Part shown: one piece after another, positions 1 to 64,000 of the stretch
Layout of the letters: each line of letters opens with the position of its first letter
How positions within the stretch are numbered: the stretch's first letter is position 1
Virus record (IMG/VR): IMGVR_UViG_2897358383_000002
Source of the DNA: a virus
Taxonomy: Duplodnaviria > Heunggongvirae > Uroviricota > Caudoviricetes
DNA: 64,000 bases
Direction: 5' to 3' (one strand)
Notes under the pieces: model-generated
Seen by the model: only the letters and a program-made list of their open reading frames with translations
The model's database searches: none
Told to the model about the DNA's origin: nothing
Translations under genes and position numbers: made by a program

Positions 1-363
1 TTCCCCAATATTGCGTTTCCTGGGGGCGCTGGCACCGAGAAAATGGTGCAGAGCATGATCAATGCATTGCAGGCCGAAGTCGGTGAGATTACTCAGCCAG
101 AACCGGCCACGGCACAGCCTGATGAAACGGTTAGCGAAGCAGATGCAGAGGCTAATAAAGCCATTGAATATCTCAATAACGTGATGGATATACAAAGCAC
201 TGACATGGCGGAGATCCGTAACGCCCGGGGCAATGTCCGGGAAGCGATTGCAGCCCTTCAGGCTGCCGGACGTTTTGAGGAAAACGAAGAGCTGGTTAAC
301 GGCGCAGCTCGCCACCTGGCTGATCTGTTGGTAGCAATCCAGAAAGCGGGGGTAGCGGCATGA
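1..363 (+). CDS. C-terminal part of a protein whose start lies upstream of the window; hypothetical, dar-operon neighbourhood
   Basis: ORF track 43..363; the same frame is open from nt 1; stop overlaps the next start. Confidence 0.4.
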   Translation, partial: FPNIAFPGGAGTEKMVQSMINALQAEVGEITQPEPATAQPDETVSEADAEANKAIEYLNNVMDIQSTDMAEIRNARGNVREAIAALQAAGRFEENEELVNGAARHLADLLVAIQKAGVAA

Positions 364-725
364 CACTATCAGCTATTGAGTTAATGGATCTCAGCGATAA
401 GTTGGATGCTCTGATGTCCAAAGCGGCTACCGCGAGTGGCATGGAGTTGCTGGATATCAGCGATGAAATTGACCAGATCATGCAACAGATGGGGTACGGT
501 GTGTCCGGCGGCAGTAGTGGCGAGGAAAAACAACCTTCGGTACATGATGGTGTGCCAAAACTGGTTGCTGATTTCCTGGCTGATAAATTCGTCGATCAGA
601 GCACCGATGCATTTATCGGTACCTTGCAGGATTTGAGTCAATATGTTGGCACATACATCGACCTGGACCAGGTTAAACAGCACACGGCGGCATGGATAGC
701 CGCCAACATTAAAGAGGCAGCATAA
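360..725 (+). CDS. hypothetical 121-aa protein, translationally coupled within the dar-type operon (possibly DdrA-like)
   Basis: ORF track; start overlaps upstream stop; position upstream of the large DdrB-like gene. Confidence 0.4.
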   Translation: MTLSAIELMDLSDKLDALMSKAATASGMELLDISDEIDQIMQQMGYGVSGGSSGEEKQPSVHDGVPKLVADFLADKFVDQSTDAFIGTLQDLSQYVGTYIDLDQVKQHTAAWIAANIKEAA

Positions 726-737
726 GGCGTAACAGGG

Positions 738-3725
738 ATGAGCTTAAGCGATCAGGTGGTAATGGCCACCAGCATAGAAACGCTGATCGAGCTGCTAAAG
801 AACCTGCCCGATTATGGGCGGGTTTCGTATGTGGTGACAGCGAAGGGAGACGAGGTAAAAACAGCGTTTGATATCGTCGATGCCTCAGCTCTTTTGGTAT
901 CCAATACTCTGGATGGGAAAATTAATCCTGACTATCCCCAGGAACTTCAGCCGCGCGACCGGACCCGCGCATCCAGCCTTCTTCAGGTTAACCAGATATC
1001 CAAAGATTTGCGGCCAGCTCAGCTTACTGATTCCGGTTTATCCAGCCATGGTGCGCCGATAATTGGTGAGGACAATGCCGTTGAGTCAGGTAATGGACGG
1101 ACCATGGGGATCATCAAAGCCTATCAGGACGGCAATGCGGATCGGTATCATGAGTACCTGATTGAACATGCGACCGAATTCGGCATACCTCCTGAAAAGG
1201 TTGAATCAATGACGGCTCCGGTACTGGTGCGCCGCCGGTTAACTAAGGTTGACCGCGTTCAGTTTGCCAAGGACTCAAATATTTCTGATCTTCAGGAAAT
1301 GGCAGCCAGTGAAAAAGCTTTTGTTGATGCCGACAGCATAACACCGGCGATGATGGCGCTTTTTAACCCGTCAGAAAGCGGAGATCTGCTTAGCCGCAGT
1401 AATGACGCGTTTATTCGCGGATTTATGACGCAAGTTGGTGCCACACAGGCGGCTGGCCTTGTAACTGAAGATGGGCGACCAACACGGCAACTTGTAGACC
1501 GTATACAAAACGCGATCTTTGCCAAGGCATATAAGGATGCGCGCCTGGTAAGGATGGTTGCAGAAGAACCTGATCCGGATATGCGTAATGTTCTGACGGC
1601 GCTTAATGCGGCAGCCAATGATTTTGTCCAGATGCAGGCTTTATCAGGAGAAGCGCACAAGCAGGCTGTGACAACTATTGTTGATGGCATTGAGACAGCA
1701 GATAGCCTCGATAAAATGGCGCTGGCGGCATTGAAAGATGCGGTAGACCTGGTAAGGCAATCGAAGGAGTCAGGCCAGCATATTACCGATGTTATTGCTC
1801 AGGGGGATATGTTCAGCGAAACGGCCCCGGAAGTGAAAGCACTCGCGTTGTTCATCGTCGCGAATAACCGTAGCGCGAAGCGTATGGCCACCGCCTTTAA
1901 GTTGATGGCTCAACGTATCAATGATGAGTTACAGCACCAGGGCCAGGCGCTGGGGGATATGTTTGGCGGCGGCGATGTGTCGTTACAGGATATCCTTCGC
2001 CAGGTGTCTCAGGAACTGGAAAACGAAGGCATGCAAGGGATATCCGGCGGTCTTTTCGAGTCCGTTTCCGGCGGTAGTTACAACGGTGTTGCTCCGTATA
2101 CCAGTTTGCTATTACATCGGGCATCCGGCATCAAAGACATTATTCATCTGATCAGGCTGCTTTCCCGCACAGATCCCCAGGATGAACAGCTTGTACAAGT
2201 GCTTGCGCATTTTGTTCGAATGCCTGTTGCCGACGTGAAAAAATGGTGCCGATTATTCGGTATCAGCAATTCGTTACTTCGCGGCTTGTTAAATCACGCA
2301 TCCTCCCTTGGGCGCGATGGCTTTGACGAGATAGCGCAGGCGATAAAAAACGGAGATATGCCACCAGCTATTGACTGGTTTTCCATTCGCCCAACCAGGG
2401 TGAAAGCATTCCTTAGCGCGGCGCATTCGGCATCACCATTGGCAGAAATGGTTCAGAGGTTGTCGCTCATATTCACAGACCATACCGCGTTGGGTGATCT
2501 GACTCTGGACGAGATGAAAGAAGCCTCCATTCAGTGGGCCGATCAACAAAATGAGGTTAACTCAGACTTCTTGCCAGCATTCAGGAAGGCCGTTAGTAAA
2601 GCGGATGATGCCCGTGGAATTCTGAAGGCATTTAAGGCATTGCAAAGTCGTGTTAATAAACATGTCGGTGATATCGATGGGGTAACGGCGGAAGGCCGGG
2701 ATATCCTTAAAGAGCACGGCATAACGCCAGAGTTTATTGATGAGATCAGGACTGATATGCAGCGTGAGGTCGTATCGTCCCTGCAAATCGTAGCCAGAGC
2801 GTTGGCGGATGCTAATCCGAAGAGTGCGGCCATTGTTAACCGGGTTATTGGTGATATTGAAGCATCGGAGGGCATGGGGGCGCTGAAACTCTTCCTTTCG
2901 CGAGCGTTTAATCCTAACGGCAATATTCTCCCTGGCATTATTGGTGAGGCTAAAAGGTATGTCAGTGAAGAAGAACTTGAGCAGCTTGACCAACTACTTA
3001 AGCGATTCTCATATAACCCGCAGACACGCTGGCAAATGAATCAGCAAAGTATGGGTTCGGTCCACGAGAAAGTGTTATCTGCCATGAACAGTGCGATTGC
3101 CAACTCATCCGTATCTGAAGAAAAAGCTCTTGAGTGGGCCGACTCTTTTATCACGGAAGAAGTGGAAGAAGCCCGCGCTGGACAGAATGGTGGAATAGAC
3201 CTGCGCAAGGAACTTGCTGATATTTATCGCCTGACCGGCGGGAAAATATCAACCTTATCAAGGGTAATTCACCACAAGGGTAGGGCGTATGCAAATCTTA
3301 ATGGTGTTGTTGCTGTCAATTTGAACGATGAAAATGCAAGTGCACTGTGGCACGAGCTGGGTCATCATCTTGAGTACAGTAACCCTGGTTTGTTAGAGAA
3401 AGCCCGGTCATTCCTGAAGGCCAATGTTGAAGGGGATAAGCCATCTTTCGTCAATATCGGTGGGCGTGGCAAGCCTGAATGGTGCTTCAGATCTCGATTG
3501 AGTAATATTTATATGGCGAAGGTATACCCGCCAGCCTCAGTAAGTAACACCGGGAAAATTCGGCAGAAATCACCGACTATTTCCAAAACGTCAGCAACGG
3601 AAGTATTCTCTATGGCTCTTCAGTTGTATCATGACAAAGAGGCCGCTGCCGCATCACTGATGAATGGTGACGGATTGCTGGAACTGTTATTAGGTGTGGC
3701 AAAGGAGCTAAATAATGCAGATTAA
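738..3725 (+). CDS. large 995-aa protein, DdrB-like by size and position; carries an HEXXH motif (HELGHH) and a possible ParB-like motif (QPRDRTRA) near the N-terminus
   Basis: ORF track; motifs read in translation; P1 darA-operon context recalled from memory. Confidence 0.5.
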   Translation: MSLSDQVVMATSIETLIELLKNLPDYGRVSYVVTAKGDEVKTAFDIVDASALLVSNTLDGKINPDYPQELQPRDRTRASSLLQVNQISKDLRPAQLTDSGLSSHGAPIIGEDNAVESGNGRTMGIIKAYQDGNADRYHEYLIEHATEFGIPPEKVESMTAPVLVRRRLTKVDRVQFAKDSNISDLQEMAASEKAFVDADSITPAMMALFNPSESGDLLSRSNDAFIRGFMTQVGATQAAGLVTEDGRPTRQLVDRIQNAIFAKAYKDARLVRMVAEEPDPDMRNVLTALNAAANDFVQMQALSGEAHKQAVTTIVDGIETADSLDKMALAALKDAVDLVRQSKESGQHITDVIAQGDMFSETAPEVKALALFIVANNRSAKRMATAFKLMAQRINDELQHQGQALGDMFGGGDVSLQDILRQVSQELENEGMQGISGGLFESVSGGSYNGVAPYTSLLLHRASGIKDIIHLIRLLSRTDPQDEQLVQVLAHFVRMPVADVKKWCRLFGISNSLLRGLLNHASSLGRDGFDEIAQAIKNGDMPPAIDWFSIRPTRVKAFLSAAHSASPLAEMVQRLSLIFTDHTALGDLTLDEMKEASIQWADQQNEVNSDFLPAFRKAVSKADDARGILKAFKALQSRVNKHVGDIDGVTAEGRDILKEHGITPEFIDEIRTDMQREVVSSLQIVARALADANPKSAAIVNRVIGDIEASEGMGALKLFLSRAFNPNGNILPGIIGEAKRYVSEEELEQLDQLLKRFSYNPQTRWQMNQQSMGSVHEKVLSAMNSAIANSSVSEEKALEWADSFITEEVEEARAGQNGGIDLRKELADIYRLTGGKISTLSRVIHHKGRAYANLNGVVAVNLNDENASALWHELGHHLEYSNPGLLEKARSFLKANVEGDKPSFVNIGGRGKPEWCFRSRLSNIYMAKVYPPASVSNTGKIRQKSPTISKTSATEVFSMALQLYHDKEAAAASLMNGDGLLELLLGVAKELNNAD

Positions 3726-4023
3726 AATCGCAGCGCCATTAGGTGGAGATGCCATTATCGAATTTGATGATAATGAAGAAGTTTCCGGGCGTTTAAGCAT
3801 TATCTCCGGTGACATTACCGAGGACATGATCGCTGAAGCCATAGCTGGAGCAAATCCCAATAGCTATATGGGATTCGTTAACACCCTTGATGCTCCCGCA
3901 AGTGATGTTCTCCGAACGCTGCATCTTTACGCTGGCTGGTTTGTTGATTGGCCAGCAGTAGATGGTGGCGATGAGGACGACGACGATGATTTGGGTGATC
4001 ATGTGGATCAGTTTGTATATTAG
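3715..4023 (+). CDS. hypothetical 102-aa protein with acidic C-terminal tail (DGGDEDDDDD)
   Basis: ORF track; overlaps the stop of the upstream gene. Confidence 0.4.
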   Translation: MQIKIAAPLGGDAIIEFDDNEEVSGRLSIISGDITEDMIAEAIAGANPNSYMGFVNTLDAPASDVLRTLHLYAGWFVDWPAVDGGDEDDDDDLGDHVDQFVY

Positions 4024-4229
4024 ATACTAACAGATCGTCTATGTGGCTAGAATCGTTCGAGTTTAGCGATTAACGGAAGTTCTGGTCGATTATGATTAGT
4101 GCATATTCATGCACAGGCACACAAAATCTGGAGATATTGATCAGCGTTTATGTATAGTTTGTAATATAAAAATCGCCTTGAACGGAGTTTGTGCGTTATG
4201 AGAATCAATCTTAACTCTGGAGTAAGATA

Positions 4230-4598
4230 GTGGACGCTTTGTCTGAGGTTTTCGTTAATAATTGGCTTCCTGGTATCTGCACATTTTTTTTAGGTATCTT
4301 TTATTCTAATATTGTTGAAAAAAAGAAACTTAAACAGAAGTTAAAGAATGATATTCTTGAGATATTCATTCCTGTATTTAACGCCGGAAATGAAATCTCC
4401 ATTGAAATTGCTGAGAATGCTTACAGGAATATGAATGGTACGTTTCAGTTGTACAAGAGAATATATCCAGGTATGTTCAACAAAGAAGCAGAGCGTGAGC
4501 TAGACCGACTACTAAAAGACGGTTTCCTCATAAATGGAGAGGTTAATAAGCATTACTTTGAACCAACTAATATTGAGAGCCTGATTAAAAGATTATAA
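4230..4598 (+). CDS. hypothetical 122-aa protein with N-terminal hydrophobic segment; GTG start; AT-rich islet
   Basis: ORF track; GGAG 9 nt upstream of GTG; TM-like stretch WLPGICTFFLGIFY; hairpin terminator follows. Confidence 0.4.
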   Translation: MDALSEVFVNNWLPGICTFFLGIFYSNIVEKKKLKQKLKNDILEIFIPVFNAGNEISIEIAENAYRNMNGTFQLYKRIYPGMFNKEAERELDRLLKDGFLINGEVNKHYFEPTNIESLIKRL

Positions 4599-4615
4599 CT
4601 CATTTACCACAGTTA

Positions 4616-4639
4616 AAACCCCGCTTCATTGCGGGGTTT
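4616..4639. terminator. hairpin aaaccccgc-ttcatt-gcggggttt between convergent genes
   Basis: perfect 9-bp stem seen in sequence; T-run on the minus-strand side. Confidence 0.5.
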
Positions 4640-4805
4640 GCATCATGCGCCAATAAAAGCTATTTATTCTGCGTCAAGTTGTAACATCTAATCCACTATT
4701 ATATATCGTTATGTTTGGCATATAACAGATAATTAAATGAATTATATCCAGATCTAATTTTATGCGGTTCTGGAACCCGGCTACGTACTATATAATAGAA
4801 AAAAA

Positions 4806-6260
4806 TCAGAGTCTATCAAAAATAGAGCCTTTTCTCGGTACAAATATTTTCTCATACAGTCGAGTAGCGTAATCATCTGTCATGCCTGAAACATAGTCGC
4901 AAATGACACGCATTTTTTTATCATCACCTTTTGCTTCCTCTTGATTATATTTCTTTCGAGTTTCTGTCGGGAGAAAACGTATTGGGTCATTTGCCAGTAC
5001 ATTGAATAGTTCCACAATCAGTTTCTGACCTTTGAACTCTAATAGTTGGACGTTTTCGTGCTGAATAACTTTGTTCCTAACCAGCTCAAAAATGGCTTTA
5101 CGTAACTCTTCTACCGCGGCAGGAAGTGCCACTTTATAGCGTAAAATTTTACTTTTGAAATCAGAGTTCTGCACTTCAAGCTTAACGCTAGTGATCATCA
5201 GATGAACAAGTGTCCCTATGCACTCCTTGCGTAGATAACTTTCGCCGAACAGTTTTTCAGCTACATCATCGGCTTTTAGATTAAACGAGTCGCATTGGCA
5301 AGCTGCAAATAAATGGGATTTGTCCTCGAAGTGCTCCTCCCACATTTTTTTGTCGATCATCTTCAGAGAAATTGCGTCTTCAAGATCATGGAGTGAGTAG
5401 GATATCTCATCAGCCAAGTCCATAATCGTTGTATCCAGTGCTTTATATATTGTTTCCTTGTGCTTATTCAACGCGGTAGTTTTTACCGTTTTGAATAACT
5501 TAACATCATCACTATCAAAAGGTTGGAGTGCGAATCTAACAGTGTTCTCCTCAGAGTCCAGGTAACATTTCGGGGGCTTAAATTCGGATGATTTAAACAA
5601 CCACTCATTGCTTCTTGGCTGTAACTGGCTGTAAGCCCTCTCATTGACGACCTCTGAATAGCTTGCTGGATATTTCAGTACGCCTAAAATAAGTCTACGG
5701 GTGGGATCCAGCCCATTGGTTTCGGTGTACTTATCCAGTTTGGAGAGTATACGCAGTGTCTGCCCGTTACCTTCAAAGCCGCCATAGGATCTCATGCAGT
5801 AGTTTAGTGCGACCTCACCACCATGACCGAAGGGGGGATGTCCTATATCATGAGCAAGGCAGATAGCCTGCATCAGGCTTGGGTCAGGTAAGAATTTACC
5901 CCCCTCATCTGTATCGCGCTTAGACAACTGAGACAAGATACCGCCGCCAATTTGCGCTACTTCCATAGAGTGAGTTAGCCGCGTACGGTAGAAATCGCTT
6001 TCGCCCAATCCCAACACCTGCGTCTTCGATTGTAATCTCCTAAAAGCGGAAGAGTGGATTAACCGGGAAAGATCACGTTCATACTCCGACCTTATCTCAT
6101 TCGGGCGGGTGGTATTGTACCCTTGACGCTCATACCAAGTATTTTCTTTGCAGTGTGTCATACGTGTTCCTTTGGGCAGGATAGAGCAAGTCGCCTGCTT
6201 AATTGCTGAAGAAAGAAATACAAATTTGTAACGCTGTGGATCTTCTTTATGCATCCACAA
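4806..6260 (-). CDS. dGTP triphosphohydrolase-like HD-domain protein (Dgt family), 484 aa
   Basis: motifs RTRLTHSMEVAQIGGG and LAHDIGHPPFGHGGE typical of dGTPases; AT-rich gene between backbone genes. Confidence 0.8.
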   Translation of the reverse strand: MWMHKEDPQRYKFVFLSSAIKQATCSILPKGTRMTHCKENTWYERQGYNTTRPNEIRSEYERDLSRLIHSSAFRRLQSKTQVLGLGESDFYRTRLTHSMEVAQIGGGILSQLSKRDTDEGGKFLPDPSLMQAICLAHDIGHPPFGHGGEVALNYCMRSYGGFEGNGQTLRILSKLDKYTETNGLDPTRRLILGVLKYPASYSEVVNERAYSQLQPRSNEWLFKSSEFKPPKCYLDSEENTVRFALQPFDSDDVKLFKTVKTTALNKHKETIYKALDTTIMDLADEISYSLHDLEDAISLKMIDKKMWEEHFEDKSHLFAACQCDSFNLKADDVAEKLFGESYLRKECIGTLVHLMITSVKLEVQNSDFKSKILRYKVALPAAVEELRKAIFELVRNKVIQHENVQLLEFKGQKLIVELFNVLANDPIRFLPTETRKKYNQEEAKGDDKKMRVICDYVSGMTDDYATRLYEKIFVPRKGSIFDRL

Positions 6261-6341
6261 TCAGTAAATATTGGATACTTGCAAGGTGCGCGAAACACTA
6301 AAGATTGTCAATTAATAATTAACACCTCTTATAGTTACTAG

Positions 6342-6369
6342 AAATAAAAATCCCCTGTATTAACAGGGG
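6342..6369 (-). terminator. rho-independent terminator downstream of ssb (cccctg-ttaata-cagggg followed by U-run on minus strand)
   Basis: hairpin plus T-run read on minus strand. Confidence 0.6.
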
Positions 6370-6409
6370 CCTGTGTATGAACTATTTACAAATAACTCAC
6401 AAGTTAACT

Positions 6410-6898
6410 CTAAAACGGAATATCGTCGTCAAAGTCCATTGGAGGTTCGTTATTGGCGCTGCTCTGAGGTTTGCCGCCACCGCTGTATTGCTGGTGGTTT
6501 TGAGGTTGGTTTGATTGCCCCCAGCCATTTGAGGACTGTGAATCGTCGCGGCGGGCGCCGATCATTTGCATAGTTCCGCCCTGGCTGACGATAATTTCCG
6601 TCGTGTAACGTTCTACACCGGCGTCATCTGTCCACTTACGGGTTTTAAGTTTCCCTTCGATGTAGACCTGAGAACCTTTTCGTAAATACTCACTCGCAAT
6701 TTCAGCAAGTTTCCCGAACAAAACGACTCTATGCCATTCTGTTTGCTCTTTCTGTTGGCCCGTTTGCTTGTCGCGCCATGATTCATTCGTTGCGATGCTG
6801 AGTCTTCCGACCGCTCCGCCATTTGGTATATACCTGATCTCCGGGTCTTGCCCCAGGGTACCAATCAGGATGACTTTGTTTACACCGCGTTGTGCCAC
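6410..6898 (-). CDS. ssb: single-stranded DNA-binding protein
   Basis: N-terminal OB-fold sequence [23 protein letters not shown]..., Gly/Gln-rich linker, C-terminal DDDIPF tail. Confidence 0.95.
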
Positions 6899-6917
6899 TT
6901 ATCTTACCTAATAAAAT

Positions 6918-6934
6918 AAATTAATTAGAGCAAT
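6918..6934 (-). promoter_or_regulatory. C1 operator-like site (attgctctaattaattt, 16/17 to consensus) upstream of ssb
   Basis: match to P1 C1 operator consensus ATTGCTCTAATAAATTT. Confidence 0.6.
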
Positions 6935-7067
6935 AATGTATATCTTTGAAACGTAGCTAACAAGTGATTTGCATTATCCTGTGCCTTCTAAAGGGATCGA
7001 GTCAGTCGGTATTGGCTGTGAATGGGTGTTTGTCCTGGAGCGTAAAAAATTCGCTTATGAGGTCTTT

Positions 7068-7625
7068 ATGAAGGGAAAAACAGCCGCAGGAGGCGGTGCA
7101 ATTTGCGCTATCGCGGTGATGATTACCATCGTGATGGGTAATGGCAATGTGCGAACCAACCAGGCGGGGCTTGAGCTGATTGGTAACGCTGAAGGTTGCC
7201 GACGTGATCCATACATGTGCCCGGCGGGGGTATGGACTGACGGGATCGGTAATACACACGGGGTAACGCCGGGTGTGCGAAAAACCGACCAGCAAATCGC
7301 CGCTGATTGGGAAAAGAATATCCTGATCGCTGAACGCTGTATTAATCAGCACTTCCGGGGCAAAGACATGCCCGATAATGCCTTCAGTGCAATGACAAGC
7401 GCGGCATTCAATATGGGATGCAATAGCTTACGGACCTACTACAGCAAAGCGCGAGGCATGCGAGTAGAAACGTCCATCCACAAGTGGGCGCAGAAAGGGG
7501 AATGGGTGAATATGTGTAACCATCTCCCTGATTTCGTGAACAGTAACGGCGTGCCCCTGCGAGGTTTAAAGATTCGCCGTGAAAAAGAACGCCAGCTTTG
7601 CCTGACGGGGCTTGTCAATGAATAA
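7068..7625 (+). CDS. lyz: SAR endolysin, T4-lysozyme-like (P1 Lyz-like), 185 aa
   Basis: start moved to MKGKTAAGGGAICAIAVMITIV (signal-anchor-release helix) with GAGG RBS; lysozyme core follows. Confidence 0.85.
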   Translation: MKGKTAAGGGAICAIAVMITIVMGNGNVRTNQAGLELIGNAEGCRRDPYMCPAGVWTDGIGNTHGVTPGVRKTDQQIAADWEKNILIAERCINQHFRGKDMPDNAFSAMTSAAFNMGCNSLRTYYSKARGMRVETSIHKWAQKGEWVNMCNHLPDFVNSNGVPLRGLKIRREKERQLCLTGLVNE

Positions 7626-7866
7626 ACTCCGGCAGCTCCGCCGACTTTCGACAATGAAGTTATCGCTGGCGGCGATAGTTTTTGACTCGATTTTCATGGC
7701 GGTATATGTGCTCAATGAGACGTGGCCACTGGAACCGCTATTGTATGCCGGGCTTCGGCTGTGCCTGACATTTTTGAGCATGGCTGCGAGATTGATGCAG
7801 CAGAAAGAAACCGCTTCAGATTGTCCACGCCGCGCGGTGCGCAAATATATGGCACGAAGGCGATAA
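7612..7866 (+). CDS. hypothetical 84-aa protein with hydrophobic segment, immediately upstream of the IS200 left end
   Basis: ORF track only. Confidence 0.25.
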   Translation: MSMNKLRQLRRLSTMKLSLAAIVFDSIFMAVYVLNETWPLEPLLYAGLRLCLTFLSMAARLMQQKETASDCPRRAVRKYMARRR

Positions 7867-7874
7867 TAGTTAAC

Positions 7875-8585
7875 GAGAACCCCGGCAGCTGCCGGGGTTA
7901 TTTTTGTGCACAGAAAACCCCCAGCTAGGCTGGGGGTTCCGGAAAGCTTTCAGCTTTAAGCCAGTTATTAAAACCCCTTTTGATTTGTTAAAACACCTTG
8001 CGGTCTGGCAACTGCAAGTGTCAAACAAGAAATCAAAAGGGGGTCCCAATGGGGAACGAAAAGAGCTTAGCGCACACCCGATGGAACTGTAAATATCACA
8101 TAGTTTTTGCGCCAAAATACCGAAGACAGGTGTTCTACAGAGAGAAGCGTAGAGCAATAGGCAGTATTTTGAGAAAGCTGTGTGAGTGGAAAAGTGTACG
8201 GATTCTGGAAGCTGAATGCTGTGCAGATCATATCCATATGCTTGTGGAGATCCCGCCCAAAATGAGCGTATCCGGCTTTATGGGATATCTGAAAGGGAAA
8301 AGCAGTCTGATGCTTTACGAGCAGTTTGGTGATTTGAAATTCAAATACAGGAACAGGGAGTTCTGGTGCAGAGGGTACTACGTCGATACGGTGGGTAAGA
8401 ACACGGCGAAGATACAGGATTACATAAAGCACCAGCTTGAAGAGGATAAAATGGGAGAGCAGTTATCGATTCCCTATCCGGGCAGCCCGTTTACGGGCCG
8501 TAAGTAACGAAGTTGGATGCAAATGTCAGATCGTGTGCGCCTGTTAGGGCGCGGCTGGTAAGAGAGCCTTATAGGCGCATTTGAA
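7875..8585 (+). mobile_element. IS200-like insertion sequence (boundaries approximate)
   Basis: left-end perfect palindrome aaccccggcagctgccggggtt and a second stem-loop before the RBS; tnpA inside; about 710 bp. Confidence 0.6.
8049..8507 (+). CDS. tnpA: IS200 Y1 (HUH) transposase TnpA, 152 aa
   Basis: MGNEKSLAHTRWNCKYHIVFAPKYRR...HIHMLVEIPPK matches IS200 TnpA as I recall it; start moved to internal ATG at 8049. Confidence 0.9.
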   Translation: MGNEKSLAHTRWNCKYHIVFAPKYRRQVFYREKRRAIGSILRKLCEWKSVRILEAECCADHIHMLVEIPPKMSVSGFMGYLKGKSSLMLYEQFGDLKFKYRNREFWCRGYYVDTVGKNTAKIQDYIKHQLEEDKMGEQLSIPYPGSPFTGRK

Positions 8586-8588
8586 AAA

Positions 8589-8607
8589 CCTCCGGCTATG
8601 CCGGAGG
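8589..8607 (-). terminator. hairpin cctccggc-tat-gccggagg with U-run on minus strand, downstream of the putative protease gene
   Basis: 8-bp stem plus tttttc on minus strand. Confidence 0.5.
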
Positions 8608-8621
8608 ATATTTATTGGTGG

Positions 8622-9641
8622 TTATTTAAACGGATTGATTGAATTATTAAACGTGATGATGCTTGTCTCACGCGGTGCCTGGACGTTAGCCGCTTGCGGA
8701 ACCTCCTTAATTTTCTTGGTGACAGGCAAGTTGCGTGCGCCAACTTTGATCAGAGATTCGAAAAGTGTGGCAACGATTTTTGCATCACCAGGTTCTTTGA
8801 GGCGGAATGCGTCTTTTTGGGCGGCGGAGACGAAGATCGGGAGGTTATCCAGTTCGTCTTGCATTGCTGCCAGCACATCGTCGCGGATACCCGCTGTTTC
8901 CTCCAGCAAAGCGATTCGCGCTTCAGCATCTGCGATCTTGGCCATTGCTTCGAGGTGGCGGCCCTGGCTTTCGAGTAGTGCAGTTTCCAGTTCTGCCGTA
9001 CGCTCTGTCGCCTCCACCATCATTTCCAGTTCAGCCATTTTGCCGTAATGGGATATAACGGCCTGCACTGACTCGTCGGAGTACCCATGCGCCGCCAGGG
9101 ACTCTGCCAGTAAAGATTTAGAATCCGCGCTTTCAAACATTCCGGCGCTGGCAGGATGATCCAGACTGATATAGTTCGGCGTTGTCACATAATCCACACC
9201 ATGGAAGCTGGTGGTTACAGCGATTTTCCCGGACTCACGCCCGCCAGTGGCCCAGCTCCAGCCACCAGCTCGGCTTTCGATCATCGCGGCGACAATTTTA
9301 CCCGGCTCTGTGTTAAGAATTTCCTGTGTATGGGTAACGATGCCGTTGTCGTCAACGGATATAGCCACTGTGCGGCACGCTGGAACATTGTCGATTACGA
9401 CCGGGCGACCTTCCACCATGATTACGCTGGTTTCTGGTACTTCCAGTTTGCCGGTCAGCTGTCGGCGACCGTGACCGTAATAGCCGAAAAGCTCTCCAAG
9501 GCGTAAACCTTCCTGAGTTTCCTTGCTTTCAAGCATGGTCTTAACCGCGCTTAATACATACTGTCGCCCGTTCTGGCGACCTTTTCGAGCATTGCTATAG
9601 AGACAAAAGCGGTCAGTGACCGTTTTCAAAACATCAGTCAT
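8622..9641 (-). CDS. putative head maturation protease/scaffold (Pro-like), 339 aa, with C-terminal coiled-coil
   Basis: ORF track; position next to portal-like gene and darB as in P1 (from memory); no diagnostic motif confirmed. Confidence 0.4.
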   Translation of the reverse strand: MTDVLKTVTDRFCLYSNARKGRQNGRQYVLSAVKTMLESKETQEGLRLGELFGYYGHGRRQLTGKLEVPETSVIMVEGRPVVIDNVPACRTVAISVDDNGIVTHTQEILNTEPGKIVAAMIESRAGGWSWATGGRESGKIAVTTSFHGVDYVTTPNYISLDHPASAGMFESADSKSLLAESLAAHGYSDESVQAVISHYGKMAELEMMVEATERTAELETALLESQGRHLEAMAKIADAEARIALLEETAGIRDDVLAAMQDELDNLPIFVSAAQKDAFRLKEPGDAKIVATLFESLIKVGARNLPVTKKIKEVPQAANVQAPRETSIITFNNSINPFK

Positions 9642-9659
9642 TATATTGCCCTCCAGCTA

Positions 9660-10915
9660 CCTTACCTAATGTCTGTTGGTATATTGGCTTTGATAACATT
9701 TTCGTCCGTGTATTCATTTATATACTCATTAGTTTCAATGTATTATATAGAACATGAAGCGTGCCTATAAATATCGATTCTATCCAACTCCCGAACAAAC
9801 CGAGCTATTAGCCCGGACTTTTGGGTGTGTGCGTTTTGTCTATAACAGCCTCCTTCGCTGGCGCACCGATGCGTACTACGCACGCCATGAGAGGGTCGGC
9901 TATGCACAAGCCAGCGCCAAATTAACGGCACTGAAAAAAGAACCAGAATTCGCTTGGCTGAATGACGTTTCCTGCGTCCCCCTCCAGCAGTCTCTGCGCC
10001 ACCAACAAACGGCTTTTGCTAACTTTTTCGCCGGGCGTGCTGCATACCCAGTTTTTAAGAGCAAGCGGCATAAACAGGCCGCAGAACTAACTGCCAGCGC
10101 ATTTAAATACCGTGACGGCAAGCTGTACATGGCAAAGAGCAAAGAGCCGTTAGATGTTCGCTGGAGCCGTCCGTTGCCGTCTGCTCCATCCACTGTCACT
10201 ATCACCAGGGATGCTGCCGGACGATATTTTGTATCCTGTCTCTGCGAGTTTGAGCCTGTATCACTGCCGATCACCGTTTCCACGGTCGGCATTGATATTG
10301 GTTTAAAAGATTTGTTCGTCACCGATACCGGTTTTAAAACTGGCAATCCTCGACACAACGCTAAATACGCGAAGCGATTAGCAGTGTTACAGCGCAGATT
10401 GAGCAAGAAACAAAAAGGCTCAAAGAACCGCGCCAAAGCACGTTTAAAGGTTGCCCGCCTCCACGCGAGAATAGTCGATTGTCGGATGGATAACCTGCAT
10501 AAGTTGTCCCGCAAACTGATTAACGAAAACCAAGTTGTTTGCGTCGAATCCCTTAAAGTGAAAAACATGATCCGTAACCCGAAGCTGTCTAAAGCAATAG
10601 CTGACGCAGGCTGGAGCGAACTTGTACGCCAACTCCAGTACAAAGGAGAATGGGGTGGACGTAGCATTGTCGCTATCGACCAGTATTTCCCTTCTTCCAA
10701 ACGTTGCAGCAGTTGCGGCTTCACCATGCAAAAAATGCCTCTTAATATTCGTAAATGGCACTGCCCGGAATGTGGCGCAGAGCATGATCGTGATATTAAC
10801 GCGGCCCGTAATATAAAAGCTGCCGGGCTGGCAGTGTTAGCCCTTGGAGAGTCTGTAATTCCTAAGCCGCTTCATGTGGTTTAGGTCGGACTCTGTGAAT
10901 TGGGAATGTTTGCCG
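9660..10915 (+). mobile_element. IS605-family tnpB-only element (IS1341-like); ends not defined
   Basis: TnpB gene wedged between two head genes on the opposite strand. Confidence 0.4.
9754..10884 (+). CDS. tnpB: TnpB (OrfB of IS200/IS605 family; RuvC-like nuclease with C-terminal zinc finger), 376 aa
   Basis: N-terminal YRFYPTPEQ motif; C-terminal CSSCG...CPECG zinc finger. Confidence 0.9.
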   Translation: MKRAYKYRFYPTPEQTELLARTFGCVRFVYNSLLRWRTDAYYARHERVGYAQASAKLTALKKEPEFAWLNDVSCVPLQQSLRHQQTAFANFFAGRAAYPVFKSKRHKQAAELTASAFKYRDGKLYMAKSKEPLDVRWSRPLPSAPSTVTITRDAAGRYFVSCLCEFEPVSLPITVSTVGIDIGLKDLFVTDTGFKTGNPRHNAKYAKRLAVLQRRLSKKQKGSKNRAKARLKVARLHARIVDCRMDNLHKLSRKLINENQVVCVESLKVKNMIRNPKLSKAIADAGWSELVRQLQYKGEWGGRSIVAIDQYFPSSKRCSSCGFTMQKMPLNIRKWHCPECGAEHDRDINAARNIKAAGLAVLALGESVIPKPLHVV

Positions 10916-10916
10916 T

Positions 10917-12647
<1,731 letters not shown>

Positions 12648-12713
12648 TTAATTAGAATAATTCGCATCGTGTTTGAACGGAATTTAACACTAGTCACTTG
12701 TTAAGGATTACCA

Positions 12714-15700
12714 ATGAACAAGCTATTTATGGGGGTGTTTCGCTGTTCAAGTGTCAGCGAAATATTGAAATACATTAGGGCAATAACATCTCACCGAGCG
12801 CCGATTAAATACGGCGTGGAAAAGGTGGAAGGCAAAAGCTATGACCGACTGCGCCGGGAGGCGAATCAGAAGGCGATAGATTTGCTTAATTCGCTGGTGG
12901 ACGGCGCGACACTGACAGATGAACAGCGCCAGATCCTGGCTGGGTACACCGGTGAAGGCGGCATTGGCGGGTCCGTCTCCGAATATTACACACCAAAGCC
13001 GATCGCTGAAGGTGTCTGGGAGATCATGAAGCTCTACGGCGCGGACGTAGGTAACACTCTGGAACCATCGGCGGGAACCGGCGTTTTTAATGAGACAAAA
13101 CCGGTTGGTACGGTGATGACCGCGACTGAGATCAGCAGTGTTTCCGGTCGTATAAACCAGTTGTTACACCCGGAAGACAGCGTACAGATTTCCCCGTTCG
13201 AACAGCTGGCTATAAGCACGCCTAACGATTCATTCGACCATGTTGTGGGTAACGTTCCGTTCGGCGGTCGTGATAACACACGCAACATCGATAAGCCTTA
13301 CGCAGAAGAAACGGACATGGGTTCTTACTTCATGCTCCGCATGCTGGACAAGATAAAGCCAGGCGGATTCATGTGCGTGATTGTGCCGCCGTCCATTGTT
13401 TCAGGTTCAAACATGAAGCGGTTACGCCTGCGCTTATCCCGTAAAGCTGAATTTCTTGGCGCTCACCGCTTGCCTACCGGTACTTTTGACGCAAACGGGA
13501 CCAGTACAGTCGTTGATGTGGTGCTGATGCGCAAACATCCGGCAGAGATGGCTGAGAAAATCCCCCTGGTGGATGAAAGCACTCTTGAATCGGCAAATGT
13601 GCTTTGGCCAACGTTTATTTCTGGCAAGTGGTTTGAAAAGGATGGCCGCCGGTTTGTTCATGGCACCCAGGAAAAGGGCTTCCAGGGGCGTATTGAGGTT
13701 CGTGCCGACGGTCAGATTGATAACCAGGCTCTTAAAGCGAAGCTGATTCATCGTTTCGAAAGTCGTATCGACTGGTCTTTGCTCGATATGGCTGAACCGT
13801 CACCGACCGCAGATGTTGTTGATGAAGGGGAAATGCGCCTGATTAATGGCGTATGGCAAAAATATGCTGGTGGTCGCTGGATTGAAGCTGATGCTGGTAA
13901 GGAGCTTAAGATTGATGCTGCCAGTTATGGCGCGGATAGCTGGGAGGCTCTTCAGCGTAACCTGACTACAACAGAAGGCCGTCTCGGTATGACATTTACC
14001 CAGATGGCAAATGTCCGCGATAAGTACACCACATCAATCAGCGACGATATGGTGCAGCTGGTGGACTGGATTAACAGCCAGCCTGAAAAATACCGTGAAC
14101 GCTTGTATCGTGGGGCGATGATTGGCCGGATGTTAATTGAATATCAGGATATGAAGGCCGCCGGGCATAGTGCTGAACAAATCGAACAGCAGCGCCTTTC
14201 TCTGGTGTCCCGTTTGCAGGCAGAGATTGACCGTTTTGGTAACCCCGGTCGCGGTCCGATAGCTAAATTATCGGGAAGCGGTGCGCGCGCCTGGTTTGCT
14301 TTCCGTGGTGCAATTAAGCTGGATGGCACTATTTCTGACGAGCTAACAGGAAAGCTGGTTACGCATGATTCCAGCGCCAGTTATGACTCCACCAGCTATC
14401 AGGACACCCTGCGTTATCTCTATAGCGATCTTACCCGCGATCCAATCCAGCTCGATGATTTCCGCCTTGCGTTTACCGGCGAACTGCCAGCCAGTGATGA
14501 AGAGTTGCTTAATTTATTGGCCAGCACTCCTGGTATTGCGGTTTCTCCGTATGGCGGGATTGTTCCGTTCGCCCGCGCCACCAGCGGCGACATTAACGAG
14601 ATAGTGGCTCCAAAACAGGAATTCCTTGCCACACTCCCCGACGGTCCAGTAAAGAACAACGTCCTTAATCAGCTGGCAGCGATCGAAGAGAAGCGCATCA
14701 AGACGCCAGCAGAGAATATCCGCTTTAAGCTCAATAGCCGTTGGTTCGACCGCTCCGTCATTCTGGAGTTTTTGCAGGAAAACGGCTATCCGGATCTGCG
14801 CTATGTGCAGTCAGTGCAGCTGGAAGGCGACGAAATGGTTTCTGACACCTATCACGGTGGTGATGGCCTGTTCGTCGGGCACCGATACGGTGTCGTCCAG
14901 CGCAAGGATAAAGAAACAGGCGAGATCCGCTACGAGTGGGACCGTAAATCAGGTGAAAACGCGACCGGGTTCCCGGCACAGCTGGAAAAGTATCTCAATG
15001 GTGCGCGTATCGGTGGCAAAGATAGCGCGACGGCGAACGGCTACCGCGAGCAGATGGCACTGCTTGAGGACCAGTTCAATAAGTGGATCAAGACGCACGA
15101 TCGCTACGATGAACTGGTTGCCAAATACAACGATGTGTTCAATAGCAATATCCCGTATGAACACTCTGGCGATCCGCTTGGGTTGAAGGGATTAAGCGGT
15201 AAGCGCCAGCCATTTGATTACCAGAATAGCGAAGTGCGCCGACTGTCCGAAGATGGGCGCGGCATCCTGGGCTTCGGCACCGGGCTGGGTAAAACTACGA
15301 CCGCGCTGGCGCTTGAGGCGTTCAACTATGAGAACGGTCGCTCCACCCGTACTGCGTATGTAGTGCCTAAATCAGTGCTGGAAAACTGGTATTACGAAGC
15401 AAAAGAATTCCTGAGTGAAGAGGCATTCAGTAACTACCTGTTCGTCGGTCTTGATGTGCTGATGGATGGCGATCAGATTCGCCAGGTGCCGGTGCTCGAT
15501 GAGAACGGTAAACCTGTTCTTGGTACTGATGGCACTCCAGTTATGCGCGATGCCCTAAAACTGGCAGATGAAGCCACTATCACGGCGCGGATGAACGCGA
15601 TCCCGCACTCAAATTACCGTGCAGTCGTGTTTACCAAAGAACAATACGCCCGCATTCCGCTACGTGATGACACCGTAGATGAGCATGCACAGGATATGCT

Positions 15701-18700
15701 TTATGACTTCGTTGCCGCCGGGCGCGTAGCCAGCGCAATGGACTCCGACTCCCACCGCAAAGAGGCCGCGCGTCGCCGGGTATTGTCGGAGTATTCAGAT
15801 ACCGGCACCGAAAAAGCAGAGAAGTATCCGTACTTTGAGGATATGGGCTTCGATAGTGTGATCGCTGACGAAGGTCACAACTACCGCAATAGCTATAAAA
15901 ATGGTCGCGAAGCGTCACAACTGGCCTATCTGCCCACCAGCGCGGTGGCGCAATCGGCGCGGGATATGGCAATTAAAAACGCGTACCTGATGAAAAAGAA
16001 TGGTGGGCGCGGACCGGTTCTCCTGACTGCAACGCCAGTCGTTAACACCCCGATCGATGCATACAACATGCTTTCTCATGTGCTGCCGAAGGAATACTGG
16101 CAGAAGATGGGGATCTACGGTCCTGATGACTTCGTTAAATTCTTCGGCAAGACCAGGCTGGAAACGGTACAGAAAATCAGCGGTGAAGTTGAAGAAAAAA
16201 TGGCGCTGGTGGGCTTTGAAAACCTTGATGCGCTGCGCGGCATATTCCATCGCTGGACAACGCTTAAAACGGCGGAAGACGTTAAGGATACCGTGGAGAT
16301 CCCGGAACTGGACGAACACCAGCAGGATGCACCACTTACGGAAGAACAACTGGCGGCGTATGAAGAATTGCGTCAGCAGGCGGAAGCGGCAGCCAAAGCC
16401 AACAATGGCGTAACGACCTCGGTCAATGAAGACGGCGTGATTGAGCACGAGAAAGCCCGTCCGATCTTCTCAATAATCAGGGATATGGACCGCGTATGTA
16501 CTGACATGGACCTGTACTATCGCAGGATCACCTATCGTTTCCTGCCGGAGTACGCCGATGCGGTGCAGCAGCTGGCGGACAGTTTGCCTAAACAAGCCAC
16601 CAGCGAAGACGACGACAGTGATGATTCGATCACGCAGCAATCGCAATACTCCCTGATAGATAAGGGCGAGTTTATTCAGTTGCAGGTACCGGAAGCATTT
16701 GAGCAGGAAGTGAATAATCGCCTGGCCAAGTTTGGCATTGACGAACAGACCGTAACTCACCCCGTTACACCCAAATACGCGAAGCTGATCGCCACGCTGA
16801 AGGCGTTTTTCCCGGAAGGTAAGCAAATCATCTTCACGGACGAAAAAACGCAGCACCAGAAGCTCAAGCGCATTATCTGCAATGCTCTTAACCTTGAACC
16901 TTCAAAGGTGGGGATCCTGAATGCTCAGACGGTTGCCGAGGCAGGTAAAACCGGTAAGAAACTGAAAGCGGTTAAACCGCCGAAAGAGTTACCGGATGAA
17001 CCAACAGATGCACAGATAGCGAAATACAACGAGCAAATGGCTCTGTATGACGCCTATATCGCGCAGCAAAATGAAATGTCGTTGGGCGGTCTGGAAAAGA
17101 TTGCAGCCGACTTCCAGGAGGGCCGGACTCCGATCATCATCTGCAACAAAAAGGCAGAGGTGGGTATCAACCTGCATCGAGGAACGACTGACATCCATCA
17201 TCTGACGTTGCCATGGACACCAGCCAGTATCGCACAGCGTAACGGTCGCGGTGCTCGAGTTGGCTCCAACCGTGCAAGCGTTCGCGTTCATTACTACTGC
17301 GGCAAGGGTTCTTTCGATGAATACCGACTGAAGACGCTGAAGCGTAAAGCAGGCTGGATCTCCGATATCCTCCGTTCAGATAAGTCAGAAATGGAGAACG
17401 CCGACGCCAACGATATGATCGAAATGCAGATGTATACCGCTAAGGATGATGGCGAACGTCTGGTAATGATGCAGGTTCAAATGGATAAGGCGAAAGCTGC
17501 GAAACGCGCTCGCCAGAAAGAACAGGCTACTATCGACCTTCAGAACTACATCAAGGCGCAGCACGCAGCTGGTGAGGATGTGGAGGTACTTACCGCTGAA
17601 TTGGAGCGAAGCAAAGCGGAACTTGAAAAGACCACCGCCGACGTCGCCAAATTCAAACAGGCGGTAATGGCCAAAGCAGCTGATAACGCAGACTGGAAAG
17701 CCCGCTGGGGTAGCGTCCATCACACAGACCGTATGTTGTTAGCACAGTATCGCGCGTCGTTGAAAAGCGCCATTCAGCGCAAGGCTAATATCTCTCAGGC
17801 CATCTCCCGCTATGAGAAATTATTGAACCGTACTCAGAAGGCCGCGACGGATATCAAACGCCTGCGCCCGCTGGTGGAGGATGCAATAAATAAAGGCATT
17901 CTGGATGTTGATCCTGATCTGGTTAACCATGCGAATGAGTTCCTTGTTATCGGCGATCGCTCATGGCGTGTAGGCCAATACTATGATTGTGCCGGTGATA
18001 TCGTTCGCATTAAGTCGCTGGACTTCGACAGCCAGCGCGCAGACGTGGAGATCATCTTTACCTTCAAAGGCACCAAATCGGGTAACTGGGATGTGAAGAC
18101 GCTGGATAAACAGGTGGATGTAACTCCCGATGAAGATGCTGTTATGCAGAAAATCAGTGGTGGCGTCTCCATCGCCGGGATTAACGACATCATTTCCTGT
18201 GACGATTTCTACCGTTTCCAGCAGCGCGGCATGATCAAAATCACTGACTCATACGGCGTTCAGACTACAGAGTCAGGCTATAGCATTGATTTTGTTGGCA
18301 CCTATACGGACCCACTGAAGCATGCGGTTTACCCGGATCGCCGTGACGGCGCGCTGAAGTCGTCAATTGCAAAATGGGTGCTTGGTATGATGTCGGAAGG
18401 GAATAACCGCCAGATCCGTTCGGCAGAAACATTCCTGGTTGAATTGTTTGGCTCCAATTATGGCGATGTAATCGCGTCATACGGAGATACGCTATCCCCT
18501 GAAGCAATTCAGGAGAAAATAGCGGATGCGATCGCAAAAATGCCGGAGAAAACAAGCCAGGGGGCTACTCGTAACGGGGATTCTGAACTTGAGGTCACCA
18601 ATGCCATTTTCGGTACCCATGAGTTCCGGGCGTCAGATTATGAGATCACCACAGCACAGTTTGGCACCATTGGCATTTACAGCAATAAAGACGAGATCAA

Positions 18701-19481
18701 GCAGGCAATGGACGCAGCAAGTGCGCGCATTGCAGCAGAACGGAAAGCCAATCTGAATCATGCAGTCGCCGCGCTGACTCAATCGTGGGTAACAGCAATC
18801 AGGGAGGCCGCCACCACAGGAAAAATCACACCGGCAATTGCGGATGTCGTAAACGACGGCTCTAAATTTATGGATGCCTATCAAATGGATGCGGTGAAGT
18901 TGCCATCAGCCTATGGTCAACTCAGCTATCGCATGACCTACAACCTGGTATCAATGTTTTCCGACCTTGCCATCCTTGGGCTGGTGGATCTTAACGAGGT
19001 TACGCCGGAATTGCTCAGCATGCGCAAGAATCATGTGGAGATATTGCAGAGAGTTAACACGGTTCTTGCCGGACGCACCGATGAAGAGAAACAGGCCGAC
19101 GCTGATCGGATAAACCTGGCCCTTGGCAACATCACGGAGGAAGAAATTGCCGCCAGAAACGAGAAACAAGAAGAGTTATCATCAATACAGGGTGATGCCA
19201 CCAGCATAGCTCAGTCTCTTGGTCTGAATTATCGCGTATCCACCGCCGACCTGAAGATGATGTACGCACCAAAATTCGCCGCTGGCGAGGTATTTGGGCT
19301 TCAGGAAGCCTCAGGCATGAAAGGCGTTCTTTTCCGTGCGAAAGACGCAATCAAGGCGAAATTCGGCGCTCGCTGGCTGCCAGCGAAGGCGAAGAACAGC
19401 GATTTCCCGGGTAACTGGTGGATTATCGAGACAAAACACAACGTGGCGGACGTTCTGGCCGTCATCCAACAATACGCATAA
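12714..19481 (+). CDS. darB: DarB-like defence-against-restriction protein: N6-adenine methyltransferase domain fused to SF2 helicase, 2255 aa
   Basis: GNVPFGG methyltransferase motif; helicase motifs GFGTGLGKTT, DEGHNYRN, QRNGRGARVG; length matches P1 DarB as I recall. Confidence 0.9.
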   Translation: MNKLFMGVFRCSSVSEILKYIRAITSHRAPIKYGVEKVEGKSYDRLRREANQKAIDLLNSLVDGATLTDEQRQILAGYTGEGGIGGSVSEYYTPKPIAEGVWEIMKLYGADVGNTLEPSAGTGVFNETKPVGTVMTATEISSVSGRINQLLHPEDSVQISPFEQLAISTPNDSFDHVVGNVPFGGRDNTRNIDKPYAEETDMGSYFMLRMLDKIKPGGFMCVIVPPSIVSGSNMKRLRLRLSRKAEFLGAHRLPTGTFDANGTSTVVDVVLMRKHPAEMAEKIPLVDESTLESANVLWPTFISGKWFEKDGRRFVHGTQEKGFQGRIEVRADGQIDNQALKAKLIHRFESRIDWSLLDMAEPSPTADVVDEGEMRLINGVWQKYAGGRWIEADAGKELKIDAASYGADSWEALQRNLTTTEGRLGMTFTQMANVRDKYTTSISDDMVQLVDWINSQPEKYRERLYRGAMIGRMLIEYQDMKAAGHSAEQIEQQRLSLVSRLQAEIDRFGNPGRGPIAKLSGSGARAWFAFRGAIKLDGTISDELTGKLVTHDSSASYDSTSYQDTLRYLYSDLTRDPIQLDDFRLAFTGELPASDEELLNLLASTPGIAVSPYGGIVPFARATSGDINEIVAPKQEFLATLPDGPVKNNVLNQLAAIEEKRIKTPAENIRFKLNSRWFDRSVILEFLQENGYPDLRYVQSVQLEGDEMVSDTYHGGDGLFVGHRYGVVQRKDKETGEIRYEWDRKSGENATGFPAQLEKYLNGARIGGKDSATANGYREQMALLEDQFNKWIKTHDRYDELVAKYNDVFNSNIPYEHSGDPLGLKGLSGKRQPFDYQNSEVRRLSEDGRGILGFGTGLGKTTTALALEAFNYENGRSTRTAYVVPKSVLENWYYEAKEFLSEEAFSNYLFVGLDVLMDGDQIRQVPVLDENGKPVLGTDGTPVMRDALKLADEATITARMNAIPHSNYRAVVFTKEQYARIPLRDDTVDEHAQDMLYDFVAAGRVASAMDSDSHRKEAARRRVLSEYSDTGTEKAEKYPYFEDMGFDSVIADEGHNYRNSYKNGREASQLAYLPTSAVAQSARDMAIKNAYLMKKNGGRGPVLLTATPVVNTPIDAYNMLSHVLPKEYWQKMGIYGPDDFVKFFGKTRLETVQKISGEVEEKMALVGFENLDALRGIFHRWTTLKTAEDVKDTVEIPELDEHQQDAPLTEEQLAAYEELRQQAEAAAKANNGVTTSVNEDGVIEHEKARPIFSIIRDMDRVCTDMDLYYRRITYRFLPEYADAVQQLADSLPKQATSEDDDSDDSITQQSQYSLIDKGEFIQLQVPEAFEQEVNNRLAKFGIDEQTVTHPVTPKYAKLIATLKAFFPEGKQIIFTDEKTQHQKLKRIICNALNLEPSKVGILNAQTVAEAGKTGKKLKAVKPPKELPDEPTDAQIAKYNEQMALYDAYIAQQNEMSLGGLEKIAADFQEGRTPIIICNKKAEVGINLHRGTTDIHHLTLPWTPASIAQRNGRGARVGSNRASVRVHYYCGKGSFDEYRLKTLKRKAGWISDILRSDKSEMENADANDMIEMQMYTAKDDGERLVMMQVQMDKAKAAKRARQKEQATIDLQNYIKAQHAAGEDVEVLTAELERSKAELEKTTADVAKFKQAVMAKAADNADWKARWGSVHHTDRMLLAQYRASLKSAIQRKANISQAISRYEKLLNRTQKAATDIKRLRPLVEDAINKGILDVDPDLVNHANEFLVIGDRSWRVGQYYDCAGDIVRIKSLDFDSQRADVEIIFTFKGTKSGNWDVKTLDKQVDVTPDEDAVMQKISGGVSIAGINDIISCDDFYRFQQRGMIKITDSYGVQTTESGYSIDFVGTYTDPLKHAVYPDRRDGALKSSIAKWVLGMMSEGNNRQIRSAETFLVELFGSNYGDVIASYGDTLSPEAIQEKIADAIAKMPEKTSQGATRNGDSELEVTNAIFGTHEFRASDYEITTAQFGTIGIYSNKDEIKQAMDAASARIAAERKANLNHAVAALTQSWVTAIREAATTGKITPAIADVVNDGSKFMDAYQMDAVKLPSAYGQLSYRMTYNLVSMFSDLAILGLVDLNEVTPELLSMRKNHVEILQRVNTVLAGRTDEEKQADADRINLALGNITEEEIAARNEKQEELSSIQGDATSIAQSLGLNYRVSTADLKMMYAPKFAAGEVFGLQEASGMKGVLFRAKDAIKAKFGARWLPAKAKNSDFPGNWWIIETKHNVADVLAVIQQYA

Positions 19482-19514
19482 CAGGAGCGCCCGGTTCGCC
19501 GGGCGTCGCATAAT

Positions 19515-19955
19515 ATGGCCACACTATCTGATACAATAAAACCGAATAAAACATATCTTGAGGCGGTACTGCGTACGGCATTGTTAGGAAAGACAGAAGA
19601 CGAATACGTTGATTTCTTCCTGTCAGGGCTACGCGGGCGATTACTGAAAAATCCCCGCCTGTACCGCAGCTATGGCCCATACTGGCCGGAAATTAAAAAA
19701 TTATTACTGGAGCGCGGTTATGGTAATTTCGGTCGTCTCGTTGACCGTGACGTTCGCAAAATTTACCGTTATGACCGCCCGGCGCTAACACTCATAGCCG
19801 CGACGCTCTACAGCCAGGAGCGTTTTGATAATGGTCAGATATACTCAGCCTGGCATTTACTGCCAGTGCCTGAAGAAGTTGACGACCAGGACTATGAGTT
19901 TGAGTCTTACGATTTGGAAGTTGAAGCCTTGGCACAGGCTGGAGAGAAAACTTGA
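19515..19955 (+). CDS. hypothetical 146-aa protein (Ulx-like by position)
   Basis: ORF track; downstream of darB, upstream of the 82-aa ORF. Confidence 0.4.
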   Translation: MATLSDTIKPNKTYLEAVLRTALLGKTEDEYVDFFLSGLRGRLLKNPRLYRSYGPYWPEIKKLLLERGYGNFGRLVDRDVRKIYRYDRPALTLIAATLYSQERFDNGQIYSAWHLLPVPEEVDDQDYEFESYDLEVEALAQAGEKT

Positions 19956-20200
19956 AAAAGCGATACTACACAGTAAAGCATGGGACGCTACGAGCATTAC
20001 AAGAGTTTGCTGATAAGCATAACGTTGAGGTGCGCAGGGAAGGGGGAAGTAAAGCTCTGCGCATGTACCGCCCGGACGGGAAATGGCGGACGGTGGTCGA
20101 TTTCAAAACTAACAGTGTTCCCCAGGGCGTCCGCGATCGGGCATTCGAAGAATGGGAGCAGATCATCATAGATAACGCATTGCTCCTGAATGCAGATTGA
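19952..20200 (+). CDS. hypothetical 82-aa protein (Lxc/Bof-like by size and position)
   Basis: ORF track; overlaps the stop of the upstream ORF. Confidence 0.4.
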   Translation: MKKRYYTVKHGTLRALQEFADKHNVEVRREGGSKALRMYRPDGKWRTVVDFKTNSVPQGVRDRAFEEWEQIIIDNALLLNAD

Positions 20201-20201
20201 C

Positions 20202-20230
20202 AATTTTGCCCGGAATTACCGGGCAAAATT
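20202..20230. terminator. bidirectional hairpin terminator aattttgcccgg-aatta-ccgggcaaaatt between convergent genes
   Basis: perfect 12-bp stem seen in sequence. Confidence 0.6.
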
Positions 20231-20236
20231 AAGCAA

Positions 20237-21373
20237 CTATCCTTCGTTACGAAGATGCTTATCTAAGAATTTTGTAAACTGGTTTGTTGAGCCAAAATAG
20301 TTGGGGTAGGCTTTTTTTAGTGACTTAATGTTATCTGTAGCAACGAGAACAGATATCAATACATTAGGATTAGAATCGTCTTTATTTAAGGCCTCAAGGG
20401 CTTCATCTGCTTCTTTTGTTTTAAATGCGCGAACAGACACTAGGAACATTTTTTTGTTTTTTGTATTGGGCTTGTTTTCTGCATTTCTCATTGTTACTAA
20501 GTAATGCCCCTTATGATTTTTTGGCAACTTCTTAATCAAATTCGCGTCAGAAGTTAAATTTAAGGCGATGGTGTATGTGCTTAGTTTCCTCCGTACAGAT
20601 AAAGTCCGTTCCAGCTCTTTAAGCTCGCCTTCATACTGAGATACAACTAGCTCATCAAGAGTGCAGGCTTTTTCGTCGTGCGCTACAAGACATCCGGCTA
20701 GATAGAAAAATCGTCTCCATTCTGGATGCCCTTCACTTGAAGTTTTCAGCTTGATACCTTCAAGGGTATCAATTATTTCAAGGCTGGTAGCCCAAGCATG
20801 CTGCAATTGAGTTCTTAACTGTATCTCAATCTTTGTTTTTCGCCACGGATATTGATCCTCTTTCTGATCGAAGCAACTGTATGCAAGGTGGATTCCACTA
20901 TAGCCGCTGTCTTTGGGAGTAAGATAATCATACTCTTTAACAATCCTATGAACAGATTTGCTTTTTAAAAGACGTTCCTTTAGCTGTATCAACTGGTCTA
21001 AGTTTCTGACAATGGCCCTACATCCGCCAACGTCCTGCATCCGTGTTAATTTAATTGCATTGCTAGTTCTGCCTCCATCAAGACTAGGACGCTCTAGTTT
21101 ATCTATTATGGTAGAAAGTCGCTTAAGTCTTCTTGCAACGAGAATCTTTTTGTCCTTGTCAACCTTAGCAGCTGCTCTTGCTAAATGATTTTTCATGAGC
21201 ATTAATGGATAAAGATGCAGCTCACGGAAATTTTGTATCATTTCAATAGATTGCTGCCTTTCTTCGTCACTACACCCGTGCCTTATCAATTGAGCAGCCC
21301 TATCAATTTGAGATTTTGAATATTTCAACTTGCATTTTTGACTTTGATAAACTTCATTCCCCATTGCTTTCAT
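20237..21373 (-). CDS. RelA/SpoT-fold nucleotidyltransferase (toxic small alarmone synthetase type) with long C-terminal extension; CapRel-like fused toxin-antitoxin candidate, 378 aa
   Basis: motifs DVGGCRAIV, GYSGIHLAY, EIQLRTQLQHAWA; AT-rich; no separate antitoxin ORF adjacent. Confidence 0.75.
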   Translation of the reverse strand: MKAMGNEVYQSQKCKLKYSKSQIDRAAQLIRHGCSDEERQQSIEMIQNFRELHLYPLMLMKNHLARAAAKVDKDKKILVARRLKRLSTIIDKLERPSLDGGRTSNAIKLTRMQDVGGCRAIVRNLDQLIQLKERLLKSKSVHRIVKEYDYLTPKDSGYSGIHLAYSCFDQKEDQYPWRKTKIEIQLRTQLQHAWATSLEIIDTLEGIKLKTSSEGHPEWRRFFYLAGCLVAHDEKACTLDELVVSQYEGELKELERTLSVRRKLSTYTIALNLTSDANLIKKLPKNHKGHYLVTMRNAENKPNTKNKKMFLVSVRAFKTKEADEALEALNKDDSNPNVLISVLVATDNIKSLKKAYPNYFGSTNQFTKFLDKHLRNEG

Positions 21374-21466
21374 CCATTTTAAATGATTTACATGCTGTTA
21401 CATCTAATGATAAAGCGGTTAGAAAATCAATGGAGAATGTAACCACAAAATTACTGTATGTAATTG

Positions 21467-22108
21467 TTAAAAATAATTATGCTTGCCTGTTAATACCCCT
21501 TTCGGCACTTTTTTTTGTTCCAGTATCTGGGTGCCCAGAATTATGTTAATCAGTGGACTTAGTAACGATGGTTCTTGGCGGGCCTCAACTTCTCCAGCCA
21601 TTGCCCTGATGTAGTCGGCGCTGGCAACGTTGTTGTATTCCGTCGCAAAGCAACATAGTAACGTCAGAACATGCTCTGTCGTTATTTCGCTCCAGTTGAT
21701 GTTGAAAAATTCATCGCCTTTTTTATCGTGTTCGGAATCGAAGATGCTTTGGTGGAGAATGTATTTGCCGGATTCCTTGCGCGGTAACTTGATTGCTTTC
21801 TGGCGTTCCAGCTCCTTATAAATCTGCATTGCCTCAATTAGTACCGGCCTGCCGTTCATGAAGGGATCGCGCAACCTTACACGCTGGCCAACTCGACCAG
21901 TAATAAAGCTGTTTTCCTCTTCCACCAGCACGATAAAACCCTTTTCCTCTTTTTCTCGCAATTCGCGCAGCAGCTGGAGTTCCATATCGCGGCGGCGTTC
22001 AGGGTAGCTGGTCCGCTCAGCCATTATCAGCTCGTTATTGATCCATGCAGCAGTCATTGACGCCGGTTTGCCGACGCTCATCGACACAACGCATATTTTC
22101 TTATCCAT
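21467..22108 (-). CDS. hypothetical 214-aa protein (possibly Mat-like by position)
   Basis: start chosen at MDKKICVV with GGGGG RBS; backbone-like GC content. Confidence 0.4.
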   Translation of the reverse strand: MDKKICVVSMSVGKPASMTAAWINNELIMAERTSYPERRRDMELQLLRELREKEEKGFIVLVEEENSFITGRVGQRVRLRDPFMNGRPVLIEAMQIYKELERQKAIKLPRKESGKYILHQSIFDSEHDKKGDEFFNINWSEITTEHVLTLLCCFATEYNNVASADYIRAMAGEVEARQEPSLLSPLINIILGTQILEQKKVPKGVLTGKHNYF

Positions 22109-22297
22109 AGCGCCCCCTACAAAAAAGAAAAGCCACCAGCGGCGGCTTAGCAATACAACTGAAGGTAGCGCCCGGTACTCAGACTGTGCCGTCCATGGAA
22201 TATTTGAAAAGGGATCCATCCGTACCGGGCATGTGATGATTCTGACTGAAGTCACTTGTCAGTTGTCAATTATTTCAGATTAAAAATAATATATTTA

Positions 22298-22858
22298 TTA
22301 GTGCATGATGTTTGCCATCTCATAGGCGTCAGCCAGCAACTCCATCTCTGACTTGTTCAGCAAGGTGAATTCTTTCTTGCCTCCAACCACACCATCGGCA
22401 TGAACAGGGACCAGCCAGGGGTATTTTTCTCTTACTTCAGCCGGTGCTGCATGCTGGTGGTGCCATCTACAAAGGGGCAATTGCTTTTTGTGACAACCCG
22501 GCGCGGTACGACCGGAGATATGGTGCAGAGATACCTCTTCAGATATTACTCCATGCATGTAGCAGGCAATGCAGGGGAGAGCGCCAAGAGCATTGGCGAT
22601 GCGCCGTTCCTCCGCCGTTGGTGTTCTCCCCTTCAAGCCACGAGATTTTATTTTTACCGCGCTTTTCCGCGTTTTGCTGGCTGGTGGGCGCTCTTTCTGT
22701 TTAGCGATACGGCGGTCGATAGAATCCCGCATTTTCTGATATTGCGATTCTCGCCAAGCGGGGTCAGCCAACTTTTCCCGTTGCCGAGCGATCGCTCGTT
22801 CTCTGGCAGCCTTCTGCCACTCGCGGCGCTGTTCAAGTTTTTGTTCGATTGTTTTCAT
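22298..22858 (-). CDS. ref: Ref-like HNH endonuclease (recombination enhancement function), 186 aa
   Basis: start chosen at MKTIEQKLEQ; Cys/His-rich HNH-like core; adjacent to cre; C1 operator upstream. Confidence 0.8.
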   Translation of the reverse strand: MKTIEQKLEQRREWQKAARERAIARQREKLADPAWRESQYQKMRDSIDRRIAKQKERPPASKTRKSAVKIKSRGLKGRTPTAEERRIANALGALPCIACYMHGVISEEVSLHHISGRTAPGCHKKQLPLCRWHHQHAAPAEVREKYPWLVPVHADGVVGGKKEFTLLNKSEMELLADAYEMANIMH

Positions 22859-22956
22859 ATGGCAAAAAAAAGGCGGCCTAATGGCCGCCAATGATGTCAA
22901 GGAGTTAAGTAATGGCAACGTCTTCGTAGTTGACAAAAACTGCGGCTTAATTATAG

Positions 22957-22973
22957 CAATCAATTAGAGCAAT
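22957..22973 (-). promoter_or_regulatory. C1 operator-like site upstream of ref (14/17)
   Basis: core attgctctaat conserved. Confidence 0.5.
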
Positions 22974-23104
22974 GGTAGATATTTTGTTAATCGCGAATCA
23001 CATTTTTTCACTTCAGTACCTGTGTGCTATACTCCTTCTTGATTGATTGGATGCGGAATACAAACCCGCTCTTTTGTGCAGCCTGGCTCCTTGCCAGGCT
23101 TTTT

Positions 23105-23416
23105 TTATTTCATCATGGAAGCTGTTAACGCTTTGGATCTTGCTGAACTGATTGAAAGGGCATTGTTTACCTTACCCAGGAGTTCGCCAAATTCCGCCAT
23201 CACTCTAGTAAGCCCGCGCCGCGCTTCCTCCTCCGTTGCATTCATCACAAAATGTTCAGCACTCCGCATACTTTTAACGGGGAACGCAACAGATATCGAG
23301 TCGATATCAGGCATCCTATCGCTCAACTTTACGGTGACAATGACAGATGGTGACTGAATTTGAGAGCTTACAGACAGCACCACATATTTTCCGTCTATTT
23401 TGAAATCCTTCCGCAT
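23105..23416 (-). CDS. hypothetical 103-aa protein between cre and ref (Cra-like by position)
   Basis: ORF track; position. Confidence 0.4.
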   Translation of the reverse strand: MRKDFKIDGKYVVLSVSSQIQSPSVIVTVKLSDRMPDIDSISVAFPVKSMRSAEHFVMNATEEEARRGLTRVMAEFGELLGKVNNALSISSARSKALTASMMK

Positions 23417-23442
23417 GTGTCACCATAAATATCAAATGATTA

Positions 23443-23459
23443 GAGCAATCAAGCGCAAA
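23443..23459 (-). promoter_or_regulatory. C1 operator-like site (13-14/17) between cre and the 103-aa ORF
   Basis: core attgctctaat conserved. Confidence 0.45.
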
Positions 23460-23466
23460 TGAACGG

Positions 23467-24498
23467 CTAATCGCCATCTTCCAGCAGGCGCACCATTGCC
23501 CCCGTTTCACTATCCAGGTTACGGATATAGTTCATGACAATATTTACGTTGGTCCAGCCACCAGCTTGCATGATCTCCGGTATTGAAACTCCGGCGCGGG
23601 CCATATCTCGCGCGGCTCCGACACGGGCACTGTGTCCAGACCAGGCCAGGTATCTCTGACCAGAGTCATCCTTAGCGCCGTAAATCAATCGATGAGTTGC
23701 TTCAAAAATCCCTTCCAGGGCGCGAGTTGATAGCTGGCTGGTGGCAGATGGCGCGGCAACACCATTTTTTCTGACACGGCAAAACAAGTAGTTATTCGGA
23801 TCATCAGCCACACCAGAGACAGAAATCCATCGCTCGACCAGTTTAGTTACCCCCAGGCTAAGTGCCTTCTCTACACCTGCGGTGCTAACCAGCGTTTTCG
23901 TTCTGCCAATATGGATTAACATTCTCCCACCGTCAGTACGTGAGATATCTTTAACCCTGATCCTGGCAATTTCGGCTATACGTAATAGGGTGTTATAAGC
24001 AATCCCCAGAAATGCCAGATTACGTATATCCTGGCAGCGATCGCTATTTTCCATGAGTGAACGAACCTGGTCGAAATCAGTGCGTTCGAACGCCAGTGCC
24101 TGTTTTGCACGTTCACCGGCATCAACGTTTTCTTTTCGGATCCGTCGCATGACCAGTGAAACAGCATTACTGTCACTTGGTCGTGGCAGCCCGGACCGAC
24201 GATGAAGCATGTTTAGCTGGCCCAAATGTTGCTGGATAGTTTTTACTGCCAGACCGCGCGCCTGAAGATATAGAAGATAATCGCGAACATCTTCAGGTTC
24301 TGCGGGAAACCATTTCCGGTTATTCAACTTGCACCATGCCGCCCACGACCGGCAAACGGACAGAAGCATTTTCCAGGTATGCTCAGAAAACGCCTGGCGA
24401 TCCCTGAACATGTCCATCAGGTTCTTGCGAACCTCATCACTCGTTGCATCGACCGGTAATGCAGGCAAATTTTGGTGTACGGTCAGTAAATTGGACAT
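23467..24498 (-). CDS. cre: Cre site-specific tyrosine recombinase, 343 aa
   Basis: translation MSNLLTVHQNLPALPVDATSDEVRKNL...MVRLLEDGD matches canonical Cre as I recall it. Confidence 0.98.
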   Translation of the reverse strand: MSNLLTVHQNLPALPVDATSDEVRKNLMDMFRDRQAFSEHTWKMLLSVCRSWAAWCKLNNRKWFPAEPEDVRDYLLYLQARGLAVKTIQQHLGQLNMLHRRSGLPRPSDSNAVSLVMRRIRKENVDAGERAKQALAFERTDFDQVRSLMENSDRCQDIRNLAFLGIAYNTLLRIAEIARIRVKDISRTDGGRMLIHIGRTKTLVSTAGVEKALSLGVTKLVERWISVSGVADDPNNYLFCRVRKNGVAAPSATSQLSTRALEGIFEATHRLIYGAKDDSGQRYLAWSGHSARVGAARDMARAGVSIPEIMQAGGWTNVNIVMNYIRNLDSETGAMVRLLEDGD

Positions 24499-24908
24499 TT
24501 AACACTCAGATAATGGTTTTAAGTAAAGTGTACAGGATCGGCTCTGCCTTTACCTGTTTATGGTTCTCGTCATAGAAACGCCAGCGACCGCGCGTGCGTT
24601 CTATTTTCTCTTCACCGCGCGATAATGACAGTTGACAACTATCACGATCAAACCCTTTTGCCCGCCAGTAACCACGGTTTTTCTCAAGCTCAAGATGAGT
24701 GGACACTTTAGCAGCTGAATATCCCATTTTTCACCTCTGATTGATTGGTGGTGCTAAGTGCGCTACGCGAAATCTGGAGCACTAACACTGCCAACATTTC
24801 GCAGATTTTACGTAGCGCAACCTTGATCAAATGATCACTATTTGACCTGATAAGGTATTGAACTGTATGGATTTACAGGTAAATTGATCATGTTCAATAA
24901 CCCTTAAG

Positions 24909-24942
24909 ATAACTTCGTATAATGTATGCTATACGAAGTTAT
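24909..24942 (+). other. loxP recombination site (13-bp arms, 8-bp spacer ATGTATGC)
   Basis: exact ATAACTTCGTATAATGTATGCTATACGAAGTTAT, about 410 bp upstream of cre. Confidence 0.98.
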
Positions 24943-24985
24943 CAGGTCCGAAGAGGAGTTTACGTCCAGCTGCGCACAAAAATCA

Positions 24986-25002
24986 AGAATTATTAGAGCA
25001 AT
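24986..25002 (-). promoter_or_regulatory. C1 operator-like site (15/17), immunity-region operator cluster
   Basis: match to C1 operator consensus. Confidence 0.55.
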
Positions 25003-25062
25003 AAATTTGGAGAGAAAAATCCCACTCCACCAGCTAAAAACTGGATTGTTTTTCATAGTTGT

Positions 25063-25085
25063 TTGACAATTGCTCTAATAAATTA
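25063..25085 (+). promoter_or_regulatory. C1 operator (attgctctaataaatta, 16/17) abutting a TTGACA -35 hexamer; candidate coi-c1 promoter/operator
   Basis: TTGACA at 25063..25068 directly followed by operator. Confidence 0.6.
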
Positions 25086-25323
25086 TAGTTTTGCCGCCGT
25101 TACGTAATACGACTTTGGATTCACTATTTAATGTGTCTTCAGCGTTGTAGAGCGGCTCAGAAGGAAATGAGCAAACAGGGAAACCTTATACAACGGCATT
25201 ACAGCTATGCATTGCTCATCTTACACACAGCGCAATGTTGTTAGATTACCCCAGCATGGATCATGGGTGAAACAGTAGGTCAGAGCTTCAGGCTCTGTGT
25301 TGTCAATACAGTGAGGCATAATT

Positions 25324-25533
25324 ATGGCTTTCATTCAACCAACCATCGACGACGTTAGACATTGCTCTAACGCTTTATCTGTAGACCCTGCCGAAACCGA
25401 CGCTGCCCGCGCCATTGCTGAACACTACTCAAAGATATCCAATCAGGAGTACCGCATCACCCAAGACGACTTGGATGACCTCACTGACACAATCGAATAT
25501 CTCATGGCAACTAACCAGTTAGACTCACAATAA
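25324..25533 (+). CDS. coi: Coi-like C1 inactivator, 69 aa
   Basis: size and position immediately upstream of c1 downstream of the operator cluster. Confidence 0.65.
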   Translation: MAFIQPTIDDVRHCSNALSVDPAETDAARAIAEHYSKISNQEYRITQDDLDDLTDTIEYLMATNQLDSQ

Positions 25534-25643
25534 ATGCACTAATAAATCTATTATTTTTGTTTGATCCCTCTATAATATAGGTCAGTAATGACCGGTTTTC
25601 TCAGCCGGGCGTTATTGACCATGTCAATTCTGGAGGAGGATCA

Positions 25644-26495
25644 ATGATAAATTATGTCTACGGCGAACAACTGTACCAGGAGTTCGTCAGCTTCAGGGAT
25701 CTCTTTCTAAAAAAAGCTGTTGCACGCGCCCAACACGTTGATACAGCCAGCGACGGTCGTCCTGTACGCCCGGTTGTCGTTCTACCGTTCAAAGAAACTG
25801 ACAGCATTCAGGCTGAAATTGATAAATGGACTTTAATGGCGCGGGAACTGGAACAGTACCCAGACCTCAATATCCCAAAGACTATTTTATATCCAGTGCC
25901 TAACATCCTTCGCGGTGTGCGTAAGGTTACAACTTATCAGACAGAAGCTGTGAACAGCGTCAACATGACCGCTGGCCGCATTATTCATCTGATTGATAAG
26001 GACATTCGCATCCAAAAAAGCGCGGGGATCAATGAGCACAGTGCGAAATACATAGAGAACCTGGAAGCAACAAAAGAGCTAATGAAGCAGTACCCGGAGG
26101 ATGAAAAATTCCGTATGCGCGTACACGGCTTTAGCGAAACAATGCTGCGCGTCCACTACATTTCCAGTAGCCCTAACTACAATGATGGTAAATCAGTTAG
26201 TTACCATGTGCCACTGTGTGGCGTGTTTATCTGCGATGAAACTCTCCGTGATGGAATTATCATCAACGGTGAATTCGAAAAAGCAAAATTTAGCCTTTAT
26301 GACTCCATAGAACCGATCATCTGCGACCGCTGGCCGCAAGCAAAAATATATCGCCTGGCAGATATTGAAAATGTAAAAAAACAAATTGCCATCACTCGCG
26401 AAGAGAAAAAGGTTAAGTCAGCCGCATCAGTTACGCGCAGCCGTAAAACCAAGAAGGGGCAGCCAGTAAACGACAACCCCGAAAGCGCGCAATAA
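25644..26495 (+). CDS. c1: C1 repressor of lysis, 283 aa
   Basis: MINYVYGEQLYQEFVSFRDLFLKK... matches P1 C1 as I recall; cognate operators throughout window. Confidence 0.9.
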   Translation: MINYVYGEQLYQEFVSFRDLFLKKAVARAQHVDTASDGRPVRPVVVLPFKETDSIQAEIDKWTLMARELEQYPDLNIPKTILYPVPNILRGVRKVTTYQTEAVNSVNMTAGRIIHLIDKDIRIQKSAGINEHSAKYIENLEATKELMKQYPEDEKFRMRVHGFSETMLRVHYISSSPNYNDGKSVSYHVPLCGVFICDETLRDGIIINGEFEKAKFSLYDSIEPIICDRWPQAKIYRLADIENVKKQIAITREEKKVKSAASVTRSRKTKKGQPVNDNPESAQ

Positions 26496-26498
26496 ATT

Positions 26499-26520
26499 AT
26501 GCCCGGCATCAACCGGGCAT
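26499..26520. terminator. hairpin atgcccgg-catcaa-ccgggcat between convergent c1 and antirepressor-like gene
   Basis: 8-bp perfect stem. Confidence 0.5.
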
Positions 26521-26527
26521 TCTTCCA

Positions 26528-27646
26528 TTATTCAGCCGCCACCGGTTTTAACAAGCCAGCATCGAGCAGTTTACGCGTCAACCACTGCTGGCCTTTACCC
26601 GTTAATTGAGGCGTCAACCGTATCTGGTAGCCATCTTCATCATCCAGCACCACTTCTTTCACCGTGAAATACCCCGCGTTGATGTACTGCTGGAACGGCA
26701 CATTTTTACGTCCACCGGACGCTATCAGGATGCCGTTCTCCCGTAACCAGACAAACAGCGCGTTTTGTTTAAGTCCAACAACCTTTGCAAAATTCCCAAT
26801 CAGGATCCCTTTAGCTACTGATACCCGGTCGGCAAAATCGACTTTAGGAGCGGCGGCCACCAGCTGCTGATTTAGCTGGTGGGCTTTCTGTTCCAGAAGT
26901 TGCTTTTGTTCAGCCAGTTCGGCAGCCAGGCGTAGGGCTTCAGGAAGCGTCTGGGGGATTGCGATCGGTTGCTGTTCTTTTTGTCGGAAGTAGCTGTCTT
27001 CCAGTTTTTCAAAGAATGCCCATGCCTGATCGGTTTCGAGCATTTTAGCGTGGCGGGCTGCGCCGCGTTCTGTCCAGAGGGTGAGTGAGCGAACATTGCG
27101 AGCAATTTTTACAGAGTAGTTTAAAGCTACTCTGTGCTTCAACTCGCGCAATGATTCTCCTTCAACTTTGAAAAAGTGCTTCCCTTCAACAAAGCGTACT
27201 TTGTTCTCATGATGATTTTGGCGAATACGGATTGTTTCTGTCCCATACCCTCTAGCAAGAGTCTCGGTTGTCACTACACGCACTCCCTGCCATTCCAGAA
27301 CGGGAATTTCATCAGACTGATTCTGAACAACCACCAGCTCCGATTCTTGAACTGAAGGTGCATGAATTTTTTCTGATTTAACGTTAGTTGCTTTCATTCT
27401 GTGTGCCTCCTTGCGTGCTTCGGCTGCGGCGGTTGCGTAATTCAGATGACCCTGTTCGAGCAGGTATTCGCGGATATCAGACAACAGGATACGGTGAACC
27501 GCGTTCTTGTCCTTTCTCCGGTAAAGTTGTTTGGTGATCATGAAGTAGTTGGCAATAACGCCTGGTATATCCCTGGTACTGATACAGGCAGTGTGCTGTT
27601 CAATTGCCTCGATCATCTCTTCACGGGTGACTAATGACGTTCTCAT
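26528..27646 (-). CDS. phage antirepressor-like protein (ORF6N-type N-terminal domain plus KilA-C/ANT-type C-terminal domain), 372 aa
   Basis: motifs VLEWQGVRVVTTETLARGYG...VRFVEGKHFF and C-terminal ...VPFQQYINAGYF...; translationally coupled to upstream small ORF. Confidence 0.65.
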   Translation of the reverse strand: MRTSLVTREEMIEAIEQHTACISTRDIPGVIANYFMITKQLYRRKDKNAVHRILLSDIREYLLEQGHLNYATAAAEARKEAHRMKATNVKSEKIHAPSVQESELVVVQNQSDEIPVLEWQGVRVVTTETLARGYGTETIRIRQNHHENKVRFVEGKHFFKVEGESLRELKHRVALNYSVKIARNVRSLTLWTERGAARHAKMLETDQAWAFFEKLEDSYFRQKEQQPIAIPQTLPEALRLAAELAEQKQLLEQKAHQLNQQLVAAAPKVDFADRVSVAKGILIGNFAKVVGLKQNALFVWLRENGILIASGGRKNVPFQQYINAGYFTVKEVVLDDEDGYQIRLTPQLTGKGQQWLTRKLLDAGLLKPVAAE

Positions 27647-27864
27647 AGTCCCTCCTGAGCAGAAGCGTTAACAGGGAGGCACCAGTAACTGAGAGAATTG
27701 CGTGAATCAGTGGAAAAACGGGCAGAGAAAATACATGGGGCGTCAGGAAGCTGAGAGCGGGCCTCATCTTCTGTCGGTGCAATAACGAAGTGATAGTGAC
27801 GTTTTTGGCAGGAGTAAAAGCGCCAGATAAATTCAGGATGAGTTGGGGTAGGGATAGTAGCCAT
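27643..27864 (-). CDS. hypothetical 73-aa protein (alternative 149-aa form from ATG at 28092)
   Basis: AAGGAGG 7 nt upstream of ATG at 27864; stop overlaps start of antirepressor-like gene. Confidence 0.35.
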   Translation of the reverse strand: MATIPTPTHPEFIWRFYSCQKRHYHFVIAPTEDEARSQLPDAPCIFSARFSTDSRNSLSYWCLPVNASAQEGL

Positions 27865-28183
27865 ATTGGCAGCCTCCTTAGACGTTGGTATGTAACCACC
27901 GCAGAAGAGACCAATCTTGCTGGCGGTGGACTGTACGGAGTTGGCCTTACTGGCGTCCAAGGTAACCAGCCTACCCGAAGGTAGCCCCATACAGCCCACC
28001 ATTGTAGAGGTGTGCGTGTACGCCGATACAAAAAAAAGACGCGAGCGGCGTCTGTATCGCCTTAGACTTAAGCGGGAGGCCAATCCCGGCACCCGTTTTA
28101 ATGAGGTGCCTGATAAGCATAAACCGAAAATGCCTCAAGGCGCAAGAGGTCAGGCTCAATGTAACATCGGTAGTTAAAAAACA

Positions 28184-28200
28184 CAATTTATTAGAGCAAA
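28184..28200 (-). promoter_or_regulatory. C1 operator-like site (15/17) upstream of the small-ORF/antirepressor operon
   Basis: ttgctctaataaatt core. Confidence 0.5.
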
Positions 28201-28203
28201 TAT

Positions 28204-29688
28204 TCATTCATTAAGCCATGCCAGAGCTTCATCAACCTGCGCTTCGTCTTCGACGCTAAGCACTTCATCCTGGGGAACATAATCCGCCAGCATAGCGAAA
28301 CAATATGTATCCCAATGGTCTGGTGAGTGCAGGTTGAGTTTTTTCTTCATATCCTCCTTACTCATCACCTTCCATTGACCTGCGGAGTTAATCCCTACAG
28401 GGATTTTCGACGCTTCCTCAATAGTTTCATTACCCTTATCCAGTCTCATACGACCAGATTTTACGGCCTCTGCGGCTTGAACGTTGGCATAAGCACGTTT
28501 ATCAAAGTACAGGCTCTTATCTTCACGGCTATGCATCTTTTTACCCCAGCGTATACGCTGTACGGTAATACCATAATACTCGTACATCAGATCCGCCGTT
28601 GCTTTACCCAGGCCATCGCCGTCTATCGCTATGGTGATATTTGGGAATCGCTCAGGATTACATTCTGCGAAAATTTTGGCGGCAAGCTGCGTTTCTGTAA
28701 CGTCTGTGTATTCCAGCATTCGATAGTTGATTACACGGCGTTTATTTCGCTGGCCGGACACCATCATGATATTGATAACGGACTTATCCCGTCCCGTACC
28801 ACCAGCAACGTCCACACATGCAAGCCAGCCCCATCCTTTGGCAATCTTGACTTTCCGCCGCGTTGCACGTTCAACCTCATCACGTCCAAGAAGGAAGCCA
28901 TCCTGTGATTTAGGGAATAGGCCGCGTACCTTAATCATGTACATAGGGTTATCACGCCCGCCGTACTCCGCCAGCTTCATTTTGATAAATGCTGGCGTTA
29001 CCAACGGTGATTCCTCACTGTTAAGCGTGATCGCCGTATAAACGCCATCAGGGTTACCAGGACGCTTGGCCAGTTTATGGTGTGTATCGTAGAAATAGCC
29101 GCTTGGGCGTGTAGGCTGTGACAGCAATAAGATGCGGTTATCCTGTCCGGTAAGAGCACCGGTGATGATACCGAAAGCTCTATCACTGACACCGGAGGCT
29201 TCATCGATAATATACAGAAGATGATCTGCGTGTTCACCGGCGAGAGCTTCTTCACTTCCCAGACGAAAGCCCTTCGGTACTACAGTCCATACACCTTTAC
29301 CAGTAACCTCATAGAAAGCGGTTTCTGTCAGAACAAAATAATCAGCAAGCCATGGAAAACGGCTGGTGGCAGTAGCCCAGTTTATCTTGATGTACTTGAA
29401 TATACCGGTCATTACCTGCTGAATTTTGTTCGCAACGATAATGGCGCGGGCACCGGGATACATGATTATGAACAACATGATCATGATAGAAGTCATGTCT
29501 GATTTCCCGGTACCGTGACCAGACGAAACAGATGTCTTGCTACCCTGTTCCTGCACAGACTCAATAATCAGATCCTGCTGCCAGGTAGGTGTTTTGCCGA
29601 ACAAAACATCAGCGGCAGCAATCCAGTCATAACGATATAGCGCCACCAGCTCGCGCCAACGTGGATCCGTTACGCAACTTCTGGCCAT
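28204..29688 (-). CDS. pacB: terminase large subunit PacB, 494 aa
   Basis: Walker A SGHGTGKS; downstream of pacA. Confidence 0.85.
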
Positions 29689-30881
29689 TAATCATCATCC
29701 CCGTATAGCTTGCGGGTAACTTCTTCGTCTTCCTCCTCGTCTTCGTCCAGGTCTTGTTCCAGCCATGGGTCGTTTGATACACCTTCAGTATCAACATCTC
29801 CATAACCGCCTGTATCAACGATATCGGCGATTTCTTCCCTACGCTGCTCAATCCACAATGCGGCATCGGCGCGGCGGTTGGCGGCCCGTTCTCGCGCAAC
29901 TTTGTCCAGATCTTCAAGAGAAGGGCCACCGACGGCTGTTTGCCTTTCCTCATCATCGGTATTGGTCTTAGGAGCACGCAGATCGGCTTTGATTTGCTCC
30001 AGCATCAGGGGCGGCACTTTTCCGCCATGCGCCTCGATGAATTCAGCTGCTTCCAGCACTGACCAGTTATTTTCACGCTTTCGTTCGTATGCCAGCTTAA
30101 CAATGCCAGCTTGCCCCATAGATAAAGCGTGCTTTTCCGCCTCCCGGCTTTCTTTTCGATAGTTATTCCGGATGCTGTAAATGGTGTTGATCAGGCTGCT
30201 TATCTGCGCGGAACAGCTGTTTAGCATGCTCGCGATACGATATTCAGGCGGAGTCCCTTCATCATCGTCTTTTTGCTGATCGCGCATTTCCTGCACCAGA
30301 CGAATACACGTATCCCTGGCGTTCTCCAGCATAAGGAGATGAGAAAGAGACTTTTCCAGAAGAGTGGTTTCCAGAACATCGGCCCCGGACCGACGCAACA
30401 TAGCGCGAGCGGCCTTCCGCGCTTCAACGTTATCTATCAGGTAATCGCCAGCTTCGAATTCAAAGCGTTCACCATCATCATCCAGGGTGTCGCGTTCCAG
30501 GCGATCACGTAAGGTCCGGTGGGCGCGGGTGATCACGTCATGATCATCAGAACGATCATTTATACGCTTATTTTGGCGCTTCGCATTCTCGACTGCGGCA
30601 CTGATAACGGCATTAACCCTTTGTTTTTCCGCTATTTCATCCGCAATGTGATCACCTGCATGTTGATCATTAGAGTGATCAATGATCATGCTTTTTAGTG
30701 GCTTCCTGACTGGTTTATTTGGCTTGCGGCTGTCCGCTGTCCTGGTGTCTTCTTTGAAGGCACGGAGATAACGACGTGCAGTATTAGGGTTAAGATTAAA
30801 CTCGGCGGCATACTGTGCGATGGTGTAACCACCATCTCGCGCCAGGCGAGCAAAATTCTTCTTGTGATCGTCCCAGGTCAC
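29688..30881 (-). CDS. pacA: terminase small subunit PacA (contains pac site), 397 aa
   Basis: pac hexamer cluster inside the gene; N-terminal HTH-like region. Confidence 0.8.
30531..30688. other. pac packaging site: two clusters of TGATCA(C/G) hexamers (3 + 4) carrying GATC Dam sites
   Basis: gatcacgtcatgatcatcagaacgatca ... gtgatcacctgcatgttgatcattagagtgatcaatgatca. Confidence 0.75.
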
Positions 30882-30966
30882 TTATGCTTCCTTTCGTAAA
30901 AACTCTTTTTGACGCGAGGGTAACGAAAGTCACATGTCAAAAGGCCCGGAACGGGCAAGCAATCAA

Positions 30967-31419
30967 TCAGATACGTGCGGATGTGGCATTACCGTAATGA
31001 CGGTGCTGACGGGCCACCTTATTGAAAAGTTGACGCGCCATTACCCAAGGCTGGTGCTCCCGGCGTTCCTTTTCGTCCTGCGTCATATAGAGTTCGTTCT
31101 GGAGTTTTTCATCAAACCGGCGCGGAGCGCGGCTACGGCGAAAGAATTCAGGATTCAGAGAGTGGATCTGAAATCTACGTGGGCGTGTACTGTCATCAAT
31201 CAAAACAGACGAATACTTAGACACAGCGATAGCCTTTAAGCGCAGATAAACATCGCGCTTATCGACATCCAGATGCGGGTATTCCTTTTCAAGGATTGCT
31301 GCGAGTTCTTTCGCTGATAGAAGAGATTTAGTGCGAATCATGTAATCCGCAATCTCATACGATGTAATTCGTGAGTGATTTATTTCCATGAAGTGGCGTC
31401 CCTGCCAGTTAAGTAACAT
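30967..31419 (-). CDS. lpa: Lpa-like late promoter activator, 150 aa
   Basis: size, position upstream of pacA, C1 operator upstream. Confidence 0.65.
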   Translation of the reverse strand: MLLNWQGRHFMEINHSRITSYEIADYMIRTKSLLSAKELAAILEKEYPHLDVDKRDVYLRLKAIAVSKYSSVLIDDSTRPRRFQIHSLNPEFFRRSRAPRRFDEKLQNELYMTQDEKERREHQPWVMARQLFNKVARQHRHYGNATSARI

Positions 31420-31489
31420 CCTGTCACCTACTGATTAGCCCATGTCAACTAATCAACGACGAATATAATACCATCGATTAAAGAAATAG

Positions 31490-31506
31490 CAATACATTAG
31501 AGCAAT
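31490..31506 (-). promoter_or_regulatory. C1 operator-like site (13/17) upstream of lpa
   Basis: core attgctctaat. Confidence 0.45.
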
Positions 31507-31507
31507 T

Positions 31508-32551
31508 TTATCTAACGCTCGACGAGTGACTTGTGATAGCGCCGACTCCAAGCGCGTAATCAAAGAACAATCGTTGATGCATCGCCAGCCTGCCGTGCGT
31601 CTTCTCCCAATTATCGCGGTCACGCTCAATATCACGCTGGCATGACTGGCACAGAGGAATTGCGTAAATGTCATGCGCGCATAATCGACTATGACGAACG
31701 ATATAAGGCGTAATGTGAGCGCCAGCTCCCGCCGCTCCACACCCACAGCATGGACGGGAAGCAACAAAGTCCATGTACTCAGGTAATTTTAGCGATTGCA
31801 GTTTTGGTATTTTGAAATGCGCCATGCCAGGGTCGGAGTCAACATCCACAGGGCATACTTTTGCACGCATCGGCGCGGCGCGTTCTTCCATCATCTGAAC
31901 ATATGCTGTAGCGCGATCGTCATACGGGCGAATATCCGCCTCTTTCAGAGGTCCGCTATCCTGCGTTGCGGCTTTCATCTTATTTATTGATATACGGCAA
32001 ACTTCTTCAGGCATCAGGTGCATCATGTTGCGCATGAAAGCCCACCAGCACAGTTCCTGAATACTTAGAACATGGCCATCTGAAAGCCCCATTTCCTGAC
32101 GGGCGACATCCAGTATCCAGTTAACGCGATTATTATGCAGCGTTTCTTTCAGCTCATTAAAACCACGCATCCGGTAATGGTTATCGTGATGCCAGCACAA
32201 CAACACCGCGCTATTGTCTCGTTCTGCGTGGACAATATGGTTGTCACACCAGCTACGATCTGCGGCCTGGCATTGCCCCTCTTTCCTGCGCAACCACGCC
32301 ACCAGCGCGTCAATTCCACCAATACGGCGAAACAGTTCATCGCTGTTAAAAAACGGCTGCAACGCCTCATTTGTTGCCATAGTTTGCTCGGAAACAACGA
32401 GGCCGTCGTCCATGTGCTCGATTAACTCACGCGGCACCGGCTCCATAATAAATTTACGGCCAGCCTCCACCAGCTTTCTGACTTCCTGATCCACTTTGAA
32501 TGTGGCGACGCCAAGCTCTTTTTGTACAAAGGGAGTAATTACGGCTTTCAC
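31508..32551 (-). CDS. hypothetical 347-aa protein with Cys/His-rich C-terminus (PdcB-like by position)
   Basis: ORF track; CCGCG...CQSCQ cluster. Confidence 0.4.
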
Positions 32552-32578
32552 ATCACACCTTTCATCACTGATTGGGCT

Positions 32579-32779
32579 TTATCTGCTGCCCGGCATTCTC
32601 TGTTTAAGCACAACCATTTCCTGACGGCATAACACAGCAATAGCGGTCCTAGCACCAATTTGCTTACCAACCAGGTATTGCTTTACCTCGCGGCGACTCA
32701 CGCCATCAAGAAGCATCTTTAACGCTTCACGGGACAATTTGTTGTATTTACGTGCCATTAATCTACTCCGCGGAACCAT
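32579..32779 (-). CDS. hypothetical 66-aa basic protein
   Basis: ORF track only. Confidence 0.25.
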
Positions 32780-33143
32780 ACAATCTACGTAACGTGTCGG
32801 CGACAGAAGATACAGATATCTCTCCGGTCGCAGCCCCTACGGTAAGGTCTGCCAGTTCTGGTGAATCAAATACCTGCACCCCGTTACGGCGTAGAAATAG
32901 CAGCGCACTGTTTAGCGCGGTACGCTTATTGGCATCATTGAATATATGCCCTCTCGCTGTAGCCACCAGGTAGGTGGCGGAGACTTCGAAAAGGTCGGTG
33001 ATCTCTTCGTAGGCAACTCTGGCCTGAACTCTCCCGATAATGGCCTCTGCCCTACCCGGATCTGACATTCCCGGCAGGCCGCCGTAGCGGCTTATATTCG
33101 CATCATGAAGCGCAATAAGTTCTTCCGGTGATATATGCCTCAT
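32763..33143 (-). CDS. doc: Doc toxin (Fic-fold kinase), 126 aa
   Basis: [22 protein letters not shown]...; overlaps phd stop. Confidence 0.95.
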
Positions 33144-33364
33144 TATCGGTTAACCAGTTCCTTGTTGGTGGAGTCCAGGGTGTCAAACAGGGATGCAAAT
33201 TCAGCATCCAGCGCCGCTTTTTTGTAGGCTTCGAAAGTAGCCTTGCTGACAATTACTGCTGGCTCACGGCCTCTGCGGGTGATTTCAACCTCTTCCCCGG
33301 CCTCAACATTGTTGAGCACTTCAGAAAGGTTGCCGCGCGCGGTACGGAAGTTAATGGATTGCAT
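33143..33364 (-). CDS. phd: Phd antitoxin, 73 aa
   Basis: [39 protein letters not shown]... Confidence 0.95.
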
Positions 33365-33400
33365 AAATACCTCGTGTACTCGTTATGTGTACACAATTAT
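33365..33400 (-). promoter_or_regulatory. phd-doc promoter/operator region with GTGTAC palindromic half-sites
   Basis: ctcgtgtactcgttatgtgtacaca immediately upstream of phd. Confidence 0.4.
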
Positions 33401-33540
33401 AAACTTCACAGGCATAAAGCACCAGCACTTTGCGGCTTAACAAACCTCTAGGCAGGTCATTCGTAGCCTAATGTCCGAACTGCTAAAGCATCCAAGTTGC
33501 TGTAGAATCACATCCAATTACTTAAACCTGAAATAAGTGG

Positions 33541-35099
33541 ATGAAAATGACAAGTATTCAACAACGTGCAGAGCTTCATCGCCAGATCTGGCAAATTGCT
33601 AACGATGTCAGGGGTTCAGTCGATGGATGGGATTTTAAGCAGTACGTTTTGGGCGCGCTTTTTTACCGTTTTATCAGCGAAAATTTTTCCAGCTATATTG
33701 AAGCCGGTGATGACAGTATCTGTTATGCGAAACTGGATGACAGCGTAATTACTGATGACATTAAAGACGATGCCATCAAAACCAAAGGTTACTTCATCTA
33801 CCCCAGTCAGCTTTTCTGCAACGTAGCGGCGAAAGCAAATACCAATGACAGACTGAATGCGGATTTAAACAGCATCTTCGTTGCTATCGAAAGTTCTGCT
33901 TACGGTTATCCTTCAGAAGCTGACATCAAAGGTTTGTTTGCTGATTTCGATACAACCAGTAACCGCCTGGGGAATACCGTTAAGGATAAAAATGCCCGCC
34001 TGGCTGCGGTTCTGAAAGGGGTTGAAGGGTTAAAACTTGGTGACTTCCACGAACATCAGATTGACCTGTTCGGTGACGCCTATGAGTTCCTGATTTCTAA
34101 CTATGCGGCGAATGCCGGTAAGTCAGGCGGCGAGTTCTTTACACCGCAGCACGTCTCTAAGCTGATTGCACAACTGGCTATGCACGGGCAGACCCACGTT
34201 AACAAAATCTACGACCCGGCAGCAGGCTCCGGTTCGCTGTTGTTGCAGGCTAAAAAACAGTTTGATGACCATATCATCGAAGAAGGTTTTTTTGGTCAGG
34301 AAATCAACCATACGACCTATAACCTGGCGCGTATGAACATGTTTTTGCACAACATCAACTACGACAAGTTTGATATCAAGCTGGGTAATACACTGACTGA
34401 GCCGCACTTCAGAGATGAAAAACCGTTTGATGCCATCGTTTCTAACCCGCCGTATTCGGTGAAATGGATTGGCAGCGATGACCCGACGCTGATTAACGAT
34501 GAACGTTTTGCCCCGGCTGGCGTTCTGGCCCCCAAATCCAAAGCTGACTTTGCGTTTGTATTACATGCGCTGAACTATCTTTCGGCCAAAGGTCGCGCTG
34601 CGATTGTCTGCTTCCCAGGCATTTTTTACCGTGGCGGCGCGGAGCAGAAAATCCGTCAGTATCTGGTCGATAATAACTATGTCGAAACCGTGATTTCACT
34701 GGCTCCGAACCTGTTCTTTGGCACCACCATTGCCGTAAACATTCTGGTTCTGTCTAAACATAAAACGGATACCAAAGTTCAGTTTATTGACGCCAGCGAA
34801 CTGTTCAAAAAAGAGACTAACAACAACATCCTGACCGATGCCCATATCGAAAAAATTATGCAGGTATTTGCCAGCAAGGAAGATGTTGCTCATCTGGCGA
34901 AATCTGTTGCGTTTGAGACTGTTGTCGCGAATGACTATAACCTGTCGGTGAGCAGCTATGTGGAAGCGAAAGATACTCGCGAAATTATCGATATCGCTGA
35001 GCTGAATGCTGAGCTGAAAACCACGGTCAGCAAAATCGACCAGTTGCGCAAAGATATTGATGCGATTGTGGCTGAAATTGAAGGCTGCGAGGTGCAGAA

Positions 35100-35103
<4 letters not shown>
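33541..35103 (+). CDS. hsdM: type I restriction-modification methyltransferase subunit HsdM (EcoR124 family, type IC), 520 aa
   Basis: NPPY motif ([10 protein letters not shown]), AdoMet motif [10 protein letters not shown]; N-terminus matches EcoR124 HsdM as I recall. Confidence 0.95.
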
Positions 35104-36356
<1,253 letters not shown>

Positions 36357-36477
36357 TTGACCATTGCTACAGACCGGCTCACCTTAACATCCGGTCAGTA
36401 TATAGACTATTTTTTACGCGCCGGAAGTCACTCTTAACGCCCTTCCGGCTCTTGCCAGGCGGCACAAAGGATGCGCT

Positions 36478-39400
36478 ATGACTCATCAAACACACACCAT
36501 TGCTGAATCCAATAACTTTATCGTCCTTGATAAGTACATCAAAGCTGAGCAAACAAGCGACAGCTACCAGAGCGAATCGGACCTGGAACGTGAACTGATT
36601 CAGGACCTGCGGAATCAGGGTTATGAATTTATTTCCGTAAAATCACAGTCGGCAATGCTGTCTAATGTTCGGGAACAGCTTCAGAGCCTCAATGGTGTGA
36701 TGTTTAATGACAGCGAGTGGCGGCGCTTCACGGAGCAGTATCTGGACAACCCCAGCGATGGTATTCTGGATAAAACCCGTAAAATCCATATCGACTATAT
36801 CTGCGACTTTATTTTTGACGACGGGCGACTTGAGAACATCTATTTGATAGATAAAAAGAATCTCATGCGCAATAAGGTGCAGATTATCCAGCAGTTTGAA
36901 CAGACGGGTTCTCATGCTAACCGTTATGACGTCACGATCCTGGTTAATGGTTTACCGCTGGTGCAAATCGAACTAAAAAAACGCGGGGTGGCGATTCGTG
37001 AGGCTTTCAACCAGATACATCGTTACAGTAAAGAGAGTTTTAACAGCGAAAATTCCCTGTTTAAGTATCTGCAACTGTTTGTCATTTCTAACGGCACCGA
37101 TACCCGTTATTTTGCCAACACAACAAAGCGCGATAAAAACAGTTTTGACTTCACCATGAATTGGGCGAAATCAGACAACACGCTGATTAAAGACCTCAAA
37201 GACTTTACCGCTACCTTTTTCCAGAAACATACTCTGCTGAATGTTCTGGTGAACTACAGCGTTTTTGACAGTAGTCAGACGCTACTGGTGATGCGACCGT
37301 ACCAGATTGCCGCCACCGAACGAATCTTATGGAAAATCAACAGCTCCTATAAAGCGAAAAACTGGTCTAACCCCGAAAGCGGTGGCTTTATCTGGCACAC
37401 TACCGGTTCTGGTAAAACACTGACCAGCTTTAAAGCCGCGCGTCTGGCAACAGAACTGGACTTTATTGATAAAGTCTTCTTCGTGGTCGACAGGAAAGAC
37501 CTCGATTACCAGACCATGAAGGAATATCAGCGTTTTTCGCCAGACAGCGTCAACGGCTCGGAAAATACCGCAGGCCTTAAACGAAATCTGGATAAGGACG
37601 ATAACAAAATTATCGTCACTACTATTCAGAAACTCAATAACCTGATGAAAGCAGAAAGCGACCTGTCTGTATATAATCAGCAAGTGGTGTTTATATTTGA
37701 TGAATGCCACCGCAGCCAGTTTGGAGAAGCGCAGAAAAACCTGAAGAAGAAATTCAAACGCTATTATCAGTTTGGTTTTACCGGCACACCTATTTTCCCG
37801 GAAAACGCCTTAGGCTCAGAAACGACCGCCAGCGTATTTGGTCGTGAATTGCATTCGTATGTAATTACCGATGCGATTCGTGATGAAAAAGTGCTCAAAT
37901 TCAAGGTGGACTACAACGATGTGCGGCCACAGTTTAAGTCTTTAGAGACAGAAACTGACGAGAAAAAACTAAGTGCGGCTGAAAATCAGCAGGCGTTTCT
38001 TCATCCCATGCGTATACAGGAAATTACGCAATATATTCTGAATAACTTCCGCCAGAAGACCCACCGTACTTTCCCAGGTTCCAAAGGCTTTAATGCTATG
38101 TTGGCAGTGAGCAGCGTGGATGCTGCAAAAGCCTATTACGCGGCGTTTAAACGGTTACAAGAGGAAGCCGCTAATAAATCTGCAACTTATAAACCGCTGC
38201 GTGTTGCGACAATCTTCTCCTTTGCCGCTAATGAAGAACAAAATGCCATTGGTGAAATTTCCGATGAAACTTTTGATACCAGCGCAATGGACAGCAGTGC
38301 TAAAGAGTTTCTTGACGCTGCAATTCGTGAGTATAACAGCTATTTTAAAACTAACTTCAGCACCGACGGTAACGGTTTTCAGAACTACTATCGCGATTTA
38401 GCCCAACGGGTTAAAAATCAGGATATCGATCTGTTAATTGTCGTGGGGATGTTTTTAACTGGCTTCGATGCTCCAACATTGAACACGCTATTCGTCGATA
38501 AAAACCTGCGTTTTCACGGCTTGATGCAGGCATTTTCCCGCACCAACCGTATTTATGATGCAACTAAAACCTTCGGTAATATCGTCACTTTCCGGGATCT
38601 GGAACGCTCAACTATTGATGCCATAACGCTGTTTGGTGACAAAAACACCAAAAATGTGGTTTTAGAAAAGAGTTATGCAGAGTATATGGAAGGCTTTACT
38701 GATGCTGCCACTGGTGAAGCTAAGCGCGGCTTTATGGCAGTAGTTTCAGAACTGGAACAACGGTTCCCTGACCCTGCCAGTATTGAAAGTGAAAAAGAGA
38801 AGAAAGACTTCGTTAAACTGTTTGGTGAATACCTGCGTGCCGAGAACATCCTGCAAAACTATGATGAATTTGCCACGCTGAAAGCCCTGCAACAAATCGA
38901 TCTTAGCGATCCTGTTGCGGTAGAAAAATTCAAAGAAGAACATTATGTGGATGATGAAAAGTTCGCTGAATTGCAAACGATTCGTCTCCCTGCTGAACGC
39001 AAGATTCAGGATTATCGTTCTGCCTATAACGATATTCGTGACTGGCAGCGCCGCGAGAAAGAAGCTGATAAAAAAGAAAAATCAACCACTGACTGGGATG
39101 ACGTGGTTTTTGAGGTCGATTTGCTGAAGTCTCAGGAAATAAACCTGGATTATATCCTTGGACTGATTTTCGAACACAACAGACAAAATAAAGGCAAGGG
39201 CGAAATGATCGAAGAGGTCAAACGCTTAATTCGTTCAAGCCTGGGGAACCGGGCGAAAGAGGGCCTGGTGGTCGATTTTATTCAGCAAACGAACCTGGAT
39301 GATTTACCAGACAAAGCCAGTATCATTGAGGCATTCTTTACGTTTGCTCAACGCGAACAGCAACGTGAAGCAGAAGCATTGATAAAAGAAGAAAATCTCA

Positions 39401-39594
39401 ATGAAGATGCAGCAAAACGCTATATTCGCACGTCTTTAAAACGCGAATACGCCACCGAAAATGGCACAGAATTAAACGAAACATTACCAAAACTTAGTCC
39501 GTTGAATCCGCAATATAAAACGAAAAAACAGGCAGTTTTCCAGAAAATCGTCTCGTTTATTGAGAAGTTTAAAGGCGTAGGCGGAAAAATATAG
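36478..39594 (+). CDS. hsdR: type I restriction endonuclease/translocase subunit HsdR (type IC), 1038 aa
   Basis: Walker [13 protein letters not shown]-box DECHRSQ; N-terminus [20 protein letters not shown]... Confidence 0.95.
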
Positions 39595-39673
39595 CCCAAT
39601 TCGTATTTTTCTTGCGGGTTCTTAATTAAACCCGCAAGAGACCGTGGGGTTCCAAATGGCTAATATACTCCCC

Positions 39674-39760
39674 TTACCCATGAGCGACGATGCCGCCAAA
39701 AGTGATAGAGAACAGCCAGAAATAGATCGCGGTCATAATGATTTTGAATGCCGTGTTCAT
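39674..39760 (-). CDS. candidate 28-aa hydrophobic peptide (MNTAFKIIMTAIYFWLFSITFGGIVAHG)
   Basis: AGGAG 8 nt upstream of ATG; C1 operator about 85 bp upstream; below ORF-track size cutoff. Confidence 0.3.
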   Translation of the reverse strand: MNTAFKIIMTAIYFWLFSITFGGIVAHG

Positions 39761-39788
39761 ATCTTCAGCTCCTGTGATTGATTGGATA

Positions 39789-39816
39789 CATGCCGCGCCC
39801 TTGCGGCATGTTTTTA
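39789..39816 (+). terminator. rho-independent terminator catgccgc-gccctt-gcggcatg + TTTTT
   Basis: 8-bp stem and T-run on plus strand about 195 bp after hsdR. Confidence 0.65.
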
Positions 39817-39843
39817 TTTTCACTTTCTCTGTTTTAAAAATCA

Positions 39844-39860
39844 ATATTTATTAGAGCAAT
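39844..39860 (-). promoter_or_regulatory. C1 operator (16/17)
   Basis: attgctctaataaatat on minus strand. Confidence 0.6.
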
Positions 39861-40366
39861 TATTGTTGATGGAGAAGCGCGTTTTCATACTCCCTGACCA
39901 TTAACGTAAGCACGCCGTGCCTCCTGAAAACACGCGCCACTTCAATCTTATCTTCCAGCGCGAACGCGATTTTACTTAGACCAATTTTCTTAAGGAGATC
40001 AATCTTTGCTTGGCCGTCATTTCTGTCATCGGTGGCAGGACGCATAGATAGCAAAGGCTCAGCCCCGTTTGTTACGTACTTCCGCAGCCAGGCTCGTGTT
40101 TTATCCCTTGCGATCTCACAGCGCCCGGTTACAAACCAGACCGTGTAAACGTTAAATAACTGGCGCACAATATCAATAACTGGAGTTATGGGAGTATCAG
40201 TGTCACAGGCGAGATTAAACTCGTTCCAGTCCTTTGTTAATGCACCTTTACCTGGTGGCGGAAGCAAATGCAGTCTGTCTTCAGTTGCCTCTGATATTGT
40301 TCCATCAATATCAACTATGACGATATACGGACGTTCCTGGTGTGCGTGTTTATTGAAAATACTCAA
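39860..40366 (-). CDS. HAD-superfamily phosphatase-like protein (polynucleotide 3'-phosphatase / nucleotidase type), 168 aa
   Basis: motif I DIDGT (VIVDIDGTISE); size typical of small HAD phosphatases. Confidence 0.55.
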   Translation of the reverse strand: MSIFNKHAHQERPYIVIVDIDGTISEATEDRLHLLPPPGKGALTKDWNEFNLACDTDTPITPVIDIVRQLFNVYTVWFVTGRCEIARDKTRAWLRKYVTNGAEPLLSMRPATDDRNDGQAKIDLLKKIGLSKIAFALEDKIEVARVFRRHGVLTLMVREYENALLHQQ

Positions 40367-40438
40367 ATGCCCTCCTCATTGGACGAAAAAAATGCTGGTG
40401 GGCGCACTCCACCAGCATTAAAAGTGACACTGTAACTG

Positions 40439-41701
40439 TCAGCGAACATAAATAGTGCCGCCGTTCTCTTTTTCCCATGCATCGCTACGTGCATAGCAAA
40501 CATCGAGAAGTCTTCTTGCCGCTGTTTCCTCTAAACCCAATTCGACAACCAACTGCTCATGACGGCGGGTAACCACATCAAACAGGGTATGCAGCCCTTT
40601 AGCTGCCAGATCATCAATAAATTCCGGTTCGAACGGCAGCTCTGCCTCTGCCAACATAACCTCTTGCGCCCACTCAACTCGACGGACCAGTTCCGGGCGG
40701 CGGCTTTCCATCTCTTTACAGATCAATTCATGGAAGAACTCTACCCAACCTTCCGGCTGGAACTCGCGGAAAATGGCCAACGGCTGGAAGTTTGGCATCA
40801 ACCATTCGTTGATCCGGATATCAATGGCATAGCCCATGTCGCAGCAGAACTGATAAGCAAAGTCCAGCTTAGAAACGATATAAGGACGCTCGTTATTGAA
40901 CTCTTTAGGCGATGAGATCCCATAAGCCAGGAGGCGCGGGAAGAAGGAGATTTGCCCTAACGTCGGATGAAGTTTGCTTGCAGGGAAACGGCGCTCAGTA
41001 ATGCCATACATTTCCTTCTTGAGCGTCGCAAATTTGGCATTCTCATTAACCAGCGCGGTAACCTCTGCTTTTTTATTAGCAAATGCCACGCGCGCTTCGC
41101 TTGCATCTTTAATAGTTTTTTTGAGCTGTTGGTTAAGGTCGGCGACCTGCTTACGCAGTTCCTGTCGCTCGCTTTTAGCTTTGTTATAGCGTTTCTCAAG
41201 GTTAAAAGGATCAAGTTTCATGATCTCTTTATATTGAGATTTTAGCGTTGAAATCTGTGAGTTCCGCAGTTCAACCATCGCGGTCATTTCATTGAGTTTT
41301 GTTTCCAGCTCAATGCTTATACGTTCGGCATTATCAGCACGCTGGTTGGCGTCATGCGTCGCATCGTCGATCGCGTCCTGTTGCTGGCGTTTCAAATGTT
41401 CAATTTGCAGCTGAAGCTCTTCAATTTCTTTACCCTTCAGACCGAGATCCAACTGCATATTTTCAGCTGCATCTACCAGGGAGTTATGGCTATCAGCTTC
41501 TGCGTTATAAACATCAATAAGCTGTGCGTGAAGCATCTCCGCTGACTGAACCGCATTATCAAAAAAACGTGCTGTGAGGTCATCACAACTAACGCGGCGT
41601 TGCGCGGCCCGGATGTTCTGGATAATGGCCGGGATACCGGCATTCAGGACATCAGGGATAGATACATTTTCGATTGATTGGTTTTGTGCTGAAGTGCTCA
41701 T
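40439..41701 (-). CDS. hypothetical 420-aa protein with N-terminal coiled-coil
   Basis: ORF track; heptad-rich region. Confidence 0.5.
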   Translation of the reverse strand: MSTSAQNQSIENVSIPDVLNAGIPAIIQNIRAAQRRVSCDDLTARFFDNAVQSAEMLHAQLIDVYNAEADSHNSLVDAAENMQLDLGLKGKEIEELQLQIEHLKRQQQDAIDDATHDANQRADNAERISIELETKLNEMTAMVELRNSQISTLKSQYKEIMKLDPFNLEKRYNKAKSERQELRKQVADLNQQLKKTIKDASEARVAFANKKAEVTALVNENAKFATLKKEMYGITERRFPASKLHPTLGQISFFPRLLAYGISSPKEFNNERPYIVSKLDFAYQFCCDMGYAIDIRINEWLMPNFQPLAIFREFQPEGWVEFFHELICKEMESRRPELVRRVEWAQEVMLAEAELPFEPEFIDDLAAKGLHTLFDVVTRRHEQLVVELGLEETAARRLLDVCYARSDAWEKENGGTIYVR

Positions 41702-41702
41702 T

Positions 41703-41921
41703 TCAAAGTTCCGTATTAGCTTGTGCTTCGGTCATTTTTCCTAAGTATGAAGGTGGAAGGACTACGCAATTTGTATCCAGTCCCTCACCTATGGCAGCCT
41801 GTAAAATTCTGGCTAAGGTGAGTCTCTTGTTGCGATACCTGGTGATGACATGCCTGATACCGCCGGTCGGCGTAACAAAGGCGATCAGCCAGTAGTGATA
41901 TTTCCGTCGGAATGGCCACAT
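41703..41921 (-). CDS. hypothetical 72-aa protein, first gene after operator pair
   Basis: ORF track; stop 2 nt before the next start. Confidence 0.3.
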   Translation of the reverse strand: MWPFRRKYHYWLIAFVTPTGGIRHVITRYRNKRLTLARILQAAIGEGLDTNCVVLPPSYLGKMTEAQANTEL

Positions 41922-41935
41922 AGTGCACCTTGTAG

Positions 41936-42001
41936 ATTGCTCTAATAAAAAACGTGATGAGTGTACATCACGTTTTAAAAATATGGAATTATTAGAGCAA
42001 T
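41936..42001. promoter_or_regulatory. pair of C1 operator-like sites (forward 41936..41952, reverse 41985..42001) flanking a 20-bp palindrome
   Basis: attgctctaataaaaaa and revcomp attgctctaataatt; palindrome cgtgatgagtgtacatcacg between. Confidence 0.55.
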
Positions 42002-42002
42002 A

Positions 42003-42704
42003 TTATTCTGATTCTCGCTCAAAAAATGAGCTGATAAGGGGAAGCCAATCCTCTGACACTTCGCGAGGTCGCGGTTTGCCGTGGAAAAAGATTATTCGGC
42101 AGTCTTTTGGTAATGCCCCATTCCCCCTGGAGTAACGCGCGCTCGCATATTTTGAACCAGGTTCCACAACATCGGCCTTGTAACTTACAAACCATCCTGG
42201 ATACAGATCCTGAAATGCTGGTGTATCATCGCCCATAACCTTTCGTAAGAACCCCTGGTCACCCCAGCACTCAGTAGTGACACAACGAGAAATCCAACCT
42301 TCCGGATCTTGCCAGAATGAACTCCAGATATGCGCTTTAACACTATTTGGTATCCACAGGGCACCGCTGCCACGATATTGTGGATGGTAAAAATCCCTAA
42401 GCATGGTGAAGCTGGTTGGTGGATGCTCTAGGATTGGGCGTATATCACCGGCAATAACCGTGTCCAAATCCAGATAGAACAGATCATCGGTTATATCCGG
42501 TCGGAACAACTCTATTTTCGCCCACCAGCCACGGTACTTTTGCCACTGGTTGATCAATGGGACAACTTTGACGCCAGGTACATGTAAACGCTTCAGGTCT
42601 GTCAGGCAAATAATTTCATAGCCTTTTGGCAGTTGATTAACCAGCCACTGCACATCGGAAGCGTTATAGTCACCACCAGAGCGAAAAACTAAAGCAATCT
42701 TCAT
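42003..42704 (-). CDS. hypothetical 233-aa protein with DXD-like motif (YLDLDTV), possible GT-A-type glycosyltransferase
   Basis: motif only. Confidence 0.4.
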
Positions 42705-43393
42705 GCTGCACCATCACCTTTCACTTTCATCAATGTCAGGTTTCCGCAAAATACGGCACCAGTGTCGATATACTGCTGATTCCAGAATGTCTTCGGGCTT
42801 TTCACCGGAGTGTGACCAAAGATAAAACGATCTGCGCCCGAAATTTCGCCACCAATATCATCCATCGAATCACTGATACGCTCGCGCGCCCAGACAACGT
42901 TGAAAAGCGGCACCTCCTTACCGAATTGGTATTCATTATCCGGATAGTCGGCATGGGCTATAACGATAGTTTCTTGCCCGGTGTTCAACTCAATGATATA
43001 GGGCAGACGCTTTACCAGCTCCACCAGCGCCCAGGCTAATATTTCCTGATCAGTGTCCAGCATGAAGAACCATTGTCCGCCATTCATTAGCCAGTTATTC
43101 ACGTTGCCATCTGGACTTAACGCATCAATCATCAGCCGCTCATGGTTCCCCATCACTGCCCTGAACCAGGGCATCTGCAATAGTTCCAGACATTCGACAT
43201 TTTCAGTACCGCGATCAATAAGGTCGCCGACCGATATCAGTAAATCCTGCGCCGGGTCAAAATCCACACGATGGAGTTCGGACATCAGTCTGGTGTAGCA
43301 ACCATGCAGATCACCAACAACCCAGACATTCCTGTATTTGGTACCGTCGATACGGTGATAAATTGTGGGTGCCATCATGTATTCTTCAGCCAT
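42701..43393 (-). CDS. ppp: Ser/Thr protein phosphatase (calcineurin/lambda-PPase-like; P1 Ppp-like), 230 aa
   Basis: motifs GDLHG, GDLIDRG, GNHE. Confidence 0.85.
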
Positions 43394-44001
43394 TCTTTAA
43401 GAGTCATCTGCGGAATACCTCCCATTTTCCCGCATGAAACAACGTCAATCTGTTCACGCGCAGACTGGAATAACAAAGGCAGGTGACTTAGATTTTTTGG
43501 CGTGCCGCCGGAGTGAACGCGTGGTTCTTGTGTAGCGTCAACGCCCACCAGGGCGACATGTTTGAATCCGATATGGAAAGCCAGGTTCAGAGCGCCATAT
43601 GCACTATTGCCGCTGGCAATTTCATTCTCATCTTCGCAAAGTCCGAAATGTGCGGACCAGCGCCACGCCCACCACTCGGGAGAATTCATATTTTTTGGCT
43701 CCATGCCACGTTCAGCCACACGACGGAAGCACAGAACGCCGTCTCTGACTTCACGTTCTTTAACATCGGGTAGTGCCATGCAATAACAAACACCACGGCG
43801 ACGGCGGCCACGACCAACGCGCCGCATATTGTCTGCCGATGGATCAAGTGTGAAAAAATAAGAAGCGCGGTTCAGCCAGTCGATGGCCCCATTGACCGCT
43901 ATAATCGGCACTCCGCGCGGCGCAACAAAGTTTGCGGCGCTTGGGCCACTGCCGACGATAATAACGCGATCACTGCCTCTAAATTTATTCTTGGGAAACA
44001 T
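43375..44001 (-). CDS. hypothetical 208-aa Rossmann-like protein (VIIVGSGPS...IAVNGA), paralogue of next gene
   Basis: shared N-terminal motif with 43899..44561 product. Confidence 0.45.
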
Positions 44002-44561
44002 TGAATTGCACTGCTCCTACTTGCATTCAAAATATGTAAATCTGCGTGTTTTTTGCGGGTATCCAGGAACTGCTGTTGCCATTTTGAAATAGACACCTGC
44101 GTTGGATTCCGTAGTGCTTGAGGGTGCGCGCCATGCCAATGAAGGCCGTTTTGCAGAGAACAGTCATAGCCGACTAATACCACTACTTCAGCCCCTGATT
44201 CAGCAGCCAGACTGATAGCCTGCGCGCCGCTATTTACCCCTTCCGCCGGTCCACAATATCGCCTGTACTCCAACGAAAATGATTTCGCCGCCGCCAGGTT
44301 GGCTGTCACTTTGCGGAATCTCCCTCCCGGTATGGTGGATCCGTATTGCTTCCACCATGACAAATCACCGGCGTATAAGGCATAAATGTCATCGAACATC
44401 TGCCAGGAATTGTTAACCGCGATGATTGAACAGCCAGTTTTTTCTATAGCAGCACAGTCCTCACGAGTGAGTGACGGACCGCTACCGACACAAAAAACAG
44501 TCCTAGTCGCCCTGGGTGGTATGTTCATTCTCAGCTGCAAATTCAGCCTCCAGGCGAGCAT
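43899..44561 (-). CDS. hypothetical 220-aa Rossmann-like protein (VFCVGSGPS...IAVNNS), paralogue of previous gene
   Basis: ORF track; paralogy. Confidence 0.45.
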   Translation of the reverse strand: MLAWRLNLQLRMNIPPRATRTVFCVGSGPSLTREDCAAIEKTGCSIIAVNNSWQMFDDIYALYAGDLSWWKQYGSTIPGGRFRKVTANLAAAKSFSLEYRRYCGPAEGVNSGAQAISLAAESGAEVVVLVGYDCSLQNGLHWHGAHPQALRNPTQVSISKWQQQFLDTRKKHADLHILNASRSSAIQCFPRINLEAVIALLSSAVAQAPQTLLRRAECRL

Positions 44562-44724
44562 TCATTTCAGCGATTACCGGGTCCACTACAGCATCTGCTT
44601 CCTGTTCATTACGCGGCATGATCGATGCCAGCGATTCATAATTAGCCTTGGATGACACGATTATTCTCCCGATGTTAATGTGCGCTGTATCAAAGAACAC
44701 ATATGCACTAATTAATTTATTATT

Positions 44725-64000: not shown

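Follow-up and report, generated by a model that had tools for sequence, protein, structure and literature searches.

What is an AT-rich segment carrying a dGTPase gene doing beside ssb in a P1-like phage-plasmid, and how did it get there? In the 64,000-nucleotide stretch of DNA analyzed here (hereafter the window), a preliminary description had singled out positions 4,024–6,409, between a dar-type operon and ssb, as an AT-rich islet with its own terminators, a dGTPase gene and a convergent second gene. GC content averages 0.479 over the window but 0.397 in this islet, a value this low occurs in only 0.06% of 2,386-bp sliding windows, and the GC minimum of the whole window falls inside it; the composition of the islet is foreign. 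Homology to the P1, P7, and SJ46 backbone ends at the stop codon of hxr (about 4,022) and restarts at the stop codon of ssb (6,408–6,412), so the boundaries originally proposed are exact, and the 2.4-kb islet occupies precisely the gap between these two stop codons. On the left, ddrB (738–3,725) is followed by hxr (3,715–4,023, plus strand), the final gene of the darA/ddrB operon, whose product is identical or near-identical to Hxr/OdaA of P1, P7, and SJ46. The right flank is formed by a P1-type ssb (6,410–6,898, minus strand; Pfam SSB, 137 bits; 98.8% identity to P1 Ssb). Its stop codon is the insertion point and reads TAG in the window versus TGA in P1, P7, SJ46, and K-12.

Comparison of this junction with P1 and P7, as the preliminary description had proposed, and with SJ46 revealed that the same interval holds other cargo: isaB-IS1-isaA in P1, a porin gene in P7, and isaA plus a hypothetical gene in SJ46. 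The islet itself is 99–100% identical in 51–52 PLSDB plasmids and on at least 63 plasmids of E. coli (63 complete genomes), and the plasmids that bear it come from many hosts and countries. Carriers account for about 51 of the approximately 508 P1-like plasmids in PLSDB, or about one in ten. Given this frequency and the foreign composition, the gene is not the universally conserved, backbone-like feature that the preliminary description had named as evidence against its proposal; the islet is accessory. The novelty implied there did not survive. RefSeq already annotates the protein as an anti-phage dGTPase, and a 2025 preprint surveying such elements found dGTPases to be common on E. coli P1-like phage-plasmids. 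The presence of a dGTPase on P1-like phage-plasmids is thus real, yet already known and ordinary.

The dGTPase had been described as a 484-residue HD-domain protein. Its identity as an HD-domain dGTPase holds, and both quoted motifs (RTRLTHSMEVAQIGG and HDIGHPPFGHGGE) are present, but the length does not stand. We rejected the 484-aa open reading frame with a TTG start (4,806–6,260, minus strand) as the true protein, since the real coding sequence (4,806–6,161, minus strand) comprises 451 aa, starts with an ATG at 6,161 preceded by the ribosome-binding site AAAGGAA, and has limits identical to those of the 451-aa RefSeq protein WP_000148486.1. The additional 33 residues are read-through of non-coding DNA upstream of this ATG, where the 5′ remnant of an integrase gene overlaps them in a different frame. 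Together with a 58-bp leader, the gene forms a module at 4,802–6,219. The protein contains the Pfam domains HD and HD_assoc and matches NCBIfam NF041026 ("anti-phage deoxyguanosine triphosphatase") with 571 bits over model positions 1–425 of 425, for which the cut-off is 400 bits; the PADLOC dGTPase model (PDLC02374) scored 495 bits (E = 5e-149).

The best match in the PDB is 9P8W, the Shewanella Sp-dGTPase (E = 3e-158, ~58–60% identity), a crystallized enzyme that defends against T7 and hydrolyzes dGTP by itself. The alignment shows conservation of H64, H104-D105, H113, E116, and the LADEISY motif, with H104-D105 corresponding to H100-D101 of Sp-dGTPase, in which the D101A substitution abolishes defence. 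The protein also shares 81% identity (79% at the nucleotide level) with the dGTPase of the E. coli chromosomal yjcB-ssb island, which in turn matches the E. coli G177 enzyme with 97.7% identity over the first 133 aa of the latter, the part available. The G177 dGTPase is one of the four dGTPases shown to be protective by Tal et al. (2022), and identity between the window protein and G177-type enzymes amounts to ~81–85%. In addition to belonging to the same curated HMM family, the window protein resembles the dGTPases of Tal et al. in length, in its HD and H/E catalytic residues, in being encoded by a single gene, with no conserved neighbour among its relatives, and in its location in mobile or defence-island DNA, here a variable cargo slot of a phage-plasmid. 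It differs in that it is known from sequence and lies on a P1-like phage-plasmid, whereas theirs are chromosomal or part of a type I RM operon. The window protein belongs to the anti-phage dGTPase family of Tal et al., in line with the earlier remark that dGTPases are established nucleotide-depletion antiphage effectors, and by analogy with these relatives it is predicted to act as a dGTP triphosphohydrolase.

Two other groups of HD-domain dGTPases were considered. Clover combines the dGTPase CloA with the nucleotidyltransferase CloB and likewise depletes dGTP through an HD-domain effector. We rejected membership in this system: there is no adjacent CloB nucleotidyltransferase, the only neighbours being ssb and the convergent 122-codon gene (orf122), the protein resembles CloA only weakly and in part (E = 2e-24, N-terminal 150 residues), and its nearest structural match, Sp-dGTPase, is a hexamer without a partner. 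Housekeeping E. coli Dgt and human SAMHD1 share HD-domain dNTP triphosphohydrolase chemistry with the window protein. However, the latter is an accessory rather than a core gene product and scores only 142 bits against the Dgt equivalog model NF003429 (PRK04926), far under its cut-off of 405 bits, so that we also rejected it as a housekeeping Dgt. This comparison bears on the idea that the enzyme serves the biology of the phage itself, either by adjusting dNTP pools, as Dgt does, to maintain the plasmid-prophage or to modulate mutation rate, or by favouring lysogeny. Housekeeping Dgt influences mutation rates, and the dGTPase gene adjoins ssb, a replication gene under C1 control. Nevertheless, a protein that fails the housekeeping model and passes the anti-phage one, that occurs in only ~10% of P1-like plasmids, whose nearest characterized relatives are defence enzymes within defence islands, and whose slot carries Avs4 and AbiGi in other alleles makes such a role improbable.

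The second gene of the islet offers another alternative, namely a two-gene system in which orf122 encodes a membrane-bound sensor or regulator required alongside the dGTPase. The convergent 122-aa open reading frame does exist (4,230–4,598, plus strand) and lies in a module of its own (4,174–4,701) with its own upstream region and a downstream hairpin. Its description as membrane-anchored is correct only insofar as the protein has a moderately hydrophobic N-terminal helix, with a Kyte-Doolittle maximum of 1.39. The product is a real conserved protein that falls in a gammaproteobacterial family of 127–132 aa and unknown function; Pfam, NCBIfam, and PADLOC returned no match, and PHROGs returned only its own unknown-function family. 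An AF2 model is helical (pLDDT 77) and has no significant match among PDB folds (best E = 1.3). Adjacency to the dGTPase gene and joint travel of the two at 99–100% identity in ~50–60 plasmids would suit a partnership, but each module has ~79%-identical homologues elsewhere without the other gene. At 78.5% identity, the orf122 module matches a chromosomal locus without a dGTPase, the E. coli chromosomal dGTPase locus lacks orf122, and none of 80 loci of dGTPase relatives has orf122 within 6 kb. Relatives of orf122 in Salmonella, Yersinia, and Marinomonas sit in unrelated island contexts, and a search of homologue neighbourhoods for a common theme found none beyond mobile DNA. Furthermore, validated members of the dGTPase family function as single genes.

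The arrangement of the two genes is also informative. Between them lies a GC-rich hairpin (4,616–4,639), likely a bidirectional terminator, with folding energies of −18.1 kcal/mol on the plus strand (z = −3.6) and −18.8 kcal/mol on the minus strand (z = −2.8); it was not called by a consensus scan because its T tracts are short. Convergent orientation and this hairpin mean that the genes do not form an operon. An AT-rich spacer (4,702–4,801, GC 0.30) separates the two modules, and another (4,024–4,173, GC 0.35), with a weak promoter-like site at 4,129–4,158 upstream of orf122, lies next to hxr; homology searches against element-bearing loci (see below), and for the hxr-side spacer also against the other loci compared, found no counterpart. 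We conclude that orf122 is a separate hitch-hiking gene and not a dGTPase partner. The suggestion that it is co-required thus appears unlikely, and the two-gene system less probable still than a role in phage biology.

How the dGTPase reached this slot is indicated by the 190 bp beside ssb (the arm; 6,220–6,409, minus strand). Wherever an intact integrative element sits behind an ssb gene, be it chromosomal ssb1, the ssb of IncF plasmids, or a P1-like ssb, the DNA following that gene resembles the arm, with 72% identity overall and ~90% in the last 70 bp. In all cases the joint falls at the same nucleotide, with the ssb stop codon changed from TGA to TAG and followed by AGAGTTAAC. The element end joins chromosomal, IncF, and two P1-type ssb alleles, and the polymorphisms particular to each allele persist as far as the joint. 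The arm also supplies ssb with a canonical intrinsic terminator (6,352–6,369, minus strand), which consists of CCCCTGTTAATACAGGGG followed by a T-run (−12.9 kcal/mol, z = −3.7) and is kept in all element-bearing loci; together with the hairpin at 4,616–4,639, it bears out the terminators attributed to the islet. The intact element encodes three tandem recombinase-like proteins (415, 512, and 677 aa), of which the first alone scores above the Pfam threshold for Phage_integrase, plus a 139-aa open reading frame; we found no description of such an element in the literature searched. The islet retains only ~30 nt of the 5′ end of the first integrase gene (6,220–6,251), its start codon lost, and is therefore a remnant rather than a member of the element. 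The arm is what decay has left of one end of this element, whose target is the ssb stop codon.

Intact copies show what the element can carry. One sits at the P1-like ssb of pR15_MCR-1 with Avs4 and AbiGi as cargo, and the element is present in at least three further P1-sized plasmids. The E. coli yjcB-ssb defence island (integration hotspot 39), where a dGTPase occurs with Detocs or Gabija, is also built on it. As in the islet, the island is directly downstream of ssb with the same element end at the stop codon, and the dGTPase, which adjoins Gabija there, has the same orientation relative to ssb. By contrast, the island spans 18–26 kb and has kept its recombinase genes intact alongside several defence systems, while the islet measures 2.4 kb, lacks recombinases, and shares 72–79% DNA identity with it. 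In pR15 and in the chromosomal island, the distal junction carries a copy of the ssb-end core. In the window, the hxr side shows no recognizable ssb-end core repeat, att-like repeat or element end, and a search around the islet for direct or inverted repeats (att or IS footprints) yielded only short chance matches; the right-hand junction is thus the sole basis for the delivery route. The direct donor was not found, as the arm (72%) and the dGTPase gene (79%) have diverged from the E. coli chromosomal copies, and the loci of the closest species-representative dGTPases (Yersinia vastinensis, 80%; Dickeya, 68%; Proteus, 67%) have no ssb, arm, or orf122 within 6 kb. A relative of this element probably delivered the dGTPase cargo.

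A scan for minus-strand sigma-70 promoters upstream of the dGTPase gene returned no convincing site, and across the scan as a whole, promoter counts did not exceed those expected from shuffled sequence. Transcripts extending from the C1-controlled ssb promoter would need to cross the ssb terminator. That the dGTPase is an inactive relic, an unexpressed or decaying passenger of a degraded island, would accord with the loss of the recombinase genes, the lack of a clear promoter in the scan, and the split annotation of the gene in one phage record (ON470615.2), but is highly unlikely, as the reading frame is intact with all catalytic motifs, conservation reaches 99–100% over ~60 plasmids of many hosts and countries, and the split, which we rejected as a real pseudogene, stems from the loss of single bases in homopolymers (G6 and C6), a typical sequencing error.

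What was observed is that the dGTPase belongs to its family and keeps the catalytic residues, that the islet is accessory, that orf122 is independent, and what the arm and its joint are. We consider the islet best explained (probability of about 0.85) as accessory defence cargo in the variable hxr-ssb slot, its active part being a single-gene, SAMHD1-like HD-domain dGTPase, with orf122 as a hitch-hiker and an origin in a recombinase-bearing element. By analogy with characterized homologues, a lysogen would produce the dGTPase, which would respond once an incoming lytic phage perturbs the cell; for T7, the cue for characterized dGTPases involves modification of the host RNA polymerase by phage proteins. 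The triggered enzyme would convert dGTP to deoxyguanosine and triphosphate, and the loss of dGTP would starve the DNA replication of the invader, thereby protecting both the host and the resident prophage. The cargo most likely arrived with a relative of the ssb-stop-codon element, whose recombinase genes would have been deleted later, an order of events that we infer. What remains is the 190-bp element end, including the ssb terminator, joined 58 bp upstream of the dGTPase start.

A bolder proposal, on which we are evenly divided, is that the undescribed three-recombinase element uses the stop codon of any ssb, with the conserved coding sequence of the C-terminal tail, as its attachment site and so shuttles defence cargo between replicons, the islet being its fossil. 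If so, the element would move dGTPase, Avs4, AbiGi, and Gabija genes among chromosomes, conjugative plasmids, and P1-like phage-plasmids, and its hops would be recorded by swapped ssb-end footprints at element junctions, the chromosomal-type CCGTTCTGA in a phage-plasmid and the P7-type CCATTTTGA in a chromosome. As a corollary, P1-like phages would somehow have to replicate lytically despite their own dGTP-depleting enzyme.

For P1-like phage-plasmids, our findings mean that the hxr-ssb slot holds interchangeable cargo of benefit to the host, including a porin, mcr-1, Avs4, AbiGi, and the dGTPase. A validated type of nucleotide-depletion defence therein rides a transducing phage that moves among Escherichia, Salmonella, and Klebsiella, which is relevant to phage therapy and to prophage-mediated exclusion while adding no new mechanism. 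The sole fresh angle is the route of acquisition through an element targeting the ssb stop codon, which links a chromosomal defence hotspot, the ssb genes of conjugative plasmids, and the phage-plasmid slot.

The window is a P1-like phage-plasmid whose 3500-7000 stretch shares 99.9-100% identity with phage vB_EcoM-673R5 and plasmid p50579417_1. The genes run in the order ddrA, ddrB (738-3725, +), hxr (3715-4023, +), orf122 (4230-4598, +; 122 aa), the dGTPase gene (4806-6161, -; AAAGGAA ribosome-binding site), ssb (6410-6898, -), and lyz, with hxr and ssb forming the left and right flanks of the slot. Because homology to P1, P7, and SJ46 stops at the hxr stop codon and restarts at the ssb stop codon, the islet limits proposed in the preliminary description, 4024-6409, are exact. 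The suspected AT-richness was borne out as well: the hxr-ssb stretch has a GC content of 0.397 vs. 0.479 for the window and constitutes the GC minimum of all 64 kb at the 2.4-kb scale, with 0.06% of sliding windows being equally low. The islet also carries the terminators attributed to it, namely a hairpin (4616-4639; either strand folding at about -18 kcal/mol), which separates the convergent orf122 and dGTPase genes, and a canonical terminator after ssb (6352-6369, -). Beyond ssb, the mechanical lyz ORF (6969-7625) begins at a TTG and encodes 218 aa, against 185 aa for the annotated lysozyme, whose RefSeq start is equivalent to about window position 7068; the extra stretch of the ORF overlaps the ssb/lyz promoter-operator region. 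An IS200/IS605 tnpA (7998-8507) and a TnpB RNA-guided endonuclease gene (9754-10884) bracket the head-processing gene pro (8622-9641); these two insertions are separate events relative to P1.

The islet had been described as encoding a 484-aa HD-domain dGTPase, an enzyme class with established antiphage effectors. Family and domain held, but the length did not: the true coding sequence specifies 451 aa and starts where RefSeq places it, while the TTG-started 484-aa ORF was rejected since its extension reads through upstream non-coding DNA. Pfam detected HD and HD_assoc domains, the PADLOC dGTPase model scored 495 bits, and the NCBIfam model NF041026 "anti-phage deoxyguanosine triphosphatase" scored 571 bits (cut-off, 400). 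A housekeeping Dgt identity was rejected, as the Dgt model yielded 142 bits against a cut-off of 405. The closest solved structure (9P8W; E 3e-158, ~58-60% identity) is Sp-dGTPase of Shewanella putrefaciens CN-32, a hexamer that hydrolyses dGTP unaided and mounts strong defence against T7. Of the six dGTPases that Tal et al. cloned, four gave E. coli protection. In the same study, Sp-dGTPase drained the dGTP pool of T7-infected cells, its D101A substitution abolished defence, and escape mutations arose in T7 proteins modifying host RNA polymerase. The window protein retains H64, H104-D105 (equivalent to H100-D101 of Sp-dGTPase), H113, E116, and the LADEISY motif. Identity between the window protein and a dGTPase from an E. 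coli chromosome (locus L004) is 81%; the L004 protein in turn shares 97.7% identity, over the 133 residues available, with the enzyme of E. coli G177 validated by Tal et al. Given these HMM scores, the structure match, the catalytic residues, and the G177-type identity, every feature testable in silico was found, and the protein is assigned by sequence to the anti-phage dGTPase family; its dGTPase activity and phenotype are predicted accordingly. The phage sequence ON470615.2 matches the window except for single-base deletions at G6, C6, and G3 runs (window positions 5832, 5899, and 6993), which split its dGTPase annotation and probably that of lyz; these are likely sequencing errors rather than marks of pseudogenes.

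The convergent 122-aa ORF had been described as membrane-anchored and as a possible co-required partner of the dGTPase. The ORF is real, but its supposed anchor is an N-terminal helix that is just moderately hydrophobic. Five residues near the N-terminus (IKGIF), kept in nearly all homologues, are missing from the window copy, leaving it a shorter hydrophobic helix. orf122 belongs to a family of conserved 127- to 132-aa proteins in Salmonella, Enterobacter, Yersinia, Vibrio, Marinomonas, and Rheinheimera (55-86% identity), and together with its own flanks (4174-4701) it matches, at 78.5% identity, a dGTPase-free locus on an E. coli chromosome. The Salmonella homologue lies within an integrase/anti-restriction island, that of Yersinia adjoins large polymorphic-toxin-like genes, and that of Marinomonas sits amid metabolic genes; none of the three has a dGTPase beside it. 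Conversely, orf122 was found at none of 80 loci around dGTPase relatives. Its AF2 model (pLDDT 77) shows a bundle of helices and gave no significant match in fold comparison. orf122 is an independent passenger, and its co-requirement is unlikely.

The hxr-ssb slot differs in content among P1-like relatives. It holds isaB-IS1-isaA in P1, an nmpC/ompC porin in P7 and many plasmids, isaA plus a hypothetical gene in SJ46, and DUF2829-type genes in other plasmids. In pR15_MCR-1 it holds ISApl1-mcr-1-pap2, an ompC/nmpC porin, AbiGi, Avs4, and an intact recombinase element; this P7-like phage-plasmid has a slot of ~17 kb vs. 2.4 kb in the window, the accumulation being visible in two of its segments (L101, 9440-17501; L100, 1-12071). 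Of ~508 PLSDB plasmids with P1-type flanks, 51-52 share the dGTPase islet at 99-100% identity, and among 5,426 complete E. coli genomes, 63 have plasmids that carry it. The find is correct but already known, since PGAP calls the gene "anti-phage deoxyguanosine triphosphatase" and a 2025 bioRxiv survey (10.1101/2025.09.12.675607) reports CapRel or dGTPase systems to be common on E. coli P1-like phage-plasmids. A literature search found no experimental work on this particular protein.

By comparison with other loci, the islet resolves into a mosaic of an unassigned spacer, the orf122 module (4174-4701), a second unassigned spacer, a dGTPase module (4802-6219) 79% identical to the gene of the chromosomal yjcB-ssb island, and a 190-bp arm (6220-6409) matching DNA right downstream of chromosomal ssb1. 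The arm has counterparts in ~470 E. coli chromosomes (72% identity overall, ~90% over the final 70 bp). In strains with such DNA, three overlapping recombinase-like genes, encoding 415, 512, and 677 aa, come after ssb1, together with a 139-aa ORF; a Phage_integrase domain is clear in the first of the three products and weak in the second. This element recurs at 99.8% identity downstream of IncF plasmid ssb and is found after the P1-type ssb of pR15_MCR-1 too, there carrying Avs4 and AbiGi. It adjoins an ssb in about 35 plasmids, including at least four of P1 size whose ssb is P1-type. Besides the window remnant, it spans 798-6190 of comparison locus L006, 1141-4071 of L018, 14877-20269 of L099, and 6679-12071 of L100. 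Its defence cargo comprises Avs4, AbiGi, Gabija-like genes, and dGTPase.

We placed the element joint by aligning seven ssb 3' ends. The ssb genes keep their own polymorphisms up to ...CC(G/A)TT(C/T)T, and in all element-bearing ends the element sequence, AGAGTTAAC..., starts at one shared nucleotide, a pattern that indicates site-specific insertion rather than homologous exchange. The ssb stop codon, the exact insertion point of this integrative element, is converted at the joint from TGA to TAG, as in the window. The far junction of the ~11.9-kb pR15 element holds chromosomal-type CCGTTCTGA (L101, 15380-15400), and P7-type CCATTTTGA marks the chromosomal island at its far end (L004, ~5480-5500, reverse strand); these apparently swapped cores suggest footprints of past hops between replicon types. 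We found no published account of the element beyond the "mobility genes" of the yjcB-ssb island, and its remnant may be the one new detail here.

The VREC0761 chromosomal island, the counterpart of the published yjcB-ssb defence island (hotspot 39), runs ssb, recombinases, Gabija-like genes, further genes, dGTPase, and yjcB, and its dGTPase points the same way with respect to ssb as the window gene does. In the simplest history, to which we give a probability of roughly 0.6, a diverged relative of the element would have inserted at the phage-plasmid ssb stop codon, and an internal deletion would then have taken out the recombinase genes, leaving ~30 nt of the 5' end of the first integrase fused 58 bp ahead of the dGTPase. 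This route is one that we infer, because the hxr side of the islet has no recognisable element end or repeat and a search among species representatives did not find the donor.

The preliminary observation is confirmed and, with the exception of the part assigned to orf122, its interpretation as defence is supported. The dGTPase is intact and conserved, belongs to a single-gene defence family that has been validated, and is carried on accessory DNA. A promoter scan found no clear promoter for the gene; that of the neighbouring ssb is under C1 control. The enzyme would be produced in the lysogen and, upon infection by a lytic phage, would be activated or simply sufficient; by hydrolysing dGTP, it would prevent the invading phage from replicating, to the benefit of host and resident phage-plasmid alike.

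Follow-up and report, generated by a model that had tools for sequence, protein, structure and literature searches.

A CapRel-family allele as probable anti-phage cargo between mat and lxc of a P1-like phage-plasmid

Among the genes of a 64,000-nucleotide stretch of viral DNA (IMG/VR record IMGVR_UViG_2897358383_000002, hereafter the window), one very probably encodes a CapRel-family fused toxin-antitoxin, an anti-phage sensor-effector carried by a P1-like phage-plasmid as cargo between mat and lxc. At the level of sequence, this gene is a separate CapRel allele, distinct from the published CapRel^SJ46. CapRel is a well-studied bacterial immune protein that senses phage proteins directly, and a 2025 preprint already reports it in E. 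coli P1-like phage-plasmids. The identification is correct but largely expected, and the gene itself adds no new principle. Knowing the trigger of this allele would nevertheless add to the picture of how such sensors evolve and of the phages excluded by these widespread plasmids, with relevance for phage therapy and P1-based tools.

The gene and its cassette

A sequence-only reading of the window had described a single 378-aa ORF lying in an AT-rich islet, with no antitoxin ORF beside it. The maximal minus-strand ORF (20237..21373) does encode 378 aa, with one correction: the real start is likely the second in-frame ATG, at 21364 (M4), which yields 375 aa. This start is the choice of NCBI PGAP (WP_000526244.1, 1128 nt), it is used by a 313-member 90% cluster and by the crystallised SJ46 protein, and an SD-like TGGATG lies upstream of it. 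Supporting this, the MG(N/S)E start is kept in relatives from other genera, and the 3-codon N-terminal extension is not.

The islet is equally clear, with 38.1% GC in the cassette against 50.5% and 48.3% in its flanks. Neither gap beside the gene (36 nt to the lxc stop, ~100 nt from the start to the mat stop) holds an antitoxin ORF, as had been stated, and the neighbours across both are conserved P1 backbone genes. Three small plus-strand ORFs (58, 76 and 77 aa) were considered as antitoxins and rejected, as they run antisense within the CDS and lack PGAP annotation. Feature coordinates are collected in Table 1.

Table 1. Features of the capRel-like cassette and its surroundings (window positions)
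Feature	Position	Strand	Description
darB	12714..19481		left of lxc
ulx	19515..19955		left of lxc
lxc	19952..20200	+	modulator of C1; conserved left flank
Cargo cassette	20199..21466	.	1268 bp, 38.1% GC; replaces P1 res/mod between the lxc and mat stops
Hairpin	20202..20230	.	12-bp perfect inverted repeat around a 5-nt loop, where lxc and capRel converge
capRel-like CDS	20237..21364	-	375 aa + stop; alternative in-frame ATG 21373 gives 378 aa
C-terminal antitoxin/sensor half (predicted)	20240..20557	-	aa 270-375; anchor-1 helix, pseudo-zinc-finger domain, anchor-2 helices
YXXY autoinhibition motif (by homology)	20297..20308	-	Y353-P-N-Y356; equivalent to SJ46 Y352/Y355
N-terminal toxin half (predicted)	20558..21364	-	aa 1-269; toxSYNTH RelA/SpoT nucleotidyltransferase core; 77% identity to SJ46
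Pfam RelA_SpoT match	~20786..21130		PF04607
G-loop Y155 codon	20900..20902
Putative weak sigma-70 promoter	21402..21430	-	-35 TTGATT (21425..21430), 17-nt spacer, -10 TTAGAT (21402..21407)
mat	21467..22108	-	maturation control; conserved right flank, co-directional with capRel, upstream
ref	22298..22858		right of mat
c8	23105..23416		right of mat
cre	23467..24498		right of mat

Homology to CapRel^SJ46

The similarity to CapRel^SJ46 extends over the whole protein. In a phmmer search of the PDB, 7ZTB_A (CapRel^SJ46) was matched at E 4.9e-185, with aa 4-374 aligned to 1-370 and one 1-residue gap, and 9ERV, also CapRel^SJ46, was matched likewise (E ~1e-185). Overall identity is 73.7%, with 99 of the 373 aligned residues differing. 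This end-to-end alignment, the shared domain order and the retained catalytic and autoinhibitory residues agree with the original proposal of a CapRel-like fused toxin-antitoxin. They also answer what had been left to alignment, namely whether the protein is the published CapRel or a variant: it aligns as a distinct allele, at 65% identity in the sensor half.

A RelA/SpoT fold, predicted from the motifs DVGGCRAIV, GYSGIHLAY and EIQLRTQLQHAWA, all three of which are found in the translation, is recovered by Pfam (RelA_SpoT PF04607, E 3e-12) and by Foldseek, which finds both CapRel and small alarmone synthetase (SAS) structures. The ATP-coordinating R79 and R116 and the G-loop Y155 are retained relative to CapRel^SJ46 and are invariant in 62 homologues, as are, within the toxin core, D111, G114, R116, G154, Y155, H159, E180, Q182, R184 and T185. 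Within the YXXY motif, whose function was defined in PMC9712102, Y353 is invariant in the same homologues and Y356 nearly so. All functional residues of that study are kept (A77, R79, R116, Y155, V338, L339, A341, A351, Y352 and Y355, in SJ46 numbering for the motif), including those of the docking interface (A77, V338, L339, A341, A351), and L280 and L307 are likewise kept. The pseudo-zinc-finger domain (pseudo-ZFD) comprises three β-strands and one helix, and aa 270-375 contain no Cys.

Defence-system models give the same picture. PADLOC model PDC-S33 matches the full length of the protein (287 bits, E 6.7e-86) and also CapRel^SJ46 (290 bits, 7e-87); in the PADLOC version used, no model named 'CapRel' was found among the matches.

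An AF2 model (pLDDT 82, pTM 0.80) reproduces the topology published for the pseudo-ZFD, in which three β-strands and one helix are joined by a helical extension at the C-terminus, with predicted elements at E286-294, E307-315, H316-330, E335-343, H346-352 and H360-374. Its best Foldseek matches are 9ERV and 7ZTB (E ~1e-40). Canonical SAS enzymes reach only ~1e-7 and cover the N-terminal half only, and FaRel2/ATfaRel2 is distant (E 3e-3). The RMSD to the open crystal form is 9-10 Å despite 70% identity, which would imply that the model represents the closed conformation.

A cargo hotspot between mat and lxc

The gene had been placed in the slot where P1 carries its res/mod genes. In agreement, blastn homology to P1 (NC_005856) ends at window position 20198, the lxc stop, and restarts at 21466, the mat stop, and in P1 the corresponding stretch (3469..9751) is occupied by res, mod and IS5. 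Across ~700 P1-like plasmids, the slot carries type III R-M systems, two CapRel alleles, SIR2 or DUF2971 genes, and further PIN, YaaC, GNAT or HTH/EAL cargo, or it is empty. The mat–lxc slot is thus a cargo hotspot, and the idea of a swappable defence locus holds. Since the interval swaps single-gene cargo, several of which are uncharacterised, it offers a cheap hunting ground for new defence genes. The gene for CapRel^SJ46 occupies the same slot of SJ46, which is itself a P1-like phage, making the window finding less novel than first assumed.

Counted at an identity of at least 99%, the allele occurs in 46 plasmids of PLSDB and in 82 (~1.5%) of the 5426 complete E. coli genomes, and it is common among the P1-like phage-plasmids of E. 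coli from clinical and livestock sources. Many P1-like plasmids of E. coli share the cassette at 100% identity, and identity is at least 99% wherever found; an intact ORF in a cassette preserved to this degree in 82 complete genomes argues for a maintained, functional gene. Polymorphism within the allele consists of isolated single substitutions (L13V, N332D, V341I). Some copies in other plasmids are broken by an IS5-like element or a frameshift, which indicates that the element can do without the gene.

Signals around the gene

The boundary towards lxc had been read as a bidirectional terminator. The strong, perfect inverted repeat behind that reading is present (AATTTTGCCCGG-TAATT-CCGGGCAAAATT; folding energy -18.2 and -21.4 kcal/mol), but a 3' U-tract is absent on both strands and a consensus terminator scan made no call there. 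The hairpin is strong, and terminator-like or RNA-stabilising, but it is not a canonical terminator. Every alternative cargo of the slot comes with a different hairpin of its own here.

Upstream of the gene, the position of a candidate sigma-70 element is kept in the corresponding regions of the window, SJ46 and Kluyvera. From this positional conservation we infer a weak cassette-borne promoter; a consensus promoter scan called none upstream of capRel, the candidate falling below its threshold. Direct control by C1 was considered and rejected, as a window-wide search found 16 operator-like sites and none inside the cassette, which is consistent with expression of the capRel-like gene in the lysogen.

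Proposed mechanism

Activity on tRNA, autoinhibition, defence and expression are all assigned here by homology to CapRel^SJ46, whose mechanism and defence phenotypes are described in PMC9712102, PMC11578894 and PMC13423816. In the lysogen, the weak promoter within the cassette would probably drive constitutive low-level production of the protein. At rest, its C-terminal pseudo-ZFD would fold back onto the N-terminal toxSYNTH domain, where the YXXY motif would insert between R79 and R116 and block the site of ATP, the pyrophosphate donor. A specific protein of a superinfecting phage would then bind the pseudo-ZFD and the anchor helices and prevent the closed state. [quoted passage not shown] For CapRel^SJ46, the N-terminal domain on its own has been shown to be toxic, and the C-terminal domain to rescue it.

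Sensor divergence and the trigger

Divergence from SJ46 is uneven along the protein. Identity falls from 77% in the toxin half to 65% over SJ46 residues 270-373, where 36 of the 104 positions differ, and to 55% in the pseudo-ZFD core (SJ46 residues 285-335), and column entropy across the family peaks in the C-terminal half. Between the window and SJ46 alleles, pN is 0.16 in the toxin half and 0.21-0.26 in the sensor. Synonymous sites have reached saturation (pS 0.8-0.97), which leaves dN/dS by domain not computable and indicates that the two alleles diverged long ago.

Given the sensor differences and a remodelled β6-β7 loop, the window allele may have a specificity that overlaps that of CapRel^SJ46, or a different one. 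Literature searches found no experiments on this allele. Close CapRel homologues sense unrelated triggers, so a trigger cannot be transferred by homology; for instance, CapRel^Ebc, at 70% identity to SJ46, responds to T7 Gp0.4 in combination with FtsZ (PMC13423816). We see roughly even chances that the window and SJ46 alleles are anciently diverged sensors swapped at one locus, with a different phage protein as the target of each. In that case, a new trigger specificity would be set by the remodelled loop and the pseudo-ZFD surface of the window allele, and the pair would provide a natural same-locus system for mapping how the pseudo-zinc-finger sensor is retargeted.

A redundant allele with the trigger range of CapRel^SJ46 (the SECΦ27-type major capsid protein and/or Bas11 Gp54) is a serious contender, at somewhat below even chances. 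Most residues linked to sensing by experiment are kept (L270, D273, N275, L276, K278, L280, L307, K316), the change of R314 to K is conservative, and the anchor-1 helix reads LTSDANLIKK in the window and LTSDANLKKS in SJ46. However, anchor 1 carries K269N, K277I and S279K relative to SJ46, and S279P is known to impair Gp54 sensing. The β6-β7 loop, which contacts the capsid A-domain, is rewritten by a one-residue insertion and ~7 substitutions (NAENKPNTKNKKMF in the window, NAITK-NGKDTGKF in SJ46). The low identity over SJ46 residues 285-335 also speaks against a shared trigger, as does the known ability of single substitutions to switch CapRel sensing on or off.

Other functions for the gene

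PMC11782079 places both chemistries, (pp)pApp synthesis and tRNA modification, among the toxSAS enzymes, and a FaRel-type toxin could accordingly kill through (pp)pApp synthesis and ATP depletion instead of tRNA modification. We reject this reading as very improbable for the window protein: its toxin half shares 77% identity with the corresponding half of CapRel^SJ46, which is reported to pyrophosphorylate tRNA, and its structural resemblance to FaRel2/ATfaRel2 is distant.

A low-copy plasmid prophage that carries a toxin-antitoxin module also brings to mind addiction, in which post-segregational killing, not phage defence, would be the main role and would stabilise the P1-like plasmid. This has very little to recommend it and was likewise rejected. 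Toxin and antitoxin form a single fused polypeptide with no separately degradable antitoxin, and in sister elements the slot holds R-M, SIR2 or other defence-type cargo, or nothing, so maintenance does not depend on the module. Moreover, anti-phage activity has been demonstrated for CapRel^SJ46, which comes from this very slot.

An ordinary SAS (RelQ/RelP/YjbM) making (p)ppGpp for stress signalling, as the database names 'GTP pyrophosphokinase' and '(p)ppGpp synthetase' and the RelA_SpoT domain would have it, is scarcely credible and was rejected, because the match to the NCBIfam YjbM equivalog NF053588 reaches 35.5 bits where the cut-off is 320, RelP/RelQ structures match aa ~79-196 only (E ~1e-8), the 375-aa protein exceeds the single-domain architecture of ~200-230 aa by a 170-aa C-terminal pseudo-ZFD whose YXXY motif is CapRel-specific, and the nearest characterised relative modifies tRNA.

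Comparison with known systems

The preferred reading, a CapRel-family sensor-effector, is best judged against its closest characterised relative, CapRel^SJ46 of Salmonella phage SJ46 (J46_0058; 7ZTB, 9ERV; Zhang et al. 2022, 2024), which has 373 aa against 375 here. The two share their domain order, the mat–lxc slot, a homologous upstream region and start context, and all catalytic, ATP-coordinating, YXXY and interface residues. Their downstream hairpins differ.

CapRel^Ebc (Enterobacter chengduensis) and CapRel^Kp (Klebsiella pneumoniae), compared through their published descriptions, belong to the same fused family. CapRel^Ebc is ~70% identical to SJ46 and diverges mostly in the C-terminal domain, much like the window allele, although identity to SJ46 in the C-terminal half is 47% for CapRel^Ebc and 65% for the window allele. 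The G-loop Tyr lies at position 153 in CapRel^Ebc and 155 in the window allele. All named members of the 90% cluster of the window allele are from E. coli; a scan of genome contigs for CapRel found 4 loci only (Kluyvera, Erwinia and Enterobacter sp.), none from E. chengduensis.

Bicistronic toxSAS systems, such as PhRel/ATphRel of mycobacteriophage Phrann and FaRel2/ATfaRel2, share the RelA/SpoT-fold toxin with the window protein, and in published systems the C-terminal domain of CapRel has its homologue in their antitoxin. Unlike them, the window protein would combine toxin and antitoxin in one polypeptide, and FaRel2 resembles it only as a distant structural match.

Finally, the EcoP1I type III R-M system (res/mod) of P1 fills the identical mat–lxc interval and likewise defends the lysogen against superinfecting phages, the role proposed here for the window cargo. 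The proteins and mechanisms are unrelated, with DNA restriction from 6.3 kb in P1 and, by homology, abortive translation arrest from 1.27 kb in the window.

Identity and predicted fold

Judged by its sequence, the window gene genuinely belongs to the CapRel family, as a distinct allele of a system that is already well characterised. When all of the PDB was searched, the best sequence matches of its protein were 7ZTB ("Salmonella tRNA pyrophosphokinase CapRel") and 9ERV (CapRel bound to Bas11 Gp54), both at E ~1e-185, in alignments that span the whole protein with a single one-residue gap. Pfam places a RelA_SpoT domain at aa 82-196 in 378-aa numbering (E 3e-12). The PADLOC candidate family PDC-S33 matches the protein over its full length (E 6.7e-86), and since CapRel^SJ46, the published CapRel of Salmonella phage SJ46, matches at the same strength, PDC-S33 is this library's name for CapRel-type proteins. 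A sequence-only reading had proposed a CapRel-like fused toxin-antitoxin and alignment to published CapRel as a check; the match runs end to end at 73.7% identity (275/373) to CapRel^SJ46, hence a distinct allele. With functional residues kept and the same slot occupied, both that observation and its interpretation were essentially right.

In CapRel^SJ46, R79 and R116 coordinate adenine, Y155 is the G-loop catalytic residue (defence is lost in Y155A), the YXXY motif (Y352/Y355) occludes the ATP site when the protein is closed, and substitution of the interface residues A77, V338, L339, A341 or A351 causes constitutive toxicity (PMC9712102). The window protein, aligned to SJ46, keeps all of these, including the catalytic residues whose loss would have told against a CapRel. 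Invariant in a 62-sequence family alignment are R79, D111, G114, R116, G154, Y155, H159, E180, Q182, R184, T185 and Y353. Cysteine is absent from the last 106 residues, in line with a pseudo-zinc-finger domain (pseudo-ZFD).

In an AlphaFold2 model built from the same alignment (mean pLDDT 82, pTM 0.80), the C-terminal part runs strand-strand-helix-strand and then helices, the published pseudo-ZFD-plus-anchor topology. Foldseek ranked 9ERV and 7ZTB first (E ~1e-40, TM 0.69-0.76), bearing out the structural expectation of the sequence-only reading. The RMSD of 9-10 Å to these crystal structures, at 70% identity, would fit a model in the closed state and crystals in the open one, related by a rigid-body swing; PMC9712102 describes this for the AlphaFold model made by its authors.

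The cassette and its slot

The element carrying the allele is P1-like in sequence: genes run in the order darB, ulx, lxc, capRel, mat, ref, c8 and cre, the last an exact Cre sequence. Alignment by blastn to P1 (NC_005856) holds at 98% identity up to 20198, the lxc stop, and at 94% from 21466, the mat stop, with no alignment in between; P1 has res, mod and IS5 in the counterpart interval (3469..9751). The gene therefore does occupy the P1 res/mod slot, and the span first proposed, 20202..21466, is essentially the cassette. The proposed AT-rich islet is also evident (GC 36-41% over 20200-21600 versus ~50% either side; cassette 38.1%, flanks 50.5% and 48.3%), and the three motifs quoted from the toxin half all occur in the translated maximal ORF. 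The "bidirectional terminator" held up in part: the hairpin is strong and perfect, but a U-tract 3' of the stem is absent on both strands and a consensus terminator scan made no call there.

Features of the window discussed in the text
Feature	Coordinates	Strand	Details
darB	12714..19481		
lxc	19952..20200		
Cassette	20199..21466		Cargo between lxc and mat stops
Hairpin	20202..20230		Perfect 12-bp inverted repeat, 5-nt loop; -18 to -21 kcal/mol
capRel, maximal ORF	20237..21373	-	378 aa
Candidate weak promoter	21402..21430		TTGATT - 17 nt - TTAGAT; position conserved in window, SJ46 and Kluyvera
C1 operator-like sites (examples)	55471..55487, 25069..25085, 39844..39860, 22957..22973		
cre	23467..24498		
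ANT/KilAC antirepressor gene	26528..27646		
C4 antisense RNA	27919..28006	-	Rfam, above gathering score
isrK	28032..28109	-	Rfam, above gathering score
STnc490 Hfq-binding sRNA	7916..8039	+	Rfam, above gathering score
Type I restriction-modification operon	33541..39594	+	Complete; hsdM 520 aa, hsdS 418 aa, hsdR 1038 aa with EcoR124_C domain
tRNA, Met-type CAT anticodon	53145..53220	-	
tRNA, Thr-TGT	54652..54727	-	
tRNA, Asn-GTT	54730..54805	-	

A start at the second in-frame ATG (21364; 375 aa) is more probable than one at 21373. It agrees with the PGAP annotation (1128 nt; WP_000526244.1) and with the 375-aa representative of the 90%-identity cluster (313 members), the equivalent Met opens the crystallised SJ46 protein, and an SD-like TGGATG lies upstream. 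Kluyvera and Erwinia relatives share an MG(N/S)E start and lack the 3-codon extension.

Among P1-like phage-plasmids the stretch between mat and lxc is a hotspot for cargo, as seen in P1, RCS47, the window and the other loci compared (L005, L006, L012-L017). It is empty in RCS47 and several plasmids, where lxc and mat lie 40 bp apart. Otherwise it carries EcoP1I res/mod (P1), either of two CapRel alleles (window, SJ46), a SIR2-family protein (PADLOC PDC-S25, with a ThsA-like SIR2 domain), a DUF2971 protein (PDC-S31), a PIN-domain protein (partial PDC-S34), a YaaC-family protein with a 169-aa partner, a GNAT acetyltransferase, or an HTH protein with an EAL fragment. The last three have no PADLOC match and are candidate defence genes. 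Given this variety, and a CapRel-type cassette in only 71 of 708 PLSDB records matching the flanks (query coverage ≥80%), "swappable defence locus" is a fair description. Each cargo type has its own hairpin beside the lxc stop, and the sharp junctions at the lxc and mat stop codons suggest that cargo is exchanged when the conserved flanks recombine homologously.

The element, which has lost the type III system of P1, has one of type I elsewhere; the 122-bp hsdS–hsdR gap of this operon is too small for a prrC-like gene. The C4 antisense RNA marks the immI region, adjoining the antirepressor gene.

Divergence and trigger specificity

Identity to CapRel^SJ46 (SJ46 numbering) falls from 77% in the toxin half (residues 1-269) to 65% in the sensor half (270-373) and 55% in the pseudo-ZFD core (285-335). 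Column entropy across the family is likewise greatest at aa 276-325 (2.55 bits); values in the catalytic core are 0.25-1.3. Synonymous sites are saturated between the two alleles (pS > 0.8), so they are anciently diverged and not recent variants. Over window 20237..21364 and SJ46 locus 6010..7131, pS is 0.80-0.97, more than the 0.75 that full saturation would give, and a codon-usage shift or a method artefact are candidate causes of this excess; third positions are AT-rich in both P1-borne alleles (GC3 0.35 in the window, 0.30 in SJ46).

Whether the window allele has the same trigger range as SJ46 turns on this sensor half. Of the residues linked to sensing by experiment, L270, D273, N275, L276, K278, L280, L307 and K316 are kept and R314 is conservatively replaced by K, but K269N, K277I and S279K have changed, and the β6-β7 loop, reported to contact the capsid A-domain, is rewritten and one residue longer (NAENKPNTKNKKMF versus NAITK-NGKDTGKF). 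CapRel^Ebc, 70% identical to SJ46, senses an unrelated trigger, T7 Gp0.4 complexed with FtsZ (PMC13423816); the window allele's trigger is therefore not transferable by homology. Shared triggers are possible, if somewhat doubtful, and form a real alternative inside the CapRel reading.

Other activities fare worse. A toxSAS producing (pp)pApp is unlikely, as the toxin half is 77% identical to a tRNA pyrophosphokinase. An addiction module that stabilises the plasmid is also unlikely, as the protein is one polypeptide and many P1-like elements leave the slot vacant. A housekeeping SAS making (p)ppGpp is contradicted by the protein's architecture and by its 35.5 bits against the NCBIfam SAS equivalog (YjbM), far under the 320-bit cut-off; matches to the canonical RelP and RelQ/YjbM are limited to residues ~79-196 (E ~1e-8).

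Proposed mechanism and expression

For the window protein, the analysis shows the sequence and architecture, the conservation of functional residues, a predicted fold and the genomic context; its action as a CapRel is modelled on CapRel^SJ46. At rest the protein would be closed and autoinhibited, its ATP site obstructed by the YXXY motif. A phage protein docked on the pseudo-ZFD and the anchors would keep it open, whereupon the toxSYNTH domain would pyrophosphorylate tRNA 3' ends, halting translation and aborting infection. What makes the three phage tRNA genes notable is solely that tRNA 3' ends are the target of CapRel toxins.

The C1 operator consensus ATTGCTCTAATAAATTT (≤3 mismatches) has 16 matches in the window, where chance would give 0.4. 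The cassette contains none of them, which is compatible with constitutive expression in the lysogen, and Omat, at the end of ref in P1, was not recovered in the window at this threshold. The capRel ORF is co-directional with mat and the consensus scan detected no terminator between them, so read-through from mat promoters is possible.

Prevalence and comparison with known systems

PLSDB has 46 plasmids with the window allele (≥99% protein identity) and about 22 with the SJ46 allele; of 5426 complete E. coli genomes, 82 have the cassette, nearly always on a plasmid of ~95 kb. Some copies are disrupted: a frameshift splits the same allele into two ORFs in phage vB_EcoM-673R5 (L002 6010..7109), and an IS5-like ISKpn26 interrupts it in several plasmids (e.g. 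NZ_AP024520, AP024522, CP103610). The gene is therefore dispensable and sometimes lost.

A literature search found no paper testing this allele or naming WP_000526244. In P1-like elements, CapRel or dGTPase systems are common in E. coli, with type III R-M instead in Salmonella (2025 preprint, 10.1101/2025.09.12.675607). The interest of the allele lies in the trigger question and the cargo hotspot; it introduces no new principle. SJ46 is itself a Punavirus, with CapRel between a "maturation control protein" and lxc. Its cassette is homologous to that of the window throughout, upstream region included, and differs in the downstream hairpin. The window allele thus shares both locus and phage family with the type example, CapRel^SJ46.

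Follow-up and report, generated by a model that had tools for sequence, protein, structure and literature searches.

In a P1-like phage-plasmid, the pacB/c1 spacer carries a 1.7-kb minus-strand cassette that is very probably a complete and intact second immI-type cassette, working as immI does in P1 and P7. The cassette lies within the 64-kb stretch of phage-plasmid DNA analyzed here (hereafter, the window), and its components are listed in Table 1. It does not represent a new kind of circuit; rather, it is a paralogue of a system with known function, and its differences from immI are limited to the location, the RNA specificity, and the middle domain of Ant. Its most likely role is that of an orthogonal module for immunity and anti-immunity. 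The original prediction of an extra induction or anti-immunity circuit was a fair guess at the role, although what it described is an immI paralogue, the function of which is known.

In P1 and P7, only 24 nt separate the pacB stop from the c1 stop, and comparison of these genomes with the window yielded matches confined to the flanks and to the 3′ end of ant. The cassette is missing from both phages and is, therefore, not a feature of the P1 backbone, a question for which the original prediction had proposed this very comparison. Unlike canonical immI, which adjoins sim/kilA-repL, the cassette maps to the pacB/c1 spacer (the slot), where, as had been noted, it is convergent with c1. The GC-rich hairpin between the two genes may be a bidirectional terminator, a function that we only infer because its T-tail is weak.

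Table 1. Features of the pacB/c1 cassette and its immediate flanks (positions refer to the window).
Feature	Position	Strand	Details
c1	25644-26495	+	281/283 identical to P1 C1.100; convergent with the cassette
GC-rich hairpin	26499..26520		separates the stops of ant and c1, which are convergent; 9-bp stem, 6 GC pairs (terminator scan)
ant1-like gene, 372 aa	26528..27646	-	ATG 27646-27644
Predicted ant2-like internal product, 289 aa	26528..27397	-	in-frame start Met84, ATG 27397-27395; AAGGAGG 27412-27406
icd-like gene, 73 aa	27643..27864	-	ATG 27864; TGA 27645-27643
C4 target region in icd-ant mRNA	27873..27914	-	a2, b2, and Shine-Dalgarno; positions homologous to annotated P1 a2/b2
icd Shine-Dalgarno AAGGAGG	27879-27873	-	8 nt upstream of ATG 27864
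b2 GTCTAAGG	27883-27876	-	overlaps the icd Shine-Dalgarno
a2 TTGGTCT	27914-27908	-	
C4-type antisense RNA gene	27919..28006	-	Rfam RF01695, 75.9 bits vs gathering score 45, model positions 1-87 (full length)
a′ single-stranded segment AGGCCAA	27947-27941	-	in C4
b′ hairpin loop CCUUGGAC	27962-27955	-	in C4
Intrinsic terminator	28030..28053	-	AGACGC-CGCTC-GCGTCT, then T8; leader end, before c4 (terminator scan)
IsrK-type leader RNA	28032..28109	-	Rfam RF01394 isrK, 60.8 bits vs gathering score 50, model positions 1-77
b1 GTCTAAGG	28067-28060	-	in the leader
a1 TTGGCCT	28083-28077	-	inside the predicted leader hairpin loop
Candidate constitutive promoter	28116..28145	-	-35 TTGCGC 28145-28140, 18-nt spacer, -10 TATGCT 28121-28116
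Candidate C1-controlled promoter	28158..28186	-	-35 TTGTGT 28186-28181, 17-nt spacer, -10 TACATT 28163-28158
Predicted C1 operator TTTGCTCTAATAAATTG	28184..28200	-	15/17 vs consensus ATTGCTCTAATAAATTT, 2 mismatches
pacB stop codon	28204-28206		3 nt before the operator

All parts of the cassette have the order and spacing of P1/P7 immI, namely, Oc4/Op51, P51a/P51b, a1 b1, c4, a2 b2, icd, and ant1/ant2. C1-type sites with up to 3 mismatches are strongly enriched in the window (16 observed vs 0.4 expected from shuffles), and the operator-like site that the original prediction placed beside pacB is indeed present. This operator aligns with Oc4/Op51 of P1 immI, of which it is the positional homologue, and its sequence is identical across the slot cassettes of RCS47, JL22, pE6474.2, and pEC21Z048. 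The homologous cassettes of the pB2C_96 and AR_0119 plasmids have no C1 operator (at least 6 mismatches), and neither c1 nor pacB was found in the examined flanks of these cassettes. The supposed contrast with canonical immI proved false: in P1 immI, too, the upstream promoter is overlaid by a C1 operator (Oc4/Op51; PMC8198154; also the P1 RefSeq annotation). Since canonical immI is likewise under C1-operator control, the regulatory logic is the same.

Two candidate promoters follow the operator. The −35 element of the upstream one overlaps the operator, as does that of P2c4/P51a in an alignment to the annotated P1 promoter, suggesting that this promoter is controlled by C1 as in P1/P7 immI. 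The downstream candidate is probably constitutive: its hexamers and spacing are retained in divergent IsrK-type cassettes, even in those without a C1 operator (TTGCGC-18-TATATT in pB2C_96 and TTGCGT-18-TATCCT in a Salmonella Mbandaka plasmid), and the transcription start predicted near position 28109 coincides with the first position of the Rfam isrK model. Both promoters were placed by homology and conservation alone, both being weak matches that a strict consensus promoter scan did not report.

The leader predicted downstream of the promoters is of the Rfam isrK type, whereas that of P1/P7 immI is of the c4-a1b1 type. Its terminator is conserved in all aligned IsrK-type cassettes, and P1 immI has a hairpin with a T-run at the equivalent place preceding c4. 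The C4 RNA itself has the fold known from P1/P7, with a b′ loop and an a′ tail, its stems having been rebuilt by compensatory changes. The consensus fold of 6 C4 variants comprises 28 pairs, 12 of which (12/28) show compensatory changes, with b′ and a′ left unpaired, and the single-sequence minimum free energy structure of the window C4 (−40.7 kcal/mol) has the same shape. As in P1/P7 immI, b2 lies over the icd Shine-Dalgarno sequence.

The recognition elements of C4 match their targets throughout. Within the window, a′ and b′ are fully complementary to all four sites, a1, b1, a2, and b2 (7/7 and 8/8), with a′/a2 and b′/b2 forming Watson-Crick pairs plus 1 G-U pair apiece. The loop and site sequences covary (a′/a1/a2 and b′/b1/b2) in 10 aligned cassettes, and in all the comparisons this covariation extends over 8 types of b′ and 5 of a′; at 78 IMG/VR loci every cassette displayed complete complementarity at the four sites (7/7; 7-8/8). 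In a pairing matrix of C4 types against sites, full pairing was restricted to cognate combinations, and the difference between the window C4 type and any other type is no smaller than that between P1 and P7, two heteroimmune phages. Duplex energies calculated with RNAduplex were best on the diagonal, that is, for cognate pairs; they were used only as support, being crude because intramolecular structure is ignored. Only one position separates the RCS47-type C4 from the window b2 (crude duplex energy −18.9 vs −22.7 kcal/mol), and some cross-talk between slot types is, therefore, possible. As an illustrative substitution of the b′ loop CCUUGGAC, intended as a design only, CCUUCCAC could be used.

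The slot code (a′ AGGCCAA and b′ CCUUGGAC) is unrelated to that of P1 (CUGUCAA/UCACUAAC). It is also unrelated to the code of the canonical immI (b′ UCAUUCGU and a′ CUGCUAA) that plasmid p50579417_1 carries at the canonical position in addition to its slot cassette; over the 7.7 kb that were compared, this plasmid and the window are identical. From this plasmid, the canonical immI of the window phage probably sits outside the 64 kb; the examined part of p50579417_1 did not contain the first 300 nt of the window.

The small open reading frame behind AAGGAGG, which the original prediction reported and left anonymous, encodes an Icd homologue sharing 53/66 identical residues (80%) with P1 Icd (E = 4e-41) and matching the NCBIfam model NF033153 phage_ICD_like (49.8 bits vs a cut-off of 25). 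A 149-aa open reading frame with a GTG start is an in-frame upstream extension that crosses the RNA gene; the true start is ATG 27864. The predicted translational coupling to a 372-aa protein with ORF6N and KilA-C/ANT domains was confirmed: the icd-like stop overlaps the ant1-like start (ATGA, 27646-27643), and both Pfam domains are present, ORF6N (PF10543) at residues 116-202 (E = 2e-19, 70.1 bits vs gathering 27.8) and ANT/KilAC (PF03374) at residues 260-361 (E = 4e-31, 107.9 bits vs gathering 25.3).

Pfam detects ANT alone in P1 Ant1, and an NCBIfam search returned no match for P1 Ant1 or either Ant. In BLASTP comparison, the 372-aa protein is 56% identical overall to P1 Ant1 (E = 3e-130), with homology residing in the first ~95 aa and in the KilAC domain at the C-terminus, the latter ~93% identical between the two proteins. 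The middle ~130 aa correspond to the ORF6N domain and align poorly with P1 Ant1, so the target of Ant could differ. Met84 aligns with the annotated P1 Ant2 start (codon 84 of ant1), and an ant2-like internal product is probably made from it. The 73-aa Icd, the ATGA coupling to ant1, and the ant2 start at codon 84 are all shared with P1/P7 immI.

The mechanism of canonical immI has been summarized (PMC8198154), and the cassette would operate along the same lines. Two promoters would feed one transcript, with the upstream promoter, which overlaps the C1 operator, being off in a lysogen and the downstream one constitutive. The transcript would begin with the IsrK-type leader bearing the decoy sites a1/b1, many transcripts would end at the leader terminator, and those that read through would yield a processed C4-type RNA of ~80 nt. 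RNase P is reported to release C4 from the transcript of the operon. Its b′ and a′ elements would pair with b2 and a2 of the same or sister mRNAs and cover the icd Shine-Dalgarno sequence; translation of Icd would be blocked and, through ATGA coupling and polarity, so would be the synthesis of Ant1/Ant2, such that the cassette in a lysogen would silence both itself and an incoming phage sharing the C4 code. Upon entry into a cell whose P1-type prophage lacks the slot code, synthesis of Ant would proceed and lead to the inactivation of C1; the C1 proteins of the window and of P1 are 99% identical. With the slot code being unrelated to the canonical immI code, the two cassettes should act independently, which would widen immunity and anti-immunity alike.

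Related arrangements occur in other elements. In the isrK-orf45-anrP locus of the Salmonella prophage Gifsy-1, a Rho-independent terminator that allows partial read-through closes the leader, the short IsrK RNA switches on orf45-anrP translation in trans as well as prophage induction, and a processed stable RNA downstream, STnc1160, has complementarity with the leader (Hershko-Shalev et al. 2016, PMC4825925); STnc1160 may be equivalent to C4. Both loci combine an isrK-family leader and terminator with a small open reading frame coupled to an antirepressor gene, whereas in the slot cassette the gene for the 73-aa Icd homologue takes the place of orf45, the upstream side is fused to a P1 C1 operator, and C1, not the Gifsy repressor/AntQ cascade, is presumably the target of the output. 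The slot cassettes of RCS47, JL22, pTZ20_1P, and other P1-like plasmids have the same insertion point and gene set as the window, with an operator/promoter region identical over ~150 nt and ant genes of ~88-90% nucleotide identity, and the C4 gene and four target sites of RCS47 and JL22 are of another specificity type (b′ CCUUUGAC and CCUUUUGC, respectively; a′ GUCUCAA in both). More than 1 c4/icd region per phage-plasmid genome is also found in D6-like prophages: pYU39_89 has 2 c4-icd regions (PMC6799933), and D6 has matches to both leader types, at 2 loci. However, the D6-like backbone is different from that of the window, and the second region was reported as c4 plus icd only.

The slot cassette is common, with ~290 PLSDB plasmids containing at least 80% of the insert. 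The P1-like plasmid NZ_CP013030.1 carries four cassettes that all differ in b′ and all have a C1 operator located ~200 nt before C4. Among 8 contigs or genomes with several cassettes, a b′ type was never shared between 2 cassettes. PGAP labels the cassette as Icd-like plus KilAC antirepressor, and the C4 RNA gene is unannotated in the records examined; in related cassettes, an “ash family protein” coding sequence, probably spurious, is laid over the C4 gene. The insertion of ant between pacB and c1 has already been noted in one sentence (Venturini et al. 2019, PMC6906374), and this paper and the examined records of RCS47/JL22/pTZ20_1P-type plasmids name only ant and hypothetical open reading frames, with no RNA or Icd. 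Beyond that remark, our literature search found no description of the slot cassette as a second immI, and PMC13596339 contained nothing relevant. The identity of Icd, the IsrK-type leader with its terminator, the C4 gene, and the complementarity between C4 and its targets had likewise been missed by the original prediction.

Three other readings of the insert were weighed. That it is an antirepressor operon under direct and sole control of C1, with a logic unlike that of immI, is now barely credible: the operator is real and lies over the upstream promoter candidate, but between the operator and the open reading frames there is a full-length C4 gene with four matching sites, a1/b1 and a2/b2, and canonical immI has the same operator arrangement (PMC8198154). 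We rejected control by C1 alone on account of the C4 RNA gene. It is also very unlikely that the insert lacks a present function, having been carried along by recombination as an inert duplicate or a remnant in decay. Some slot copies are decaying, with only a 333-nt fragment of ant annotated in pE6474.2, and the cassette is dispensable, since 314 of the 702 PLSDB plasmids that match the P1 pacB/c1 junction have contiguous flanks with little or nothing inserted. In the window, however, all frames are intact, the three-way covariation between C4 loops and targets is kept across types, and several unrelated isolates carry copies that are 100% identical. Moreover, both genes are under purifying selection, with dN/dS of 0.07-0.44 for ant (0.26-0.44 in comparisons with the window copy) and 0.04-0.29 for icd (0.08-0.20 against other cassettes and P1 icd). 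The dN/dS values and the covariation led us to discard the remnant reading.

Somewhat less improbable, although still unlikely, is that the same RNA-controlled architecture serves a different output, with Ant acting on a target other than C1 (candidates are the repressors of other prophages or DNA, and some annotators name Ant Roi) or with the leader driving a stress-responsive induction switch as in Gifsy-1. The exchange of the Ant middle domain for ORF6N and a leader matching isrK rather than the P1-type c4-a1b1 family are consistent with this possibility, as are the activation of translation and prophage induction by the short IsrK RNA of Gifsy-1 (PMC4825925) and the homologous cassettes on plasmids that have no C1 operator and no c1/pacB in the examined flanks. 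Conversely, the N-terminal ~95 aa and KilAC remain close to P1 Ant1, Ant2 start included; ORF6N-type Ants occur behind P1-type leaders too (module 2 of NZ_CP013030.1); and the C1 operator of the P1-like copies ties expression to the C1 circuit. We favor a second immI-type cassette acting on C1.

More tentatively, a phage-plasmid may have between one and four orthogonal C4/Icd/Ant cassettes, each at a fixed site of the backbone, with combinatorially shuffled a/b elements amounting to an immunity barcode and the IsrK-type leader acting as a titratable decoy. The fixed sites would then be those by kilA, by lyz, by ban, and between pacB and c1, in P1-like and at least 1 other plasmid backbone; the set of C4 codes would decide which phage-plasmids are excluded and which residents are overrun, and the leader decoy would set the threshold of the switch. 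Recognition of the C4 gene corrects routine annotation; as a mechanism, the circuit was already known. In E. coli and Salmonella, P1-like phage-plasmids that carry resistance and virulence genes are widespread, and the coexistence, exclusion, and induction of these elements by one another depend on the C1/C4/Ant immunity circuit. If the proposed second immI is real, many of these elements carry an additional, independently coded immI cassette, with up to four per plasmid, and heteroimmunity of the P1/P7 kind would be determined by several loci in combination and could be deduced from sequence through the a′/b′ types.

The P1 map order is reversed in the window, which comes from a P1-like phage-plasmid, and the 24 nt that separate the pacB and c1 stop codons in P1 are replaced there by approximately 1.7 kb (26496-28203). 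Matches to P1 and P7 are confined to the flanks of this insert and to the final approximately 335 nt of its large open reading frame (ORF), the latter matching at 86% and being the equivalent of the ant 3′ end in their immunity operon, the canonical immI adjoining kilA. The E. coli plasmid p50579417_1 (NZ_CP033882.1) is identical to the window across 7.7 kb. Phage vB_EcoM-673R5 (ON470615.2; locus L001) is 99.7% identical across the region; its c1 and pacA are split in the annotation into several short CDSs (3247-4070 and 7285-8476 of its record), and its ant at this position is shortened, features that resemble the effects of frameshifts or sequencing errors in the deposited sequence. Its leader RNA scored below the Rfam isrK gathering score. 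Elsewhere in the window, Rfam strongly matched the Hfq-binding sRNA STnc490 (7916-8039, plus strand; 146 bits versus a gathering score of 56) and 3 tRNA genes (53148-53220, 54655-54727, and 54733-54805, minus strand; 65-75 bits), such genes being known in P1-type phages.

Features of the pacB/c1 spacer and neighboring genes in the window
Feature	Coordinates	Strand	Details
cre	23467-24498	-	
c1	25644-26495	+	product 281/283 identical to P1 C1.100
Hairpin	26520-26499		between the convergent ant and c1 stops
Large ORF (ant1-like)	27646-26528	-	372 aa; start overlaps small-ORF stop as ATGA
Small ORF (Icd homologue)	27864-27643	-	ATG at 27864; AAGGAGG 8 nt upstream
C4 antisense RNA, full-length	28006-27919	-	Rfam, 75.9 bits
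Intrinsic terminator between leader and C4	stem 28053-28037		stem followed by T8
isrK-family leader	28109-28032	-	Rfam, 60.8 bits
Candidate constitutive promoter (inferred)	28145-28140 (-35), 28121-28116 (-10)		TTGCGC, 18-nt spacer, TATGCT
Candidate C1-controlled promoter (inferred)	28186-28181 (-35), 28163-28158 (-10)		TTGTGT, 17-nt spacer, TACATT
C1 operator-like site	28200-28184	-	TTTGCTCTAATAAATTG; two mismatches to C1 consensus
pacB	28204-29688	-	
pacA	29688-30881	-	

Alignment of the insert with the annotated P1 immI revealed the same succession of parts: two promoters, the upstream one with an operator over its -35 element, a leader carrying a1/b1, a hairpin with a T-run, c4, a2, b2 over the icd Shine-Dalgarno sequence, icd, the ATGA overlap, and ant1 with an ant2 start at codon 84. 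Because these parts correspond one-for-one, the region is, as judged from sequence, an immI paralogue and not a different circuit. The original prediction had proposed a C1-controlled, antirepressor-like operon between c1 and pacB (26499-28200), and all the elements that it listed are present, namely the operator-like site, the small ORF with its strong ribosome-binding site, and translational coupling to a 372-aa protein with ORF6N and KilAC/ANT domains, both of which Pfam recovers. It missed the isrK leader and the C4 RNA, and the contrast that it drew with canonical immI fails, because the latter is itself both C1-repressed, via Oc4/Op51, and C4-controlled (PMC8198154; P1 annotation). The observation is confirmed, and its interpretation is partly supported: the RNA specificity type and the location are distinct; the kind, an immI cassette of P1/P7 whose leader is of the IsrK type, is well known.

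The small ORF product is identical to P1 Icd at 53 of 66 positions and also matches the NCBIfam model phage_ICD_like, and the ant2 start within ant1 has its own AAGGAGG. Both reading frames are under purifying selection, given dN/dS values of 0.07-0.44 for ant and 0.04-0.29 for icd. Ant has a mosaic structure: its identity to P1 Ant1 is roughly two-thirds over residues 1-95 and approximately 93% over the KilAC C-terminus, and the middle approximately 130 residues form the ORF6N domain, where the corresponding part of P1 Ant1 has no Pfam match. ORF6N-type and P1-type Ant proteins were each found behind either leader type; domains and regulatory RNAs are therefore shuffled independently. In the pacB/c1 spacer (hereinafter, the slot) of pE6474.2, c4 and icd look intact, and the sole annotated part of ant is a 333-nt KilAC fragment (1182-1514 of its locus), a pattern that may reflect decay of the antirepressor while the RNA immunity portion is kept (pseudogenes do not appear in the PLSDB table).

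An Rfam scan of the window, with gathering thresholds applied, placed the leader and C4 between the operator and icd, both on the operon strand. In the predicted leader fold, a1 lies in a hairpin loop, and the C4 stems carry compensatory substitutions in 12 of 28 pairs, leaving the recognition segments b′ and a′ unpaired. C4 is absent from the plasmid annotation tables (RNA genes of any kind are missing from the PLSDB table). At the C4 gene position of aligned cassettes, just 5′ of icd, PGAP calls a CDS of 120 nt, “ash family protein” (2534-2653 in comparison loci L008, pE6474.2; L009, pR17.0904_99k; L010, pB2C_96; and L011, AR_0119 unitig_3; 2339-2458 in comparison locus L012); this CDS is probably spurious and overlies an RNA gene.

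C1 consensus sites with up to 3 mismatches number 16 in the window, against 0.4 expected, and provide a map of the phage's predicted C1 regulon. The site at 55471-55487 is a perfect match, and those with one mismatch include 6918-6934, 25069-25085, 39844-39860, and 58993-59009; the pairs 24986/25069 and 55460/55471 resemble P1's known bivalent or clustered operators. In the candidate C1-controlled promoter, the -35 element overlaps the operator, the geometry of P1 P2c4/P51a. The candidate constitutive promoter sets +1 at position 1 of the isrK model and is kept in IsrK-type cassettes, even those lacking a C1 operator. A strict promoter scan called neither. No terminator intervenes between the cassette and pacB, directly upstream.

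In P1, C4 a′ (CUGUCAA) and b′ (UCACUAAC) are complementary to the annotated a1/a2 and b1/b2, located in the leader and the icd mRNA. The window C4 (a′ AGGCCAA, b′ CCUUGGAC) pairs fully with its four targets (a1 TTGGCCT, a2 TTGGTCT, b1 and b2 GTCTAAGG), including a single G-U at a2 and another at b1/b2. Loops and targets covary across ten aligned cassettes, which comprise slot copies (RCS47, JL22, pE6474.2, and pEC21Z048), canonical copies (P1, P7, RCS47, JL22, and p50579417_1), and others from a Salmonella Mbandaka plasmid and two plasmids of different backbone. All cassettes in the 78 IMG/VR loci fetched via the Icd protein display full pairing at the four sites, combining eight b′ types variously with five a′ types. 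Complete in-register cross-pairing is restricted to cognate pairs, and the window type differs from any other at least as much as P1 does from P7 (6/8 and 6/7), the classical heteroimmune pair.

Homology suggests how the cassette might operate. In a lysogen, C1 would block the upstream promoter, and the constitutive promoter would produce leader RNA mostly ending at 28030, with some read-through from which C4 would be processed. Pairing of C4 with a2/b2 would hide the icd ribosome-binding site, preventing synthesis of Icd and, through coupling and polarity, of Ant1/Ant2; the leader, bearing a1/b1, could compete for C4. The corresponding short RNA of the isrK locus in Gifsy-1 acts in trans to switch on translation of the ORF and antirepressor that lie downstream (PMC4825925). 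Upon entry into a cell whose P1-type prophage lacks the window C4 code, the phage would produce Ant, which would neutralize C1, and a resident already carrying the cassette would shut down any incoming phage that shares its code. The position just 3′ of pacB could allow late read-through into the cassette, and the hairpin may shield c1 from convergent transcription.

At least 80% of the insert is present in 289 PLSDB plasmids (79 of them at ≥99% identity), and the flanks are contiguous in 314 of the 702 plasmids matching the P1 pacB/c1 junction; the slot is therefore occupied in roughly half. PGAP names the two genes “Icd-like” and “KilAC antirepressor,” and the slot gene of RCS47 is annotated as “ant.” Venturini et al. 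remarked on an ant insertion between pacB and c1, naming RCS47 (PMC6906374), and a second c4/icd region appears in a paper on a D6-like prophage (PMC6799933); in the searchable literature, we found no paper that presents the slot insert as a complete second immI having a C4 code of its own.

Several genomes carry more than one cassette. Plasmid p50579417_1 also has a canonical immI adjoining kilA, with a P1-type leader (Rfam c4-a1b1), b′ UCAUUCGU, and a′ CUGCUAA; motif searches of the window and the 37 kb of p50579417_1 fetched found no further icd. RCS47 and JL22 each combine canonical and slot cassettes with unrelated codes, and plasmid unnamed2 of E. coli 2012C-4227 (NZ_CP013030.1; loci L016/L017) has four, at record coordinates 2509-2984, 29121-30704, 45581-47161, and 72380-73885, with sites by kilA, by lyz, in the slot, and by ban, each with a C1 operator approximately 200 nt 5′ of C4 and a distinct b′ loop (UCACAAUC, UCAUUCGU, CCUUGGAC, and UCAUGUAC). 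Among eight multi-cassette IMG/VR contigs or genomes, no b′ type is repeated within any one of them. In Salmonella Mbandaka pR17.0904_99k, an IsrK-type cassette, not one with a P1-type leader, occupies the kilA-adjacent canonical site (1254-2900 of its locus); a given map position therefore does not fix the leader type.

IsrK-type c4-icd modules also occur at about 2500-2900 in the pB2C_96 and AR_0119 unitig_3 loci, which belong to different replicon clusters and have a Ref nuclease gene nearby; their cassettes lack a C1 operator (≥6 mismatches), and neither c1 nor pacB was seen in the fetched flanks. Because these homologues lack the C1 operator, they suggest that the promoter-leader-c4-icd-ant core moves between backbones, gaining the local repressor's operator. 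Their a′/b′ codes also occur in P1-like cassettes, a hint that the core is exchanged between families and that RNA immunity may act across them. Two orthogonal cassettes would broaden immunity and anti-immunity alike, because phages of the same code would be silenced and residents without it overcome; the more interesting lead is the stacking and combinatorial coding of cassettes across P1-like plasmids.
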